Part shown: positions 1-64,000 of the stretch, piece by piece
Layout of the letters: the number at the start of each line of letters is the position of its first letter
Numbering within the stretch: the first letter of the stretch is position 1
DNA from: Euglena gracilis
Lineage: Eukaryota
Reading direction: 5' to 3'
DNA length: 64,000 nt
Assembly: GCA_039621445.1 (NCBI GenBank)
Contig: CP154954.1
Location: 25,556,954-25,620,953, forward strand
Notes under the pieces: model-generated
Database searches by the model: none
Told to the model about the DNA's origin: nothing
Seen by the model: the letters and a program-made list of their open reading frames with translations, nothing else
Position numbers and translations under genes: made by a program

Positions 1-1
1 C

Positions 2-4466
<4,465 letters not shown>

Positions 4467-7094
4467 GTGGACCTGGAGCCCCCGGGAACACTACGGGGGG
4501 GGGGGGCAGAAATCTCTTTGATTTCAGTGACCCAGGGGGGGGGGGTTCACCTCTACCCCCTCCCTGGAGGCGGGGATGCTTTTTTTTCCAGCGCAAAGCA
4601 CCGAAAAAAACCCAAATTTTGGGGTCAATTTGGCCCCCAAAAGCGAGTCCCCCCCGTGCCCAGGGTTTGATATAAGGAGGGCGTACATGGTTTAGGTGGG
4701 GGGGGGGTGTCCCCCCACCCCCCCTCCTGGCCCGCAGGGGGGGGGGTCCCGACCACCCCCCCACCTGTCCTTATATCAAACCCTGCCCGTGCCCTCTCAC
4801 CCGTATCTTCTCCCCCACTAGCAGGAAGGAGGATGGCTGGGTCCGTCCCCCCTCCCTGGGCAGGGCTGTACACCCCCCACCAGGCTTTCTCGTATTTCCG
4901 GGGGTGCCAATTTTTAGGTCAAAATTTTATTCGGCGCCAAAGGAATTTTCTTTGCGTGGGTGCCATGGTGGGGGGGGGGGGTCCGACCACTTCCCATCCA
5001 GCCCTGCCCCTGGGTGCCAAAGGAAAGCCTCTGGGGAGGGGTCGGCCACAGCCCCCCCCCCCCAAGGACATTCTCGTCCCACCCTGGGGAAGACAAGCGC
5101 AGCCTGTCCTCCGTCCAGTCCCCGACGGGCGAGCCCGGGCAGTGGACCCGAATGGGCAGCGGCTGAGGGGGCAGGGCGGACTGCCTGGCCACTGTGAGGC
5201 CGCCCCCGCGTGTCAGGGGGAGGCGGGCGGCCCAGGCAGCGATGATTGGCGCCGGAGGCGGTGGCTCCCGAGGGCTGCCTGTCTGACCCCTCTGCGCGTG
5301 TGTCCACGCGTCATGACCCTGCACTGGTCCCCGCAGCAGGCTTTTTTGAATCCTCCAAAGGGCGGTGGTCCTCATACCGTTTGTTTGGAAATTTTCAGCC
5401 AGCCCGCAGGGTTTTACCCAAGATTGGACCCAAGGAAAGGATTGGTTGCTCCGTCCGTCGAAACCAGGATGTCGCTTAAGCCGGAGCAGGGGGTGTTGAA
5501 GCTAGCCAGCAGCCTTTTTCCAGCCTCTGACCCCCTTCCCCCTATGGACGTTTTTATTTGCGTTTATTTATTGGACGGCAATGGATCTTTCGCTTTCGGA
5601 GGTGCAAGAATGGGTCAAAAATGGGCGAAATTGGGTCGGAAGAGGGCTGGCCAGTGCAAATTTAGGGTCAAAAAATGATTTTAACAACCGGTGGTTTTGG
5701 GGGCATTTCTCAGTTTCGATTTTTTGGGTGGAAACCCCTCTCCTGGCCCGAGGGGAGTGACTCAAAGCGCTGGAGGGGCGGTTTGAGTTTCTGTTTCCCG
5801 GCGCAAACCATCGCATTCCCAGACCCACCCCGGTCCAAAACGTGCCCCACGGGGCTGCGGTCCCCCCCCTCCTTTAAAGGAGGAAACAAAAGGCCCCACA
5901 ATGCGCGTCATCCCGTCCCACCTTCCAAACCGACCGCCCGGCCGCAGGGACCCCAGGGTCCGCCAAAGGAAGCCTGCCCACCGCCGCTGCACTCCGCCCC
6001 GGCTGTCCCTGACCCACACCCACACCCACACCCACACCAGGATTCCATTTAAGGGTTCACAGTGCCTCTGGGGGGGAGGGGGGGCTCGCCTGCAGGTAGT
6101 CCAAATTTGGTCAGCGGAAATGCTAGTGGACCCCGGGAGGGTCTGCCTGAAGCTATCGAGTGGAAAGTATTTTTCTCCGGTTTTTTTTGTCCCAGTGACC
6201 GGGGCAAAGCTCTGTAATTTTTTTTCATCCCCAAAACATGTGCAGCGAAGGGCAAAGGGTTGTTCCAGGGTGGTCCCCTGCCAACCCTCCCCTTGACCGT
6301 AGGGGTTCAGGACCACCCCCATCTGATTTTATGAACAATTTATGCCCTTACCTTGGTGTCCCCTTTGACGTCATGTCAAACCCTGCTCCCGGGCCACAAT
6401 TCCTCACTGTCTGTGGCTGAGGGGGCGTGTCCCTGCATCTGCCTGTCAACCCAGAGGTGATGTGCCTGTCTCTCAACCCCTGTTATTGCCCTGGTGCCAT
6501 GCTATGCCCCCGCGTGCCCCAGGCTCGGTTCCATCAAAGCTCATTCATATGTGGCCACCGATTTGTGGAACACTTTCCTCGCAACTGCTACACGTAATTT
6601 ATAAGTGCTGGCTGGACACACAAGTCCACCAACAATTATTTGTCTCGAATTCATGTCAATTTTCTGCTTTTTAATTTCAAAAATTGCAAATATGGCCATG
6701 GTGAATTTCCGGTCAGAAATTTTGGTGCACAAGGAATTGTGTGGTGCTGTGGTGGGTTGCGGGTCGAACCCAGGCTTCGAAATAAGGTGGTACAGGGTAT
6801 AGGTATGGGGGTGCCCCCCCCCCTACTGGAGGGGGTTCCTAATTTTAAAGGTTTGAGAAAATTTGCTTAAAATATAGTTCCTGGACTGGACCCCCAAAGC
6901 AGTCCAGATAAAAATGAAGAGCGGTGAAATGACGAAGGAAAATGTTATCCCCTCGGGCCTGGGCCAGAACTGCAGGTAAGGCCAGCCTTGGGGAGGGGTT
7001 TGCATGTTAAGAAGTTCGGCAGACCAAGCGCAAAATAGGTCTACTCTGGGGCCAAGGGGACATTTTTATGTAAGGAGGCGGGGGGCCAGGCGGC

Positions 7095-7197
7095 ACATAC
7101 ATACATACATACATACATACATACATACATACATACATACATACATACATACATACATACATACATACATACATACATACATACATACATACATACA

Positions 7198-7231
<34 letters not shown>

Positions 7232-7695
7232 CATATACATACATACATACATACATACATACATACATACATACATACATACATACATACATACATACAT
7301 ACATACATACATACATACATACATACATACATACATACATACATACATACATACATACATGCATGCATGCATGCATGCATGCATGCACGCATGCATGCAT
7401 GCATGCATGCATGCATACATACATACATACATACATACATACATACATACATACATACATACATACATACATACATACATACATGCATGCATGCATGCAG
7501 ACATGCATACATACATATATACATACATACATACATACATACATACATACATACATGCATACATACATACATCCATACATACATACATACATACACGCAT
7601 GCATACATGCATGCATGCATACATACATACATACATACATACATACATACATACATACATACATACATACATACATACATACATACATACACACA
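7095..7695. repeat. (TACA)n / (TGCA)n tetranucleotide microsatellite
   Basis: Directly visible. Confidence 0.98.
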
Positions 7696-10600
7696 TTCCT
7701 GCATACATTGATTTTTTTTCGCAATTCTAGCATCTATCGCCTGCTCAATTTCGGACCCAGGAAGCACATTGTTTCTAAATAAAACCTCCCTTGGATGGTG
7801 GCTCCTCTAAATTTTTTGGAAAGGTTTGGTGGGGGAAAGTGAATGGGACGGCAGTTTTTGGGTCATTTCGTCTCATTTTTGTTTCTTGCAATTTTGTCAA
7901 GGTTGTGCTTGCTGTATGGGTTGGAATTGATTCCTATTGCTGTAAATACAGTTTTGATGGGGACAGATCTATCAAAGAGGCTCGTTTGTCGACAGTGTGG
8001 ATTCATTTCCTGGCCAGATTGGCACGTGCGTCCCAATTTGCACTGTTAATGTCCTGCAGCAATGCAACCTTCCCCCTCGCGCATCGAGTTCATGGGTGTG
8101 GCCCCTCTTTCCCTGATCCCCCAGGTTTTGGGAGTCACTACCCCCCCCAAAGGTTTCCACCTGGGTGAAATGCACCTGTTTTTCAGGCGATTTTTTTCTC
8201 GGTGGCTCACTGTCCCCTTAATTGGGCTGTTGTAGCCAACGTGGCGTCCTAAAGCGTCCCCAAAGGCTGTTGGATTGCCCGGACCAATGAAATGGGTGGG
8301 CAGGGGATTTCTTAAGCTGGAGGGGACCCCATCCCCGGGGGGTTGAGTGAAATAAAGTTGGGTCCAGCCCGGCCGGAGGCCGGGCCAGCCGGCCGCAGGC
8401 TGGCCAGCCAATTGGGCTGCCCAGCTCACCTATCCCTGCATTTTTTCCCCTCATCACAGCTTCCTTCATCACAGCCTTGATCTAGCTCCGTCCATCAAAT
8501 TTTCGAGAAGGCAAAAATGCTTTATAAAATTTTGTTTTCCATCTACCCAGCCCAGCCCACCCCTCCAGCCCCAGACCCCCCCTATCCCCCGGGTGTGTCC
8601 AGCCAGCCGCTCGTAGCCAGCCAGCAGCCTTTTTGTCAGCCCGAGGCTGGACCCCCCCGGGGGGGGGGGAGTCCTTAAGAAAGCCCCTGTCTGCGGGGGG
8701 ATAAAAATTTCGGGGGGGAATCGACAATTGCAGTTTTCCCACAATTTCCACATTTTTCTGCATCCTCGATGCTCGGTTTTTTCTCTTTCCGAAACTTTTT
8801 TCGCATCAACCTGAAATGGCAGACAAAACGAGTTCCAGTCATTTCTTGAACACTTCACAATGGAATTCAGGTGCTTTTTTACCATTTTGTCACAAGATCT
8901 GCCAAAATTCTATGCTGGCAATTCCTTGGCCTTTATTGGGTATTTCCCCAATTTCTGCTGGGAAATAATTTCGCTTAAAAAATTCGCATCCTGGACCAGT
9001 TTTTTATCTGGGGTCAAATTTTTCGTCATTTTTTTTGCCGTTTCCGTTTTTTTTTTTAGCCATCTTATTCCATCTTTTTAAAGTCAGTGTGTCCCCAAAA
9101 ATAACAAAAATTGTGTTTTTAATATTTTTATGTTGTAAAAAAATTAATAACAGCTCAAAACATACACCAATGCTCAAAATGACAAAAATTGTGAAACTTT
9201 TTTTCAAGTTCCTTCTGGCAGAAGTGTGCATATTCCCAATATTGCCATTTCCACAATTTTCCTGCCATTTTCTGCAACTTTTTTCCCCGAAGGCCATCAA
9301 TTTTAGTCCCCCCCCTTGTTCTGCAGTGCACTAGAAACACCCCCACCTTGGGGGTATGACTGAGTTGCTTCATGGGCTGCGAGTCAGGGTCCGATTAAAA
9401 AGAAGGCCTCCCCCCTGCCCGAGAGTGTTGGCAGCCAGGGGGAAATTGTCATTTTTCAAACTCCAGGGGGGTGTTGGCGGTGGTGCTGTTGCAGAAACCC
9501 TGGCATCAAGGCCGCCAGGGTCTGGTCATTGTAAGTTTTTTTCCCCCTGCATCAGGCCCAATGCCGGCCTTTGGGAGGTGTCTGCTACCTACCCATGCCT
9601 TTGTCTCATTGCCCCCCCCCCCCCCCCCTTCCCCCCCCCCCCCCCCCCCCCCCCGCCCCGGTTGTTGTGGTGAGCTTGACCCCCAGCCAGGCCTTGCTGA
9701 AATGACCCAAAATGGCCTGAAATTATTTTTGACCCCCTGTAGGGGGGGGGGTCCTTAATAATGACTTTGAATGGCCTGAAATTCCTAAAATGGTCCAGAA
9801 TGGGAGACATTCTGCTGCACAACGTTTTTTCTGTGAGCAACGGGAGTCATTGGGGGTCGTTCGGGTGGAGATTTCAGTTCGGTGCCTTTTATGGATGTGG
9901 GCAGCAAACGGCGGAGTTGGCAGACGATGGCGGAGGAGCAAGCACAGTCCCACAGGGCCCATTTCTGATCCCAAATAACAATTACGTCCCCAAATCCACA
10001 ATCCCCAGCCATCTCAGCCGCCACCTCCCAGCCCACAAACCAGCCCCTCTGACAAATGAACAATACACATTCAACGCCCACTTGTGTGAGCAGGCTTGTG
10101 CTCAGTCGGGTGCCTACCCCACGGGGGGGGGGTGCTAGGGGCAGGCACCCCATAGCACCCCATCCGACCCCCCGGGGGGCAGGGTTTGGGGGGGGGGCCT
10201 GCCCATAGCAGGCACCCCCCTCCGACCCCGGTGCCAAAGGCGCCGGGGGCCCGGAAAAGGCCATTTTCAATGAAAAGTTTTCTTGGACCCCCCCAACCCC
10301 TACCCCCGGGGGGGGGGTGCCTGCTAGGGGTACCCACCCACCCCCCTCCCATGTGTGTGAGGATACTTGCCTTTGTGATGCCCAATTTAATCCAATGCAC
10401 TTTTTCTGAAACAGAAACATCAGCAACAATGCAACCAGGCAAAAAGGCCTAATATGGCCTAACATGGATTAAAATGGCTTAAAATGGCCCAAAGTGTCCT
10501 AAAGTGAGATAATTTTGTGGCTTGAAAATTTTTCATGATGAATCAAATGTTATTGATATGTTTACAATTTCAAACACCTGAAACAATTTTTTGACCTACT

Positions 10601-12007
10601 GAAGATGTTAACCAGTGTCAAACAGCTTGAATGGCGCAAATGGCAGATTGCAAGGTTGCGTTTTTTTGGTATTGTAGGGATCTGATGTTCTTTAGCAGTA
10701 AACTTCTCCAGCAAGAACCTAAACCGAAGCACCTGGAACTACATTTTTACAATTGAGATTTTTTTCAAGGGAAATATTTCCTTCCCATATATTTTTTTTG
10801 AAAATCAACAGTTTCTATCCCGTAATATTTCTTCAATAATTTTACCGTAATTTTCGTCCCCGTAATTTTAGTCCGCACCGCAAGTGATGAATTTGCACAC
10901 GTTATGATGCAGTTTTTTTGGGACAAAAACGACCCAGAATTATGATTTTAGAACCTCCACGTATGGGTTAAAATGCCCTGAGATGGCTTTAAGTAGCCTG
11001 GGGTGGGCCATTTACGGACATTTTAGGCCATTTTAACCTATCGGACCTAAATGGGCCTAAAACGGGGCAAAATATTGGGGCAAAATGTTGGGCCTGACTA
11101 TAGGCTTGCCCTCGACCTGTTGGGGACAACACGCGGTGCAGTGCGCAATTTTTTTTTGAAGAAATGGTCAAAGTCCATTAATTTCGGTCTTTTGGTCCGA
11201 ATAGCTTGAGAAACCGATACCCCATGGTGGGCGGGCCCCGGCTTCTTTCTAAGTCAGAAGACCCTTGGGGGGTGGGTGGATCCGGGGCCGGACCCCCCCC
11301 CCCGGGGGAGTCACACGCTGGGGGCCCAGGTATGGGTTTCGGCAAATTTTTTTTGAGAAATGCCCTCAGACGGCCCGCTTTTTGCCCCCCCCCCCCCCGG
11401 ACGGTCCCGCTCCGGGCTGGAGGGAGCTGTGGCGGGACCCGGGGAGTCCGCTGTTCATCTCCGTTTTCGAGAAACCAATCAAAAAACCAAAACAGAAAAC
11501 CAGTCATTTCTGGTCGCCTGCCCCGCCCCGGCTTCTTTTTACGACCCTTCAACTTTTTTTTATCTTTTGGAAGAAGGGCCATACACTGAGCCGGTCCCCT
11601 CGCCAGGCACACGGCGTGCCTCGCTTCCTGTCCGGGGCTTGTGTCTCCCCTGCCTACCCCACGTGGAGCTTTATGGCTGTGGCGCTGTTCCGTCCCTGCT
11701 GTGCTGGGCCGCACTGACACCAGCGACCGCCAGACATCCGCAGGCTCCGAAGGCTCCCCTCTCGCCCAACTGAAACCTATGGGGGAGGGGCAGTGTGGCC
11801 CAGCCCCAGCCGACACGGTGCCCGTCCCCCTCTCCCGTTCTTTGCAATGGCCCAGCCGGTCTGGCTATTTATATATGAGAGAAAAGAAGGGAGATTGCTT
11901 GTCTGCACCAACCGCTGTTTTTTCCGTTGAAGGACACGTGCTCATGCCGACCCACTGCCTTCTTGAAATAAAAAAAAAGAAAAAGAAACTACAGATGTTC
12001 GCAAGAC

Positions 12008-12125
12008 AATGACGATATGATGATGATGATGACGACGACGACCACGACGACGACGATGATGATGGTCGTGATGATGGTGAGGTTGATGATGGTGATGACG
12101 GTGATCGCAGTGGTCGTGGTGATGC
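12008..12125. repeat. Degenerate (GAT/GAC/GGT)n trinucleotide repeat
   Basis: Directly visible. Confidence 0.85.
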
Positions 12126-12313
12126 AATGACCTTCTGAACTGCATTTGCGTAGCTGTTTTTGCAGGTATTGCAAAAAATGGGCGCCTCCCACTAGACTTG
12201 GTGGGAGGGGGGATGTGGGTGTGTGGGGGAGGGGTGGGGGTGGTAAACCCGGAAAAAAAATTCCTGTTCGTTTTTGCATTTTCAGGATCACTATGAAATG
12301 TACTTTTTATATT

Positions 12314-12982
12314 GGGGATGCTTCCGCACCGCATGCACCGCGTGCACCACGTGCCGCACCGCGTGAGAAGAATCATTTCCAAATGTGCAATTTTCACAGA
12401 TTTCCCCATTACCCCATTGGTACCCCAGTACCAGTACCCCAGTACCCCAGTACCAGTACCCCATTGGTAATTGATTTCCATTCTTTTTTTTTTGTCTGGT
12501 TTTTTGCAAATCAGCAACTTTTGGTCATTTTTGGTTATTTTGGACCACTTTTGGCCACCTTTATCCGCTTTGGGCTGCATTTGGCAATTTACCACGTTTG
12601 GTTGTTGCTATGAATTTTTGGCTCATTTGTACCATGTTTTTGCTGCTTCTGGCCATTTTTGTGCATTTGTGGCTGCTTTATGCTACTTGTCAGTGCTTTA
12701 TCCACTTTTTGCCCATTTTTGACCACTTTTGGCCATTTTGTGGCCACTTGCACAGATTCAGTGGCCATTGGTCCATACTTAGTGAGATCTGATGGCAAAA
12801 CCAGGTGATTAGGACCAAAAACAGCTAAAAATTAACAAACTCACCCAAAATGCTATTTTATTGCAAGTTTATGATCGATGGGTGGTTTTGCGTGTGTTTT
12901 TCTCTCATTCGGTCATTTGAGATTGTACCTGATCCTTGTCACGCGGTGCACCCGGTGCCACACGCGGTGCGTAAGCACCCTC
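12314..12982. mobile_element. Non-autonomous TIR element with GCACCGCGT subterminal repeats
   Basis: Left GGGATGCTTCCGCACCG...GCACCGCGTGAGAAGAATC is the imperfect inverse of right GATCCTTGTCACGCGGTGC...CGGTGCGTAAGCACCCTC. No convincing ORF inside. Confidence 0.6.
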
Positions 12983-14034
12983 ATTGGGGTCACTTGTGGA
13001 GTCGAAAGTAAAGGCAGAAAAATTCTTTTCACGAGCAATGTCCGAAAATGGTTTTTTGACTGTTTTTGGGGGGAAGAAAGGGGCTGGGTTGGCAGCCCCC
13101 CCATCCCCCCCCCCCCCTGAGCCAAATTTTTTGCACCCCCCCCCCTCAAGCCCAATGAACGCCCTTGCCCGATGAACAGGGGCTGTTCGGACCGTCTAGA
13201 TTGTCACCATATATTTTATCTAACCCCCCCCAAAATAGGACCCCCCAAAAAATAAGCCCCCCCCTGGGCCGATCGAGCAAAAATCCAAATTAAGACCCCA
13301 AAAAAATAAGACCCCCCCGCTGACGGTACGAAGCGCCGGGGACAGTAAAATTTTTCCCTGAAAAATTACTAAAAACCTCAATTTCACACACAACAATGAT
13401 GAAATTTCAAAAAAAATCTGATTTTTAGAGTGCAAAAAAAAACGTGCTAAATGTCCACTCACTCCAATTTACATATGGTGCAAAGTGCCAAAGGAAAATC
13501 CTTGATGCTTTTGGGAACCTGAAAAGGGGTCTTTTTTTCAGGCTCAGGTCGGTCAAGAAAAAATCCAAATAAGACCCTCCCAAATGAGACCCCCTTGGAG
13601 GTTTCCAGCAACCGACCCAAAAATAAGAGCCGGGCCTTATTTTGGGGGGGTTTTCACCGAAAGTGTACCCCACATGCCTGATGAACGCCCCCCCCCCCTC
13701 CGTTTGGACCGTCTACATTTGCACACCTTGGTGTTGATTGGGCTTGGGGGGGACCATTTTTCAGGGGGAAACCATCGAAAAATGAAATGTCCTCAAAAAC
13801 TGGGAAGGGGGTGAGGGGAGGGGCTCTGGGGGGTGCAGTCTCCCCCTGGGGACAGCCAAACATTTTCACCCATTGTTGCCATCTCCCAACGGTGAAATGG
13901 CACCCTTACGAGCATCAGTGGGGGGGTGCAGGGGTGTAGTCATTTGATGTTCATTTGGTGTGCATCAAGAAATTTGTGTATTATGAGTATCATCAAAAAT
14001 AATTAATGATCTGATTTGTGTATCACCTCTGTAT

Positions 14035-14916
14035 TAAACCCCCCCATTTAAACCGACCCGTCGGTTTACAACTTTTGGGTTGACGGAAAATCCTGGAGGA
14101 GGTCGGTTTAGACGGGGGGTCGGTTTCAGGGGGAGCCCACGGCTGGCCGACGGCGTGACGGAAGCGGGTTGATGTTAGCAAGGCAATTTCAATTGGCAAA
14201 TGCCTAATCTGGTTGGCCAATTCCTAACTTTGAGCGACAAACGCCTAATTCGGGGTGTAAATTCTTAATTTTAGGGGCAGATGCTGAATTTTTGGGTGTA
14301 ATATCCAATTTTTGGTGGCAAATTGCCTAATTTGGGTGCAAACTTCTAATTTTAGGTGGTAAATGCCTAATTATTTATTTTTGGGTGCCAAATCCAAATT
14401 TTAGGAGGAAAATGCCCAGTTTGAGGCGCAAACTCCAATTTTGGGTCATCAATACTAATTATTCAGTGAGCATGGACGCTCTTTCTGTTGATGGCTTCCA
14501 TTATATTGTGCATGTTAGTCATCCAACTTGCCATGGGTCGGTTTATTTCTTTTTTTGGTTGAAATTCTGCAATGGGTCCAGGGTTTTTTTTAGTCTTGGA
14601 CCCCCTCCCCCGGGGGGGAAGGGGGGGTAGGGTGGGTGGGTCCCTTGGACCCCCTCCCCCCCCGGGGGGGGGTATATCTTTTTCAGCGCCAAAGGCGCCA
14701 AAAATTTTGAAAAAAGGGGTTTTATTTTTAGCATTTTCGGGCAAAAGTGGGTGGGTCCCCCGGGACCCCCCCCCTCCCCCGGGGGGCCCCTCCCCTGGGG
14801 GTGGGTGGGTGGGTGCCGACCCTCCCCCCCCCGGTCTTAAAAAAAACCCCTGAATGGGTCGGTTTGGAAGGGTAGGTCGGTTTGGAAGGGGGGTCGGTTT
14901 AAATGGGGGGGGTTTA
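14035..14916. mobile_element. Non-autonomous TIR element containing a ~20-bp tandem subrepeat array and a nested MITE
   Basis: TIR TAAACCCCCCCATTTAAACCGACCC / GGGTCGGTTTAAATGGGGGGGGTTTA; internal aaatgcctaattttgggtgc-like array at about 14195-14460. Confidence 0.75.
14579..14852. mobile_element. hAT-like MITE with a perfect 8-bp target-site duplication
   Basis: Ends CAGGGTTTTTTT / AAAAAAACCCCTG; AATGGGTC at both 14571-14578 and 14853-14860; a related copy ends at 1850. Confidence 0.85.
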
Positions 14917-15144
14917 CCAAAAAAATGTTTTGTGTGCCCACATGTGCATCACATTTTTTTGTGAATTATCCGCGTATTCCCAAAAAATGACCAAATAATT
15001 CGATTTTTTGGTCAGTTTTTATATCGGTGGTCAAAAATCCATTTCTCTTTTTTGCTTTCTTTTGTTATGCTCTCGATCAGGGGTTTATTGAAACAGAGGG
15101 GACACTGCCCCCAGGGGGATCCAGCCAGAAGCACCTTTTTTCAG

Positions 15145-16547
15145 GCCATCAGCTCCCAGCCGGGCTACAAACCCTCCCCCCCCCCCACGACCAGGATCCG
15201 CTGATGAACTGATGACAGCCAGCCCAACCGTGTTGAACAGGTAAAGCTTTGTGACAAAAATTTTGAGATCACCTGTGTGTCACCAAAAGAATTTGTGTTT
15301 AATTCAAGGAACCAAAACCAGAAAAATTTTTGTGTATCATATGTGTACCACCCAAAAAATTTCGTCTATCACCACGAAGTTGTTATACATTTTTTAATGA
15401 ATGTCTGCGAACGGGGGGAGAATTTGCTGGTGGGCGCCAATTTTCACAATTCCTCTGGTTTAAGTGTTTGGCTCATCGCTTTCATCGATGGGTTAGGGTT
15501 ATTCATCGATGGGTTGAAAAACAACGTGGCAGGCATTATTGGCGGGGGGGTCGGATTAGGTGCCTTGGAGCGCGTGTCAGTAGGTACCCTGGAGTGCCTG
15601 TGCACCCCCCCCTGGTGCTTGCCCCCCACAGGCGCTTGCCCCCCTCCTCCTTACATGCAAACTTGGCCCCCCTAAAGTTGGCCTTCAGCCTTCTGCACAT
15701 GGCCACCAAAATTTTTGCCCCCCCCCCTTGTCGTACGACCACCCCTCATTTACGACCACCCCACACGTTCCATAGATGATGCCGTTGAATCCAAGTGTCG
15801 TGCTTTTCATGCAGGTAATATCTATGTTCCCCTACCGGTGCCGTTGTTTGGGCAACCTCCATTTTAAGTATTTCTGCTTTTCGCTGTGCTTTGCCGCTGG
15901 AGATGTGCCACCCACGAGGTGGTGAACACCACCTTCCCTACGACCGCCCCCTCATTTATGACCACCCCCCGGTCGCAGGTTGCAGGTTATGGGGGTGTTA
16001 CGACCCCCCCCCCTGGTCGCAGGTTGCAGGAACCCGGTCGTACGACAAGGGGGGGGGGCGGGTAACATGCAAACTTGCCCCCCCTAAGTTTGGCCCCCCT
16101 TGGCCTTACCTTCAATCCTGGCCCAGGCCAAGCACCCAGGGTGGAGGAACCATCTCCACCCTGGAGGGAGTGTCCACCAGGAGAGGGATCAATCCTCCTC
16201 CCCCCTTGTCGTACGACCACCCCACTATGACGACCACCCCCCGGTCGCAGGTTCAGGTGTAGGGGGGGGGGTCTAAAAAAATAAACGGACCCCCCCCCCC
16301 CCCGCCCCCCGGGTCGCAAGTTGCAACCAGGTTGCAGGTCGCAGGTTGCAGGTCAGAACCAAAAAGAGGCTGGTTTTTTGGTGGTTTTTTTGAGGTTGTA
16401 TGAAGATGCATATATGTATGCCTCTGTTTGTATTTTCTATGTTCCCCACCGGCGCTTATGTTTTCTAACCCTGCAGGTCTTTCACGCTGCTTGCTTCAAT
16501 GTGTGCCGCACCCATGACGACAGTTCGGGTCCCCATTGACATCGGCC
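15145..16547 (+). CDS. Possible pair of exons (about 15145-15240 and 16477 to about 16547) of an unassembled gene
   Basis: AACAG|GTAAAG donor and CTGCAG| acceptor join in frame as ...ELMTASPTVLNR|SFTLLASMCAAPMTTVRVPIDI. No recognisable domain. Confidence 0.3.
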
Positions 16548-17416
16548 AGTGAACAACTCATGAACAACGACCACCCCACTATAACGACCACCCCCTGGTC
16601 CAGGTTTCAGGTTAGGGGGGGTCTAACGACCCCCCCCCCCAGGGGGTCACAGGTTGCAGGTACCCCGTTGTATGACAAAGGGGGGAGGTACCTCCCACCC
16701 TCCCCCTCCCCGGGGGTTCCTGGTTATGGGAAGAAATTTGCCAAGAATTGCCCTTTTTCCGTGACCCTTTTTGTTTTGTTGTGCTTTCGAACCTTTTGGC
16801 AACCATTTGGGAGGGCAACAATTTTTCTTGTGTGCTAGGAAACAAACTTGGCTCAAAAGTTTCACTTTTTGGCATTTTCTCTCTCTATGATTTATCAAGG
16901 ATCTTCGTCATTTTTACCAGCTTTTTTTGCCCTTCTGAAATTTTTGGGTGAGCAAACTGTTCAAACAGGGTGATGACAAGATTTTAAGGGCGATCCACTC
17001 TATGATTTTGCTTTTTATCAAATGATTCCTCTCCATTAGGGTTGGCTGCCCAGAGGGTTTCATGAGGAGAGGTTGATCGGTCGCACAGAAAACAATTTTT
17101 TCTTTTGGCGCTTTGCGCCAGAATTTTGTCAAAAGAATGTGCAAAGAATCGGCATAGATTGGACCAATTTGCCCAAAGAAAAATCGGTTCGCTCAATCAG
17201 TTTTCTCTCCTGCTTTATGTATGTATTCTTATTCGTTTATTTATGGATCTTTTTTTCTTTTATCTACTTATTCATTCATTCATTCATTCATTCATTCATT
17301 CATTTTATATATTTATTTATCTCTTTATTTTATATATTTGTGTTTGTTTCAGTGAAGGAGGATTATTGAGCAACTTGTTTCAAATTTGGACCCAGCTGCA
17401 AGAACAAGTAATTTAT

Positions 17417-17417
<1 letters not shown>

Positions 17418-17455
<38 letters not shown>

Positions 17456-17548
17456 GGGGTGGGGGGGCGTGTGGGGGGGGGGGGGTTGGGGGTTGGGGTG
17501 GCGGGGGGGGGGGGGGGGCGGAGGGGGGGGGGGGGGGGGGGGGGTGGG
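17418..17548. repeat. Long poly-G tract
   Basis: Directly visible. Confidence 0.95.
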
Positions 17549-20500
17549 CCAGGGTGGGTGGATCCACGACAGTTCTGCGGAGAGCATAATGTACAAGGAA
17601 TTTTTAGGGGTAGGGTGGGCGGGTCTGCCGAGACCCCTCTCCCCGGAGGTTACCCCCAAGCAGCCAGAGGCACCACCAGTGGGGTTTTCGCCATCTTTGT
17701 TCTTTTTTTTTGGCACGAGGTGCCAAATTTTTTTGACCCCAAAGTTGACCCCAAAAAGCGGGAATCCCAGCTTTTAGGTTCATTTAACACATGTGCATTG
17801 CGCGTTGTGTGGGTGTGTGATCACTCCCCCCCCCCCCGGGTGTTGGTGGTGGTGCTGGTGGTAGTGGCTGCGGAGTCTTGTTGCTGTTGTTGTCGTTGTT
17901 ACGCCGTTGTTCTTGTTGCACCATGAATCCATACATTGTCAGGTCTTTTTTTTTTAAGGAACAGGGGGATCGGTTGTCCACCCACCCCCCGGGGGAGGGG
18001 GGTCTGGGGACCCTAACCAACCCACCCACTCTCGAAAATCCACCCCCACCACCACCACCATTGGTAACAATCACAGTTTTGATCAACGTTGTCCTTATCA
18101 AAGAATCCTGTTTTCTACACAGGATTCTTTTGACCATTGGTACGACAGGGCGCTTGCCCCCCCCCCCCCCAGGGCGCTTGGCTCCCCTCCTCCTCACATA
18201 CAAACTTGGCCCCCTAAGGTTGGGAAGCAGGTGTTGCCATCATCTTAACGTAATTGAATTTGAGAATTTTTTCGCCGAGGGAACTCTCTTTTCCAAACCT
18301 CACATTGTTTTGATATCTCCACATCCAAGTTTTCTTTTCTCCCTCATATTAACCCGTTTTTTTTATGTTTTTTGGTTTTCTTGCAACCGATATAAAAAAA
18401 TGAGCATTGCAGGCTGATCCTGCACTCAGCAAAGGAAGGAGTGGAGCTTTGGGGGATATCTCCTCCCTCGCAGGCAAGGGCACGCCGTCATGTTTGCGGC
18501 AAAAAAAATGTTGCAAGTATTTTGTTGCACGGGCAGCTCCATGGTCTGCCCTTATCTGCCACTCCTCTGCAAATCTCTACTGGCATACATTTCCTCAATG
18601 GCACTTATTTGAATCACAGGTGCAAGTTTCACCAAGTCCACCGTCTGCCAAGGGGAGGTATAGCACTGTTTTTTTTTTGCATTTGGCAGTGTGCTAGTGA
18701 CAGCTGCAGCGTTGGTACGGAGGAAGGTCTTTTTTTTGGACACATGTTGGAACCAATTGTCCAATGTAACTGACCCAGGATCCACAGTCCAAAATCAAAA
18801 TTTTCTGGATATTTTTGTCTTCTCCTGTGCATTTCACATGTTAGGGTTCGCCCGACCTTTGCCAACACAGGGATTTCTGAACCTTGAATCAGATTGCCAC
18901 CCTTGCCCCAAGGGCACCCTTTTTTGTGGCATATGCAGCAGCAACAAGGACTGTCTGCCCGGTGCCCATTGCACTGGACGCTGCCAGCCCGCCTTCCCCA
19001 CCCACTGTGTGGATGGCTCACACCCATGGATTCATTACAAACCTGCGTGACCCCCCCTGGGGGTTTTCCAAGAGTGGGTGGGTGGGTGGGTTAGGGTCGC
19101 TGGACTCTCCCCCCCCCCCCAGGGGTGGGTAGGGCAGTTGTTCAGATTTTTGCCCACCGAATGTCGGCCGGAAAATTTCGGCCGATTTTGGCTGGGTTTT
19201 GAGTGGGTGGTTGACCCGCCTGGGGGGGGGGGGGTCGTGGGTGGGTGGGTTTCAAAAAGCTGATGGGTGGGTTGCGAGAGTTCCAGAGACCCCGGGGTAA
19301 ACTGAGTGAATCTGTGCTCACACCGATGTGGCTCCGTGCCGTTTTGGACAGCAACCTGCAACCGGAAGTATTCAATTTGGCTTCCCCAATTTCTCCCAGA
19401 AGCAGCATCCTAACGCCTTAGAAAGCTGCGAGGTGGGGTTTCCTTATTTGTCACGTTAGGAAGAGAGGTCGGCTTCCTACACCCAGCCAGGGTGAAGGAA
19501 GGTGAGCCCCCACCAGAAAGTTGTCTTCTGAATAATGCAACCAGAAAACATGCGTGGGTCCAAGGGCGGAGTGTAACCCACCTTCGGACTCTCCTCCCAA
19601 TCTCCATAGCTTCCTCTGGGATTTGATTTTTTGGTGTTTTTATGTTTCGCCTGGCAGGGTGCAAATGCACATTTTTGCAGGAGTCTTCTCTTTTTTTTTC
19701 CGTGCGAGGTAACGTGCCCCAATCGCAGGTGCAAGGTCATAATGTGGACTGCCACGTTATGACCGCACACTGAGAGTTGGTGAGAGGAAGCTGGTTGTGT
19801 AAGAGGTTTGATGCCACCGACGCTTTCACTCAAACGAGTCGCAAGGTCGCAAGGCGCGCAGGTTCGCTGGGCTGGTTTCTCTCTCTATATGCCCGATCTA
19901 CCCCATCTTCATCCAGATCCACGCGTTGTGAATGGCCGCTGTAGATCGACGGGGGTTGGTGTGCTCTTTAAAGGGCCTCTGGGAATACGGGGGGTGGGGG
20001 CAGGCAAATGGACTGACAGGAAACAGAGGTTGGCTTCTGCTCCGTTGCCCAGCTCAGCCTGTCTGGTTATTCATTTTCTTTTTTTTGTGTGCAAGAACCA
20101 GGCCAGGGTTCGATATAAGCGTTTGGTGGAGGGTGTCCCCCCCTGGACCAGAGGGGTGGTCCGGACAGACCCTGGGGGGGGGGGGCACCTGTAACCCCCC
20201 AAAAGGTCAAAATTTTCCCTGGCATTTTGCGCCAAATTTTTTTGCATTTTTGACAATTTTTTGTCAAAGAGTGCCCAAAATGGCATTTATGGCCAGTTTG
20301 GGGGATCAAAAATTTTCGGCCCGGCGCTTCGGCCAAAAATCGGTCACTGGACCGGCCACTGTTTAGGTGGGGCCCCAGGCATTATTAATTACTTGACGAT
20401 TGACGATTTGTTCTTTTCGTGGCACGCCTTTTTTGAATGCCCAGTTCTTCTTGTGTCACAAAGGGTGCTGAGATCTGCGTGAGATGTGTCGCCCTCGAAC

Positions 20501-23500
20501 AAATGTGCTGTCAGAAAGTGATGTTCTTTAAGATGGGGGGGCAGGCTTTGTCCGGGACGGGGTGATATTGTTGCTTCCCGGGAAAAGCCTGCCAAAAGCT
20601 GAAATAATCGGGGATGCAAACTACCTCTCTTCCCCCTGCCCAGGACACACCATGTCGTTGACACCTCCCCTTTTCCAGAACACTACTTGAGGCTTTTCAT
20701 TGAACGACAGTGGCGTTGAGATGCCGTGTCGTTGGCACACACACCCCGTGTCAACAGCACATAGGATGCCCCCATCCCCCCCCCCCCGGGCGCTTGGCCC
20801 GGGCCATGATTGAAGGTAAGGTAAGGTAAGGCCAGTTGGCCAACCTGTTGGGGGTCCAAATTTGCGTGTTAAGAATTTTGGTGGCCATGTGCAAAAGGCC
20901 GAAGTTAATTTTAGGCGGCCAAGTTTGCATGTAAGGAGGAGGGGGGCCAAGCACCCAGGGGGGGGGGGCAAACGTCCAGGGGGGGGGGGAGGTAATTTTG
21001 GACAAACCTCCTGCAAGGAGTTTTTTTTGGAAAAAATGCATCGTCCAAATTAGAGCCCCCTTGGGATTATTCAGCAACGGGCCAAAAAGGTGGACCGGTC
21101 CCCTGTTTTGCAGGGTTAAGGCGGGGGAGGTTCGGGGGACTCACACGGGGGGGGGGTCAATTGAGGGCTAAAACTTCCCCCGCTTCGTGCCAGGAATAGA
21201 GCAAACCATCCCTTTCAGGGGGTATTCACTTGGCCTGACCCACCCCCCCCCAACTTTTTGGAGGAAAAAACACCTATTCTGGGAGATTTTCATAGTATTT
21301 TCACAGTCTTATGTGATTGAGGAGAGTTTGAGGGGTCCAGCTTTTGGACTTTTGCTGACAATCAGTCTTTATTCAGGGGGGGGGGGACTTGTTTCGAGAG
21401 GAGGATGGCCGGGTGGGTACTAAATTCCACACCACGTTTTTCTTCTTTAATTTTGGTGATTTGGCCCTGCACTGGGTCAAATGGCGCCAAGATCGCACAG
21501 AGAGAGAGGGCGTTGTTTTTTGCCACCCTCCCAATGGCAATAGTGGGTTCTCAAAGCATTGCTAAGCCTTGGCCGGGGGAGGACAGTTTTCTTCAAGACC
21601 TTCTGTTTGAACACAATGGTGCATGTCACGGTGGACAGTTGTCGCCCACACGTGGCCAGCCGGCGTCACTTTGGGACGGGTGTGCCATAAGCAGTTTCCA
21701 TGCGTCCAGGGGAAAATGTGCAGCAAAATGTTTCATTTCTTTTCTCAGATGTATGATTTTCTTTTGCTTTTTTCTCTCTGATTTCGCGCCTGTTTCGCAC
21801 TTTTTTACTGAAAATGTACTTTTTCTGCATTAAATGTGCATTTTTTATGCCTCTTTTCCTGAGTTTTCCGAGCCCCCCCCCCCCCCCCCTGCCCCTCCAC
21901 TCCTCCTCACCCCGTGCAGCAACCACTCCAGCCACCGCACCCACCCCCATGCCCAGCCCACCAGGCGGTGGGGAACGCTGCACTGCCCGGCCTCCTCCTC
22001 CTCTCCGCCTGCCGGGTGTCGTGGGTGTGTCGGGGGTGTGGCCTGCCCCTCTGCGGCTTTGGACCGGGAGGTCTTCCTCGCCGCGGTCATTGCTGCGGAG
22101 GGGCCGCCCCGCTCCCTCTGCCATTCCTCTGCCGTGGACGACCTGCTGGCCCCCCGAGGGAGTCTGAAAGGTCAGTGCAATGGCAATGGCCGGTCTGGAC
22201 CCCAATTCTCTTCTGGGTGGGGGTATGTTGTGGGGCCAACCCTCACCCACCCCAACGCCGCTCAAAAAAACTGGATCGTTCACTCAAACTTCAGGCTTCC
22301 CCCGTTGTTTTTTTTTTACGTTGGGGCTCCAGTTCCTTCCCTCAACCTTCCCATCTTTTTTTAGGGCCGTACAAAGGGCTTTCGTTGACACTTTTGGTTG
22401 CTATTTATTTATTTATTTATTTATTTGTTTTATTTATCTATTTATTTATTTAGAGGCTGGTTTTTTACGAATACTGGGAGGATGTTGGGGGCCGCGCCAC
22501 CTGCTGGTTGATAAAATCTGACTGAAAAACGTCCTGGCTCAGAGAGCGATTCCTGGAGAGACTAATTAGACGAAACGCCCCACACCCGGGGTGTGTGGGC
22601 CGATGGGGTAGAGGCAGGGCTGCCGCAACCCCGGTGTTGGGCAAATGGGACCCCCGTGGTTTGTAGTGGCCAACCCAGTGTCAGCATACTGCCTGGTGGG
22701 CGTGCAGGGACGCTGCGGTCGTAGTCTGCGGACCCCAGCGCTCCGTGATGCGGTGGCTTCGGTCTACGCCCAAATTCTTTCCCATCTGCCAACCGTTTCG
22801 ACTATTCTCACGCATCGTTCTCGTTGGTCTTTCTTGCACAGCATTCGATGATGGCAGATGGCAGACAGCAAAATGCCCGGCAAGAGGGATGATCCCAATG
22901 CAGATGAAAAGTTGTTCAGATGCGTCATTTTTTCAGTGTTTCTTCCCCTCCAGAGGTCGCCTGACCTTTCTGAAACAGCAAGTTGTTTGACCTTTGAATG
23001 AACAATAGCAACACAGCAAATGATATTGTTATTGCCTTTCCCCAGCCTGATCCTTGTTTTGTGCGCAAAAGAAATGACTTTATCATTTTGCCTTTACAAG
23101 GCTGGCCACCCTTCATCCAGACGTTGCCACCATACAGGATTTTTTGGTCACGAAAATAGTCACGGAATTTTTTCCTTAAATTAAAAGTTGAAAATTAAAA
23201 ATTATCGTTGGATTCCTTTTTTTTTACCGCTGTCCAATTTTATGTCTTCATTTTTCAGCCCATGTACAGCTCCCGCAGGGAGGTAGCCAGCCCAAGTTTC
23301 GGGCCCTGCAACCCCCCCCCGTGGTCCTGAAAGAGATGATTGGTTGATATGCCAGTGCACAGGCATAAAAGTTTGACCATGGCTCAGGTGCTTTCACTTT
23401 CAATTAATTGATGTCAATTCATTAAACACAACCGGACAACCACATGAACGTTTAGGAGAGATTTTTGGAAGACGTTTGAGAAATTGAAATCAGGTTGCCT

Positions 23501-23624
23501 AGGTTGACGACAGGATAAATATGCCTGCACCGAGGGGTTGGACATATTTCACCGTCCTAGTAAAAAAAAAAGACGGTAAATGGCCTTAAAAGGGCCAAAG
23601 CAGTCAAAGTGGCCAGAAAACAAT

Positions 23625-23876
23625 TACCCGCCCCCCCCCCCCTGTCGTACGACCAACCCTCATTTACGACCACCCCCCGGTCACAGGTTGCAGGTCGTGG
23701 GGATGTTATGACCCCCCCCGGTCACAGGTTGCAGGTTGCGAAAAATTTACCACCACCTTACCTACGGCCGCCCCCTCATTTACGACCACCCCCCAGTCAC
23801 AGGTTGCAGGTCATGGGGGTGTTACGACCCCCCGGTCACAGGTTGCAGGAACCCGGTCGTACGACAAGGGGGGGTA
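23625..23876. mobile_element. MITE family with TA-C(n)-TGTCGTACGACC TIRs and internal GGTCACAGGTTGCAGG repeats
   Basis: Ends taccc..cctgtcgtacgacc / ggtcgtacgacaagggggggta; further full or partial copies at about 15935-16064, 16200-16355, 16568-16690, 44160-44264 (inverted) and 47392-47517. Confidence 0.8.
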
Positions 23877-24581
23877 GAAGCAATCAAAAGCATACCTAGA
23901 AGTAGCCGCAAGCCAAAAGCGGCCAAAGGTGGGTGAAATTTGGCAAAGGGGCCAAAAGTGGCCAAGAGTGGTCAAATATTGCACATGTGGGCAAATGACC
24001 AAAACTGGACAAAAGTGGATGCAGCGGATGCAGATGCTGTGGTGGATGCTGTGGATGCAGATTTCTGAGTGGATGCAGATACCGGAGGTACCACCACCAA
24101 AAGCTTCAACGGCGATGCTGGGCGATGCTGGACGAAGCTGGACGATGCTGAGCGCTGGGCGATGCTGGGCCCAAGGGCATGGCTGACCAGAGGTGCTTGC
24201 TGGTACCCCAAAGGTCAAACTTGCACTCCCCCTGCGGTTCTCAGTCACCAGACGGCATCCTGTCTGGGTGTCATTTATTGGTATTTTTTCAAAAGAGTAC
24301 CAAAATAATAATTTTAGTTTATAATAATTTTATTTTATTTTATTATTTTCTTTTCAATGGAACTGGAAACCAGCCTCCGCGGAGCCTCCACAGAGCTTTC
24401 GCGGCGGCTGCTCCAGGTAACCAAAAGCCCAGGTGGCCCTTTTTGTTGTGTTTTGTTTGTTGTGTTGTGTTTTTGTAGTTTGAGTCGAAAGGCACCCCCC
24501 CCACGGGTCGGTCAGAACGCCACTCCCCCCCCCCCGGCTGCAGACCTCACGTGCCCTCCGCCCCCCTCCCCCAGGCTGAGG

Positions 24582-28679
<4,098 letters not shown>

Positions 28680-30417
28680 CCGCCGCGCCTTCCGCTCGCC
28701 CTTCTCCCGGTGCCCTGGACCGCCCCTCCGCCTCTCTCGGGCATGCCCCGTCCTTCCCCCGTTGGTCCGCACTTAGGCGGCCGGATTCGCATTTAAACTT
28801 TTTTATGTTGATTTACGCATTTGTGCAAATGTGCGAATGTTTTGATTTCGGCTGTGAAGGTCAGGGGGGTTTGTGAAAACACGGCGACCAGAGAGTGCAA
28901 AAAATGAGCAAAATTCTGTCTTTGACGGCACGACCTCTGGGAAAAAATGGTGGTTTTGGGTGGTCCGAAAACGGGCTTTGCACGTCAAAACCCCTGGACC
29001 TTCCCTCCCCCCGGAAGCGAAAACAACACAAAAAAGCGACACAGGAATGGGACCTTTGCTGCCCTTGTTGCTCTTTTCGGCTGTCTCCCCGGGTATCCCC
29101 GAGCTGCCGGCAGTGTGTGTCCTGGGTGTTTGCCGGACTGCTTTGCTTGCGGCGCCTTGGTGTGGTGTTTTTGGTGTGTTTGTTGTTGTGTTGGTGCGTG
29201 CATTTGCGCAAATGAACACAATTTTGCCCTTCAAGGATTGGGCTTTGGCGCCCTTCAATTGACGCTGTCGATAAACGACGTGGCATAGGGGCCGTGACAG
29301 CACGGACCAGAGGGCCGTCCGGAAACATGGTCGGTTTGCCACACTGTTTGTCGACGGCGCAAGTAAATGCGCGCATGAACAAAAATGTGTTTATGCGCGC
29401 AGTTGCGCCCATCAACACAATTTGTGTTGGTGGGCGCAAATGGGTGCATAGACACAAAGAAGAAGGTCGTGACAGACACACAACCGTCAAACACCGGCAG
29501 CAGATGTGGTTCATTTGCGCATTTGCGCACATCGCATTTTTTTGTGGTGCAAATGCGCAAATGAACCGCATGAATAATTTTGTGCAAATTGCATCTGGTT
29601 CATTTGCGCATTTGTGCCCACAAAGAAAGTGATGCGCGCAAATGCGCAAATGAACCATCAATGGAGGAGTAAAAAGCGGCTCCATTTGGCCCTCCAACAG
29701 CTACCCTTAGTGGCTTCTGAATGGGTTCAACCCAAACAACCGCACCGTCTTCTTCAACGTCAGGTATTAGGGGTTAATTCTACTCTGGTGACAGGAAAGA
29801 TAGAGATAGAGGATCTCCTGAAGGTGGGTGCGCACCCAATAACGGCGCACGTCTGCTGGCACCGGTTTTAGGATCCCAAGGGCCCTGCCACTAACCAGCG
29901 GCCTGGGCTCCGCTGCTGCAGCCACATCAGCTGCCGGGCACCCACCAGACCGGAATCAACCTCCCCGATGCAACAACACCCAGCTTTAGCGACCACGTTA
30001 TTCCCCGCAACCGGGGCGTTAGACTGGTCTGACGACGTGGTGTTAGTGCGTGGCAACCGGCAGCCGGAGAAAGGTAGCCCTGAAGCACCCCATTACTTTG
30101 GGCGAAGTGGTGAACCTTTACCAATGGCTTGGTTGCATGAAAGCGGTTGGACTTGCTCCCCACAAGTTATGCACAAAAATTGGTGTGTTTTACATTTGTC
30201 GAGGGGAAAATGATGGAGAAGAACCAGAAAACGGACCCCGGCCCGAAACATCCTGGGTATTTTTTTTTCAGGTGCCAAATTTTGTCTTCTTGTGACGCAG
30301 CACTGTTGCAGGAAAGGTGTCGAACAGTCACAGGTCGTTGCACGTCATCAATTCATTACATTTAGCTTCCAGGCGAATGAGGCCAAAACAACCGGCCTTG
30401 TGGGCCGGGGAACAGCA

Positions 30418-30849
30418 GTACCCCCCCCCCCCTATGTCCAACGACCCCCCTATGTCCAATGACCACCCCCCCGGTCAGAGGACACCTTTTCGGAGGTTTG
30501 ACCAAATTTTTGGTCCCGGTGTGAAGCGCCGGGACGAAAAATTTTGCCCAAAAATTGGCCAAAAATTTGGCCAAAGTGCCATTTTTGACACTTTTTTTGA
30601 CAAAAATTTGTCAAAATTGCCCAAAATTTTCAGCGCGAAGCGCCGGAAGGGAAAATTTGGGCATTTTTGGGTGGGTTGGGTACTCATGGGGAAATTGGTG
30701 GGTACCCGGGTACCCACCAATTTTCTTTTGACCCCATGTCCAACGACCGCCCCCCCCCCCGGTCAGAGGACACCTTTTTGGTCACTACCCTATGTCCAAC
30801 GACCCCCCCCCGGTCAGAGGTTACCGGTCATTGGACATAGGGGGGGTAC
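30418..30849. mobile_element. MITE nested in the cargo element
   Basis: TIR GTAC(C)nTATGTCCAACGACC / GGTCATTGGACATA(G)nTAC; internal repeats ccccggtcagaggacacctttt. Confidence 0.8.
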
Positions 30850-30873
30850 AAATGTACACACGTAAATGCGCAC

Positions 30874-31535
30874 TGGCGAGAGCGGAACACAGCATTTACA
30901 AGGTACGTTGTGTCTGAACAAGCGAGCAAGGTTGACAGAGATGAAGAAGATACATCAGAGTATTCACTGGGAGAGTACGAAGTCGATCAGCAAGTCGATT
31001 GCGTACTGTACGAAAGAGGAAACCAGACACGGTAATCGACATGGCTGAAGAGCTTGACTTGACTGCGCCCTACGGCTGGCAGTTGGCGGTGATGAACATC
31101 ATCGCCAGGCCTGTATGCAAGAGAAGCATATACTGGTTTTGGGAACCCGACGGCAACGTTGACAAATCGGAGCTTTGCAGTTGGCTGGTGGCTAAGCATA
31201 ATGCACTCATGCTTTCGGGGAGACCAACTGATATGTATCATATGATATCCAAATTTCCGAAAAAAAGGAAGCTCATGACTATCGATCTCCCAAGATCCGC
31301 ACGAGAGTGTGTGAATTATGAAGCTATCGAACATATCAAGAACGGCCTAGTATTTAGTGGTAAATATGACAGTTGTCAGGTACAGTTTAACAGACCTCAC
31401 GTGATAGGCTTTTCAAACACAAAACCATTTACACACCAGATGAGCACAGATAGATGGTACGTCATCGATATCAGAGAACTCATGAAGAACCCGAAGTCGC
31501 ACGACGAAATAATTCAACGTAGTAAGTTAGCTTAA
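30874..31535 (+). pseudogene. rep: CRESS-DNA virus replication initiator (HUH endonuclease + SF3 helicase), 5'-truncated and frameshifted
   Basis: Motif II GTQHLQG and motif III YCTKEETR in ORF 30866-31048; frameshift at about 31031-31036. ORF 30999-31535 has YGWQ, Walker A GNVDKS, Walker B TIDLPR, IKNGLVFSGKYDS, motif C VIGFSN and arginine finger DRW. Motif I is absent. Confidence 0.95.
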
Positions 31536-32121
31536 TAGTTAGATCAAAAGAACTGTTGGTAGTATCAGCAGTAGCTACATAGGGTATAATATAACACATA
31601 TGCGCTAGACTCTCATCGTATCGTATCGTGATGCAAACTTATCAGATGTCTTCACCGTCATAGGTTTCTCACCGGTAAGCTTTGACACAGACAGATAACC
31701 AGTCAAACGCAGACTGCTCTTATTTCCTAAGGAGTTACTTCCTCGAACCCATCGGTTATTTTTCTTCTCCATGGCTAGCTCAAGCTGAGTATCAGGATCA
31801 TTTACATGACTCAAACGAACACCGAGCCAGAGGGCTCTCTGTGATTGACAGCTGGTGCACGAAATATCGTATTTGATTCCAAACACTCTGTATCCCAGAT
31901 AGAACTGAGGCATCCATTGATCGAACAGGTAGGCTTGATGACCATTGCCATCAGTGCGTGGCATGTAAATGGACGTCTGGTACTGTAAGCCCGAGTTGAT
32001 TATACTGGAATTCGCAACGTAGTGTTGGATGTCGACATAGTTGAGTTTAGTGAAAATCCTATCAGGAAGGCCGCGAGTAATATATGAGGTAGATGGACGT
32101 GCCGTAACCTTACGCCCGAAA
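31480..32121 (-). pseudogene. cap: CRESS-DNA virus capsid protein, 5'-truncated and frameshifted
   Basis: GLPDRIFTKLNYVD..SIYMP..GHQAYLFDQ..YRVFGIKY pattern seen in unclassified CRESS capsids. Removing one of three tandem ACGAT copies (about 31615-31629) restores ...RYDESLAHMCYIIPYVATADTTNSSFDLTIKLTYYVELFRRATSGSS* ending at 31480. Convergent with rep, with 3' ends overlapping by 56 nt. Confidence 0.88.
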
Positions 32122-35100
32122 GTGCAAATGCGCACACAAACACACCTATCACGTTCAAAAGCCTCGTAGGTCCGTGGGAATAATCAGTGTGTTTTAAGAC
32201 AGATATGTTGTTCGTTGCACGCCATTGCACAAACCATCCACATACCAGTTTCCCCAAGACGTTGGTGCGCACAAATGCGCCCATAAACAAATTATGTTTG
32301 TGCGCTCATTTGCGCCCACAAACATGTATTTTTACCTTCAACGTTTTGCATTTTATTTGTGCAAGTGCGCAAATAAACATATTGTGTTTATTTGCGCAAA
32401 TACGCGCATAAACACACATCAGTTGCATGACGGCTGACGTAGTCTGTAGCATCTGATCTAATAAGGCTCCGTGTGTTCCTACGGGCGGCTGCAGTATCCA
32501 AGCCAGTTCAGGCTCCGTGACAGCACCAGTGCCAATAGTCGTAACAGTGGGTGTGTGCTTCCAACCTGTTTGATGCACGAGAGCACCAATCTCTCCCTCC
32601 ACCCCCTTCACGTCATTTGGTAAGCGGCATTTGCACCAAACCTCCTGGAGTTGATCCCCTTCAACACAGGGTTGCCGCAGTTCATAAACTGTTTTCCGTC
32701 TGTCAGGGTACAGGGTCCCAGAAATTCCGTAAAAATTATAAATTTGCGCAAATGCGCCCATTTCAAAGAAAAAAACCCTCGAATCCTGCCGCCTAAGCCG
32801 CACCCACCCCGCCCCCTCCCTCTCGCCTCCTGCGCCGCCCGCTCCTCCAATCGCATGCACAGCTGTCTCAGCCGCACCTCCGCGGCCGCCATCCAGTGGA
32901 ATCCGGTGGACGTGCAAGTCAGCCCTCAGCCTCAGCCCATCGCCGGGCAATGTCGTTCCATAATTTTGTGGTCTCAAAAAAATGGGAGGGGAGTGAGGGA
33001 GGGAGGAGGGAACCCGACGTGTAGGGGGACGTGTGGTAGGGAACGACGTGTAGTAGGGAACCTGACGGGTGGGGGGTCCAGCCAGACACAACTCTCCAAC
33101 AATCTCTGGGCCCAGACAATGGCAACCCCCCCCTTCTTCGCCGAGCCCCCCACCCACCGGCAAAACCCGGGCTGAACCGAGAAATTTTTGGTGCAAGGCG
33201 CCGAAATTTTTTAAAACGGGGTCCAAAGTTGCTTCAAACAACGGCATTTTTGGGTCGTTTTCGGATTTCAAATTTTGGATAAAAAAATGCCAACTGGCTG
33301 GGTTTGGGCTTTGGGGGGTATTTTTTGGGTACCAGCCGGGCCCAGCTCCCAGCCGGCCGGACCCCCCCCCCCGGAACCCTCCAGCCAGCACCTTTTCCAG
33401 CCGGTCCGCGGGACCCCACCCCCCGGGGTGCTTAAGAAAACCCCCAGTGGTGGCTGGCTGGCCGACCGGGTGGGTGCCAAAGCGGACCCCCTAGGTCGTG
33501 AGAAAGCTTGGCTCCTCACGCCCGTCGGGTTGGCTTCCCAACCCAAGTCACCCCATTCCTCCTGGGAAGGAATGGAGGGGGCGGCCCCCGGCTCTTTTCG
33601 ACGCCCCTCCCCCCTTTGGGCCGCGCCTCTGCCATGTGTGCCTCTTGCCTGTCGGGCTCCCGCCCTTGCCCCCGTCCCCCTCTCCCGGCTTGCCCAGTTT
33701 GGTCCGTGTGCTCGCTCTGGCGCTCTGAAGCGGCTGCGACGATCGGCGGTCGGAGGCGGGGGAAGGTTCTGGGTGGGGCCGGGGCTGGAAGGAATCCCTG
33801 GACCCCTATGGTGGTGGGCGGGAGCACACAATCACTTGGTCATTGGCCAACCCCCCTGAGGGGTGGGTGACTGATTTTTTTTCCAGATTTGATTAATGTT
33901 TTTTTTGGCCCGGTCGACCCCTTCCCCTGAGGGGGGAGGGGGTCGACAGAAATCACTTAAGTGGACAGGCATCGAAGGCGTGGAAAAATTCCTCACCCAC
34001 AAAAATTTTTGTGTCCAAAATGAACTGGATTACTGTACCACAATTTCAGCCCTAGGTGGGGTTCATAGAATCATAATTTGGGTTTGTCTTTTGTCCCAAA
34101 TCTGCATCAATTGAAACAGTTGCATGGTGAGGGTGGACCCCTGTCCAGGTCGGTGGGACGCGGTCCAACCCCCGCTTCCCATTTTTCTGAGCCGCCGGTT
34201 TTTAGGTCAAATCTTTCCTCGTGAACCGCCATACGGTGGGTGGGGCCGGCTTTCCGGTACAGACAGCGGTGGGTGGGGCAAACGCCTGTGCGCACGTCGC
34301 CCAAGACCGACGCCCCCATCCTCCTGGGTGGCCGTCCGTGCGTCTGTGTGGCCGCCGTGCCCCCCGCTCTGTCGGGCGGCGCGGCTTCCCCACAGCCAAG
34401 GTTCTCCTGCTCCCCATCCGGCCGCGTGTCCTTCCGACTGTTCTGTTGGGGGATTGGGGCATTGTCTGTGAATGATTCTCTGTTGTCTGACACCCTTTTT
34501 TGAAGAAAAAAAATCATCCTTGGTGATCTTTGTCCAATTTATGCGAGCGGCCGAGCTCAGGTAACGGCCGGGGGCGGTCCCTACCGAAATTTCAAACTGC
34601 CACATTACGCCTCCAAGCTACGGCTGAGGCATTTGGTTTGTAACGGCGTCTTGTTTGATGCCAAAGGTTCCATGAAGCGATGGCCGCACAAACGCCTTAT
34701 CCCAACCAGAGTAATGGTCCCCAAAGCACGACTTTCGTCGCACTCCTAATTGCAGGGCAGTGTTGGCGGCGCCAAACCCTTTTTGCTTGTCCCCCGCCGC
34801 CACCGCCCCCCCCCCCCTGCCTCGGACTGCCTGGCCTCCCCGCGGCCGGGGTCTGGGGCCGGCCTGCCACACTCTGTCCCACCCCTCGGCCAGGCGTCCA
34901 GATCAGATTTTTACCCAAGAGCAATTTGCGTCACATTTGAACATTTTCCGATTTTTTTGCCAACAAATTCCATACATTTGGCATCAGTATGTACAAAAAT
35001 CACAAAAAACCTTGGTTTGAGACTTTTTTTGAAAAAAGGAAAATGCGAATGCCAGTTCAAGACGAGCACCAATTTAATTTGCATAATGGGAAAGACCATC

Positions 35101-38100
35101 TCCTGGAAAAAATCCCCTCCTCTCCACTGCTGCCTCCGCAAGTTTCTCCGCAAGCAATCTTTCTCGGAAGGCAAAGTCTTTGGCTACAGTCATTTTCACC
35201 CTCCACCCTTAACTCTGATGCTGTCCGTGCCGGAAGAAGTGCCTGGTTGAGTCGGCAAATGGATGGTCATTTGACTGGTTCTGTTGAGTTACGTCATCCT
35301 ATCCTCTTCTGCCTACACAACGTTGGATGTGTTTCTGAGTTTATATGTATGATATTTACTCGGCAGCCTCCAACTAAAGGAACCCCCCGGGGGGGGGGGT
35401 CCCTTTAGTTGGATCGGTGGCGGCAAAAAAAAATTTGTGTTAATGAAGGAAAAGGGTTTGGTGCACAATTCTGGCCTAACTTCAAGCCTAACTTGCGCAC
35501 CTAACCCTAATCCTCCAACTAAAGGGACCCCCCCAGGGGGGTCTCTTTAGTTGGAGGCTGCCATTTACGCTTGCCCCCCCCCTCCTCCTTACATGCAAAT
35601 CTCGCCCCCTAAAGTTTGCCTTTGGCAAATTCTTGACATGCAAACATACATCTCTCTAAGGTTTTGCGAACCCCCCGGGGGGGGGGCGGCTGCAGCCAGC
35701 CCCGATTTGGGCCCAGCCCAGCCGCAGCAGCACCCCCGGGGGGGGGGGGGGGCGGTGCTAGCCCAGCTAGCCAGCCCCTTTTTGGGGGGTCCAGCCCAAA
35801 ATTTTTCGGCGCGAAGCGCCGAAATTTTTGAAAAACTGTGTTCAAAAGCGGCCAAAATGGGGTTTGGGGGGCGTTTGGGGCATTTTTGGGGGGTTTCAGA
35901 TGCATTTTTTCAAAACTGTGTTCTGCAGGTCATTTTTGGGCATTTTTCCGATTTCAGTCCAGCTCGCCCCGGTTCGGGTCCAGCCGGGGCCTAGCCCCCC
36001 CCGGGGGGGGGGGGGGCGGGCTAGCCAACCCAAATTTCTAGCCAGCCCAAATTTCTAGCCCTAGCCCAGCACCCCCCCGGGGTCCTTAAAGAGATGTATG
36101 CATGCAAACTTAGCCCCCGTGAGGTTGCCCCACCCGAGGGGAGAGGTCTACGTATATGTGTGTGTGTTTATAATATATATTATGTTATTTTATGTTGTAT
36201 GTTTGTGTAGATATGAAAATGTATATTTAATATTTTGCAATAATTCTGCTGGATTAAACCCCCCCTCAATTAGAAGCCCCTCAGGGCTACTATTCGGTCA
36301 GTTTGCGTCAAACCCGGGGGTTGCTTCTTATTGGGTCGCAGCGCCGAAAACCTTCGGCGCTTCCCGCCGGGTGTAAAAAATCAGGTTTTTTGGTCAAGCG
36401 TCCTGTGTCCCAACCCCCCTCATCGGGAAACCAAAGGATTGCTACATCTTACTTTTTTGCACTTCACCCCAGATATGTTTACAAAAATGTGCGTGTTTCA
36501 CCCAATTTGTTTGCATTTCATCACAAAAATGTCTGCACCCTATCCCAAAACGTTTTCAGAAAATTCTTGTATTTGGATCTGGTTTTTTGCACAATTTCCA
36601 CCAGTCTGAATGCATCTTTTTACATTGATAAAATGTGGGCTTTTTTCAGTGTGCAAAGAATACGAAGCGCAACGTTTTCTGAACAAGTGCAAATGCTTTT
36701 GGGGCAGTGCAAAAACCTTTTGCCAGTTGTGACCAAAAAACAATGCGGTTGAAGGTCATGGCAAAAATTCTGACACGCTTTGGCAAATATTTTTGCCAGG
36801 CGTGGGCAAATTTTTGGTTGCAAGGTGTAAGATTGTGGCCAAAACCCGATCCATCTTGCATTTGTGTGTTTGCAGTTTGCCAGTGCCTTGAATGTGTGTC
36901 TGCCCAGGGGGGGGAGCTGTTATTTGGATTTTTGGCGGGAAATCCGAGGGGGGAGAGGCTTCATTGGGGAAGGGCTTCTTTGGGGGGGGAGCGTTACCTC
37001 ATGAAGTTTTAATTTCACAAGGATGGGCGCAAAAAGATGATTGGGAATGGCAATTTTAGGGAAAAAGGGTGGCTGGGTCCGTGGCGGAAATTGGTAGTTT
37101 TGACAACAACAACAGAAAACAAATCAGGGGGGCCAGACTGAAAGCTGAATGGCAGCCTGCCGGGAAACTGGAACTGTCCCCTCCGCTCTTTTGAGGCCTC
37201 TGCGCTTCTCGTCCGTCCGTCACATATGGAACAGGGGGGAAACCCAACACTGTCAACGTCTTGGCTTCTTGAGACACTCTGCAACTGGCTGACTGACCTG
37301 AGCCCCTGCCCATGCCGGGAATGGACCTGTGCCCGGATTTGTTGCTCAAGAAAAGCGGTTTCTTAGCCCCCTCCCCCGCTGTCAGCGCGGCTTTGAGTCA
37401 GCAACCACTGCTGGGGAGAGGGACTAATTTGCGTGGGAGGCACCAACTTTCGAATTTTGGATTTGAGGAAACCTAAGATTTAATGTGAATCAATTTTTAT
37501 GGAATTTTTCTGGGAAATAGATTCCCGGGATCTTTTCTTTTTTGTGAAAGGCAGCAGGGGGTAAAAATTGTCTTGAGGGAGGTCGGTGCTTCTTTTTTTT
37601 TTGGACTCCCGGATTTCTCAGGAGTTGAAAAAAAACCAAATAATGCCCCCACTTGGGCCAGGGCTTTGGGCAAAAATATTACTCCAGGGGTTTTGCCACG
37701 TGGTTCACGCGGTGTTGCACACGATACAAAGCACGAGGTGCATGTGGGACCCTCAAAAAAGAAGCAACAAAACCCAAAATTAAAATGAAACAAAAACACC
37801 CACAAAAAGGATTCAGCAGAATAAATAACTGTCGTTTGAATTCCCTATCAGGGCCTATATTCTCTTGTATTCGTTCGTCATATTTTATTTTTCAGTTTTT
37901 TTTCAATCAAAGTTTTGCAATTTCTCTTCAGGAAAAATGTAAGGGATTGTCCACAGCATATGCGTCGTCGCATGAAATAACGTTGCACGATGGAAATGAA
38001 AATTTAAAGGGAATGAAAAGTGTTGAAATCCTCTCCAGCAAATATGTGTACAGTCTGGGGTTTGGAAAAAAAATGCCCCAGTGGGATTTATTTAAAGATT

Positions 38101-38613
38101 TTTAAGGCATTTTGTGGTCTTTTAAGCAAGGAGGGGAAATTGAGTCCCTGGTGCAAGTAAACGAGTGGGGTGGGGGCTCGGACCCCCTGTCCATTCAACA
38201 AGAGGGGCCAAAGCCAAATTTGCCTGTGTTTCAGCTTGCCCAGCAGACAAATGTGTAGTGTGATGGGCCCACTCCACGGAAAGGGTGAGGGTGAGCGTGA
38301 TTGATTCGGAATAGGGTCAGGGATTGGGTTAGGTGTAGGGTCAGGGGGGGTTGGTGTGTGCATTTGGAGAAGGGTTAGGTTTAGGGCTGATTTCATTTTA
38401 ATTTTCTGTTTTAAAAAAAAAAATTATGGCCAATTTCTCCTAACTTTACTAGTTTTGGCTACCCTACTCTAATCCTAATTATTTCTCGCAAACCTTGCGC
38501 CACCCCTCTACATTTTCTCTCCACACCCCTTTCCTCATCCGTCCTTTGGGCTACACTAACTACGCTACCCAACTCTAATCCTTTATTTCTTCTTCTAGAG
38601 TTTCGTCGCAAAC

Positions 38614-39010
38614 AATTGTAATTCTAAATTTATGCCAAAAATTTGAACTCAGCAAATTAAAATGGTGGCAAAACCCCAATAATTGTTGGCATTTAAAAAG
38701 TGACCCTCCCCTCTCGTTCACTCACTGGAACTGGGGGCCCAGAGGTTTGGGACTGTCATCGAAATCTCTATAATGAAGTTTTTGGGGAGTGTTCGTGACA
38801 GTATTTCCATCCCGTCTCTTTACCCCCCAATTGTAATTCTAAATTTATGCCAAAAATGAACTCATGCAAATAAATGGTGGCAAAACCCCAATAATTGTGC
38901 ATTTAGAAAATTGGACCTCCCCTCTCGTTCACTCACTGGAACTGGGGGCCCAGTGGTTTTGGGCTGTCATCGAAATCTCCAGAATGAAGTTTTTGGGGCG
39001 TTTTCGTGAC
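38614..39010. repeat. Tandem duplication of about 185 bp (38614-38800 and 38828-39010)
   Basis: caattgtaattctaaatttatgccaaaa...ctctcgttcactcactggaactgggggcccag...ttcgtgaca occurs twice. Confidence 0.9.
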
Positions 39011-42000
39011 ACTGAACTGCATTTTATGGGTTGTGCTCTGGGGGGTCCGATGTTCGGGGTGACTATGGAGGGGCTAGAAGGTGCCCTCTCCCCTGTTGGG
39101 AGGGGGTAGTCACCCACCCCTCCTCAAAAGAAAGTCAAAAACCCAAAAAAAATTCCAGCGCTTAAGATATTTTTTTCACATATTTCCATATATTCTCATT
39201 TTTTGCATGTTCATTGGAATTTTGGGTTTTTTTGTGAATTTTCGATGTTTTCCTTTTTTTTCTTTTTCTACATTACTGATTGGTTTTAGTTTTTAACAAA
39301 GGTTGTGCTTGACGTTTGTTTTTGAAGTTTTTCTTGAGATCCCAAAGTGTTTTTTTTCCTCTTAACAAAGCTCGGACTGAAGAATCTTTTTCAAGACGTT
39401 GATTATCTTTCAGCGTGGTAAAAAAAGATTTTTAACATGTTTTTTTTCAAATAAAATGGACATTTTGAAAAACAATAATGAGATTCTTCTTTCCATCTCA
39501 TCACTTTTTCCCAAAAGGGCTTTTTAAAAAGAATTCCTGGATTTATTCCCATTTTTCAAAACATTTGGCAAACCTGCGATAAATACAGAATCATGTGTGC
39601 AAAAAAGGCACATGGCATGTTATGCAAACCCACAAATGAACAGAAATTTTTGCAAGGCACATAAACAAGCTGGTAAAAAGCAGAAGTTTTTGACGTTATT
39701 TTCTTCCCCAAAGAACTCAAAAGAACTCAATAATTTGCTGGAAGAGGCATAATAACCCTCAGGAATAAAACACAAAAAAATCTCAAAAAAAAGGGGGAGA
39801 CGTGGATATATACATTGGTACATTTTCTCGTGTATCTCTCTGGTGGCTGAGAGGTCCATTGATGCTGGACACTGCACGCTTTTGTATTTTAATTGCGCGC
39901 TGACCCAGATCCTCTCCCTGCACAGCGGGGTGCCCCCGCCCGGCATGCCGCACCCCGTTCACGCCGACACTCAGTCCACGGGCGGGGTTCGAAGCGTCTT
40001 GCCCTGGAGGCCTGGAAAGTGTGCGTCCGGAACTGTGTCTCGCTGACATCCGCCCCCGCGCAGGGGGCTGCTGTCCGCCGGGGTCGGCTTCCCCGCTGGC
40101 GCCTCACGACGCGTCCCACTTCGGCACTTCCCCAACGCCTCCTCCCCCCCTCCCCCGCGGCCCCTCTCCCCCGCTCATCCGTACCGTGTGGGCCTGGCCC
40201 GCTGCCGCCCAAAGGCGCTTGCATTTCCTGCTGCCCATTTCAGGCGGCTGGGAGCAGCCTTTCCCACCACCGGGGGGCGGTCCGAGCGGTGGCACGTCCA
40301 AACACCTTTCGGCGCGGTGGGGCTGTCGAAGGTAAAAGTCAGCTCCCAATTTGCACTGTGAAATTTTTCTTGTGAAATGGTGTCGTTTTAAAAAACTGAA
40401 GCTGAGCCATTTGCATTATGCTGCACAGGACCCTGGCTGTCGGAGAACGTCACCAGCTAAAGTGAGCTGGCACTGAAAACAACTTTGAGCGTTAAGATGG
40501 TTTTCGGAAAGCCTCTTGAAAACTTGGAGAGGACCGTGGACGGCACAGAGTCGGTTCAGCAGGACAGCTGGGCAACAGCATCTGTTCAGAGGTCGCTATG
40601 GTTATCGGCGGGGTGGTTTTCAGAAAGGCCCACAACTCCAACGACAGGGACGAACCGCCCGGATTGTCACATTGTCACATTGTCACATTGTCGGACTGTC
40701 ACAGCGGACGGAATTACGACCGGACTCGCTTTTTTTTGGGAGGGGCCCAGCAACAGAGCATTGGTTGAAGCCCATCCACCACAGTGCCCAGCGGTCAAGC
40801 AGCCCGCCTTGGCTCGAAGGACCGACCCCCCATGCCGCCCCGGCCCTAAACCGCCTTCCCCCACCGCTGCCCATCTCTTTCTCAGCGATTTCAACGCCCG
40901 GGGAGGGTCCCGAGGCCGTCCGCCCAATCCCAGGTGCCCTGAGAGCACTTCCGGGAGCATTTGCTGCCCCCTCCACTTCAGGCTTCTTTTTAAGTCAAGC
41001 AATTGCTTAAGCACTGACCGACCCCCCCCCCCCCGGGGGGTGACTGGTTTTTTCAGAGTGACTGACTGGTTTTTGGCCCGGACCCCCTCCCCCCCAGGGG
41101 GGTCAGCCCGGAGTAGGCAAAAGTGGCTTGAGTGACCCCAGCCAAAAATGTCACTTTTGGCCTAAAATGGCCTAAAGTGACTGGAAAGTGGCCGTTTTTC
41201 TGAGTGGCCGACCCCCCTGGGGGGGGGGGGGGGGTAGTGACTGGCTGGTTTTTTTATGAAAATGAGTGACTGACTGGCTTTTAAAAAAGTGGAGTGACCC
41301 CCCTCCCCCCCCCCTGGGGGTCGGTAAAAAATTGTATGGTCAGAAGACCCCACCCCGGGGGGGGGGGGGGGTTTGGGGCCGGACCCCGAGGGGGTCCCAG
41401 GCCGGAGGCCCAGGTATGGGTTTCGGAGCAAAGCGCCGAAAATTTTTTGTGAAATCGTCAAGGCCGGCTGGCTGGGTGGGAGCGCCCCCCCCCCAGAGTC
41501 TTAAAAAGAAGCCTGCCCCACTTGGCTTGCCCACTGGAACAAGTGAGAGAGTGTATAATTTTCCAGTTTTTTTTCAATTGGATTTTGGCTTTAAACTACT
41601 GCCCCCGGGGGGAGGGTGAACGACCCGTAAATTTGTCTTTCTGTCCAAAAAGGCCATGCATCAAAGCATGTTGGTCAACGTCCAAAAAAGATTCCTTTGG
41701 TGCCGAGTAGCCGGGTGGGGCGGCACCCTGGTCTACTCCGCCCCCCCCCCCCCGGGCCAAAAACCAGTCAGTCACTCCGAAAAAACCAGTCAGTCACCTC
41801 CCCCCGCACACACCTTATGCAATGGGCCCCCCATGGAGGGATGAAGTGGTGAATGGATTTTGAAAAGCAATTGATTGGCTTTTTGAGAGAAGGCAGTGAC
41901 AGACCCCGGGGGGAGAGGGAGGGAGGGACACGGTTGTGTTCACTGGTGAGGTGGAGATTTGTGACAAGCTTCCCCGGCAGGCCTGAACCCAAGGCACCAG

Positions 42001-42824
42001 AAACTTTTTTTTCGGTTTAATGCAATTCTCTGCGTTTTCCCCTCCATCTTAGCATATGCGATTTTCCAAATTTCTCCGAAGGTGTGCCAAAGAAAAAAAG
42101 TGTCAATGTCTTGAGGAAATTGGGTAATTTGTGTGTGGTGGCTCTTTTTTCATGGATGGTTATATAGGAAGGAGGATTCTGCATGCCCCCCCCCTCGGCG
42201 CTTGGACCTCCGGCACTTGGCGCTTGGCTTGGCCTCCTTTCATGCAAACTTGGCCAAAAGTTCGGCCTAAATTTTTTCTATCTTTGGCCCCATGTTGAAG
42301 GTATTTGACTTGTTTTGTGCATATGGCCGCCGAAGTTCTTGGCGCAAACTTGGTGGCCATTGGCCCCCAAGCTGTACCAGTTTGAATCGAAAACATTTGA
42401 ATGGGAAAAATTGGCACCCAGCATTGAAAAAATTCTGGCCGTTGGTCCAAGAATCTTTGTTTGCTTTTCAAAGGTTTTTGACAGTTTTTCTGACTTTGCA
42501 CGGATGCCAACAACATCAACAACGTCCATTTTTTTTGCATTTTTGGGGGGCATTTCCACTCTGCATTTTTTGTGTATATTCGAACCGAACTATTGTGACA
42601 CTAGATGAAAAGGAGAGCGTGGGGCTGGAACTTTGCCCCTGGTGCAGGGGCTGGGGAGGCACTGAGGGCAGGGTGTTGTGGCAAGTGAGCAGATGCCGGG
42701 CGACTGGGTGGGAGCTGTTCCGCTGCGAGCCGCTTGGGACGTTTTAGATTCAAAACCAGCAGACTTGTTGATCTCTCAAAAACAGCAATTTTGGATTTGG
42801 ATGGCCACCGAGCAGCCCTGTCAT

Positions 42825-42990
42825 TGGCCCCGCATCGCCCAGCATTGTTAATGAAGCCCTTGGTGGTGTACCTCCAATACCTGCATTCACTCAAATACCG
42901 CATACACTGCATCCACTTTTGTCCACTTTTGACCATTTGCCCAATTTCATCCACTTTTGGCCATGGCCACTTTTGGCTACTTTTGTTCTT
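42825..42990. repeat. Dispersed repeat; inverted copy of about 23900-24175 (GGATGCAG / CATCGCCCAG family)
   Basis: gcatcgcccagcat...ttggtggtg.acctcc...ctgcatccacttttgtcca is the reverse complement of 24005-24130. Confidence 0.7.
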
Positions 42991-45900
42991 TTGTCCTTTT
43001 GTTCACTTTTGCCCAAATTCATCCAGCCACAAGCTTCTTCCCCTCTTGGTCTTCCTCGCACCAGTACTAAAGCGGAATTGATGGAGTGGACACTGGAGTG
43101 GATGGGAGGATGGACTGGACGCAGATACTGGAGCCGATGCAGTGGATGAAGATATCGGATTTGAGGCAGTGGATGCAGATGCTGCAGTCGATGGAGGGAT
43201 TGTACCAACTGGATTTGATGTAGTGGATGTTGGATGGAATGGATGCTCAATGCAACTATTCCAGGATCTGGCATCCTGGTTATAAACTGAACCAAAAGCC
43301 CCAAAAGGACCAAAAACAAATGAGATAAAATGGTAGCGACCAAAATGACCTAAAATGGCTTGAAATGACCTCAAACATCCCCAAAATGGCTCACAATGTC
43401 CGCAAAGACCGTGAAAAATGACCCAAGGCTACCGAAACGGCATAAAATGGCCCAAAATGCCATAAAATTGCTGATGTTGATCCAAATCAGCCCAAAACGT
43501 ACAGACACAAAATTGCCCAAATTGTCAAAAATTGATCCAAAACATGGGCAAAATGGCTGTAACGTGAGAGATCCGAGGGAAATGATTCTTTATTGATCCA
43601 AAATGTGGGTTTCATTCTTCAAAGCTATGCAAAAAAATGCCAGCATCGCCCAGCATTGCCCAGCATCGTCAGAGGTGTTCGATGGCCACTTCAGTCACCA
43701 CCAAACTTTGGGGGGGGCATATTTAGACTTATCCTTAACCGACCCGGGACCATAAAAAAATCATTTTTCAGGCTCCAAAAACAATAGAAATCCTCTTTCG
43801 GCGCTCCGCGACATTGTAAATTGGTACAATTTGGCATTTACATTTTGGAGCTCAAATATCCCAAACTTCCATCATTGTTTGTGTCTGTGTATTTTTTTTT
43901 CAGGGAAAACTTTACTGTCTCTGAAGCTTCGCGCCAGAGGAGGGTCTTATTTTGGGGGTCTTGTTTTTTTTGGAATTTTGCTCGATCAGCCCTCAGGGTT
44001 CTAAGTTTGGGGGTCTTCTTTGGGGAGGTCTTATTTTCAGGGGGGGGTGTACCTTGTGGACATTTATGGAACCCCTGGAAAATGTACACTGCAAAATATC
44101 AGTGGAGTTCAGGCAAACCGCAATGCAAAACATGTCAGCATCATGTCATCGTTTATCCCCAGACCGGGGGGGGGGGGGTGGTCATAACACCCCCATGACC
44201 TGCAACCTGTGACCGGGGGGTGGTCATAGATGAGGGGTGGTCGTACGACTAGGGAGGGGGGTAATTATTTAATCTCGTTTAATTTATATTTTAATGATTT
44301 AACATAAGTAATTATTTAATTCAATTTACTTTAAGCTAGTTTAATATAATCCAACCATCCCCAAGACCATCCCCTGAAGCAGCACTTCCATGCATTGGTC
44401 GAGAATATCCGTCCCTGAACTGATGGCACAAAATCTGGTGAGGGTGCATTTCAGGTGGAAATATTCCACAAAAAGCACTGCAGACTAGGCTTTGCTTAAA
44501 TATCCTGGGGGTCCACTACCTACCCAATTTGCTAGTCATTGCAAAAAAGCCACAAGGTAGACCCCCCTCCTGAGCTGGAGTCCTGAGCTCTCCCCGAATG
44601 GAAAAAATATCCAGCGCTGGGTGCCGAGGAGAAAATAGGGTATGTATGGTGTTTAAAAAAAAAGAGCCAACAATGAGCAAATTTTGGCAGATTTTGGGGG
44701 CTCAAAAAAAAAACTTCCATTGGCTAGCCATGCTGGGAGTCCCTGGGGGGTCCACCAGGATTTTTACCGTTCAAATTTGGATTAGCTGCATTCCAGCCCC
44801 CACTGGGTTCTTCGACCCTTAAGCAGAAGCCTGCTGCTGACACGATATATGGGTTCGATAAAAGGGCAGGTGGGGGGGTTGGACCGATCCAGGAGGGGAG
44901 GGTGGGGAGCCCACCTTATTGGGTGACAGATGTCAAAAAAAATGCAGACAAGATTTCGGCGCGATGCGCCGGTAGAAAAGATTGAAGCTTTTTTGGGGGG
45001 GTCCCAGGTTCCCCCCCAGGTCGGTCCAGATCCACCCTTGGAAGGTGGGCAGGGGGGTCCGTCTGGTCCAGGGTGGGGGACCCCCCACCTAAATTGAATC
45101 CTGCATTGGCCTTTCTGTGCGCTGAGGGGATTCACCATGGGATTTCCCTGAATTTATTCCAAACGTTAGCGTCCATTTGGAGGGATTGTCCATGCAGCAC
45201 ATCCATAAAACCTCAAAGCCAACAGCCTTGGCAGACAGAGACAGACGACCAGGCGGTAAGACCCACCCACCCACCCATACACACACACACACACACACAC
45301 ATACGCACACAAACACACACAAACAACTGGTAGAACCGGGCAGCCGGGGCCCTCTGCCACTGGGTACCGTTGGGAGGGCGTGCCATTGGTCACAAACACC
45401 AGGGCGATTCAGGACGGGGGAAAACCGACGGAGGAAAGATGCAGGTGGCTGGCGGAAGCAGCTGGGGGGAACGAGGCGTTGTTTCGTGATCCTGAGCAGG
45501 AGATTTACCTCACAGACTGACAAAAAAAAGAGGATGGAAATGACATACCTCTCCTCCGGGTTCTGTGCATGGAATAAACCAAACATTTTAACAACGAGGC
45601 CAAGGGTGCGAAAAGTGCTGACTGGATTTTGAAGTGGAAAGTGACCCCCCCCGGGGGGAGGTCGGTGAGCAAGGAATGGTCTACCCCCTCCCGGGTCTTT
45701 CGAAGCCTCTAGTCTCAATTTGGACGTTTCCAAAACGTTGTTCATTTCTATAAAATTCTAGCGGAAAAGCCTGAATTTACATTTTTATCCTCTGCCCTGT
45801 GAAGGCACACATGCCATTTTCCCCCAAACCTGGCAATTTGGTCCATCTTTGGGCTAGACACCACCAAAAAAAAACCGCAGGATTGTTCTGATTAGGGACC

Positions 45901-46874
45901 TGGGGGTTCGCTTTCCAAAACCCCTTTATCTTGAAGTGAAGCAGAATTGAATCCATGGCGTCTAAGGACCAGCCCATTTACGTACAAACTTGTCCCCCCA
46001 AAACTTCGTCCTCAAATTTCTATTTCCATGTTCTATTTCAATTTTTCAATCACCCACTTCCTACCCCCGGGGGGATGGGTCGGTCACTCTGGCCACTCGG
46101 CCCAAAAAACAGGCCAAAATCAATGAATTTCGCCCCCCCCCCCCAAATACCGGAGCATTCGGCGCTGCGTGGCCACTTTCGGCCGACCCTCCCCCCCTGG
46201 AGCATCCAGAGCCAAAACCAGTCAGCACCTCAAAAAATGGGGGGGGGGGCTTGTGAGGGCCACCTTTTGGGGGTCAATTTTGGGGTTCAAATTTTGTTTT
46301 CGGCAAGAAGTGCCGAAAACAAAGGAAACCTCCCACCCCCTGGGGGAGGGGGAGGGACCAGACCCCCCCCCGGGATCTGGACAGGATTGTTCAATGACAG
46401 ACTGTGTCTTGGATGAAGGCACAAGAAGGGAAAAAAGGGCGATGACTCTAAAACATCACAAGCTGTAACACAAAACTAAGCGAACTATCTTGCGTATTAC
46501 CCAAGATGTGCCCGGAATGCAGTTACGTAGATTGCTGGGTGGCTTCTCTCCAAACTCCAAATCCCAATCACAAACAGAAATCAAATCTGGGCTGACACAC
46601 ACACAAAGCAGCGGTGCAATCGAAAGCCTTGCTGTGTCGCCTTCCATAGTACAAAGCAACAGTGCAGGGGGAGGTGGAAAGCCAAAAGCAGGTCGGCTGC
46701 CCATAGATAACCAAACTGGTTAACCCCCGTCCTCAAGAGTTGTAGCCATGGATGGTTAATGGGCACGCTGGCGTGTGGGCACAAAAACTGGAAAACCCAA
46801 ATTATAAATTCATGCAAAAGAAAAGAACAAAACGGCGGCAGGGATGCCGCCACTGCCACACTAAGTACTGCTAT

Positions 46875-46966
46875 GGGGATGCCGACGCACGGTATGCGGC
46901 ACACCGTGTGGCACACCGTGCACACTGTGCTGCACACCGTGCCGCACACCGTGCGTCGGCATCCCC
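46875..46966. mobile_element. 92-bp palindromic mini-element
   Basis: Perfect 19-bp inverted repeat GGGGATGCCGACGCACGGT / ACCGTGCGTCGGCATCCCC enclosing tandem GCACACCGTG units. Confidence 0.75.
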
Positions 46967-49789
46967 TATGCGGTACAGGTTCCGCAATCCGACATTGCCC
47001 ATAGCGACCACAGTCCAAGGACCAGCCGCTTCGGGAGTCACTGGGGGGGGGGGGGCACAGCATTGGGCTCGAGTTGAGAAAGAAACGGGGAGGGGCCAGC
47101 AGAGGGGTGGGGTTGGGTGGGTTGGGGAGTGATGTCCACTGTGGTCAAAAATGAGAGGGTGAGTGGGGGGAGGCAGAGCAATTTTAGGACCTGGGGGGGC
47201 AGAGAAGGGGGTTGCGAAAAATTTAACCCCCAAAAATAAGTCCCCCTCCTGGCCGGTCCGAGCAAAAATCCATGAAATGGATTCCCCCCCCAAATAAGGT
47301 CCCCCCTGCCGGCGCGAAGCGCCGGATTTTTGAAAAATGGGACATTTTGGGGGGGTAAATCTGCCATTTTGGGACAGTTTTCACACACTTCTACGACCGC
47401 CCCCTCATCTATGACCACCCCCCGGTCACAGGTTGCAGGTTATGGGGGTGTTATGACCCCCCCCCCCCGGTCACAGGTTGCAGGAACCCGGTCATACGAC
47501 TAGGGGGGGGGGGGTAATTAATTGAATTAATTAAATTAAATTGAATTGAATTGAATTGAATTTGCCCGTGTCCAGAGCATGCACTGGGGCCAATTTGGGT
47601 GTCGATCACCCCAAGATTGCCGTGAAGGCAACGGAGGCATGAGAAGCTGAGAAAGAAAGGGACCCCCTGCAAGCTCTTCCACTCCCCTCCCCCGCACCTC
47701 CGCGCTCCTTCCCTCCACGACTCGCCCTCACCCTCGGCGGCCACGCATCCCCTCCCTGCGGGTTGGAGCTCGCCAGCTTGACCGCGGCCCTCTGTTGTGC
47801 AGTGCGGCCCGAAATGCCTGTTTTGGAGGTGGATTTCGTGACTCGACTATTTTGAATGGTTTCTTATAAGCGTTGGTCAGACAAACCGGGTGGGGAACGT
47901 GACAAGCAAACCGTGGTGCTGTCTGGCTCAGCACCGCAGCAATAGAAGCCCACCTCCGATGGATACGCAGGGGCCACTGCAAGTGGAGGGTCCAAATAGC
48001 GGCCCCTCCTCCCCAGAACAGAACGGGAATCGGCCGAACAGCCAGGGTGGTGGGTGGGGGGGGGGGGGAGGGTCGACCTCTCCCCGTATTTCCGAGAGCA
48101 CCAATTTCCGAGACCCGAAAAAAATTTTCCGGCGCCTTCGACACCGGGTGTTTTTTTTTTTTGACCAATTCTGGGACCCATATAGGGGGTTCCCCCAGAA
48201 ACACCCAAAACCCCATTTTTTCATACTTTCCAAAAACTCAACGTTTTCTCAAAATGTAGATTTTGAGTGGTTTTTGAAGCAAAAAATGCCATTGAAAGTC
48301 CAAATAAAATTCAAACGGAAAAAGTGTCAGTAAAATTTGATTGTGCCAAAATTTTGTCCACTTTTTTTTACCTTCGTTTTTTTTTCACCCCCCCCCCTGA
48401 AAACTACCATTTTTTAACCCTGAATTTTTTGTAAAAAAAAATGTCGTTTTCCATTAAAATATCATGTGTTTTGGGTTCATTTTTTCAAAAAAAAATTCTA
48501 AAGTTTTCCCGGCCAAAATTCCCGTTTTCCCGAAATCGGTGTATATGCTGTGGTGGGGGGGGGGTCGACCCACCCCCCACCTCCCGGGTTGGGGGGGGGG
48601 GGTTGACCACCTCCCCCCACCAGGCCTTCCCGTTCTGCCCGCTCCTCCCCCCGCCACCAGAGGTGGCGGTCAACTCCAGGCACACCCGCAATTCAATTTG
48701 GGGGGGACAGGGCAGTGGGGGTTTGCGGGGTGTTGGCCAATGGCCCCCCTCGCCCAGCGCCGCAAAGGGTCGCCGCCCCGCCTGGCTCGACGGCTCGCCC
48801 GACACGATGCACTGCCGCCCCCTGCCAGTCCCCTCTGACCCCCCGGATGGCCCCAGCGCCCTCTCCCCCAGCACGGCGCGGCATGGGATGGCTTGGCAGG
48901 GCATTGGGAGAGGGGGAAGGGGGGCAGGGGGAGGTGCCCGGTCGGCCGAGTGCGCCATCAGCACCTGCCCTGGGCCAGCGACCTGCCATTCGACTTTGGA
49001 CAGTTTGTGCTGTTTTGTCTGTTTGTGTTGTGTTTTTTTTTGCCCTTGTTTTTATTTATTTGTTTTTATTTATTTGCCCTTTTTTGGAAAACCTTATTGT
49101 GGAAGTTGACGTACAAACAAAATGGTCGAACATTTGAACACGAGGAAGTAGGCCGCATAACGTTGTGATCCAATGTAGTGCATGCGTGTCCCATGCAGCG
49201 CCGGTGCCATCCCCAGTAGTGCCGGAACCCCCTCCCTCCCCTGCGACGCCAGGGGCCTGCCTGCTGCCGTGGCCACCGGTCGCTGAGCCGCTCTCTCTCT
49301 CCCCCCCCCATCCCCTGCACTGGGCCACTGCTGCCACGGACTGGTAGTTCGGTCCGGCGGGCAACCCGGCCAAGATGGGTCCCCCGAGGAGCACGGCGCC
49401 GGCTGCCACTTGGCTTCATGTGGGCGTGTTGCGCTGTCCAGTGCTGCGGGGTGTGTTGTGCCTCCAGAGAAGGGGTATGAAATTGAAGACCTTTTGTTGA
49501 TTTCGAAAAAATCTGTGGGTTTGTGTGATTGAGTGTGAGGAGTGAGCGAGTGAGTGAGTGAGTGAGTGAGTATGTCTGTGTGCGTGCTTTCCCTTTTCTT
49601 TTGCATTTTGGTGATTTTTTCTGCATTCTGGGGGGGAAAAATGGGAGTGAACGCGAAGTCTCATTTTTATTTTGTATTTCCAATGTGGTTTTTGTTGTGT
49701 CCAACTTTAAAAACATTTTCCTTTTTTTGAATCTTTGGACAAATGAATTGATGGGTATTTTATCAGCGGCGTTGCTTGCATCGGGCTCA

Positions 49790-50438
<649 letters not shown>

Positions 50439-51807
50439 TACCCACCATCCACCCCCCTCTCCCCACCAAACTCAACGTCTTCTTATTTTAGATTTTCGCT
50501 TGGTCGGCCCGGGTCTTATTTTTGTGGGGTCTTATTGGGGGGGGGGGGCTTATTTTGGGGGGGGGGGTACCCAAAATGAGATTTTTCGATGAAACTTCAC
50601 CAATTTTTTAATTTTTTAAAGTGCCAAAAATGTGGTAAATGTCAACTTACACCAATTATGAAAAAAAGATGTTTTTTTCTCAGCCCGGGTCAGAAGAAAA
50701 AATCCAGGGAATAAGACCCCCCTGCAGGTTTCCAGCAACCCAAAAACAAGGCCCAGGCCGTATTTTTTGGGGGGGTCATGGGCCTCTGCCACAAAACGCC
50801 TGACATGATCTGATTTTGGGAGTTCCGCACGTGATGGAGGGGTCCACCCGGGCTGGCTGGGTGGGATGGACCTTCCCTGGGGGTCTTTGAAAGAAGCCTG
50901 CAGTACCCCCCCCCCGGGGGGGGGGGGGGGTGGACTGCAGCTGGTCCAAATTTGGCCAGTGGGATTTCTAGCAGACCCCCCCGGGGGGGCCTGCTAGCAG
51001 GGCTAGCTAGTGGAAATTTTTTGGGACCCCCCAAAAATGGCCAAAAATGCCCACTTTTGGCCATTTTCGGGAATTTTTGGAACAAAATCAGCCAAAAACC
51101 CATTAAAAGCCTCATTTCCACCTCGGCGCTGCGCGCCGAAGGAAACCCCCGGACCCCCCCCCCCCCCCGGGGGGTCTAGCTAGCCCATTTTTTCCAGTGT
51201 CCAGCCGATTGGCTAGCCAGTACTCCCCCCCCCGGGTCCTTAAGCAAAAGCCTGGCCTTCACACAGAAGTATTTTGCATCTTTTTCAATTTTTTAAATAT
51301 TTTATTTTTTTTGCATTTTCCTCCTACGGGTTTTCAACATAAATGTAAACCAATAGATTGCCTCAGAAAAATTTTCATTTTGACTAGATTTTCCCCCGCA
51401 ACCAATCTCGGCATAATTTTTTTGTGATTGTTTTTTATTATCAAAATGGTTTCTTTGTGTAATCATAATAATTTTTCTTTTTTTGTGTCGCCTTGGGACA
51501 GGGTTATTTTTTTACTGGTAACCCTTGTTTAAGGACCACCTTTATCCAAATGGCTTCCAACGGCCGGTCTGGATCTCGGATGGGTGAAACATTAAAACCA
51601 CATTTTTGGGTGTTTTTGGTGGATTGGCGATGGTCCAAGGGTGCTGGAAATCAAAATTTTCCAACGACAACCTGTTTTCACCAGAGAATTTTCTCATTTT
51701 TTCCCTTTTTTTTCCCCTGTGGATGCTCAGTTGAATGTGGGTATTCTGAGTGGTTTTTATTCCCACTTATGGACCGCCCTTCTTCTTCTTCATCCCCAAG
51801 GGTCCCA

Positions 51808-53012
51808 GCAAATGTGGAATCCTAATTTTGGTTATCTTAGCCTCCGTGGAGCCTCCGCGGACGCTGGTTACCTTATGAGCCCCGCGGAGGCAACCAATCT
51901 TGTACGCGGGCCACGTCTGAGAAATAAAAATATATATATATTTTACGGGTTGACGCCAATCCCCCCCCCACACCCCTCCCCACTAGCCCCTCACTAATGC
52001 CCAGAGGAAGAGGAATTTATTTTATTTTTTTTTTCACCCAACTCCACAAAAAAATTTTCCCATTTTTGCCACATATCCCTAAAAAATATTTTCTGTTTGG
52101 ACTCCAACACCGCCCACATCCCCACATAAGGCAAAACTCTTTCCCCTCTCACATGCCCCATACCCCCCGTTTGCCACAAAAACGATACCCAAAATTGTGA
52201 TCCTGTTGAGATTTGTCTCAACTTTGATTCAAGATTATACTGCATCTTCCACCAGGGTGAACCAACAGTCACGTGAGGGGGGGAGGAGGTGGTAGGCAAA
52301 CTGCACAGATGTCATGTTGTCAGCATGGATGTCATGTTGCAAAAAAGGTGACATGAAATCCAAGGTGGCGTCCATTTGGCTGTGCCCGGGGGGGGGGGTC
52401 TCCCCCCAGACCCACCCCCACCCCCCTCCCCTTTACCCCCTTCCCCCTGCCCCCTCGCCCGCTCCCCAATGACAACATCCTCTTGTGTGGACAAAATTTG
52501 GCGGACATGGCGTAAATAGCAAACAGGTAAACAATAAAAGCAAAATCGGGCGGACATTTCGTTTTGTGGCAAATGGATAAATGGTTTTCGAACAAGTTTG
52601 GCGGACACGGCGTAAATGACAAACGGGTGAACGGTCTGTGCCACATCAAGCGGACATGTAAATACAATTCTGGCGTGGTTTTTTTTGTATCCTCTGTGCA
52701 AATGGGCAGAAATGGTTCTCACTGGTTTGGAAGCGGATGATCTGCCACTGAGTGCAGTCGCCGTGTTTGACATTGAATACTGTTTCTCTTTATAACACAA
52801 AAAAAACAAATTCCCGTACATTTCTAAGTTCACAACATGCTCTGGAAAATCTGGTTACCTTAACCTCCGCGGAGCCTCCGCGGAGGCTGGTTATCTTAGA
52901 GCCTCTGCGGAGTCTGGTTACCTTGAGCCTCCGCGGAGGCTCTGGGGAGGCTCCGCGGAGCCTCCGCGATGGCTCTGCGGAGGCATCCTAAAAGTTAGGA
53001 TTCCACTTTTGC
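51808..53012. mobile_element. Non-autonomous TIR element with CCTCCGCGGAGG palindromic subterminal repeats
   Basis: TIR GCAAATGTGGAATCCTAATTTT / AAAGTTAGGATTCCACTTTTGC (20/22); GGTTA(C/T)CTT plus CCTCCGCGGAG units near both ends. Confidence 0.75.
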
Positions 53013-54120
53013 GGTAGGTGGTGATTTTGGTGGATTGGCGATGGTCCAAGGGTGCTGGAAATCAACTTTTTCCAACGACAACCTGTTTTTACCGAGAATT
53101 TTCTCATTTTCGCCTTTTTTTCCCTTGCGGATGCTGAGTTGAATGTGGGCATTCTGAGTGGTTTTTTTATTTAAGGACTGCCCTTCTCATCAGTCATTCA
53201 TCCCCCCCAAAAGGTTTATTTCGAGCTTATTTTGGCTTTGGTAGCCTGTGGAATACCAAATTTCTTAAAATGCTAAAAGTGTGTGGATGGGGTTGGCTCA
53301 GACCCACCCACCCACCCACCCAACCCTGCCCCCCCAGGGGTCAGCAAAACGTAAAAAAAAAAAAGCTCAAACTTTTCTGATGTCAATGCAAACGGAGAAA
53401 TGGACCGCACTCCAATGAAAAGAAACTCTGATGGGTTGATTTTGGAAAGAATTGGTGGAAATTCAACGGACAATTAATACGCACACCCCCCAGGCCAAGG
53501 TTGACTGTAAGGTTCAGGGGAGGGGGGGGGGGGCAAGTGGGTACCCCGCTGGAGGCTGGGCTTTGCTCTATTTTTGTGCCAAGGCCCGTAAATGTTTGGA
53601 TCCCAAATTGCCGCCCCCCAAAGTGGGTCCCCCGAGCCCACCCTCCCCCCCCGGTCCCCCCCCCCCTGGGGTGGGGGGAGGGTCCAGACCGCCCCCCCCC
53701 CCGGTCCCAAAAGCCACCTCAGATCGACGCCCTTTTCCGACGGTGAAACTGGACGGAATGTTCCCCAAAGACCCATGCCAGTTCCTTGTCACGGCCGCCG
53801 GGCTCCCGGTGAGTGTGCTCATCCTTCCCTCTGAGGTGTCGACATCGCCCCCGGGGCTGAGCCCCCCTGGGCGTCGGGTGCCTGGCCTTGCCCACACCCG
53901 GCCCAGGGGTGGCTGGGCCCAGATGTCCCCGGCCGCCTTCCGGGGCGGCTCATCTCTCCCAGTCTTGATGGTCCTTTTTGTGACAGACTTTTGTTTGTCC
54001 CGCCATTTTTTGAATGTGCTCTGTAACCCCCCCCCCCCGGCGCTTAATCCCCCCTTTCATGCAAATTTGTACCCCTAAAGTTGGCCTTGGCTCCTAACTT
54101 ACATGCCCTACCCTCCCTCA

Positions 54121-56210
54121 GGCGGCGCATCTCGCACTTAAGTTTTTTTTGTCGATTTTCGCTCATCGACCATTTTTTTATTTGGGTGCTGGCGTTACAA
54201 GGGGAGAGAGTGAGAGGCAGCAGGATAGGAAAAAATACGGGCGATTTCTCATTTTTGGCACCGGCTCTCCTGAGAATTACGCTTTTTTGCTGTTTTTTTT
54301 TGGTGGTCGGAATGACACGAAAACCCCCGGACCTGTCCCCCCAAAATGAAAAACACCGACAAAAGCACCAAAATGCCGGTACCGCCTTCCCCCTTTTGGT
54401 GCGATGCGACTCTCCTCACTGGTTCAGCCATGTTTTGAACAAATAAAGCAGGTCGATGTGCGCAATTGCGCACATCGTCCATTCGATGATTGCCTGAAGA
54501 ACGTCCATAAATGCTCCAAGATTCATACTTTTGAAAACGGTGGGTCAAATACCGTGAGTTTGGGGGCGAAGATGAGATCGGTTTGTTGGAGACCCTGGCT
54601 GGCTCCCTCCAGGGGTTTTTGACGCACTTTTCTTGTTTTTGCCGGCCTAAGACTTTTGTTCGTTTGCCAGAGCGCGGAGAACAAGCATGGGGGGTAGGGG
54701 GGCTCCAATCACGCCGCCGGCCCGTGCAGAGAAAGTGGTTTGAAGGGGAGGGATGGGTCGCGAGTCCCCACCGAACTTGCAGTGGGATGCGTCCGGCCAA
54801 ATTGTATCGTGATGAAATGGGAGAATTGATGACACAGATTTCACTGGAATGATTTTTTTGTTGCGCAAATGCGCACATTCGACAACGTGTGCGCATTTGC
54901 GCACACCAAACTCATGTCCCTTTCCATGAAGCGGGAACGGGCCTCGCTGATTTGAGCTTTTTGAAACAAACAATAACTGAAAGAGCTTACCATGCAGCTT
55001 TGCTCTGAAAACAGACAGAAATACACTAGAAGCATCAATTACCAGGTCGGAATTAAAGAAAAAGTGGTCGGTTTGCGCAAATGCGCACGTGGTCCGCATT
55101 TGCACACTTTCAAACACCGACCACATGTGTAAAGGTTGACGTTGTCGGAGTGCGAAATGGGCACACCATGATAACGTGCGCATTTGCGCACACCAACCAC
55201 GATAGCAAAATTCAGACAGAACACATCAAACACGACCCCAAACACCACCTGTAATGGCTCCTTCGGTGTGCAACTTACTCAGCTGCCAAACGCTCTCCTC
55301 AACGATGAGGCTGTTTTCAAGGCCAATTCTGGTCCAGTGACAGGTCCAGGTCCATGTGGAGACCGTAGACCTCTGGTAGGTGGTCCGCCGCTCGCACGTC
55401 ACGACACACGTGCAATGACTCTGCTTGGGGTGGCCCTCGAAAACCCCCGCCACTTGCCCCCTGGCTTGCGTTTTGCTGCACCAGTCACATCAGCTGATGA
55501 TAGCTGGTTGCACTTAAGCATCCACCAGGCCGTCATGAACCCCCGGTTCAGCAGCAGCCACCGACGTTGTGGAATTGGATCCCCATTCAGACAATCAAAA
55601 AAAACCAAAAAAAAAAAAGAATAAAAAACAAACAAAATAAAAAAAAAAACACAAAAAAAAACAAAAAAAAACCAGCCGGGACGGCAGACTGGGTGGGCGG
55701 GCAAGCTGCTAGTCCATGGAAACAATGGAAAATGGGGCAACTCATTCTTTTGGAGGTAGAGAATATTTGATGTTTACACCTGGTTGGGTTGCGTGAAAGT
55801 ATTGGGACTCAGCACCCTTGTTTTTCTGAGGGAAAAATGAGGCATTATTATTGTGGCAAAAACAGAAAAATTGTCCTGGCCAAGGCGTCAGGAAGATTAC
55901 ATATGCGTAATTTTTGAGATTCTGGAAGTCGTTATTTTTTTGAAGAAAGGTGTCCAGCAATCATGGGGGGTTACACATCATCGATTCCTCCCCGCAATTT
56001 CCAAACTGATGGCACGAAAACGATTGGTCGTACGAGTTGGGGATCAGATATGCAAAATTTGCCCTTGGAGAGGACAATAATTCTCCTGTCATATAGTGTG
56101 TTCCACTGCACGTTACGCATAACATAGAAAAACCAAATTTTCTTCACCACACAATATCTTCAACACAATAGTTTGCGCACACAGTGGTCAGTGTGCACAA
56201 ATGCACACGT
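54121..56210. mobile_element. Second member of the TGCGCAAATGCGCA cargo-element family (right end not found)
   Basis: Left end TCA|GGCGGCGCATCTCGCACTTAAGTTTT resembles TTA|GGCGGCCGGATTCGCATTTAAACTTTT at 28776; motifs and hairpins at about 54458, 54862-54903, 55073-55106, 55150-55192 and 56173-56208. Confidence 0.6.
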
Positions 56211-57345
56211 CAATTGTTAAGGATGAAGAGCACTCTATAACACGGGGGCAAAACAAAGGCACATTTACAAGCCACCGTTCTATGTCACAAATTGCAAAAT
56301 GATTTTTTTCTTCACTTCTTGTCCCTTGACCTCCTTGTATGCAAGCCTGGCCCTTTGTTAGCTCTGTTTCTTTGGCATTTCCCCCATATCTGATTGCAGG
56401 CGCATTTCCCAGAGGTTGCCCCCCCCGTCTTAAGTCTTGGCTGGGAAGGACGTCGTGCAAGTTGGGGGGCGGTTGTTGGAGTTAGGTTTTGGGGGGGGGG
56501 GGGCAGGAACCGGCATGGTACAGCGATGTGTGCTTATCCTGAAATGGTAACTCAGATAAGCCTGAGACCCCCAACTACAGTTTGGATCAGCCCGACCCTC
56601 AAATACGGATTGATGAGGATAATGGAATGATGGATTGGTAAGGAAAATAAGCATGACGAACGAGGATTCGACAGGGACGGGAGTGGGTGTGAAGCAGCCC
56701 AGTGTCAGCGTACATCAGCGTGTATTGGATGTAGGCCATTCTGTTTTATTCTGGTGTTTTGGATGGTTGACCAGCGTTGCAACTAAGGAAACCACAGATA
56801 ACGACTTTTTACACGGAAAATTGCAAATTTCGGATGACCACGGATAACCGCGGTTTATACGGATAATTGCCATTTTGTATGAACAAAAAAAACATAAAAA
56901 ATTCCATTCCCAGCATGGTGTGTGGAGGGCGATGTGCTCCCACAGGGGTATGCCAACATGTCTCCACCCCTGGAGGCGTGTCCAGCACTTGGGCCCCTGT
57001 CCGCGACGCATATCCGTCTCGGCGCCTTTGTCCCGTCGTCCGTCGCGTCCCACCGCCCATCCCGTCCCATTGGGGAGCCCCACTTCCTCCGGCGTCTGCT
57101 CCTCTCCGTGCGTTGCCATCCCATGGGTTTGGTCTCTTCTTGCCTGCTGTGCCCCCCCCCACTCAGAAGCCCCCCCTCCCCGGAGGGATTTAGATGGTCC
57201 GATTTGGTCCGATTTAGATGGTCCGATCAAAACTGAACATTTTTCCCCACCTGTCAACCCCCAGTGAGAGATACTCAAAATTTTGTTTGAGGGTGTGCGG
57301 AAACAGAACGCAACTTTTTTGCAAGTTTTTGTAGGACCGTTTGTA

Positions 57346-57707
57346 GGCGGATATCCGCACATATGAATTGATGAAACGTTGGGAAGCTTCATGCACAGCT
57401 GCCGGCGTGTTGTATTTTTATTTTGTATGATGGATGGTGCTGTGTCAGGGATGGGGATGGGGATGCAACACACACGGCATTTGAATGATGTGAGTGAGCC
57501 GCATACCTTTCAGATGGAAACCTGCGCAGAAGGGATTGACAATGAGAAGAGTTCGTGTTTGTGAACGACACGTGGCAGCGGGAAGTGGGAACGCGCTGAA
57601 ACCTCCAGAGGTCGATCATCGTGTGAAGTTGTTAATGAACAAATTTGGGGGAGAGGGAGGGTGACTTTGCGACGTTAGTGAATGGTAAGAGTGGGCGGTT
57701 ATCCGCC
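57346..57707. mobile_element. Possible small TIR element with GGCGG ends
   Basis: GGCGGATATCCGC / GCGGTTATCCGCC (12/13 inverse match); no TSD seen. Confidence 0.35.
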
Positions 57708-59778
57708 CACTCCGCTTTTATTTTAGACAGGTTTCCGCCCAGATGTGGTTTGGGCGGAAACCTGCATGGAGCTTGTTGGTGTCCCGATGGGTTGTGTCTG
57801 TGATGTTTTGGTGTCCCGAAGTGTCCCGGTGTCGGTGGTGGTGCGCGGCGACATAATTTTTAAAAGTTGGGCTGGACAGGTTGAAAGGGAGCTGTGGTTG
57901 CTGCACCTTGGCAGCAAGCACCCAAGCAGGCGGAAACCCGCCTGGCTTTTGAGCAGGAGGTGGACACCCTCCTCTCCAGTGAGGAGGCGGCAATGTTCCC
58001 CCTGGCCGGTGGTGGGGTCGTCTGCAGGGACAGCAGTGGAACACATGTGTCAGTTGCCCGGCCGGCTGTGCTGCAGTAGAGGTGATGTTTTTCACTGTCC
58101 TGAAAAACAGCAAAAAACCTGAGGTTGATTTTTCAAAAGGGAAGACGCACCTCCCAGGGCCCTCTATTTGGACCCAACGTTGTTGGTGGTCCAAAATCAG
58201 GGTTTGGGGATGGCTGACGAAGAAGTGATTCACGATATGGACGGAGAAACGCCTGTTTCAGCGGCTGGTGGCGGCAATCGAAAAATTTTGGGGGGATTTC
58301 GGAAGGGGTTCTCCAAGTTCTGAAAAATTCAAGGCCTTTTTAATTGTTTTTTGAAAGAGTTTTCCAGCATTTTTCCTTTGAAAAGCTGCAGTTTTTGCTG
58401 AAATTCAGACAAAATGCCCAAACCACCTCTTTTTTTCTGGCTCTCCTTCCTTTAGGTCCGGCAACGTGCCTCCAAAGGAGGCAACAGTGGTCTCCACAGT
58501 CAGAAATCGCGTGGAGGGGGGTAAACCAGAAGGTTGTCTGTTCTCAATCAACGCCGGGTCGATGTTTGACCCGATGCAGTTGGCATCCATGTAACCCCCC
58601 TGAGCACAAGTGTTTCCGACCAGGGGTGGTCCTTTTCAAAACCACCCCTGCTCTGAGTGCCCGAGTTTAAAGGTCGCAGGTCTCCTCTCGTTTGGTCAAC
58701 CCCCTCTTGTGCAATCTCCTCTCCCTGGTTTCCATAAACCAAAACCCCTCAAACCCTACACAACACGCCAGACACCATTCAGCTGCAAACTTTCCAAGCT
58801 TGGCAACTAAATCTGTCGGGGGGAGGGATAAAAAGAAGGCCAGGGGGGGGGGGGGCGCCTTAAAAGAAGCCCTCCCCACCATTCCTCTTTTGCCCAAAAT
58901 GGTCACCACCTCGAAGTCACTGCCCGCGTTGACAGGGGTTGCCATCTTGCATAATTCAAAGTTGGGGTCCAGTATACTCACTGCACTGTGAGTCGCCTGC
59001 CAATCTGACCTGAGGCTGGGTTTGGCCTGGGCTTGGTCAGTGAAGGTGGGAAAACCCGCTCCCAGAGGAATGGCCTCGATGATCCACCGCGCACCGAAGC
59101 ATAGCTGGCTGGGGCACTGCTGCGTGGGGCGGGGCCGTGCCAGTGTGCACCACACCAGTGTGTACCACAACCCATGGGCTGGCAGAGGCTTTGCTGCTGA
59201 CGGTTGGGTACCCACAAGATTCTCAGGTGTACCAACATTCAATTCCTACCCTATATACCCTGACCCCCCCCCCCGGGTATAGGTCCATTTCAGCCTGACC
59301 ATAACAAGTTGCAGGGTTCATTTCCCACGGAACAGATATTGGCCCAGGTAAACAATTTTGTGCACCTCTGACATCGCACCCCACCACATCTCATTGCCCC
59401 ACCACACAACACATCACGCCCCAAGTTTTGTCGCTTCCCATTGCAAATTTGCGAGCCTCTTTTTTCGCGTCCTCATGGCCATCATTTCATCATTTTTCTC
59501 ATGTGGTAACGTTGTCTGAGAACTGAACCCATGTCCCCAAGCGGTTTTTTGGCGGTATTTTTTAAAAAATCTTTTTTTAAAAGTTTAAAAGTTTAAACAC
59601 CCAGGGTTATACAGCAGTTTTGAAGGATTAAAGGTTTCTCGAGCCCCTGTTTATGAGGTTGTGTGCACCCCCTTTTGCTTCACACTCATCGCCTGTCAAT
59701 GGACCCATGCGGCGGAGGCGGGGGAGGGGGACGCCCCCCCAACCAACCCCCCCCCCTTGCCCCAGAGGCCTCCGACCG

Positions 59779-62072
59779 ATGGGCTGCACTACCTCCGGGG
59801 CCACTGCCGTCTCGCACGCGGCGGGGCTCCTGGCGACGCCGGCCGCCTCGCCCCGGCGGCCCCACCCCTCCCCATCCGCCACGGCCCTCGCCCGCACCCC
59901 CGCCGTGTGGCCTGGTATGTATGTATGTATGTATGTACGTGTGTATGTATGTATGTATGTATGTATGTATGTATGTATGTATGTATGTATGTATGTATGT
60001 ATGTATGTATGTATGTATGTATGTATGTATGTATGTATGTATGTATGCATGTATGCATGTATGTATGTATGTATGTATGTATGTATGTATGTATGTATGT
60101 ATGGATGGATGGATGGATGTATGGATGGATGTATGGATGGATGGATGTATGGATGGATGGATGGATGTATGTATGGATGTATGGATGTTCATATCAGAAC
60201 ATACATTCTGGTTTTCTCATTTTTTCCACCATTCAATTCAACTCAAGACGGTCGAAAAACTTTTGAATCTTTCGAAGCATTTCGCTTCATCAGTCCTCCA
60301 CAGTGGGCCGATGTTTGGTCGCCACATCCAGACCACAGTACCTGGAGGGTGTCAGCCTCTGCTGCTAGGGTGTGCATGTATCGCACTGCCCCCACCGCTC
60401 CACTCCAACACCCCCTCTGAGTCGGCGTTCGATAGCCTGGGGGAGCAAACCGAGGACGAGGACTCCCCCAGCCAGACCCCTCCCGCCCTCCCCTCCGTGC
60501 CGTGGGCTCTTCTGGTTTTGCATGTAGGCGAGGTAATGAGAGGTTTTCACCGCACTTCTATCACGGGTGTCTCTTGCTTGGCTCTAGTGTGGCTGACGTT
60601 CAATACCTGCACCCCCTCCAGGACGTGCGGAGTACGGTGGGCCGACATATGGCCGGACCACAGTCACACTGGTCAGGGGTGACCAACATGACACCGGAAT
60701 GTGGCTTACCCCCCTCCGCCCCCATGCAGCCCTACGGCCACGACGATGGGGGGCTCTGCGGCCGACAGCCTCCGCACGCTGTCCGACGTGGAGGTGGGCA
60801 GCAGCGCCTCCACAGTCCAGCGCAGCCCCCGGCGGCGGCCGCGCCGCAACGTCCCGCTGAAGTTCCGCGTCCGGGCCAGCCCGGTCTCCCCCCGGCCAGC
60901 GCGGGACCCGCCGCCCACCCCCCGGCCCGCCGCCATGGGCCACTGCGCTCCATCCCGCCCATCATCCGCCCAATATGGCATTTGGGTCAGCCATGCCACT
61001 GTTTCGGTGGGGGGGGTACCCCAGCCCCCTTTTGACCGGGGGGGGGGGGAGGGGTCCGACCCACTCCCCCCACCTGCCTTTTTGTTGAGCCCTGTTGGGG
61101 GGCTGTGCATGGGCCAGTTTTCCAAGAAAGAATAAATGGGAGAGTTGGTTTGGGAAAATTTCCCCCTGGGTCACCAGCGAATCTATGATTGAAGCCCAGA
61201 TGCAAGAACTCACACACATCTATTTGTTTTGTCAGTCGTTTAAGTCACCCAGGTTGTCTTATATTCATTCAAATTTCTTTCGCCTCTTGGGAAGTTGGGT
61301 GAAAAAAAATAAATCCCAAATTTCGCTGCCCAATCCAAGGTGGTTTGTCTGTTCAAAAAGGAAACCATTTTGAGGAATTTGATTTGTGCCGGGAAACAGC
61401 GCTCCTGGTTAGTTTATCGGATGACAGCGGTCAAAAGAAAATTTTCATTCCTTGAGATGTGTCACTGGCTGCAGCCCAAGGGGGGGGGGTCTGTTTGGGG
61501 GGGGGGGGGGGAGGCACCTGAGAAAGCTTCAGGGCAGCTTCCTCCGCATTGACGGGAACCTTCCTGCAGCCTTGTTTTTTTTGGTTTCGCTTCCTGCACA
61601 GCAGATTTTAGCTTTTTGCTTACCTTTCAGGTGCCGACCCCATCTGGGGGGGGAGGTGTGTCTGCCTGGGCAGGTACTCCAAGGCACTCCATATCCGACC
61701 CCCCCGGGGGGGGTTGGGCACTTGGCCAAAAGTGCCTAACAGGCACTCGGGCGCTGAAGGCGTCGGAAGGCTCAAAACAGGCCCATTTTCAAGGAAAATG
61801 GCCTATTTTCTGAGGAAAGTTCTTGGGCACAGGCCGAAATCCAACCCCCCCCCGGGGGGGGGATGCCTGCCTGGGACTCCCCCCCGGGTTGGTAAAAAAA
61901 ACAGCCTGGGTCACGCCGGCGTGGCCCATCCCCCAACCCCAGCCGCCCCCCGGGGCCCGTCCCCCTGCCGCGGACCAGCCGCGTGCACCCGCTGTTCCCC
62001 CCGCGGCCGGCGTGCCCGTACCAGGTGGGCCCGGGGGGCCGCAAGTTGCCGCAGCTGCAGTGCGGCATCTGA
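59779..62072 (+). CDS. 4-exon gene for a ~184-aa protein of unknown function with an N-terminal MGCxxS acylation motif (paralog B)
   Basis: Exons 59779-59901, 60344-60469, 60764-60931, 61935-62072: MGCTTSGATAVSHAAGLLATPAASPRRPHPSPSATALARTP|GGCQPLLLGCACIALPPPLHSNTPSESAFDSLGEQTEDEDSP|DSLRTLSDVEVGSSASTVQRSPRRRPRRNVPLKFRVRASPVSPRPARDPPPTPRPA|NPSRPPGPVPLPRTSRVHPLFPPRPACPYQVGPGGRKLPQLQCGI*. Confidence 0.75.
59902..60343 (+). other. Probable nonconventional intron
   Basis: CCC|GCCGTGTGGCCTGGTATGT pairs with ACATCCAGACCACAGTACCT|GGA; Y|R borders; in frame (an in-frame GT-AG alternative, 59915-60368, also exists). Confidence 0.6.
59915..60187. repeat. (GTAT)n followed by (GGAT)n microsatellite
   Basis: Directly visible. 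Confidence 0.98.
60470..60763 (+). other. Nonconventional intron with the CAG/CTG signature
   Basis: CCC|AGCCAGACCCC ... GGGGGCTCTGCGGCC|GAC; Y|R borders; phase 0; position homologous to 25572-25995. Confidence 0.8.
60932..61934 (+). other. Nonconventional intron
   Basis: GCC|GCCATGGGCCAC ... GTGGCCCATCCCCC|AAC; perfect 9-bp stem from +4 to -6; Y|R borders; restores the frame that matches the C-terminus of paralog A. Confidence 0.75.
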
Positions 62073-62574
62073 GGGGGCCGACGGGCCTGGCCACCCGTCC
62101 GCCCCCCCCCCCCATTGTCCCCCCTCGGGTGTCCGCCGGTGAAGCTGGAGCGAAGAGGAAGCACTCAGATCGCGGCGTCAAGTTTCAGAATGACTTATTT
62201 GGGGGAGGGTCACACATTAATGAACGTTGGGTGGGCCAAGCCAGGAGAAGAGGAGTTGTGTAGGCTCCACTGCCTGGGGGGGGGGGGGTATTCACCTCTT
62301 TTGTCCAAGATACCACCTGTCCTCGACATCCCACCTGTGTCAACATTACATCCATGTCATTATTAAACCAGGATTTGAATAGTGCTGAGCACTTAATGGG
62401 ACATGCATGTGATGGAAGGCCGAAAAGACTAGCGTAGCAAAGTTCGCGTAATTTATAATTTACAAATTACACTGTTTCAATTTACGGTGATTTTCAGTGA
62501 TTTTACGGTAATTTCTGAAATGCTAATGTTAACACCCCATACACCCCATACCCGTTTTATAGGATTTTATCGAC

Positions 62575-62950
62575 TTTTTTTTGACCCGTTTTTGACCCAA
62601 AGTCAATGGGTTTCGGGCCTAAAACGGGGCGCTGGCGGGTCGAAAAACGCTCATTTTTGGCTCAAAAAAGACAGGTTTTCCGGGTCCGGGAGGCCAACAA
62701 AACATCGTTTTGGGAAAAAAAATTTTCGATTTTTTTCGGCTATTTTGACTCGGTTTTGACCCCAAGTCAATGATGGGTTTCGGGCACAAAACGGGGGGCT
62801 CTTTTTTTGGCTCAAAAACAGGTTTTCTGGGCCCGGGAGGTCAAAAAGCACCGTTTCAGGCAAAAAAAAATTCGACTTTTTTGACCTGTTTTCGACCCAA
62901 AGTCAATGGGTTGGCAGCCCAAAACAGGGCGCTGGCGGGTCGAAAAATGG
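62575..62950. repeat. Degenerate tandem repeat, about 3 units
   Basis: tttgacccaaagtcaatggg...aaaacgggg...tttggctcaaaaa.acaggttttc recurs at about 62590, 62755 and 62890. Confidence 0.7.
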
Positions 62951-63664
62951 CTAAGTCAAAACAGGCCAAAGCTGCACAAAATGGCCAATTTATGGCTTAA
63001 CGGCTTAATTTTTTTTAATTTTTTTAATTTTTGAAACATTTTGAAAAAATCAATATTTGACCGAAAAACGGCCCAAAAAAAACACCCAAAAATGGCCGTT
63101 TTGGGCTGCAAAAGCACGCCAGAACACGGCGGCCAAAACGGCGAACGGGGGGCGATGGAGGGCCTCCGGGGGTACATTTCGTCAGACCGACATTTCCGGA
63201 TATAATGTACGTTTTCTCGAGATATTTTCGAAAAATCGATTTTTTGACCGATTTTTTTGACCCCGGCGAAATGGCAGAGTTGGAAGAGTGGGGGGGGGGG
63301 GGCGGGCCAATCCTACCCAGTTTGGACCCCTTCGCACGTGAATAGCTCGGGCCTGGCGTGGAGTTGGGGGTCAAACCCAGGTGATTCGGAAACTAGAAAT
63401 CCAGTCGCTCGTGACTGGAAAAAAAATTCCGGAACGGAGCCGGAATCATGGTGATAATCCGCCGGTTCCCAAGGTGGTCCCGACCGGGGGGGAGGGGGGG
63501 GGGTCCGACCCCCCCTTTTCCCCAGGGGTAAGCTTCGCTCTTTCTCTAAAGAGGTAAGAGCTCAGCGACCCCCCCCCACTTATAAACCCCCCTTGCAAAC
63601 AAACCAGATCTTATAAACTCCGGGGGTTTATAGGATAGGCGCTCGGTGTTTTTCATTCATCTCA

Positions 63665-63700
63665 GGCGGCCGATCTCGCACTTAAAACGTATTTGTGTTC
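63665..63700 (+). mobile_element. Third left end of the GGCGGC..ATCTCGCACTTAA element family
   Basis: TCA|GGCGGCCGATCTCGCACTTAAAAC, nearly identical to the end at 54121. Confidence 0.55.
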
Positions 63701-64000
63701 CTTTGGGCAATTTGCAGAAGAACAAAAAGGTTGTTTGGTTATTTTTTCAAGGGGTCAAGGTCCAGGTTTTTGAATTTCTGTCTGTGGATTTTCGCAACTT
63801 TCCGTGGTGAAACCAAGGGGAAAGGCCAAGACCAGGGGTTTTATTAAGCCGGAGGGGGTCCTATCCCCCCCGGGGGGGGGGGGGGGGGTCCAGTCAGCCA
63901 GCAGCTCAAATCCAGCCAGCAGCCCAAATTCGGGCTGGGAGCCCACCCCGGGGGTCGAGTGAAATAAAGTTTGGTCCAGCCCGGCCAGAGGCCGGGCCAG

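What the first reader, a model, noticed from the sequence alone, without database searches (positions are those of the whole stretch)
28776..32793. TIR element built as a repeat-and-cargo array that has captured viral DNA
Seen: a 14-bp TIR bounds 4 kb with no transposase. Inside, variants of TGCGCAAATGCGCA(C) recur, often as inverted pairs: GGTTCATTTGCGCATTTG..CAAATGCGCAAATGAACC forms two tandem hairpins at about 29508-29656. The repeats separate mutually unrelated segments of about 0.1-1.25 kb, and one segment is clearly viral. Inference: the repeats may be capture or recombination sites, making this a mobile archive of foreign DNA (cassette- or spacer-like) and possibly a small-RNA immune memory in a euglenid. 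The conservative alternative is a Pack-type PIF/Harbinger derivative whose repeats are transposase-binding sites.
Basis: partly seen in the sequence, partly recalled or inferred. Interest (0 to 1): 0.9.

Follow-up and report, generated by a model that had tools for sequence, protein, structure and literature searches.

The report
Transposon copy carrying a fossil virus
This is one old copy of a very abundant, non-coding DNA transposon whose repeated hairpin motifs belong to the transposon itself, and it holds, as a one-off insertion, the dead remains of a tiny circular single-stranded DNA virus rather than being a purpose-built archive of foreign DNA.

Summary
An 18-nt inverted repeat (17/18) at 28772-28789 and 32780-32797 bounds 4,026 bp and is flanked by a 5-bp direct repeat, CCGCA. 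TGCGCAAATGCGCA-type motifs are about 55-fold enriched in the window and form strong hairpins. One segment is viral.

The interpretation mostly fails. In two DNA runs every non-viral part of the element has a summed contig depth 10^3-10^4 times the single-copy level, so these parts are family backbone, not foreign cargo. Two further family members lie in the window (B from 54117, C from 63661). B is collinear with A and carries its first hairpin at the same distance (~745-775 nt) from the left end. The motif arrays sit symmetrically, 51 nt from each terminus, as expected for transposase-binding sites.

Only two parts are secondary insertions: a TA-flanked MITE (30421-30846) and a single-copy 1.25-kb CRESS-DNA virus fossil. 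The fossil has Rep lacking about 57 N-terminal residues, Cap lacking its N-terminal arm, no origin, a mutated Walker A, two frame breaks and no RNA reads.

PIF/Harbinger membership is not supported, because TTA belongs to the TIR.

Two leads remain. The virus lies between the only two exact AAATGCGCAC copies in the element. The termini of B and C (CTCAGG...) resemble the euglenid nonconventional-intron splice code.

The parts
28767..28771 (.). CCGCA, left copy of the candidate 5-bp target-site duplication
   Evidence: Read. The same 5 nt adjoin the right TIR. The chance of this, given the flank composition, is about 0.0074.
28772..28789 (+). Left terminal inverted repeat, CTTAGGCGGCCGGATTCG
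   Evidence: I22. The three left termini A, B and C become alike exactly from CTYAGG onwards.
28814..28841 (.). First motif pair, its core 43-51 nt from the left end
   Evidence: It mirrors the last motif, which lies 51 nt from the right end.
28842..29196 (.). Backbone segment shared in part with element B (GGTGGTC.GAA ... AAAACCCC.GGACCT block)
   Evidence: Alignment. Summed contig depth is 178,000-552,000 against about 60 for single-copy sequence.
29187..29660 (.). Left motif array: a unit at 29187-29224 and hairpins at 29384-29458, 29504-29575 and 29590-29660
   Evidence: (D1-D3, I1, I4, I7, I8) and the folds. Hairpin cores lie 745/775 nt from the left end, against 746/774 nt in B.
29661..30420 (.). 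Motif-free central backbone
   Evidence: Collinear weak homology to B: 29613-29933 ~ 55158-55496 and 30312-30415 ~ 55945-56047. Summed depth is 57,000-391,000. No Pfam family was found.
30421..30846 (.). Nested MITE with a C-run/TATGTCCAA... TIR, flanked by TA on both sides
   Evidence: I15 and I16 (20 nt, 100%). TA at 30419-30420 and 30847-30848 is read. Summed depth is about 1.3-1.5 million.
30864..30873 (+). AAATGCGCAC, left copy of the direct repeat that brackets the viral insert
   Evidence: the exact 10-mer occurs only twice in the element, at the two edges of the virus, both on the + strand.
30875..31535 (+). CRESS-DNA virus Rep remnant. HUH motifs II-III lie in one frame (30875-31033) and the SF3 helicase in another (31035-31532). 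About 57 N-terminal residues are missing.
   Evidence: Pfam Viral_Rep E=1.2e-9, profile 32-82 of 82. tblastn extents are. 76 relatives were found. Walker A reads GNVDKS against G in 56 relatives.
31480..32114 (-). CRESS-DNA virus capsid remnant, lacking the arginine-rich N-terminal arm. The frame is broken near 31615-31623.
   Evidence: 307 relatives with R-rich N-termini. 18 of 19 IMG/VR loci that encode a relative also encode a Rep. 2 of 20 hits carry PF02443 and 1 is named capsid. Run X2 lacks 5 nt at 31615.
32126..32135 (+). AAATGCGCAC, right copy of the bracketing direct repeat
32121..32420 (.). Right motif array: a unit at 32121-32141 and paired units at 32258-32330 and 32348-32420
   Evidence: (D1, D3, I11).
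32421..32741 (.). Right backbone segment
   Evidence: Summed depth 49,000-121,000.
32742..32760 (.). Last motif, its core 51 nt from the right end
32780..32797 (-). Right terminal inverted repeat. It has 1 mismatch, and the copy lacks 7 nt that the family consensus has just inside it.
   Evidence: I22. The family consensus of the right end comes from 32 contigs (loose end at 32774).
32798..32802 (.). CCGCA, right copy of the candidate target-site duplication
54117..56213 (+). Element B, a diverged family member. The left terminus is CTCAGGCGGCGCATCTCGCACTTAAG. Motif hairpins lie at 54459, 54862-54903, 55074-55190 and 56176-56210. No right TIR was found.
63661..64000 (+). Element C: the left terminus CTCAGGCGGCCGATCTCGCACTTAAA of a third member, which runs off the window

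Best explanation
Window 28772-32797 is one aged copy of a non-autonomous, cut-and-paste-type TIR transposon. It belongs to a family present in the order of a thousand or more copies in this genome. Its superfamily is unassigned.

The TGCGCAAATGCGCA-type palindromic modules are part of the family's own architecture. They form arrays in both arms, begin at the same distance from each terminus, and probably act as multiple binding sites for the family's unseen transposase or an accessory protein. This last point is inferred, not shown.

After its origin this copy received two unrelated insertions:
- a TA-flanked MITE;
- about 1.25 kb of a small ambisense CRESS-DNA virus genome (rep -> <- cap).

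The viral DNA entered at one motif site, which is now duplicated on both sides as AAATGCGCAC. It lacks the 5' parts of both genes. By analogy with its relatives, the replication origin lies inside the first ~60 nt of rep, in the missing stretch. The likeliest route is therefore illegitimate or microhomology-mediated joining of a viral molecule opened at or near the origin and trimmed at both ends, into a break or stalled fork in a hairpin-prone motif (inferred).

The viral genes are dead and apparently silent. The insert is unique to this copy, so nothing shows that the transposon ever spread it.
For: Element boundaries:
- The TIR is 18 nt, 17/18 (I22).
- Three window termini and the consensus of 32 contigs agree from CTYAGG inwards and differ outside it.
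- An adjoining 5-bp direct repeat, CCGCA, has p~0.0074.

The interior is family backbone, not cargo:
- Summed contig depth of the non-viral bins is 49,000-552,000 in X1, against 59-71 for the viral bins and 58.9-83.2 for the single-copy flank bins. The pattern is the same in X2.
- B is collinear with A at the TIR, the hairpins and two interior blocks.
- Hairpin cores lie 745/775 nt (A) and 746/774 nt (B) from the left end. The first and last motif cores lie 51 nt from either end of A.

The motif is not viral:
- There are 0 TGCGCA in the 6 Rep-related viral contigs.
- AATGCGCA occurs in 1 of 19 Cap-related contigs.

Identity of the virus:
- Pfam Viral_Rep E=1.2e-9.
- 76 Rep relatives at about 50-61% identity, on 1-2.3 kb contigs.
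- 307 Cap relatives. 18 of 19 Cap loci also hold a Rep. PF02443 and the name 'capsid' occur among 20 hits.

The virus is single-copy and genuinely integrated:
- Single-copy-depth contigs bridge 30824-32049 (X1), 30840-31418 and 32067-32248 (X2), and the element's left junction at 28466-28799 (both runs).
- These contigs carry a few differences from the window, so they are not the same reads.

Decay:
- Rep starts at the equivalent of residue 58-59 of a 267-aa relative.
- Walker A has D where 56 relatives have G.
- Rep changes frame near 31034. There is a 5-nt length difference in cap at 31615.
- No NANTATTAC is present in the element.

The origin lies in the missing part:
- L001 and L002 have a stem-loop with GTAATACTG 43 nt into rep.
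- 64 of 69 full-length relatives have GNT or VIL in the first 50 residues.

Integration at a motif site: the exact 10-mer occurs only at the two edges.

Expression: depth is 0 over 31016-32020 in both RNA runs, of which about 5-6% of the reads were read.
Against: - No autonomous partner or transposase was found. 14 ORFs in the element, 2 in B and the 10 largest window ORFs have no transposase domain, so both the superfamily and the binding-site role are inferred.
- The 5-bp duplication rests on this single copy. B has no detectable right end.
- Abundance comes from summed contig depth, which the tool warns is not a copy number. No genome was held, so other copies could not be collected and inspected for further foreign inserts.
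- A-B homology in the interior is weak (57-63% identity). The right-arm match is barely above shuffles.
- Both virus junctions fall on an identical motif copy. This is what a capture-site model predicts, so a role for the motif in acquisition is not excluded.
Confidence: 0.75

Rival explanations
1. The motifs are dedicated capture or recombination sites, and the element family is a mobile archive of foreign DNA (cassette- or spacer-like) that may feed a small-RNA immune memory.
For: The viral insert is bracketed by the only two exact AAATGCGCAC copies in the element, both on the + strand. Other copies of the family could not be inspected for further foreign inserts.
Against: - Only one segment is foreign and it is single-copy. 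Every other inter-motif segment is high-copy family DNA.
- B shares block order and hairpin position with A.
- The MITE insertion ignores the motif on its left and uses TA.
- No RNA read lies on the viral part in 2 RNA runs.
- The motif is symmetric about the termini, like binding sites.
Confidence: 0.04
2. Pack-type capture. The transposon acquired the viral fragment during transposition-linked gap repair or template switching, as Pack-MULE and Pack-CACTA elements acquire gene fragments, and carried it to this locus. The family is a PIF/Harbinger derivative.
For: The element is non-coding, TIR-bounded and carries a foreign fragment. Its junctions lie at a short repeated sequence. TTA and TAA sit next to GGCGG.. 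at the two ends.
Against: - The viral part is at single-copy depth in both DNA runs, so no transduplicate family exists at 90% identity or above.
- TTA/TAA is inverted, not direct. It is TCA in B and C, and TAA again in the 32-contig consensus, so it behaves as TIR sequence.
- The adjoining direct repeat is 5 bp.
- No DDE_Tnp_4 or Myb-like ORF was seen.
Confidence: 0.1
3. The family is a transposon source of euglenid nonconventional introns. Its TIRs carry the CAG/CTG splice code, so copies that land in genes are removed from RNA.
For: - B and C begin CTCAGGCGGC, that is, CAGG at TIR positions 3-6.
- With one flank base this gives the 3-nt donor spacer of the published code. The paired ends follow (PMC12501133 passages; PMC4770533 passages).
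- For A, removing the element plus one 5-nt duplication gives pyrimidine|purine at both junctions and a 6-nt acceptor spacer. One extra base at that spacer is tolerated.
- A MITE-like origin of these introns is proposed but no source family is named in the passages read.
Against: - A and the 32-contig consensus have TAG/CTA, not CAG/CTG. Single changes to TAG or CTA abolished splicing in the cited experiments.
- Geometry predicts a 4-nt, not a 5-nt, duplication for exact excision with the standard 5-nt spacer.
- No RNA reads lie on A's flanks and no RNA joint is listed.
- CAG within the first 4 TIR positions is expected by chance in about 6% of TIRs (my estimate).
- The organism was not verified as a euglenid.
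Confidence: 0.12
4. Artefact: an assembly chimera, or free virus DNA contaminating the assembly.
For: CRESS viruses are frequent contaminants (general knowledge, not tested here).
Against: - Contigs from two other runs, at single-copy depth and with their own differences, bridge both virus junctions and the element's left junction.
- Both genes are truncated at the junctions and there is no origin.
- A 1,376-nt contig from another source encodes the same truncated Rep and Cap (P0002, P0078).
Confidence: 0.01

Closest known systems
Non-autonomous TIR transposons with subterminal repeat arrays (e.g. dSpm/CACTA, Ds; recalled, no call)
   Same: Short TIRs, no coding capacity and high copy number. 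A short motif is repeated in both orientations through both arms and placed symmetrically with respect to the ends.
   Different: The terminus CTYAGGCGGCC and the 5-bp flanking repeat fit none of the superfamily signatures I recall. The arrays reach about 880 and 680 nt inwards and form long hairpins. No partner transposase is known.
PIF/Harbinger - Tourist elements
   Same: TTA next to a G-rich TIR, and a CTTAG-like context at the left end. This target preference is recalled.
   Different: The trinucleotide is inverted between the ends (TTA...TAA), is TCA in B and C, and is conserved in the family consensus, so it is TIR sequence and not a duplication. The adjoining duplication is 5 bp.
Pack-MULE / Pack-CACTA transduplication (recalled)
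   Same: A non-autonomous TIR element carrying a fragment of unrelated coding DNA between its arms.
   Different: The fragment is viral, not a host gene. It is single-copy, so mobilisation is not shown.
Endogenous CRESS-DNA virus elements in protists (Entamoeba, Giardia: PMC7493932; search listing and start of abstract only)
   Same: Rep- and Cap-derived sequence integrated in a unicellular eukaryote's genome. Such an element can be used to link an orphan virus clade to a host.
   Different: Here both genes of one ambisense genome are kept together, minus the origin-bearing stretch, inside a transposon. No paper in the library holds both 'Euglena' and 'Cressdnaviricota' (0 hits).
Small environmental CRESS viruses near 'Picobiliphyte sp. 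MS584-5 nanovirus' and 'CRESS virus sp. ctwD22'
   Same: Rep helicase 52-54% identical (P0045, P0009), up to 61% to unnamed ones on 1-2.3 kb contigs. The gene arrangement is ambisense.
   Different: In a quick tree the fossil plus P0002 sit on a long stem (1.13) outside the main clade of 70 rows (the careful search was not finished). The closest Rep relative with DNA in hand, L001, has an unrelated capsid.
Euglenid nonconventional introns (PMC4770533, PMC12501133, PMC11282704; passages only)
   Same: Base-paired ends, CAG(G) near the 5' end in B and C, short direct repeats at the borders, and lengths up to several kb.
   Different: A has TAG/CTA. There is no evidence that any of the three copies lies in a transcript or is spliced.

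Membership tests
Class II TIR transposon (non-autonomous) | Terminal inverted repeats shared by several copies, with unrelated flanks | tested here: met
   18-nt TIR. Termini A, B, C and the 32-contig consensus agree from CTYAGG inwards and the flanks differ.
Class II TIR transposon (non-autonomous) | Target-site duplication directly adjoining the TIRs | tested here: met
   CCGCA at 28767-28771 and 32798-32802, p~0.0074. This rests on one copy only.
Class II TIR transposon (non-autonomous) | Multiple copies in the genome | tested here: met
   Summed contig depth is 10^3-10^4 times the single-copy level in 2 DNA runs (not a true copy number). There are three members in the window.
Class II TIR transposon (non-autonomous) | An autonomous partner with the same TIRs that encodes a transposase | not testable with these tools
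   No genome is held. No transposase domain was found in 26 window ORFs scanned.
PIF/Harbinger | 3-bp TWA target-site duplication (direct) | tested here: not met
   TTA on the left against TAA on the right. TCA in B and C. TAA in the family consensus. It behaves as part of the TIR.
PIF/Harbinger | DDE_Tnp_4-type transposase plus a Myb-like ORF in autonomous members | not testable with these tools
   No autonomous copy is available.
Pack-type transduplicating element | A captured fragment carried to new loci (more than one copy with the same insert) | tested here: not met
   The viral part is at single-copy depth (59-71 in X1, 132-147 in X2).
Cressdnaviricota-derived endogenous element | HUH Rep endonuclease motifs and an SF3 helicase | tested here: met
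   Pfam Viral_Rep E=1.2e-9 covering motifs II-III (HLQG, YCTK). Motif I is missing. The helicase is 50-61% identical to Reps.
Cressdnaviricota-derived endogenous element | A capsid gene of the kind found beside Rep in small circular genomes | tested here: met
   307 relatives. 18 of 19 loci also hold a Rep. R-rich N-arms. PF02443 in 2 of 20 hits, and 1 named capsid. The fold was not tested.
Cressdnaviricota-derived endogenous element | Origin stem-loop with a NANTATTAC nonanucleotide (needed for a replicating genome) | tested here: not met
   None in 28776-32793. In relatives it lies in the 5' part of rep, which is missing here.
Cressdnaviricota-derived endogenous element | Joined to host DNA | tested here: met
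   Junction-bridging contigs at single-copy depth in two runs.
Spacer/cassette archive (CRISPR-, integron- or piRNA-cluster-like) | Several different foreign segments separated by the repeat | tested here: not met
   One foreign segment. The rest is high-copy family DNA.
Spacer/cassette archive (CRISPR-, integron- or piRNA-cluster-like) | Small RNAs or transcripts from the archived segments | tested here: inconclusive
   0 reads on 31016-32020 in 2 RNA runs, with only 5-6% of the reads read. The 'size fractionation' run holds 150-nt reads, not small RNAs.
Euglenid nonconventional intron | CAG at +4..+6 and CTG at -8..-6 with paired ends | tested here: inconclusive
   B and C have CAGG at TIR positions 3-6 but their 3' ends are unknown. 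A has TAG/CTA.
Euglenid nonconventional intron | Lies in a transcript and is removed from it | tested here: not met
   Depth is 0 on A's flanks in both RNA runs and no RNA joint is listed. Sampling was weak.

The most novel reading that the evidence does not exclude
This abundant TIR family and its relatives share the CTYAGGCGGCC terminus. It may be the long-sought 'MITE-like' source of euglenid nonconventional introns. Under this reading its inverted termini carry the CAG(G)/(C)CTG-plus-pairing splice code, so insertions into genes are excised from RNA. Its hairpin-prone motif arrays would be fragile sites that now and then trap extrachromosomal single-stranded viral DNA, as happened here.
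Probability: 0.1. Interest if true: 0.8.

Novelty: new member of a known kind. Interest (0 to 1): 0.35.

Why it matters
The finding was flagged as a possible new kind of mobile immune archive. The evidence instead points to an ordinary arrangement: a decayed copy of a hyper-abundant non-autonomous transposon that happens to hold a viral fossil.

Three things are still worth keeping.

1. The fossil preserves both genes of one small CRESS-DNA virus. It gives a host link for a clade otherwise known from 1-2.3 kb environmental contigs. In the open literature I searched, no CRESS element is described for Euglena. This depends on the organism being a euglenid, which I could not check.

2. In this clade the replication origin seems to be written into the first codons of rep (GNT or VIL). 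The fossil lacks exactly that stretch. This says something about how such viruses become linear and integrate.

3. The family's termini and its 5-bp duplication fit no superfamily signature I know of, and in two of three copies they resemble the euglenid nonconventional-intron code. That gives a concrete, testable candidate for the transposon origin of those introns.

Tried and rejected
- Whole genome: none is held, so copies could not be collected.
- Rfam scan of the window: 0 families.
- Metagenome scan with the 14-nt TIR: 120+ loci, each with a single hit. None has the extended terminus or the motif (0 of 126 loci).
- IMG/VR scan with the 19-nt terminus: 0 hits.
- IMG/VR scan with the 15-nt motif: 44 contigs, 43 with one hit each and one with two. 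By my estimate this is about the chance level.
- Sequencing-run search: no RNA holder is listed.
- True small-RNA mapping was not possible. The 'size fractionation' run has 150-nt reads.
- The joint 28462->33380 looked like a possible empty allele. Both sides are copies of a hyper-abundant C-run/G-run MITE-like repeat and the shorter side is only 18-22 nt, so I rejected it as evidence.
- Right end of B: not found with up to 6 errors, nor with a flank-based pattern.
- hAT-like 8-bp, TA and TTAA duplication models were checked by eye. They do not give adjoining direct repeats.
The PDB profile search gave 0 hits. Cluster look-up gave no names.
- Literature string search for the terminus together with 'Euglena': no Euglena paper among the 10 listed of 178 that hold 2 or more of the terms.
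- Taxon: I could not verify 'euglenid'. The 10 largest ORFs have no Pfam family and the run organism is coded.
- A-B right-arm homology is barely above shuffles (score 40 against a shuffle maximum of 36), so I do not lean on the spacing argument.

Full report
**What is there**

The sequence between 28772 and 32797 is bounded by an 18-nt inverted repeat, CTTAGGCGGCCGGATTCG / CGAATCCTGCCGCCTAAG, with 17 of 18 positions complementary (I22). In the 6.5 kb around it there are 16 inverted pairs of this quality, against none in 40 shuffles.

The same terminus occurs twice more in the window, in the same orientation: at 54117 (element B) and at 63661 (element C, which runs off the window). It occurs once more as the consensus of 32 contigs from other genomic copies. 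That consensus reads CCCTTAAGTGCGAATCCGGCCGCCTAAGAC at the right end (loose end at 32774).

The three left termini become alike exactly at CTYAGG, and their flanks are unrelated. With that boundary, the five bases CCGCA adjoin the element on both sides (28767-28771 and 32798-32802). Shuffling the flanks gives this by chance in about 0.7% of trials. I take it as a 5-bp target-site duplication, on the evidence of this one copy.

**The motif**

TGCGCAAATGCGCA with up to two mismatches is found 25 times in the window, where 0.45 are expected. Twelve hits are in the element, 12 in element B and one at 52695.

The units are about 28 nt long, nearly palindromic, and often paired head to head. As single strands they fold into hairpins of -18 to -33 kcal/mol, with z-scores of -3.9 to -10.

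The arrays fill about 880 nt at the left and 680 nt at the right. The outermost motif core lies 51 nt from either terminus.

**The interior is backbone, not cargo**

No genome is held for this window, so I laid the contigs of two DNA runs on 27800-33800 at 90% likeness or above.

- The viral bins have a summed depth of 59-71 in run X1 and 132-147 in run X2. The single-copy flank bins read 58.9-83.2 (X1) and 119.8-159 (X2).
- Every non-viral bin of the element reads 49,000-552,000 in X1, and about twice that in X2.
- The nested MITE reads 1.3-1.5 million.

The tool warns that this sum is not a copy number. Still, three to four orders of magnitude leave no doubt that these parts belong to very abundant repeat families.

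Element B, though diverged, is collinear with A:

- the terminus and the first ~300 nt align;
- the hairpins align;
- 29613-29933 aligns with 55158-55496 (58% over 344 nt);
- 30312-30415 aligns with 55945-56047 (63% over 104 nt).

The cores of the first hairpin lie 745/775 nt from A's left end and 746/774 nt from B's. The match in the right arm is barely above shuffles, and I do not use it.

Fourteen ORFs in the element and two in B have no Pfam family except Viral_Rep. The ten largest ORFs of the window have none.

**Two secondary insertions**

The first is a MITE at 30421-30846, with 20-21-nt TIRs (I15 and I16) and TA on both sides. Its left flank has no motif.

The second is the viral piece. 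The frame 30866-31048 matches Pfam Viral_Rep (E=1.2e-9, 38.7 bits against a cut-off of 26), but only profile positions 32-82 of 82. Motifs II (HLQG) and III (YCTK) are there; motif I is not.

From 31035 another frame encodes the SF3 helicase. It has 76 relatives, mostly about 270-aa Reps on contigs of 1-2.3 kb, at 50-61% identity. Among them are 'CRESS virus sp. ctwD22' and 'Picobiliphyte sp. MS584-5 nanovirus'.

On the other strand, 32114-31480 encodes a protein with 307 relatives of 220-250 aa.

- The relatives have arginine-rich N-termini.
- They sit beside a Rep on about 2-kb IMG/VR contigs in 18 of 19 loci.
- Among 20 profile hits, two carry Pfam PF02443 and one is named a putative capsid protein.

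The arrangement rep -> <- cap, with overlapping 3' ends, is that of a small ambisense CRESS-DNA virus. tblastn with ten relatives finds no other viral locus in the window.

**State of the virus**

- Against a 267-aa relative, Rep begins at about residue 58-59. Cap begins at about residue 32-36 of 239-243.
- The Walker A loop reads GNVDKS, where 56 relatives have G at the fourth place. Only the 86%-identical P0002 shares the D.
- Rep changes frame near 31034.
- Cap changes frame near 31615-31623. There run X2 has five bases fewer than the window, and the 96%-identical P0078 reads through.
- No NANTATTAC nonanucleotide is present anywhere in the element.
- No read of either RNA run lies on 31016-32020. 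Only 5-6% of each run was read.

So the genes are dead and probably silent.

**It is really integrated and is single-copy**

Contigs at single-copy depth bridge the MITE/virus junction (X1 30824-32049; X2 30840-31418), the virus/motif junction (X2 32067-32248) and the element's left junction (28466-28799, both runs). They differ from the window at a few places, so they are independent of the assembly.

P0002 (Rep) and P0078 (Cap) start at the same truncated ends, within the motif, and are both listed on a 1,376-nt contig. I take this to be the same locus in another strain or close relative. I did not trace it.

**How the virus probably got in**

The exact 10-mer AAATGCGCAC occurs only twice in the element: at 30864-30873 and at 32126-32135, both on the + strand. 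These positions lie directly outside the limits of viral homology at 30875 and 32114. All other motif copies in A differ from this 10-mer. That pattern looks like one motif site duplicated by the insertion, not two old units.

The motif is not viral. TGCGCA is absent from all 6 Rep-related viral contigs, and AATGCGCA occurs in 1 of 19 Cap-related contigs.

In the two closest relatives with DNA in hand, the origin stem-loop lies inside rep, 43 nt after the start codon: GCGCTAG-GTAATACTGAAT-CTAGCGC in L001 and GCGGGGGAAG-GTAATACTGATA-CTTCCCCCGC in L002. The codons GNT spell part of the nonanucleotide. Of 69 full-length relatives, 64 have GNT or VIL in their first 50 residues.

The stretch missing from the fossil therefore surrounds the origin. 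It comprises the cap 5' part, the short intergenic region and the first ~170 nt of rep.

My reading is inferred, not shown. A viral molecule opened at or near the origin nick and trimmed on both sides was joined, by end-joining or by microhomology-mediated template switching, into a break or stalled fork at a hairpin-prone motif.

A random hit inside one of the nine near-exact motif sites of the ~2.3-kb backbone would have a chance of about 4%. A hit somewhere in the hairpin regions would have about 25% (my estimate). The coincidence is suggestive, but it is a single event.

**Which transposon family**

Here the trinucleotide is:

- TTA at the left end and TAA at the right end, which is inverted rather than direct;
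- TAA again in the 32-contig consensus;
- TCA in both B and C.

It therefore belongs to the TIR.

A second family in the window shares the first 10 nt (TTAGGCGGCC) and the general shape of the terminus: TTAGGSGGCCAAGTTTGCATGTAAGG at 15675(-), 18217(-) and 20911(+).

From recall, a 5-bp duplication is typical of Transib and some Ginger elements, but their termini differ. I leave the superfamily open.

The symmetric, bidirectional motif arrays work like the subterminal binding sites of CACTA, Ac/Ds or P-type elements (recalled). That function is inferred.

Euglenid nonconventional introns are defined by four features: CAG(G)/(C)CTG at +4..+6(+7) and (-9)-8..-6, paired ends, a 3-nt donor spacer with a 5-nt acceptor spacer, and a purine at the start of the downstream exon. 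One extra base at the acceptor spacer is tolerated. A MITE-like origin is suspected, but no source family is named in the passages I read (PMC4770533; PMC12501133; PMC11282704).

B and C begin CTCAGGCGGC. With one flank base, this puts CAGG at +4..+7. For A, removing the element plus one CCGCA gives C|A at both junctions and a 6-nt acceptor spacer.

Several points weigh against this lead:

- A and the family consensus have TAG/CTA, changes that singly abolished splicing in the cited work;
- the geometry would suit a 4-nt duplication better;
- no RNA covers A's flanks;
- I could not confirm that the organism is a euglenid.

I rate it a lead with odds of roughly one in eight.

**Verdict**

The 'mobile archive / immune memory' interpretation is not supported. 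The element is a non-autonomous TIR transposon of an abundant, unclassified family, with a nested MITE and a unique, decayed CRESS-DNA virus fossil.

In the open literature searched, no paper holds both 'Euglena' and 'Cressdnaviricota'. The one Euglena paper on endogenous viruses found concerns giant viruses and does not mention ssDNA or CRESS. The fossil may therefore be a new host record, if the taxon is right.

Noticed in passing
L001:440-480 and L002:1365-1410; Rep relatives P0004-P0077: In this clade of small CRESS viruses the origin stem-loop, with GTAATACTG in its loop, lies inside the rep ORF 43 nt after the start. The conserved N-terminal GNT (or VIL) codons spell the nonanucleotide. 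64 of 69 full-length relatives show the residue pattern, but the DNA was checked in only 2.
   Followed up: partly
window 30421-30846; also 28330-28490 and 33160-33440: A hyper-abundant MITE-like family (C-run ... GGGTACC ... AAAATTT ... G-run) has a summed contig depth about 20,000 times the single-copy level. In RNA run X24 the reads are strongly one-sided: 40.8 with the first mate on the - strand against 2.5 on the + strand. Copies of it flank element A on both sides and explain the 28462->33380 joint.
   Followed up: partly
window 15643-15675 (-), 18208-18240 (-), 20911-20942 (+): Three termini of a second TIR family, TTAGGSGGCCAAGTTTGCATGTAAGGAGGAGG, share the first 10 nt with the family studied. 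This suggests several families served by related transposases. No partner ends were found.
   Followed up: partly
window 54117-56213 and 63661-64000: Two more members (B, C) of the family lie in the same orientation as A within 35 kb. B holds a long A-rich tract at 55590-55670 and has no detectable right end.
   Followed up: partly
window 59920-60180: A long (TATG)n / (GGAT)n-type microsatellite.
   Followed up: no
window 52470-52660 and 52860-52990: Two local repeat arrays just upstream of B: units around GGCGGACA..GGCGTAAAT.., and a palindromic CCTCCGCGGAGG-type array.
   Followed up: no
P0001: A 347-aa, GC-rich Rep homologue (38% identical) with a long unrelated N-terminal extension, on a 3,083-nt contig. 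It is possibly another endogenous copy in a different eukaryote. It sits on a long branch in the tree.
   Followed up: no
window 28396-28770 joined with 32802-32963: The proline-rich frame that ends at 28770 stays open across the restored empty site. It is probably a GC-rich chance ORF, since no RNA reads lie there.
   Followed up: partly

Follow-up and report, generated by a model that had tools for sequence, protein, structure and literature searches.

How did a piece of a virus come to lie between two copies of the same short sequence inside a repetitive host element, and did that sequence direct its capture? The question is raised by a locus in a window of 64,000 nucleotides of Euglena gracilis DNA (contig CP154954.1), to which all positions below refer. 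The first-pass annotation, made from the letters alone, observed that AAATGCGCAC occurs as a direct repeat on either side of a viral fragment, and proposed that both ends of the fragment stop exactly at this motif and that the motif directed the capture. The repeat itself is confirmed: it is exact, at 30864-30873 and 32126-32135, with both copies on the forward strand. The fragment between the copies is a piece of an endogenous CRESS-DNA virus, about 1.25 kb long. Table 1 lists the features of the locus.

Table 1. Features of the viral piece and of the host element around it (positions in the window; a point marks features listed without strand).
Feature	Position	Strand	Remarks
Left terminal inverted repeat, CTTAGGCGGCCGGATTCG	28772..28789	+	5-bp CCGCA just outside, 28767-28771
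Left subterminal arrays of GCGCAAATGCGC-type motif	28800..29660	.	Mostly inverted pairs forming hairpins
Nested MITE	30421..30846	.	Terminal inverted repeats of about 20 nt; TA target duplication 30419-30420 / 30847-30848
Host motif-like unit 'a', GTACAAATGTACACAC, then GT	30846..30863	+	13/16 identical to the unit at 32122-32137
Direct repeat, left copy, AAATGCGCAC	30864..30873	+	Exact match
Rep endonuclease-domain remnant	30872..31048	+	PF02407 profile; frame breaks near 31036
Rep linker and SF3 helicase part, in another frame	31035..31535	+	Homologue alignments
Capsid gene remnant, circovirus-like jelly roll	31480..32121	-	3' end overlaps that of Rep
Host motif unit 'c', GTGCAAATGCGCACACAAACACA; holds the right 10-nt copy, 32126-32135	32122..32146	+	12-mer match starts at 32122
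Right subterminal motif array	32258..32420	.	Contig depth 1e5 to 5e5
Right terminal inverted repeat	32780..32797	-	CCGCA just outside, 32798-32802

The left part of the fragment encodes the remains of a Rep protein. Its endonuclease domain is recognised by the PF02407 profile (E 1.2e-9; score 38.7 bits, cutoff 26; profile positions 32-82 of 82), and contains motif II (HLQG) at 30893-30904 and motif III (YCTK) at 31004-31015. The search for homologues found 61, of which 58 carry PF02407; identities are 33-61%, with P0001 alone at 89%, and uncultivated CRESS viruses have a Rep that is 55-61% identical. HUH motif I (FTxNN-type) is missing, as had been proposed: the alignment begins after F31, T32, N34 and N35, which are invariant in the relatives, and the remnant starts at about residue 60-66 of proteins of 262-290 residues, just ahead of HLQG. 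The gene is a truncated copy and not a separate family. The Walker A site is also not intact. It reads EPDGNVDKS where relatives have GKS or GKT, with DKS in place of G-K in 10/10 relatives (G164 and K165 invariant), a change that P0001 shares.

The capsid gene lies on the opposite strand, in the native convergent arrangement with Rep. Sequence searches of Pfam, PHROGs and the PDB gave no match for it. A structure was modelled from P0062, an unbroken copy that is 97% identical (pLDDT 83.9), and the top Foldseek matches of this model are the capsids of PCV2, a bat circovirus and BFDV (E 9e-8 to 2e-6, TM about 0.5; for PCV2 Cap, E 9e-8 and TM 0.52). The remnant is without the basic N-terminal arm, some 20-30 residues, relatives having 20-35 arginine/lysine-rich residues ahead of the start of the ORF in the window. 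A 5-nt insertion near 31615, which runs X10 and X18 lack, breaks its frame. The fragment thus shows decay in the form of two frame breaks, one of them polymorphic among runs, and a replaced Walker A glycine, and 6/7 of the in-frame variants between runs are non-synonymous. The contig of P0001 and P0062 was considered as a second genomic copy and dropped, at least the 5-nt difference being a polymorphism among runs; the contig may come from this very locus in a different individual or species.

Neither the Rep N-terminus nor the capsid arm was found elsewhere in the window. The best match outside the fragment, from 1/211 queries, is a weak Rep-like similarity at 9838-9924 (E 0.002), judged to be due to chance. 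The origin-bearing intergenic region is likewise absent from both the fragment and the window, so that the circle has lost one contiguous arc, made up of the Rep 5' end, the capsid 5' end and the origin. From this loss it follows that the piece would be unable to replicate, in agreement with the earlier proposal. The window holds no second copy of the viral piece or of its junction flanks.

The viral stretch is present in 20 runs from 15 studies, with no RNA run listed among them. The left junction is spanned in 3/3 DNA runs, by contigs of X1, X10 and X18 that begin at 30824, 30823 and 30840, respectively, carry 24-41 flanking bases and end at 32049. The right junction is spanned by an X18 contig covering 32093-32249, with 29 letters to the left of 32122, just below the 31-letter criterion. 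Contig depth on the viral part is 59, 34 and 7, against 1e4-1e6 on both flanks, and is 12-66 on the unique DNA at 32789-33100. The viral piece is genuinely inserted in the host, at low copy number, and is common to two organism labels. The common stop of the three contigs at 32049 is accompanied by an extra contig of similar depth that covers 31914 onward, which hints at a second locus or haplotype. RNA run X21, of which about 5% was read, has 0 reads on 30863-32146 and is uninformative on expression. A metagenome scan with the 20-mer of the right junction returned 14 loci, all unrelated CA-rich chance matches, and no candidate came from searching proteins with the ORF that spans this junction.

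The host element that contains the viral piece spans 28772-32797. It has a high copy number, terminal inverted repeats and a 5-bp target duplication. For its 18-nt termini there are 2 inverted matches where 0.04 are expected, and contig depth drops at the right terminus from 230,881 (bin 32682-32788) to 42 (bin 32789-32895). Hairpins in the left subterminal array, at 29500-29580 and 29588-29662, fold with a z of -6.4. The nested MITE is extremely high-copy (contig depth about 1e6, where the viral part has 59), and unit 'a' lies outside it, as unique contigs begin at 30823-30840. On the other side, joints with the element family occur from 32141, with a 20-letter side. No transposase was found, 0 Pfam families being present in the 11 long ORFs of the window, and an Rfam search of the window gave no match.

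Where, then, does the virus stop? On the left, 52/57 tblastn alignments of Rep start at 30872, 30875 or 30878. The remainder start at 30866 (P0001, the other copy of the fragment), 30881, 30884, 30761 and 30812, and the one reaching 30761 is spurious, as it passes a stop codon and the MITE. On the right, 51/183 capsid alignments start at 32069-32072, the best HMMER matches extend to query residues 5-9 (32109-32123), and 12/183 alignments pass the motif to 32138-32180, by way of arginine-rich low-complexity sequence. Judged from these alignments, homology appears firm to 32072 and plausible to about 32121, which places the capsid-side breakpoint only within about 50 nt. The host motif unit begins at 32122 (GTGCAAATGCGC), four bases ahead of the 10-mer. 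The repeat therefore abuts the insert on the left, whereas on the right 4 nt, GTGC, which match the host motif, intervene between virus and repeat. The ends of viral similarity do lie at motif copies, but an exact stop at the 10-mer does not hold on the right. Alignment to the closest virus, which the first-pass annotation had suggested as a way of fixing the breakpoints, found relatives in IMG/VR, with at most 58% identity for Rep (L001, L031-L042) and at most 32% for the capsid (L002-L030). The Rep clade and the capsid clade occur together in 0/42 viral loci searched, and for this reason the breakpoints are not fixed at the nucleotide level.

The repeat is exactly 10 nt long, with no extension on either side save a GT two bases further left, beyond a 2-nt gap; if the gap is permitted it becomes 12/14. 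There are 6 exact copies of the 10-mer in the window, the other four within 54867-55185. With up to one mismatch there are 21 matches against 4.6 expected, a number reached in 0/100 shuffles. For a 12-mer form of the motif the excess is 17 against 0.28, and the matches are clustered. The other array copies listed within 28000-35000 differ by one base from the two at the junctions. Elsewhere the motif forms inverted pairs that fold as hairpins (z at or below -3.1 in 5/6 tested), while the junction copies are in direct orientation and do not fold (z -0.7 and -0.6). The 10-mer is part of the host element, and its 9-mer core AATGCGCAC is absent from 42/42 related viral loci. The pentamer GCACT does occur at both junctions when read inwards (30870-30874, and 32125-32121 on the minus strand). 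It is not independent evidence, since GCACT...AGTGC comes mostly from the motif unit, with its GTGC at the start and GCAC at the end.

The flanking repeat is more than a chance match. When the virus is removed from the host element, an abutting 10-nt direct repeat at an offset of 0-6 is found at 0/2777 other positions, while abutting tandem 10-mers occur at 2.2% of positions across the window, all of them microsatellite. The rarity within the element indicates that the 10-nt duplication was probably made at integration. The scar looks like that of DNA-break repair and is not proof of capture directed by the motif: the event is single, the motif belongs to the host, and its core is foreign to the related viruses.

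On the basis of these observations we hold, with moderate confidence, that the locus is an endogenous viral element produced by end-joining repair of a chromosomal break, with the repeat as a by-product of the repair and the motif no recognition site. A linear double-stranded piece of the virus, about 1.25 kb long, would have been joined into the break by the end-joining machinery of the host, one arc, with the origin-bearing region and the 5' ends of both genes, having presumably been lost beforehand. The break would have occurred in one copy of a very abundant element with terminal inverted repeats, at a place where GTGCAAATGCGCAC-like units form a short run. The 10-nt repeat may then have arisen by fill-in of a staggered break, as a target-site duplication, or as a templated copy of a neighbouring unit at the left junction. 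The motif would simply be the kind of DNA that was hit, being abundant, hairpin-prone and hence perhaps break-prone. Since integration the copy appears to have decayed neutrally. The tetramer GTGC at 32122-32125, which completes the host 12-mer, sits awkwardly with break repair: a simple 10-bp duplication needs it to be viral or filler by coincidence, the chance of which is estimated at about 1-5%. A 14-bp duplication would need a later loss of 2 nt in the left copy.

Two further readings take the host units as their starting point. The similar unit directly to the left, at 30846-30861, implies that tandem units existed here, and the flanking copies could therefore be separate, older units. 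In the first reading, microhomology guided template switching within the transposon, as in the gap filling proposed for Pack-TIRs: while this copy of the element was being repaired or replicated, a nascent strand passed from a motif unit to viral DNA, copied some 1.25 kb of it and then passed to another unit, so that the two 10-mers come from different units, and the motif, being repetitive and homologous, guided both switches. This is the surviving version of the motif-directed idea. We consider it unlikely. The insert lies inside a terminal-inverted-repeat element that has a 5-bp target duplication of its own, at the inward end of a subterminal motif array; both flanks are host units (that on the right from 32122, with the further unit at 30846-30861); and the motif arrays fold into strong hairpins. 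According to Tan et al. (2021, PMC8277862), Pack-TIR breakpoints are skewed to internal regions, for which the authors suggest fragile sites, and 67.6% have microhomology at one or both breakpoints. The published median microhomology is 2 bp, however, and not 10, virus and motif could have no more in common here than AC, in the Thr codon at 30872-30873, and the event is single. Break repair with duplication and template switching explain the data equally well, and the motif has a role only in the latter.

The second of these readings, which we find rather doubtful, is positional coincidence: the virus entered between two pre-existing adjacent tandem units, nothing was duplicated, and the repeat reflects the periodicity of the host DNA. 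The left flank does end with a unit end (...AAATGCGCAC) and the right flank begins at a unit start (GTGCAAATGCGCAC), a third unit directly precedes them at 30846-30861, and insertion at a unit boundary in a 14-16-nt repeat is estimated to have a chance of about 1 in 5 to 1 in 14. The order before integration would have been ...GTAAATGCGCAC followed directly by GTGCAAATGCGCAC. But identical tandem 10-mers are precisely what the other positions of the element lack (0/2777). Moreover, the other listed array copies within 28000-35000 are one base off and usually in inverted pairs, and units 'a' and 'c' differ at 3/16 positions while the flanking 10-mers are identical.

Site-specific capture by an enzyme, either a transposase of the element or the viral Rep acting on an origin-mimicking hairpin, would have cut at the motif, and is very improbable. 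The clustering of the motif and its hairpins recall the protein-recognition sites often found at transposon ends, and both viral ends lie at motif copies of the same orientation. Against this, neither junction is at the viral origin, and, with the origin and Rep motif I missing, a Rep-catalysed join at the nonanucleotide is excluded for this copy. The absence of the 9-mer core from the viral loci also speaks against it, the insert's own terminal inverted repeats are no longer than 5 nt and are explained by the symmetry of the unit, and no transposase gene was found among the long ORFs of the window. The low copy number of the viral piece means that it was not mobilised further. The search likewise revealed no such enzyme, no second motif-bounded cargo segment and, among the joints listed, no empty site skipping the viral part. 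An assembly chimera or contamination, with free viral DNA joined to host repeats by the assembler, is barely conceivable: both flanks are high-copy repeats, where assemblers err, but the left junction recurs in contigs assembled separately from three DNA runs under two organism labels, one contig has the right junction, the stretch recurs across studies, and the copy has lesions and is without an origin. Two other routes were rejected, a LINE-mediated retrocopy, since there is no poly-A (no A or T run at either end) and genes on both strands preclude a copy of a single mRNA, and integration of a defective circle through a single crossover at the motif, for which the deletion junction must match the crossover point and the circle would be without an origin.

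As it stands, the locus is a viral fossil of the ordinary kind, unusual in how clean its junction is. To our knowledge, clean junctions are rare among endogenous fragments of ssDNA viruses, and they are the sole record of how a virus without an integrase enters the germ line. This one offers a sharp breakpoint on the Rep side, a flanking duplication and a defined, hairpin-rich transposon context. It also documents, tied to a host, a CRESS lineage that pairs a Rep clade and a capsid clade not seen together in the viral contigs searched. A bolder extension, which we think improbable, is that the hairpin-forming GCGCAAATGCGCAC arrays are hot spots for breakage and template switching that trap extrachromosomal DNA, viral genomes included, through homology to the motif, making the element a recurrent, motif-guided collector of foreign DNA. 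Such an element would be a Pack-TIR whose donor is a virus, and the genome would contain many captures bounded by the motif, of which this locus is one. If further captures of this kind exist, the element would illustrate how repeats can guide the uptake of foreign DNA.

Several known systems invite comparison. Rep-dependent integration occurs at origin-like sites, as with AAV at AAVS1 and geminivirus-related DNA in Nicotiana, where junctions lie near the origin. There too an ssDNA virus with an HUH Rep has entered a chromosome, but those junctions are at or near the origin or nick site, whereas here the origin and motif I are missing. Another is end joining that uses microhomology and templated filler and captures extrachromosomal DNA at double-strand breaks, as in work on T-DNA and polymerase theta. 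The likeness lies in the lost insert ends, a junction that carries a short and slightly imperfect copy of adjacent sequence, and the lack of a specific recognition site; it differs in that here we infer the pathway from the scar alone.

Endogenous CRESS and circovirus-like elements are similar in having a truncated, degraded Rep of a circular ssDNA virus fixed in the host, to which this locus adds a capsid gene. Liu et al. (2011, PMC3198968) describe such inserts inside host genes and transposons, including a Rep gene in a fungal terminal-inverted-repeat element, and found no target-site duplication at their geminivirus-like transposon; Theze et al. (2014, PMC4231630) found no obvious target-site duplications at the endogenous viral elements of their study. 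The present locus is unlike these in its sharp junctions and exact 10-nt direct repeat, and in having both genes, convergent, with exactly the origin-containing arc missing. A last comparison is with sequence capture by Pack-TIR and Pack-MULE elements, through gap filling with template switching. Tan et al. (2021, PMC8277862) describe 370 animal Pack-TIRs, mostly single-copy and attributed to gap filling. The donor here is a virus and not a nearby host gene, and the repeat exceeds their median microhomology; but in both cases foreign, non-transposon DNA at single or low copy lies inside a terminal-inverted-repeat element with its own target duplication, with breakpoints in its internal, repeat-rich and hairpin-prone parts.

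A CRESS-DNA virus fragment of about 1.25 kb lies between two + strand copies of AAATGCGCAC, at 30864-30873 and 32126-32135. This 10-nt direct repeat, reported in the first-pass annotation, is exact, and the identity is limited to these 10 nt, the adjoining bases being unlike on either side. There are only six exact copies across the 64-kb window, the remaining four being at 54867-55185. With one mismatch allowed the number rises to 21, where 4.6 would be expected, a count reached in none of 100 shuffles. A second cluster of the motif, at 54458-55190 and 56170-56210, consists of inverted pairs that are nearly perfect (54862-54903, for instance, has arms of 14-16 nt and z -5.3). No 28772-type terminal repeat was found near it, and the motif is therefore not confined to a single kind of element or site.

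The ends of the virus were mapped by running 211 homologues against the window. On the left, 57 Rep alignments are informative: 29 begin at 30872, 21 at 30875, 2 at 30878, and one each at 30881 and 30884. One begins at 30866, and is P0001, the Rep of another copy of the viral fragment. Two extend further left, to 30761 and 30812; that reaching 30761 is spurious, as it crosses a stop codon and falls in a miniature element (MITE). The Rep homologue P0006 has TGESGT in common with the window from 30872. Judged from the alignment starts and this match, the Rep breakpoint lies within about one codon of the motif end. On the capsid side, 51 of 183 alignments begin at 32069-32072, which is the first conserved core, and the closest HMMER matches extend to residues 5-9 (32109-32123). 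Twelve of the 183 run beyond the motif via basic low-complexity sequence. The viral end here is compatible with about 32121, with a precision no better than about 50 nt. As had been proposed, viral similarity ends at the motif copies, neither continuing past them nor stopping well short.

Features of the viral fragment and its host element
Feature	Position	Strand	Description
Rep endonuclease part	30866-31048	+	Pfam Viral_Rep positions 32-82 of 82, E 1.2e-9
Rep helicase part	30999-31535	+	61 homologues
Capsid gene	32135 down to stop at 31480	-	frame broken near 31615
Host element	28772-32797		18-nt terminal inverted repeats CTTAGGCGGCCGGATTCG at 28772-28789, inverted copy at 32780-32797
Stowaway-like MITE	30421-30846		nested in the host element, 17 nt to the left of the motif; terminal inverted repeats of about 20 nt, CCCCCCCTATGTCCAACGACC; TA duplication

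The Rep gene is split over two frames. Its endonuclease part contains HLQG (motif II) and YCTK (motif III), and the homologues of its helicase part, mostly 33-61% identical, are CRESS Rep by annotation or Pfam type. Full-length relatives have 262-290 residues, and the window copy begins at about their residue 60-66, past motif I. The Walker A site (31143-31169) reads EPDGNVDKS, its DKS corresponding to GKS or GKT in relatives. The glycine preceding the lysine is invariant in 10 of 10 relatives, and in the window and P0001 alike Asp takes its place, so this change is older than their split, or was already viral. The frame break in the Rep linker (about 31036) is common to contigs assembled separately from three sequencing runs, X1, X10 and X18, and is not found in P0001, which lacks five residues (GKYDS) downstream of that position. 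A weak likeness to the Rep P-loop region at 9838-9924 on the + strand (LLWMWAANGGVGR against IYWFWEPNGGVGK), matched by 15 of the 211 queries with a best E of 0.002, is probably due to chance.

A word-based search with the capsid found one relative only, P0062, the unbroken capsid of the other copy, while a full HMMER scan found 1027. These have 190-290 residues, most with arginine-rich N-termini, which are missing from the window copy. The structural model of P0062 (pLDDT 83.9) best matches the capsids of the circoviruses PCV2, bat-circovirus and BFDV in a fold search (E 9e-8 to 2e-6, TM about 0.5). The 5-nt insertion at 31615-31620 that breaks the frame is present in X1 and not in X10 or X18, and is thus polymorphic. 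Rep and capsid genes are convergent with overlapping 3' ends; their 5' ends, and the stretch between these, are gone. For a circular ambisense genome, the loss is of one contiguous arc, including the origin. No trace of this arc was found elsewhere in the window with the 211 homologues, which bears out the earlier observation that Rep motif I, the capsid N-terminus and the origin are all absent.

The viral fragment is a real host insertion. The viral stretch is present in 20 runs from 15 studies. Contigs from X1, X10 and X18, the last being under a second organism label, run from 30824, 30823 or 30840 to 32049 and include 24-41 bases of left flank, and one X18 contig covers the right junction region (32093-32249). 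Contig depth, which is not equivalent to copy number, is 59, 34 and 7 for the viral part in X1, X10 and X18, and 12-66, 9-17 and 3-5 for unique DNA at 32789-33100, against 1e4 to 1.9e6 for both flanks. The difference, of three to four orders of magnitude, indicates that the insert is low-copy and that the families on either side of it are highly repeated; the viral piece has not been amplified along with its host element. Six of seven in-frame differences between runs alter the amino acid. P0001 and P0062 come from one 1376-nt contig and start at the same residues as the window ORFs, without two of the window's lesions and with the five-residue gap of their own; the integration they carry is the same one, in a different individual, species or copy. 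The unique contig always ends at 32049 in the three runs, and an extra contig of similar depth begins at about 31914, its base at 31934 being G and not C. It may represent a second locus, or else a divergent haplotype, with the same 5' part of the capsid.

The host element is 4 kb long and non-autonomous. Its terminal repeat has 2 matches against 0.04 expected, CCGCA outside either end forms a 5-bp target duplication, and depth collapses just past its right end. Its parts have a contig depth of 1e4 to 1e6, compared with tens for unique DNA, and the family is therefore enormous. The subterminal parts of the element consist of arrays of GCGCAAATGCGC-like units (with up to one mismatch, 17 matches against 0.28 expected, 11 of them within the element). 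Away from the junctions these units are paired inverted and form strong hairpins, with z of -3.1 or below in five of the six tested, and none of 200 shuffles was as good. The nested MITE has the highest depth of the examined stretch, up to 1.9e6 in X1, and related pieces occur at 15948, 23656, 23772 and 47401. The window also contains long 8- and 9-nt microsatellite arrays (3636-4150, 7000-7770, 49790-50460 and 59860-60200), of which those at 7.2-7.7 kb and 59.9-60.2 kb are mutually reverse complementary over about 275 nt (85-89%), and numerous G and C homopolymer runs, such as 17416-17560.

The order at the left flank is GTACAAATGTACACAC, GT, AAATGCGCAC, virus, and at the right flank virus, GTGCAAATGCGCACACAAACACA. 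The right host unit opens at 32122, four bases ahead of the 10-mer, and family contigs are joined at 32141, with a 20-letter side that fits this start. GCACT occupies 30870-30874, and also 32125-32121 when the minus strand is read. It does read inward at both junctions, as noted earlier, but is of little value as a separate clue, being mostly a consequence of a unit that opens with GTGC and closes with GCAC.

The best explanation, which we favour with some reserve, is that a linear viral fragment without an origin was captured at a break in a run of motif units, and that repair made the duplication. The break would have occurred within the host element, the fragment would have been taken in by end joining, and the repeat would have arisen as a target duplication of 10 bp or by templated, slightly inexact copying of a neighbouring unit. 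In support of duplication at integration, an abutting tandem 10-mer occurs at none of 2777 other positions of the virus-free element, the remaining array copies listed for the motif within 28000-35000 differ by one base from the two flanking ones, and the usual arrangement of units is inverted, not direct. Against a simple 10-bp target duplication, the GTGC fits the host motif, with an estimated chance of 1-5% if these bases were viral.

An alternative that we regard as unlikely, though deserving attention, is motif-guided template switching, in which two distant units of the element were joined through the virus. This is the gap-filling model of Pack-TIR elements, for which PMC8277862 describes 370 animal cases, with breakpoint microhomology and a bias to internal element regions. 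It is doubtful that two older, adjacent units already stood in tandem with the virus falling exactly between them, as both the lack of abutting 10-mers and the inverted arrangement of units elsewhere argue against this. A site-specific enzyme is very improbable, and an artefact still more so. A metagenome scan and a protein search for an empty site found nothing.

The suggestion that the motif directed the capture is not supported in the form proposed. The flanking copies are real, but this is a single event in so abundant an element that direction by the motif cannot be separated from landing in the commonest DNA. The 9-mer core of the motif was found in none of 42 related viral loci, a Pfam search of 11 long ORFs of the window did not reveal a transposase gene, and within the window there was no sign of another cargo bounded by the motif. 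Rep-catalysed joining is excluded for the window copy because its junctions are away from the viral origin. The motif may have an indirect role, if hairpin arrays break often.

Among the related loci from IMG/VR (L001-L042), those related in Rep (L001, L031-L037; 47-59% identity to the query from alignment A3) have unrelated capsids, and those related in capsid (L002-L030) have distant Reps, of at most 40% identity; the combination in the fossil was not found among these viral contigs. Endogenous CRESS and circovirus-like fragments are well known, some of them within transposons, as PMC3198968 describes. Flanking duplications are usually not observed at such endogenous viral elements, according to PMC4231630. 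The present locus is a further case of this kind, with an unusually clean scar.

What the first reader, a model, noticed from the sequence alone, without database searches (positions are those of the whole stretch)
30874..32121. Endogenous CRESS ssDNA virus (rep + cap) in a probable euglenid genome
Seen: convergent rep and cap with overlapping 3' ends, no introns, and a composition unlike the host (AT-richer, no poly-G/C). Established: the motifs HLQG, YCTK, GxxGKS-type Walker A, D.PR, KNG..SGKY, FSN and DRW define a CRESS Rep, here of the nanovirus/alphasatellite-like type. Inference: both genes in native arrangement imply germline capture from a virus that infected this lineage. I know of no characterised ssDNA virus of euglenids, so this could assign a host to an orphan CRESS clade.
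Basis: partly seen in the sequence, partly recalled or inferred. Interest (0 to 1): 0.85.

Follow-up and report, generated by a model that had tools for sequence, protein, structure and literature searches.

The report
Dead CRESS virus fragment in genome
A 1.25-kb dead remnant of a small circular single-stranded-DNA virus (most of its replication gene and its capsid gene) sits as a single-copy insert between high-copy repeats of an unnamed, repeat-rich eukaryote; such fossils are known from other protists, so it matters mainly if the host proves to be a euglenid.

Summary
Window 30874-32125 holds a Rep remnant on the + strand and a convergent capsid gene on the - strand.

Rep matches Pfam Viral_Rep (E 1.2e-9). 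Its helicase part has 6357 relatives, the best at 61% identity. The capsid reading rests on homologues in about 2-kb circular CRESS genomes and on a jelly-roll model whose best matches are CRESS and circovirus capsids.

The copy is dead:
- It lacks about 65 N-terminal Rep residues (motif I), the origin hairpin and the start of the capsid arm.
- The Rep frame breaks at 31034-31040.
- Walker A reads GNVDKS where 28 of 28 relatives have Gly.
- The capsid frame is broken by an ATCGT repeat that varies between strains.

It is integrated, not a contaminant:
- Its read depth equals that of nearby unique host DNA in two runs.
- All 20 runs that hold it (16 studies) carry one species label.
- A diverged second copy shares both junctions.
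- A 10-bp direct repeat from a host repeat motif flanks the insert.

The euglenid host could not be tested. "Nanovirus-like" holds only loosely. Verdict: a new member of a known kind, of moderate interest.

The parts
28800..29660 (.). Host repeat block built on the palindromic motif TTTGCGCAAA / TTTGCGCAAATGCGC (left block)
   Evidence: the repeat finder families D1/D2. The 15-mer has 17 matches at <=2 mismatches against 0.27 expected. Summed word depth is 1e5-5e5 in runs X1 and X16.
30426..30846 (.). MITE-like host element with 20-21-nt terminal inverted repeats (CCCCCCTATGTCCAAYGACC...), flanked by TAC on both sides. It ends 27 nt before the virus-derived sequence.
   Evidence: Inverted repeats I15 and I16, and the sequence itself. 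Summed word depth is 1.1-1.8 million in X1, against 59 over the insert.
30864..30873 (+). Left copy of the 10-bp direct repeat AAATGCGCAC (core of the host repeat motif) at the left junction
   Evidence: Exact 10-mer search: 6 hits in the window against 0.13 expected. Two of them bracket the insert on the same strand.
30874..31033 (+). Rep remnant, endonuclease part. Motif II HLQG lies at 30893-30904 and motif III YCTK at 31004-31015. It starts at the equivalent of residue ~66 of a 277-aa relative, so motif I is absent.
   Evidence: Pfam PF02407 at E 1.2e-9, profile 32-82/82. 64% identity to L001 Rep residues 66-118. PDB 2hwt/6h8o at E 7e-5.
31034..31040 (+). Place where the Rep reading frame changes. 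The linker is shorter than in relatives and in the second copy, P0165.
   Evidence: ORF list. Alignments to L001 and to P0165.
31041..31535 (+). Rep remnant, superfamily-3 helicase part plus stop. Degenerate Walker A GNVDKS lies at 31152-31169 (Asp at 31161-31163). Walker B ..IDLPR, motif C FSN and DRW are present.
   Evidence: phmmer: 6357 hits, best at 61% identity and E 8.7e-60. 58% identity to L001 Rep residues 127-270. Gly in 28 of 28 relatives at the Asp column.
31480..32125 (-). Capsid (Cap) remnant, a single jelly-roll. The window reads it in two frames (32183..31608, then 31638..31483). It lacks most of the Arg-rich N-terminal arm that relatives have.
   Evidence: P0001 at 97% identity is the only hit in the 5.8-billion-protein search. 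Homologues lie opposite Rep in L096 (E 1e-19), L009 (E 2e-12) and 7 further loci. Alignment A3. AF2 pLDDT 71.5. Foldseek against PDB and BFVD.
31615..31629 (.). Three tandem ATCGT units inside cap. Run X16 has 5 nt fewer here, and in X16 and P0001 the cap frame is continuous.
   Evidence: read-laying table 4, 'left out 5' at 31615 in X16 only. Sequence and frames. P0001 sequence.
32126..32135 (+). Right copy of the 10-bp direct repeat AAATGCGCAC at the right junction
   Evidence: It continues into a repeat-like ACAAACACAC.
32110..32760 (.). Host repeat block of the same TTTGCGCAAATGCGC family (right block). A third block lies at 54457-55192.
   Evidence: Depth is up to 4.2e5 in X1.

Best explanation
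Window 30874-32125 is an endogenous viral element. It is about 1.25 kb of a roughly 1.7-2.2-kb circular Rep-encoding ssDNA (CRESS) virus genome. It became joined into the nuclear DNA of this organism's ancestors inside a copy of a host palindromic repeat, and it has since decayed as neutral DNA.

Shown:
- The two genes are viral: an HUH/S3H Rep and a jelly-roll Cap, convergent, with overlapping 3' ends as in the free relative L096.
- The fragment lacks the segment that in relatives holds Rep residues 1 to about 65 (motif I, and the origin hairpin embedded in the Rep 5' ORF), the short intergenic region and the start of the Cap arm.
- It carries further lesions: a Rep frame break, Walker A Gly replaced by Asp, and a strain-variable 5-nt repeat unit that breaks Cap.
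- It is single-copy by depth, is present in many independent samples of one species label, and varies between them.

Inferred:
- Integration was by illegitimate or microhomology-type end joining of a linearised or partial double-stranded replicative form. It was not by Rep nicking at the origin, because the break points lie inside rep and cap and a 10-bp host motif is duplicated at both ends.
- A MITE-like element landed beside it later.
- The element now does nothing.
- The donor virus most simply infected this lineage.
For: Viral identity:
- Pfam Viral_Rep at E 1.2e-9.
- 6357 helicase relatives, the best at 61% identity.
- 58-64% identity to the Rep of L001, a circular 2163-nt genome (123-nt terminal repeat).
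- Cap homologues lie opposite Rep in 9 of 131 fetched loci.
- The Cap model (pLDDT 71.5, pTM 0.71) best matches PCV2 and bat circovirus capsids in the PDB (E 2.5e-6, TM about 0.5). In BFVD it best matches CRESS capsids (E 3e-19, TMq 0.8).
- The ESM Atlas top clusters are Cressdnaviricota (0.97).
- L096 has the same layout, with a 74-nt 3' overlap.

Integration:
- Word depth over 30974-32045 is 59-74 in X1 and 33-41 in X16. The unique host stretch 32850-33117 reads 47-54 in X1 and 14-25 in X16. The flanking repeats read 1e4-1e6.
- All 20 runs that hold the stretch, from 16 studies, carry one species label.
- Contigs of two runs (1226 and 1222 nt) start 23 nt inside the MITE terminal repeat.
- P0165 and P0001 are a diverged copy (93% and 97% aa identity). 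Each comes from a Logan contig of 1376 nt. Their first codons lie in the two 10-bp junction motifs, so that copy has the same junctions, the same N-terminal truncation and the same GNVDKS.

Decay and neutrality:
- There is no origin hairpin anywhere in the window, against 6 of 7 relatives examined.
- The X16 allele differs at 5 sites in cap. All 4 that lie in the window's cap frame change the residue, and the fifth lies past the window-frame stop, where it turns that stop codon into Gln.
- P0165 has its own 5-residue deletion in the conserved FSGKY block.
- Raw RNA reads of X21 gave zero depth over 30974-32179, with about 5% of the run read, while the flanking repeats got reads.
Against: - No listed short-read contig bridges either junction by the tool's 31-nt rule. 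The left side reaches only 23 nt into the MITE, and the X1 and X16 contigs stop at 32049, before the right junction.
- That P0165 and P0001 lie on one contig, and that this contig comes from the same species, is inferred from equal contig length and source only.
- The 10-bp direct repeat could be coincidence, because the motif is common in this neighbourhood (6 exact copies in the window).
- Neutrality rests on very few substitutions. Synonymous changes in the P0165/P0001 copy cannot be seen.
- Run X18, labelled RNA only by a guess, has a 185-nt contig at 31420-31604 (depth 2.2) and one at 32023-32123. Weak transcription is therefore not excluded.
- Rep and Cap do not have the same nearest relatives. 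None of the 9 loci with this Cap type falls in the 25-row Rep group that holds the element. The donor may therefore be a recombinant lineage not yet sampled.
Confidence: 0.88

Rival explanations
1. The stretch is not in the host chromosome. It is an exogenous or episomal CRESS virus, or a contaminant, joined to host repeats by mis-assembly.
For: The X1 and X16 short-read contigs break at both edges of the insert (30823/30824 and 32049) and do not formally bridge the junctions. CRESS genomes are common contaminants and co-occurring sequences (recalled; see also PMC7541821, passages read).
Against: - Depth equals nearby unique host DNA in two runs of different years and studies.
- All 20 runs that hold it, from 16 studies, carry one species label.
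- The sequence is a truncated, frame-broken fragment without an origin, so it could not replicate.
- A second, diverged copy begins and ends in the same host-motif junctions.
- Indel and SNP variation between strains behaves like a chromosomal locus.
Confidence: 0.03
2. The capsid gene, or the whole element, has been co-opted by the host and is kept by selection, for example as an antiviral or structural gene.
For: The Cap frame is continuous (216 codons) in run X16 and in P0001. The Rep remnant is continuous (223 codons) in P0165. X18 has low-depth contigs over parts of the element.
Against: - The window's strain and run X1 carry the frame-breaking extra repeat unit.
- 4 of 4 in-frame Cap differences in X16 change the residue.
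- Cap has lost most of its Arg-rich arm.
- Rep lacks motif I, has Asp in Walker A, and in P0165 carries a deletion in a conserved block.
- X21 RNA reads gave zero depth over the element.
Confidence: 0.05
3. It is a true integration, but the donor virus never infected this lineage. The DNA came from an ingested virus particle or from a virus of prey or a symbiont.
For: Near-identical CRESS sequences occur in single cells of unrelated protist phyla and were argued to be ingested rather than infecting (PMC7541821, passages read). The donor lineage itself was not found: the best Rep relative is 61% identical and the best Cap relative 30%.
Against: Integration needs viral DNA in the nucleus, most simply as the double-stranded replicative form made during infection (established knowledge of CRESS replication, recalled). 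The same logic was used to assign hosts to CRESS families from integrated copies in Giardia and Entamoeba (PMC7493932, title and abstract seen).
Confidence: 0.08

Closest known systems
Endogenous CRESS-virus elements of protists used for host assignment (Entamoeba and Giardia; PMC7493932, only title and abstract seen)
   Same: Both are rep (and cap) of a CRESS virus integrated in a protist-type nuclear genome, degraded, and usable as evidence of a past virus-host link.
   Different: The virus lineage and the host differ, and the host here is unnamed. This copy keeps both genes in native convergent order, and its junctions lie in a host repeat with a 10-bp direct repeat.
Uncultured circular CRESS genomes L001/L082 (2163 nt), L002, L083, L086 and protein P0002 (IMG/VR, metagenomes, Logan)
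   Same: Rep is 56-61% identical in the helicase part and 64% in the nuclease part. They fall in the same 25-row group on the Rep tree (SH-aLRT 90). Rep and Cap are convergent.
   Different: These are free circles with an origin hairpin [CT]AGTATTAC inside the Rep 5' ORF. L001's Cap shows no similarity to the element's Cap (E 56).
Circular contigs L096 (1762 nt) and L009 (2048 nt)
   Same: Their Cap is homologous (30% identity over 204 aa at E 1e-19; 26% at E 2e-12). Motifs are shared: GHQP..D, Y.RYRV.G, and the C-terminal L.YYVEFF. L096 has the same rep/cap 3' overlap (74 nt against 56 nt).
   Different: Their Reps are only 42-43% identical to the element's and fall in other parts of the tree. 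Their Caps keep a 35-45-residue Arg-rich arm.
'Picobiliphyte sp. MS584-5 nanovirus' Rep (P0175) and 'CRESS virus sp. ctwD22' Rep (P0167), as named by NCBI
   Same: 55% and 58% identity over 87-88% of the helicase piece. Both come from aquatic or protist-associated sampling, judging by the names.
   Different: Neither is classified in Nanoviridae. The picobiliphyte link is by co-occurrence in one cell (recalled, not read; searches found no paper on it other than PMC7541821).
Nanoviridae / Alphasatellitidae
   Same: The Rep nuclease piece's best solved relatives are 2hwt and 6h8o (E 7e-5), which I recall to be a nanovirus master Rep. Relatives carry a TAGTATTAC-type nonanucleotide.
   Different: Nanovirids have several circles of about 1 kb with one gene each, and alphasatellites encode Rep alone (recalled). 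Here rep and cap are adjacent on one fragment, and on one circle of about 2 kb in relatives.
Circoviridae capsid (PCV2, bat circovirus)
   Same: These are the best solved-structure matches of the Cap model, with a single jelly-roll fold (E 2.5e-6, TM 0.45-0.56).
   Different: Sequence identity is 9-12%. The likeness is at fold level only. The Rep nuclease piece scores E 0.32 against 7kii, and the helicase piece has no PDB hit.

Membership tests
Cressdnaviricota (virus-derived sequence) | Rep with HUH endonuclease motifs II (HxQ) and III (YxxK) | tested here: met
   HLQG and YCTK are present. Pfam PF02407 at E 1.2e-9, above the cut-off. 64% identity to L001 Rep residues 66-118.
Cressdnaviricota (virus-derived sequence) | Rep endonuclease motif I (e.g. 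CFTxNN) and an intact N-terminus | tested here: not met
   The match starts at profile position 32 of 82 and at residue 66 of L001 Rep. Upstream DNA is host repeat. This shows truncation of the fossil, not a different family.
Cressdnaviricota (virus-derived sequence) | Superfamily-3 helicase domain with Walker A, Walker B and motif C | tested here: met
   Homology is overwhelming (E 8.7e-60; 3117 hits at E<=1e-10). Walker B and motif C are present. Walker A is degenerate, with Asp where 28 of 28 relatives have Gly.
Cressdnaviricota (virus-derived sequence) | Jelly-roll capsid gene next to rep | tested here: met
   Cap homologues lie opposite Rep in 9 loci. The model at pLDDT 71.5 matches CRESS and circovirus capsids.
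Cressdnaviricota (virus-derived sequence) | Origin stem-loop with a conserved nonanucleotide | tested here: not met
   No hairpin with NANT[AG]TTAC in the loop was found in the whole window, against 6 of 7 relatives examined. This fits loss of the Rep 5' segment, which holds it in relatives.
Endogenous viral element | Read depth like single-copy host DNA, not like an episome | tested here: met
   59-74 against 47-54 in X1, and 33-41 against 14-25 in X16.
Endogenous viral element | Present at the same site in independent samples or lineages of the host | tested here: met
   20 runs of 16 studies hold it, all under one species label. The X1 and X16 contigs share the same left edge. The diverged copy P0165/P0001 shares both junction motifs.
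Endogenous viral element | Reads or contigs that bridge both host-virus junctions | tested here: inconclusive
   The left side reaches 23 nt into the MITE, under the tool's 31-nt rule. On the right, the X1 and X16 contigs stop at 32049. The 1376-nt contig must reach past both junctions, but its DNA could not be read.
Endogenous viral element | Inactivating lesions or neutral decay | tested here: met
   Truncation, a Rep frame break, Walker A Asp, a Cap frame break that varies between strains, and 4 of 4 in-frame differences changing the residue.
Nanoviridae / Alphasatellitidae | One gene per circle of about 1 kb (multipartite), or Rep alone (alphasatellite) | tested here: not met
   Rep and cap are contiguous and overlap at their 3' ends. 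Relatives are single circles of about 2 kb with both genes.
Nanoviridae / Alphasatellitidae | Rep groups with nanovirid or alphasatellite Reps in a phylogeny | not tested
   No named nanovirid Rep sequences were available to the tree. The only evidence is the PDB ranking and one source name.
Host = Euglenida | Any euglenid marker: rRNA, spliced-leader RNA gene, conserved protein genes, or a named assembly | not testable with these tools
   No genome is held. Run organism names are coded.

The most novel reading that the evidence does not exclude
The element would then be the first evidence of a single-stranded-DNA virus in Euglenida. It would also give a host anchor to the aquatic 'picobiliphyte-nanovirus-like' Rep clade, whose members are so far tied to protists only by co-occurrence that may reflect ingestion. 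One lineage still has unbroken remnant frames and strain alleles differ by well under 1%, so the integration would be recent enough that a live relative may still circulate in such cultures or waters.
Probability: 0.35. Interest if true: 0.65.

Novelty: new member of a known kind. Interest (0 to 1): 0.48.

Why it matters
Hosts of most CRESS viruses are unknown. Co-occurrence with protist cells can be mere ingestion (PMC7541821, passages read). An integrated copy is one of the few sequence-only clues to a real virus-host contact. This one is clean: both genes are present, both junctions are defined, it varies between strains, and a diverged second copy exists.

If the unnamed host is a euglenid, it would extend ssDNA viruses to that group. 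My four searches for euglenid or Euglena terms together with CRESS or ssDNA-virus terms found nothing relevant. A 2025 paper states that Discoba has only one known infecting giant virus (PMC12455990, passages read).

If the host is something else, this is one more CRESS fossil of an already familiar kind.

Tried and rejected
- Whole-genome search: no genome is held for this window.
- Pfam on the helicase piece and on Cap: no family at E<=1.
- PDB by sequence for the helicase piece: only chance-level hits at E about 0.7 or higher.
- Cap in IMG/VR by peptide patterns: no relative. Cap relatives were found only later, by tblastn and HMM searches over loci fetched through Rep.
- AF2 of Cap without an alignment: pLDDT 37.5. 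The model was discarded and not searched.
It was repeated with the closer set A4.
Absence of these in 64 kb says nothing about the host.
- Rep N-terminus left of the MITE: rejected. That flank is itself high-copy repeat (depth 1.5e5-3.2e5) and has no Rep-like frame.
- A second copy in the window: none.
- RNA: no RNA holder is listed among the indexed runs.
- Long contigs L092 and L093, which carry Rep relatives, were checked as possible integrations in similar hosts. They are densely coding at 44% GC and unlike this window.
- Literature: no paper holds 'euglenid' with 'Cressdnaviricota'. None holds Euglena, ssDNA virus, endogenous and Rep together. Euglenozoa with Cressdnaviricota gave 3 papers (2 listed), both listed ones metagenome surveys by title and abstract. 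MS584-5 occurs in none of the 10 papers listed. Picobiliphyte, nanovirus and Rep together gave none.
- Supplementary files of papers were not opened.
Full report
**What is there**

On the + strand, a frame from 30866 reads MRTGESGTQHLQGT...AYCTKEETRHG and then stops. A second frame reads from 31041 to a stop at 31533-31535.

- The first piece matches Pfam Viral_Rep (PF02407) at E 1.2e-9 and 38.7 bits against a cut-off of 26. It covers only profile positions 32-82 of 82.
- The second piece matched no Pfam family. A HMMER scan of 1.84 billion representatives gave 6357 hits at E<=1e-3, 3117 at E<=1e-10 and 16 at E<=1e-30. The best was P0002, at 61% identity and E 8.7e-60.
- Of 9 top Rep hits scanned in Pfam, 5 carry Viral_Rep above the cut-off in their N-terminal half.
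- On the - strand, a 192-codon stop-to-stop frame (32183..31608) converges on Rep.

**Anatomy of Rep**

The closest genome I could read is L001, an IMG/VR contig of 2286 nt with a 123-nt terminal direct repeat, that is, a circle of 2163 nt. It has a 277-aa Rep and a convergent Cap.

- The window's first Rep piece aligns to L001 Rep residues 66-118 (34 of 53 identical).
- The second piece aligns to residues 127-270 (84 of 144 identical).
- The element therefore lacks about 65 N-terminal residues, including motif I. Its frame changes in the linker, between 31034 and 31040.
- In an alignment with 28 relatives, the Walker A column that is Gly in all 28 is Asp in the window (GNVDKS).

**Is the second gene a capsid?**

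By sequence it is nearly an orphan.

- The 5.8-billion-protein search found one hit, P0001 (216 aa, 97% identity).
- A peptide-pattern scan of IMG/VR found nothing.
- tblastn and an iterated HMM over the 131 loci fetched through Rep did find homologues, lying opposite Rep in 9 loci: L096 (E 1.1e-19, 30% over 204 aa), L009 (E 2e-12), L123, L006, L043, L039, L022, L008 and L034.
- Of the 81 IMG/VR loci, 74 have identical terminal repeats, so they are circles.
- The alignment (A3) shows shared blocks: P..R..TKL.Y, GHQP..D, Y..Y.V.G, and the C-terminal L.YYVE.F.
- It also shows that relatives have a 35-45-residue Arg-rich arm, of which the element keeps only the end.
- Cap folded alone gave pLDDT 37.5, and I discarded that model. 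With A3 it gave pLDDT 71.5 and pTM 0.71.
- Foldseek against the PDB ranks PCV2 and bat circovirus capsids first (E 2.5e-6 to 9e-6, TM 0.45-0.56). Other single jelly-roll capsids follow.
- Against BFVD the top 50 matches run from E 3e-19 to 5e-14 with TMq 0.63-0.82. All those that carry a functional name are capsid or putative capsid proteins of CRESS or uncultured viruses.
- The ESM Atlas feature search agrees, with top clusters at 0.97 and Cressdnaviricota the commonest taxon.
- L096 has the same architecture as the element: Rep at 42-920 (+), Cap at 1554-847 (-), and a 74-nt 3' overlap.

**The Cap frame and strain variation**

- In the window, Cap stops at 31605-31607. Its homologous C-terminus (…LTYYVELF…) continues in another frame, down to a stop at 31480-31482.
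- The window has three tandem ATCGT units at 31615-31629. The contig of run X16 has 5 nt fewer there, and P0001 reads through.
- X16 also differs at 31607, 31714, 31757, 31771 and 31832. The four that lie in the window's Cap frame all change the residue. The change at 31607 lies past the window-frame stop and turns that stop codon into Gln.
- X1 differs at two Rep sites, one silent and one not.

**Integrated or contaminant?**

- No whole genome is held. I used public runs instead.
- Twenty runs from 16 studies hold part or all of window 30000-33000. All carry one coded species label.
- I laid four runs on 29500-33500. Word depth over 30974-32045 is 59-74 in X1 and 33-41 in X16, with the last bin higher.
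- The unique host stretch 32850-33117 reads 47-54 in X1 and 14-25 in X16. The flanks read 1e4 to 1.8e6. The tool warns that summed depth is not a copy number.
- One contig per run covers the insert. In X1 it is 1226 nt, spans 30824-32049 and has 2 differences. In X16 it is 1222 nt, spans 30823-32049 and has 5 differences plus the 5-nt gap.
- These contigs reach only 23 nt into the left repeat and stop before the right junction. By the tool's 31-nt rule they do not bridge either junction.
- A third protein search gave stronger evidence. P0165 (223 aa, 93% identical) comes from a Logan contig of 1376 nt, the same length and source as P0001's contig.
- P0165 starts with the same MRT, whose first two codons lie in the left junction motif. 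It has the same N-terminal truncation and the same GNVDKS.
- P0165 also has a continuous linker and its own 5-residue deletion in FSGKYDS. P0001's first codons lie in the right junction motif.
- No contig of that type was laid from X1 or X16 at the 90% threshold. It therefore comes from a more distant strain, a paralogue or a sister species.
- Two diverged copies with the same host-virus junctions mean one integration followed by separate decay.

**Junctions**

- The exact 10-mer AAATGCGCAC lies at 30864-30873 and at 32126-32135 on the same strand, bracketing the virus-derived 30874-32125.
- It occurs 6 times in the window against 0.13 expected. The other four copies lie in the repeat block at 54.8-55.2 kb.
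- It is the core of a host repeat built on the palindrome TTTGCGCAAA. That repeat forms blocks at 28800-29660, 32110-32760 and 54457-55192.
- I read this as insertion into one repeat unit, with duplication of, or microhomology at, 10 bp. This is an inference, and coincidence is possible.
- Immediately to the left lies a 421-nt MITE-like element (30426-30846) with 20-21-nt terminal inverted repeats and TAC on both sides.
- The DNA left of that element is again high-copy and holds no Rep N-terminus.

**What is missing**

- In 6 of the 7 relatives examined, a hairpin with [CT]AGTATTAC in the loop lies inside the 5' part of the Rep ORF. There is none anywhere in the window.
- The element thus lacks the origin, motif I, the short intergenic region and the start of cap. 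It cannot replicate.
- The break points are not at the nick site, which argues against Rep-mediated linearisation.

**Expression**

- Raw RNA reads of X21 gave zero depth over 30974-32179, with about 5% of the run read (1.9 billion letters). The flanking repeats were covered.
- X18, whose RNA label is a guess, has two short low-depth contigs on the element.
- I count this as no sign of expression, not as proof of silence.

**Relatives and classification**

- I built a quick maximum-likelihood tree of the helicase part. It has 157 rows: the window, 39 of the 150 listed hits (P0002-P0040) and one Rep ORF per locus.
- Loci whose match to the helicase profile was short and rows with identical ORF sequences were left out, leaving 160 rows. 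Three further rows with under 100 residues in the helicase region were then dropped.
- The tree puts the element in a 25-row group (SH-aLRT 90, not starred) with L001, L002, L083-L095 and P0002-P0007. P0002 is the nearest row.
- None of the 9 loci with the element's Cap type is in that group. The Cap label needs 7 changes on the tree. Rep and Cap histories therefore differ, or the true donor lineage is unsampled.
- Two relatives are named by their source: 'CRESS virus sp. ctwD22' (58%) and 'Picobiliphyte sp. MS584-5 nanovirus' (55%).
- Among solved structures, the nuclease piece is closest to 2hwt and 6h8o (E 7e-5), against 7kii at E 0.32. That these are a nanovirus Rep and a circovirus Rep is my recollection.
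- This gives 'nanovirus-like' some colour. The one-molecule rep+cap layout, however, fails the defining architecture of Nanoviridae and Alphasatellitidae. No named reference Reps were available for a formal placement.

**Host**

Nothing in the window names it.

- There was no Rfam family and no tRNA.
- 0 of 149 sizeable ORFs outside the element hit Pfam at E<=1e-3.
- A recalled spliced-leader motif is absent.
- An ORF across the MITE has no protein relatives.
- The picture is compatible with what is published for Euglena gracilis. The window is a gene-poor 64 kb full of unknown repeats and microsatellites, and run contig sets total 0.8-2.3 billion letters. The published E. gracilis assembly is 2.37 Gb, with 58.84% repeats and only 2.07% found by protein masking (PMC11252322, passages read).
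- That match is not diagnostic. I leave the euglenid claim untested.

**Novelty**

- Integrated CRESS sequences in protists, and their use for host assignment, are established (PMC7493932, title and abstract seen).
- I found no paper that links euglenids or Euglena with CRESS or ssDNA viruses.
- The 2025 paper on giant-virus insertions in E. gracilis does not mention ssDNA viruses (term search of its text).
- This is a new member of a known kind. Its value depends on naming the host.

Noticed in passing
L001:440-470 (also L002, L003, L083, L086, L096): In these free relatives the origin hairpin with [CT]AGTATTAC lies inside the 5' part of the Rep ORF, on the opposite strand. The tripeptide G-N-T, conserved near the N-terminus of most Reps in alignment A2, is the translation of the complement of the nonanucleotide (in L001, ALGNTESSA spans the whole hairpin).
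   Followed up: partly
L092:1-9879 and L093:1-12019: Rep relatives (54% and 49% identity) lie on long, densely coding metagenome contigs of 44% GC. L092 has an integrase core domain, an intron-less Hsp70, a Clp protease and a helicase-only Rep ORF of 179 aa. L093 has an enolase with a Dpy-30 motif, a full 277-aa Rep, a 2-cysteine adaptor domain protein and a family-25 glycosyltransferase. These may be integrations in other hosts or in large DNA viruses.
   Followed up: partly
window 30426-30846: A 421-nt MITE-like element with 20-21-nt terminal inverted repeats starting in a C run, internal direct repeats, and TAC on both sides. Summed word depth is about four orders of magnitude above the unique insert in two DNA runs, and RNA reads cover it.
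   Followed up: partly
window 28800-29660, 32110-32760, 54457-55192: Three blocks of a repeat built on the perfect palindrome TTTGCGCAAA (often as TTTGCGCAAATGCGC), in both orientations. The two blocks around the viral insert form long imperfect inverted repeats (for example 29386-29425 with 32377-32416, 85% complementary).
   Followed up: partly
window 3700-4150, 7000-7750, 24900-25100, 49800-50500, 59950-60250: Long microsatellite arrays show up in the ORF translations: CA/TG runs, a four-base ATAC/GTAT-type unit and a three-base AAT/ATT-type unit of about 650 nt. The 64-kb window has no recognisable protein domain outside the viral insert.
   Followed up: no
Rep tree; loci L006, L008, L009, L022, L034, L039, L043, L096, L123: The Cap type of the element is scattered over the Rep tree (7 changes for 9 loci) and is absent from the element's own Rep group. 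This suggests exchange of rep and cap modules among these viruses. L006 and L123 each carry two copies of the Cap ORF, so they look like contigs longer than one genome unit.
   Followed up: no
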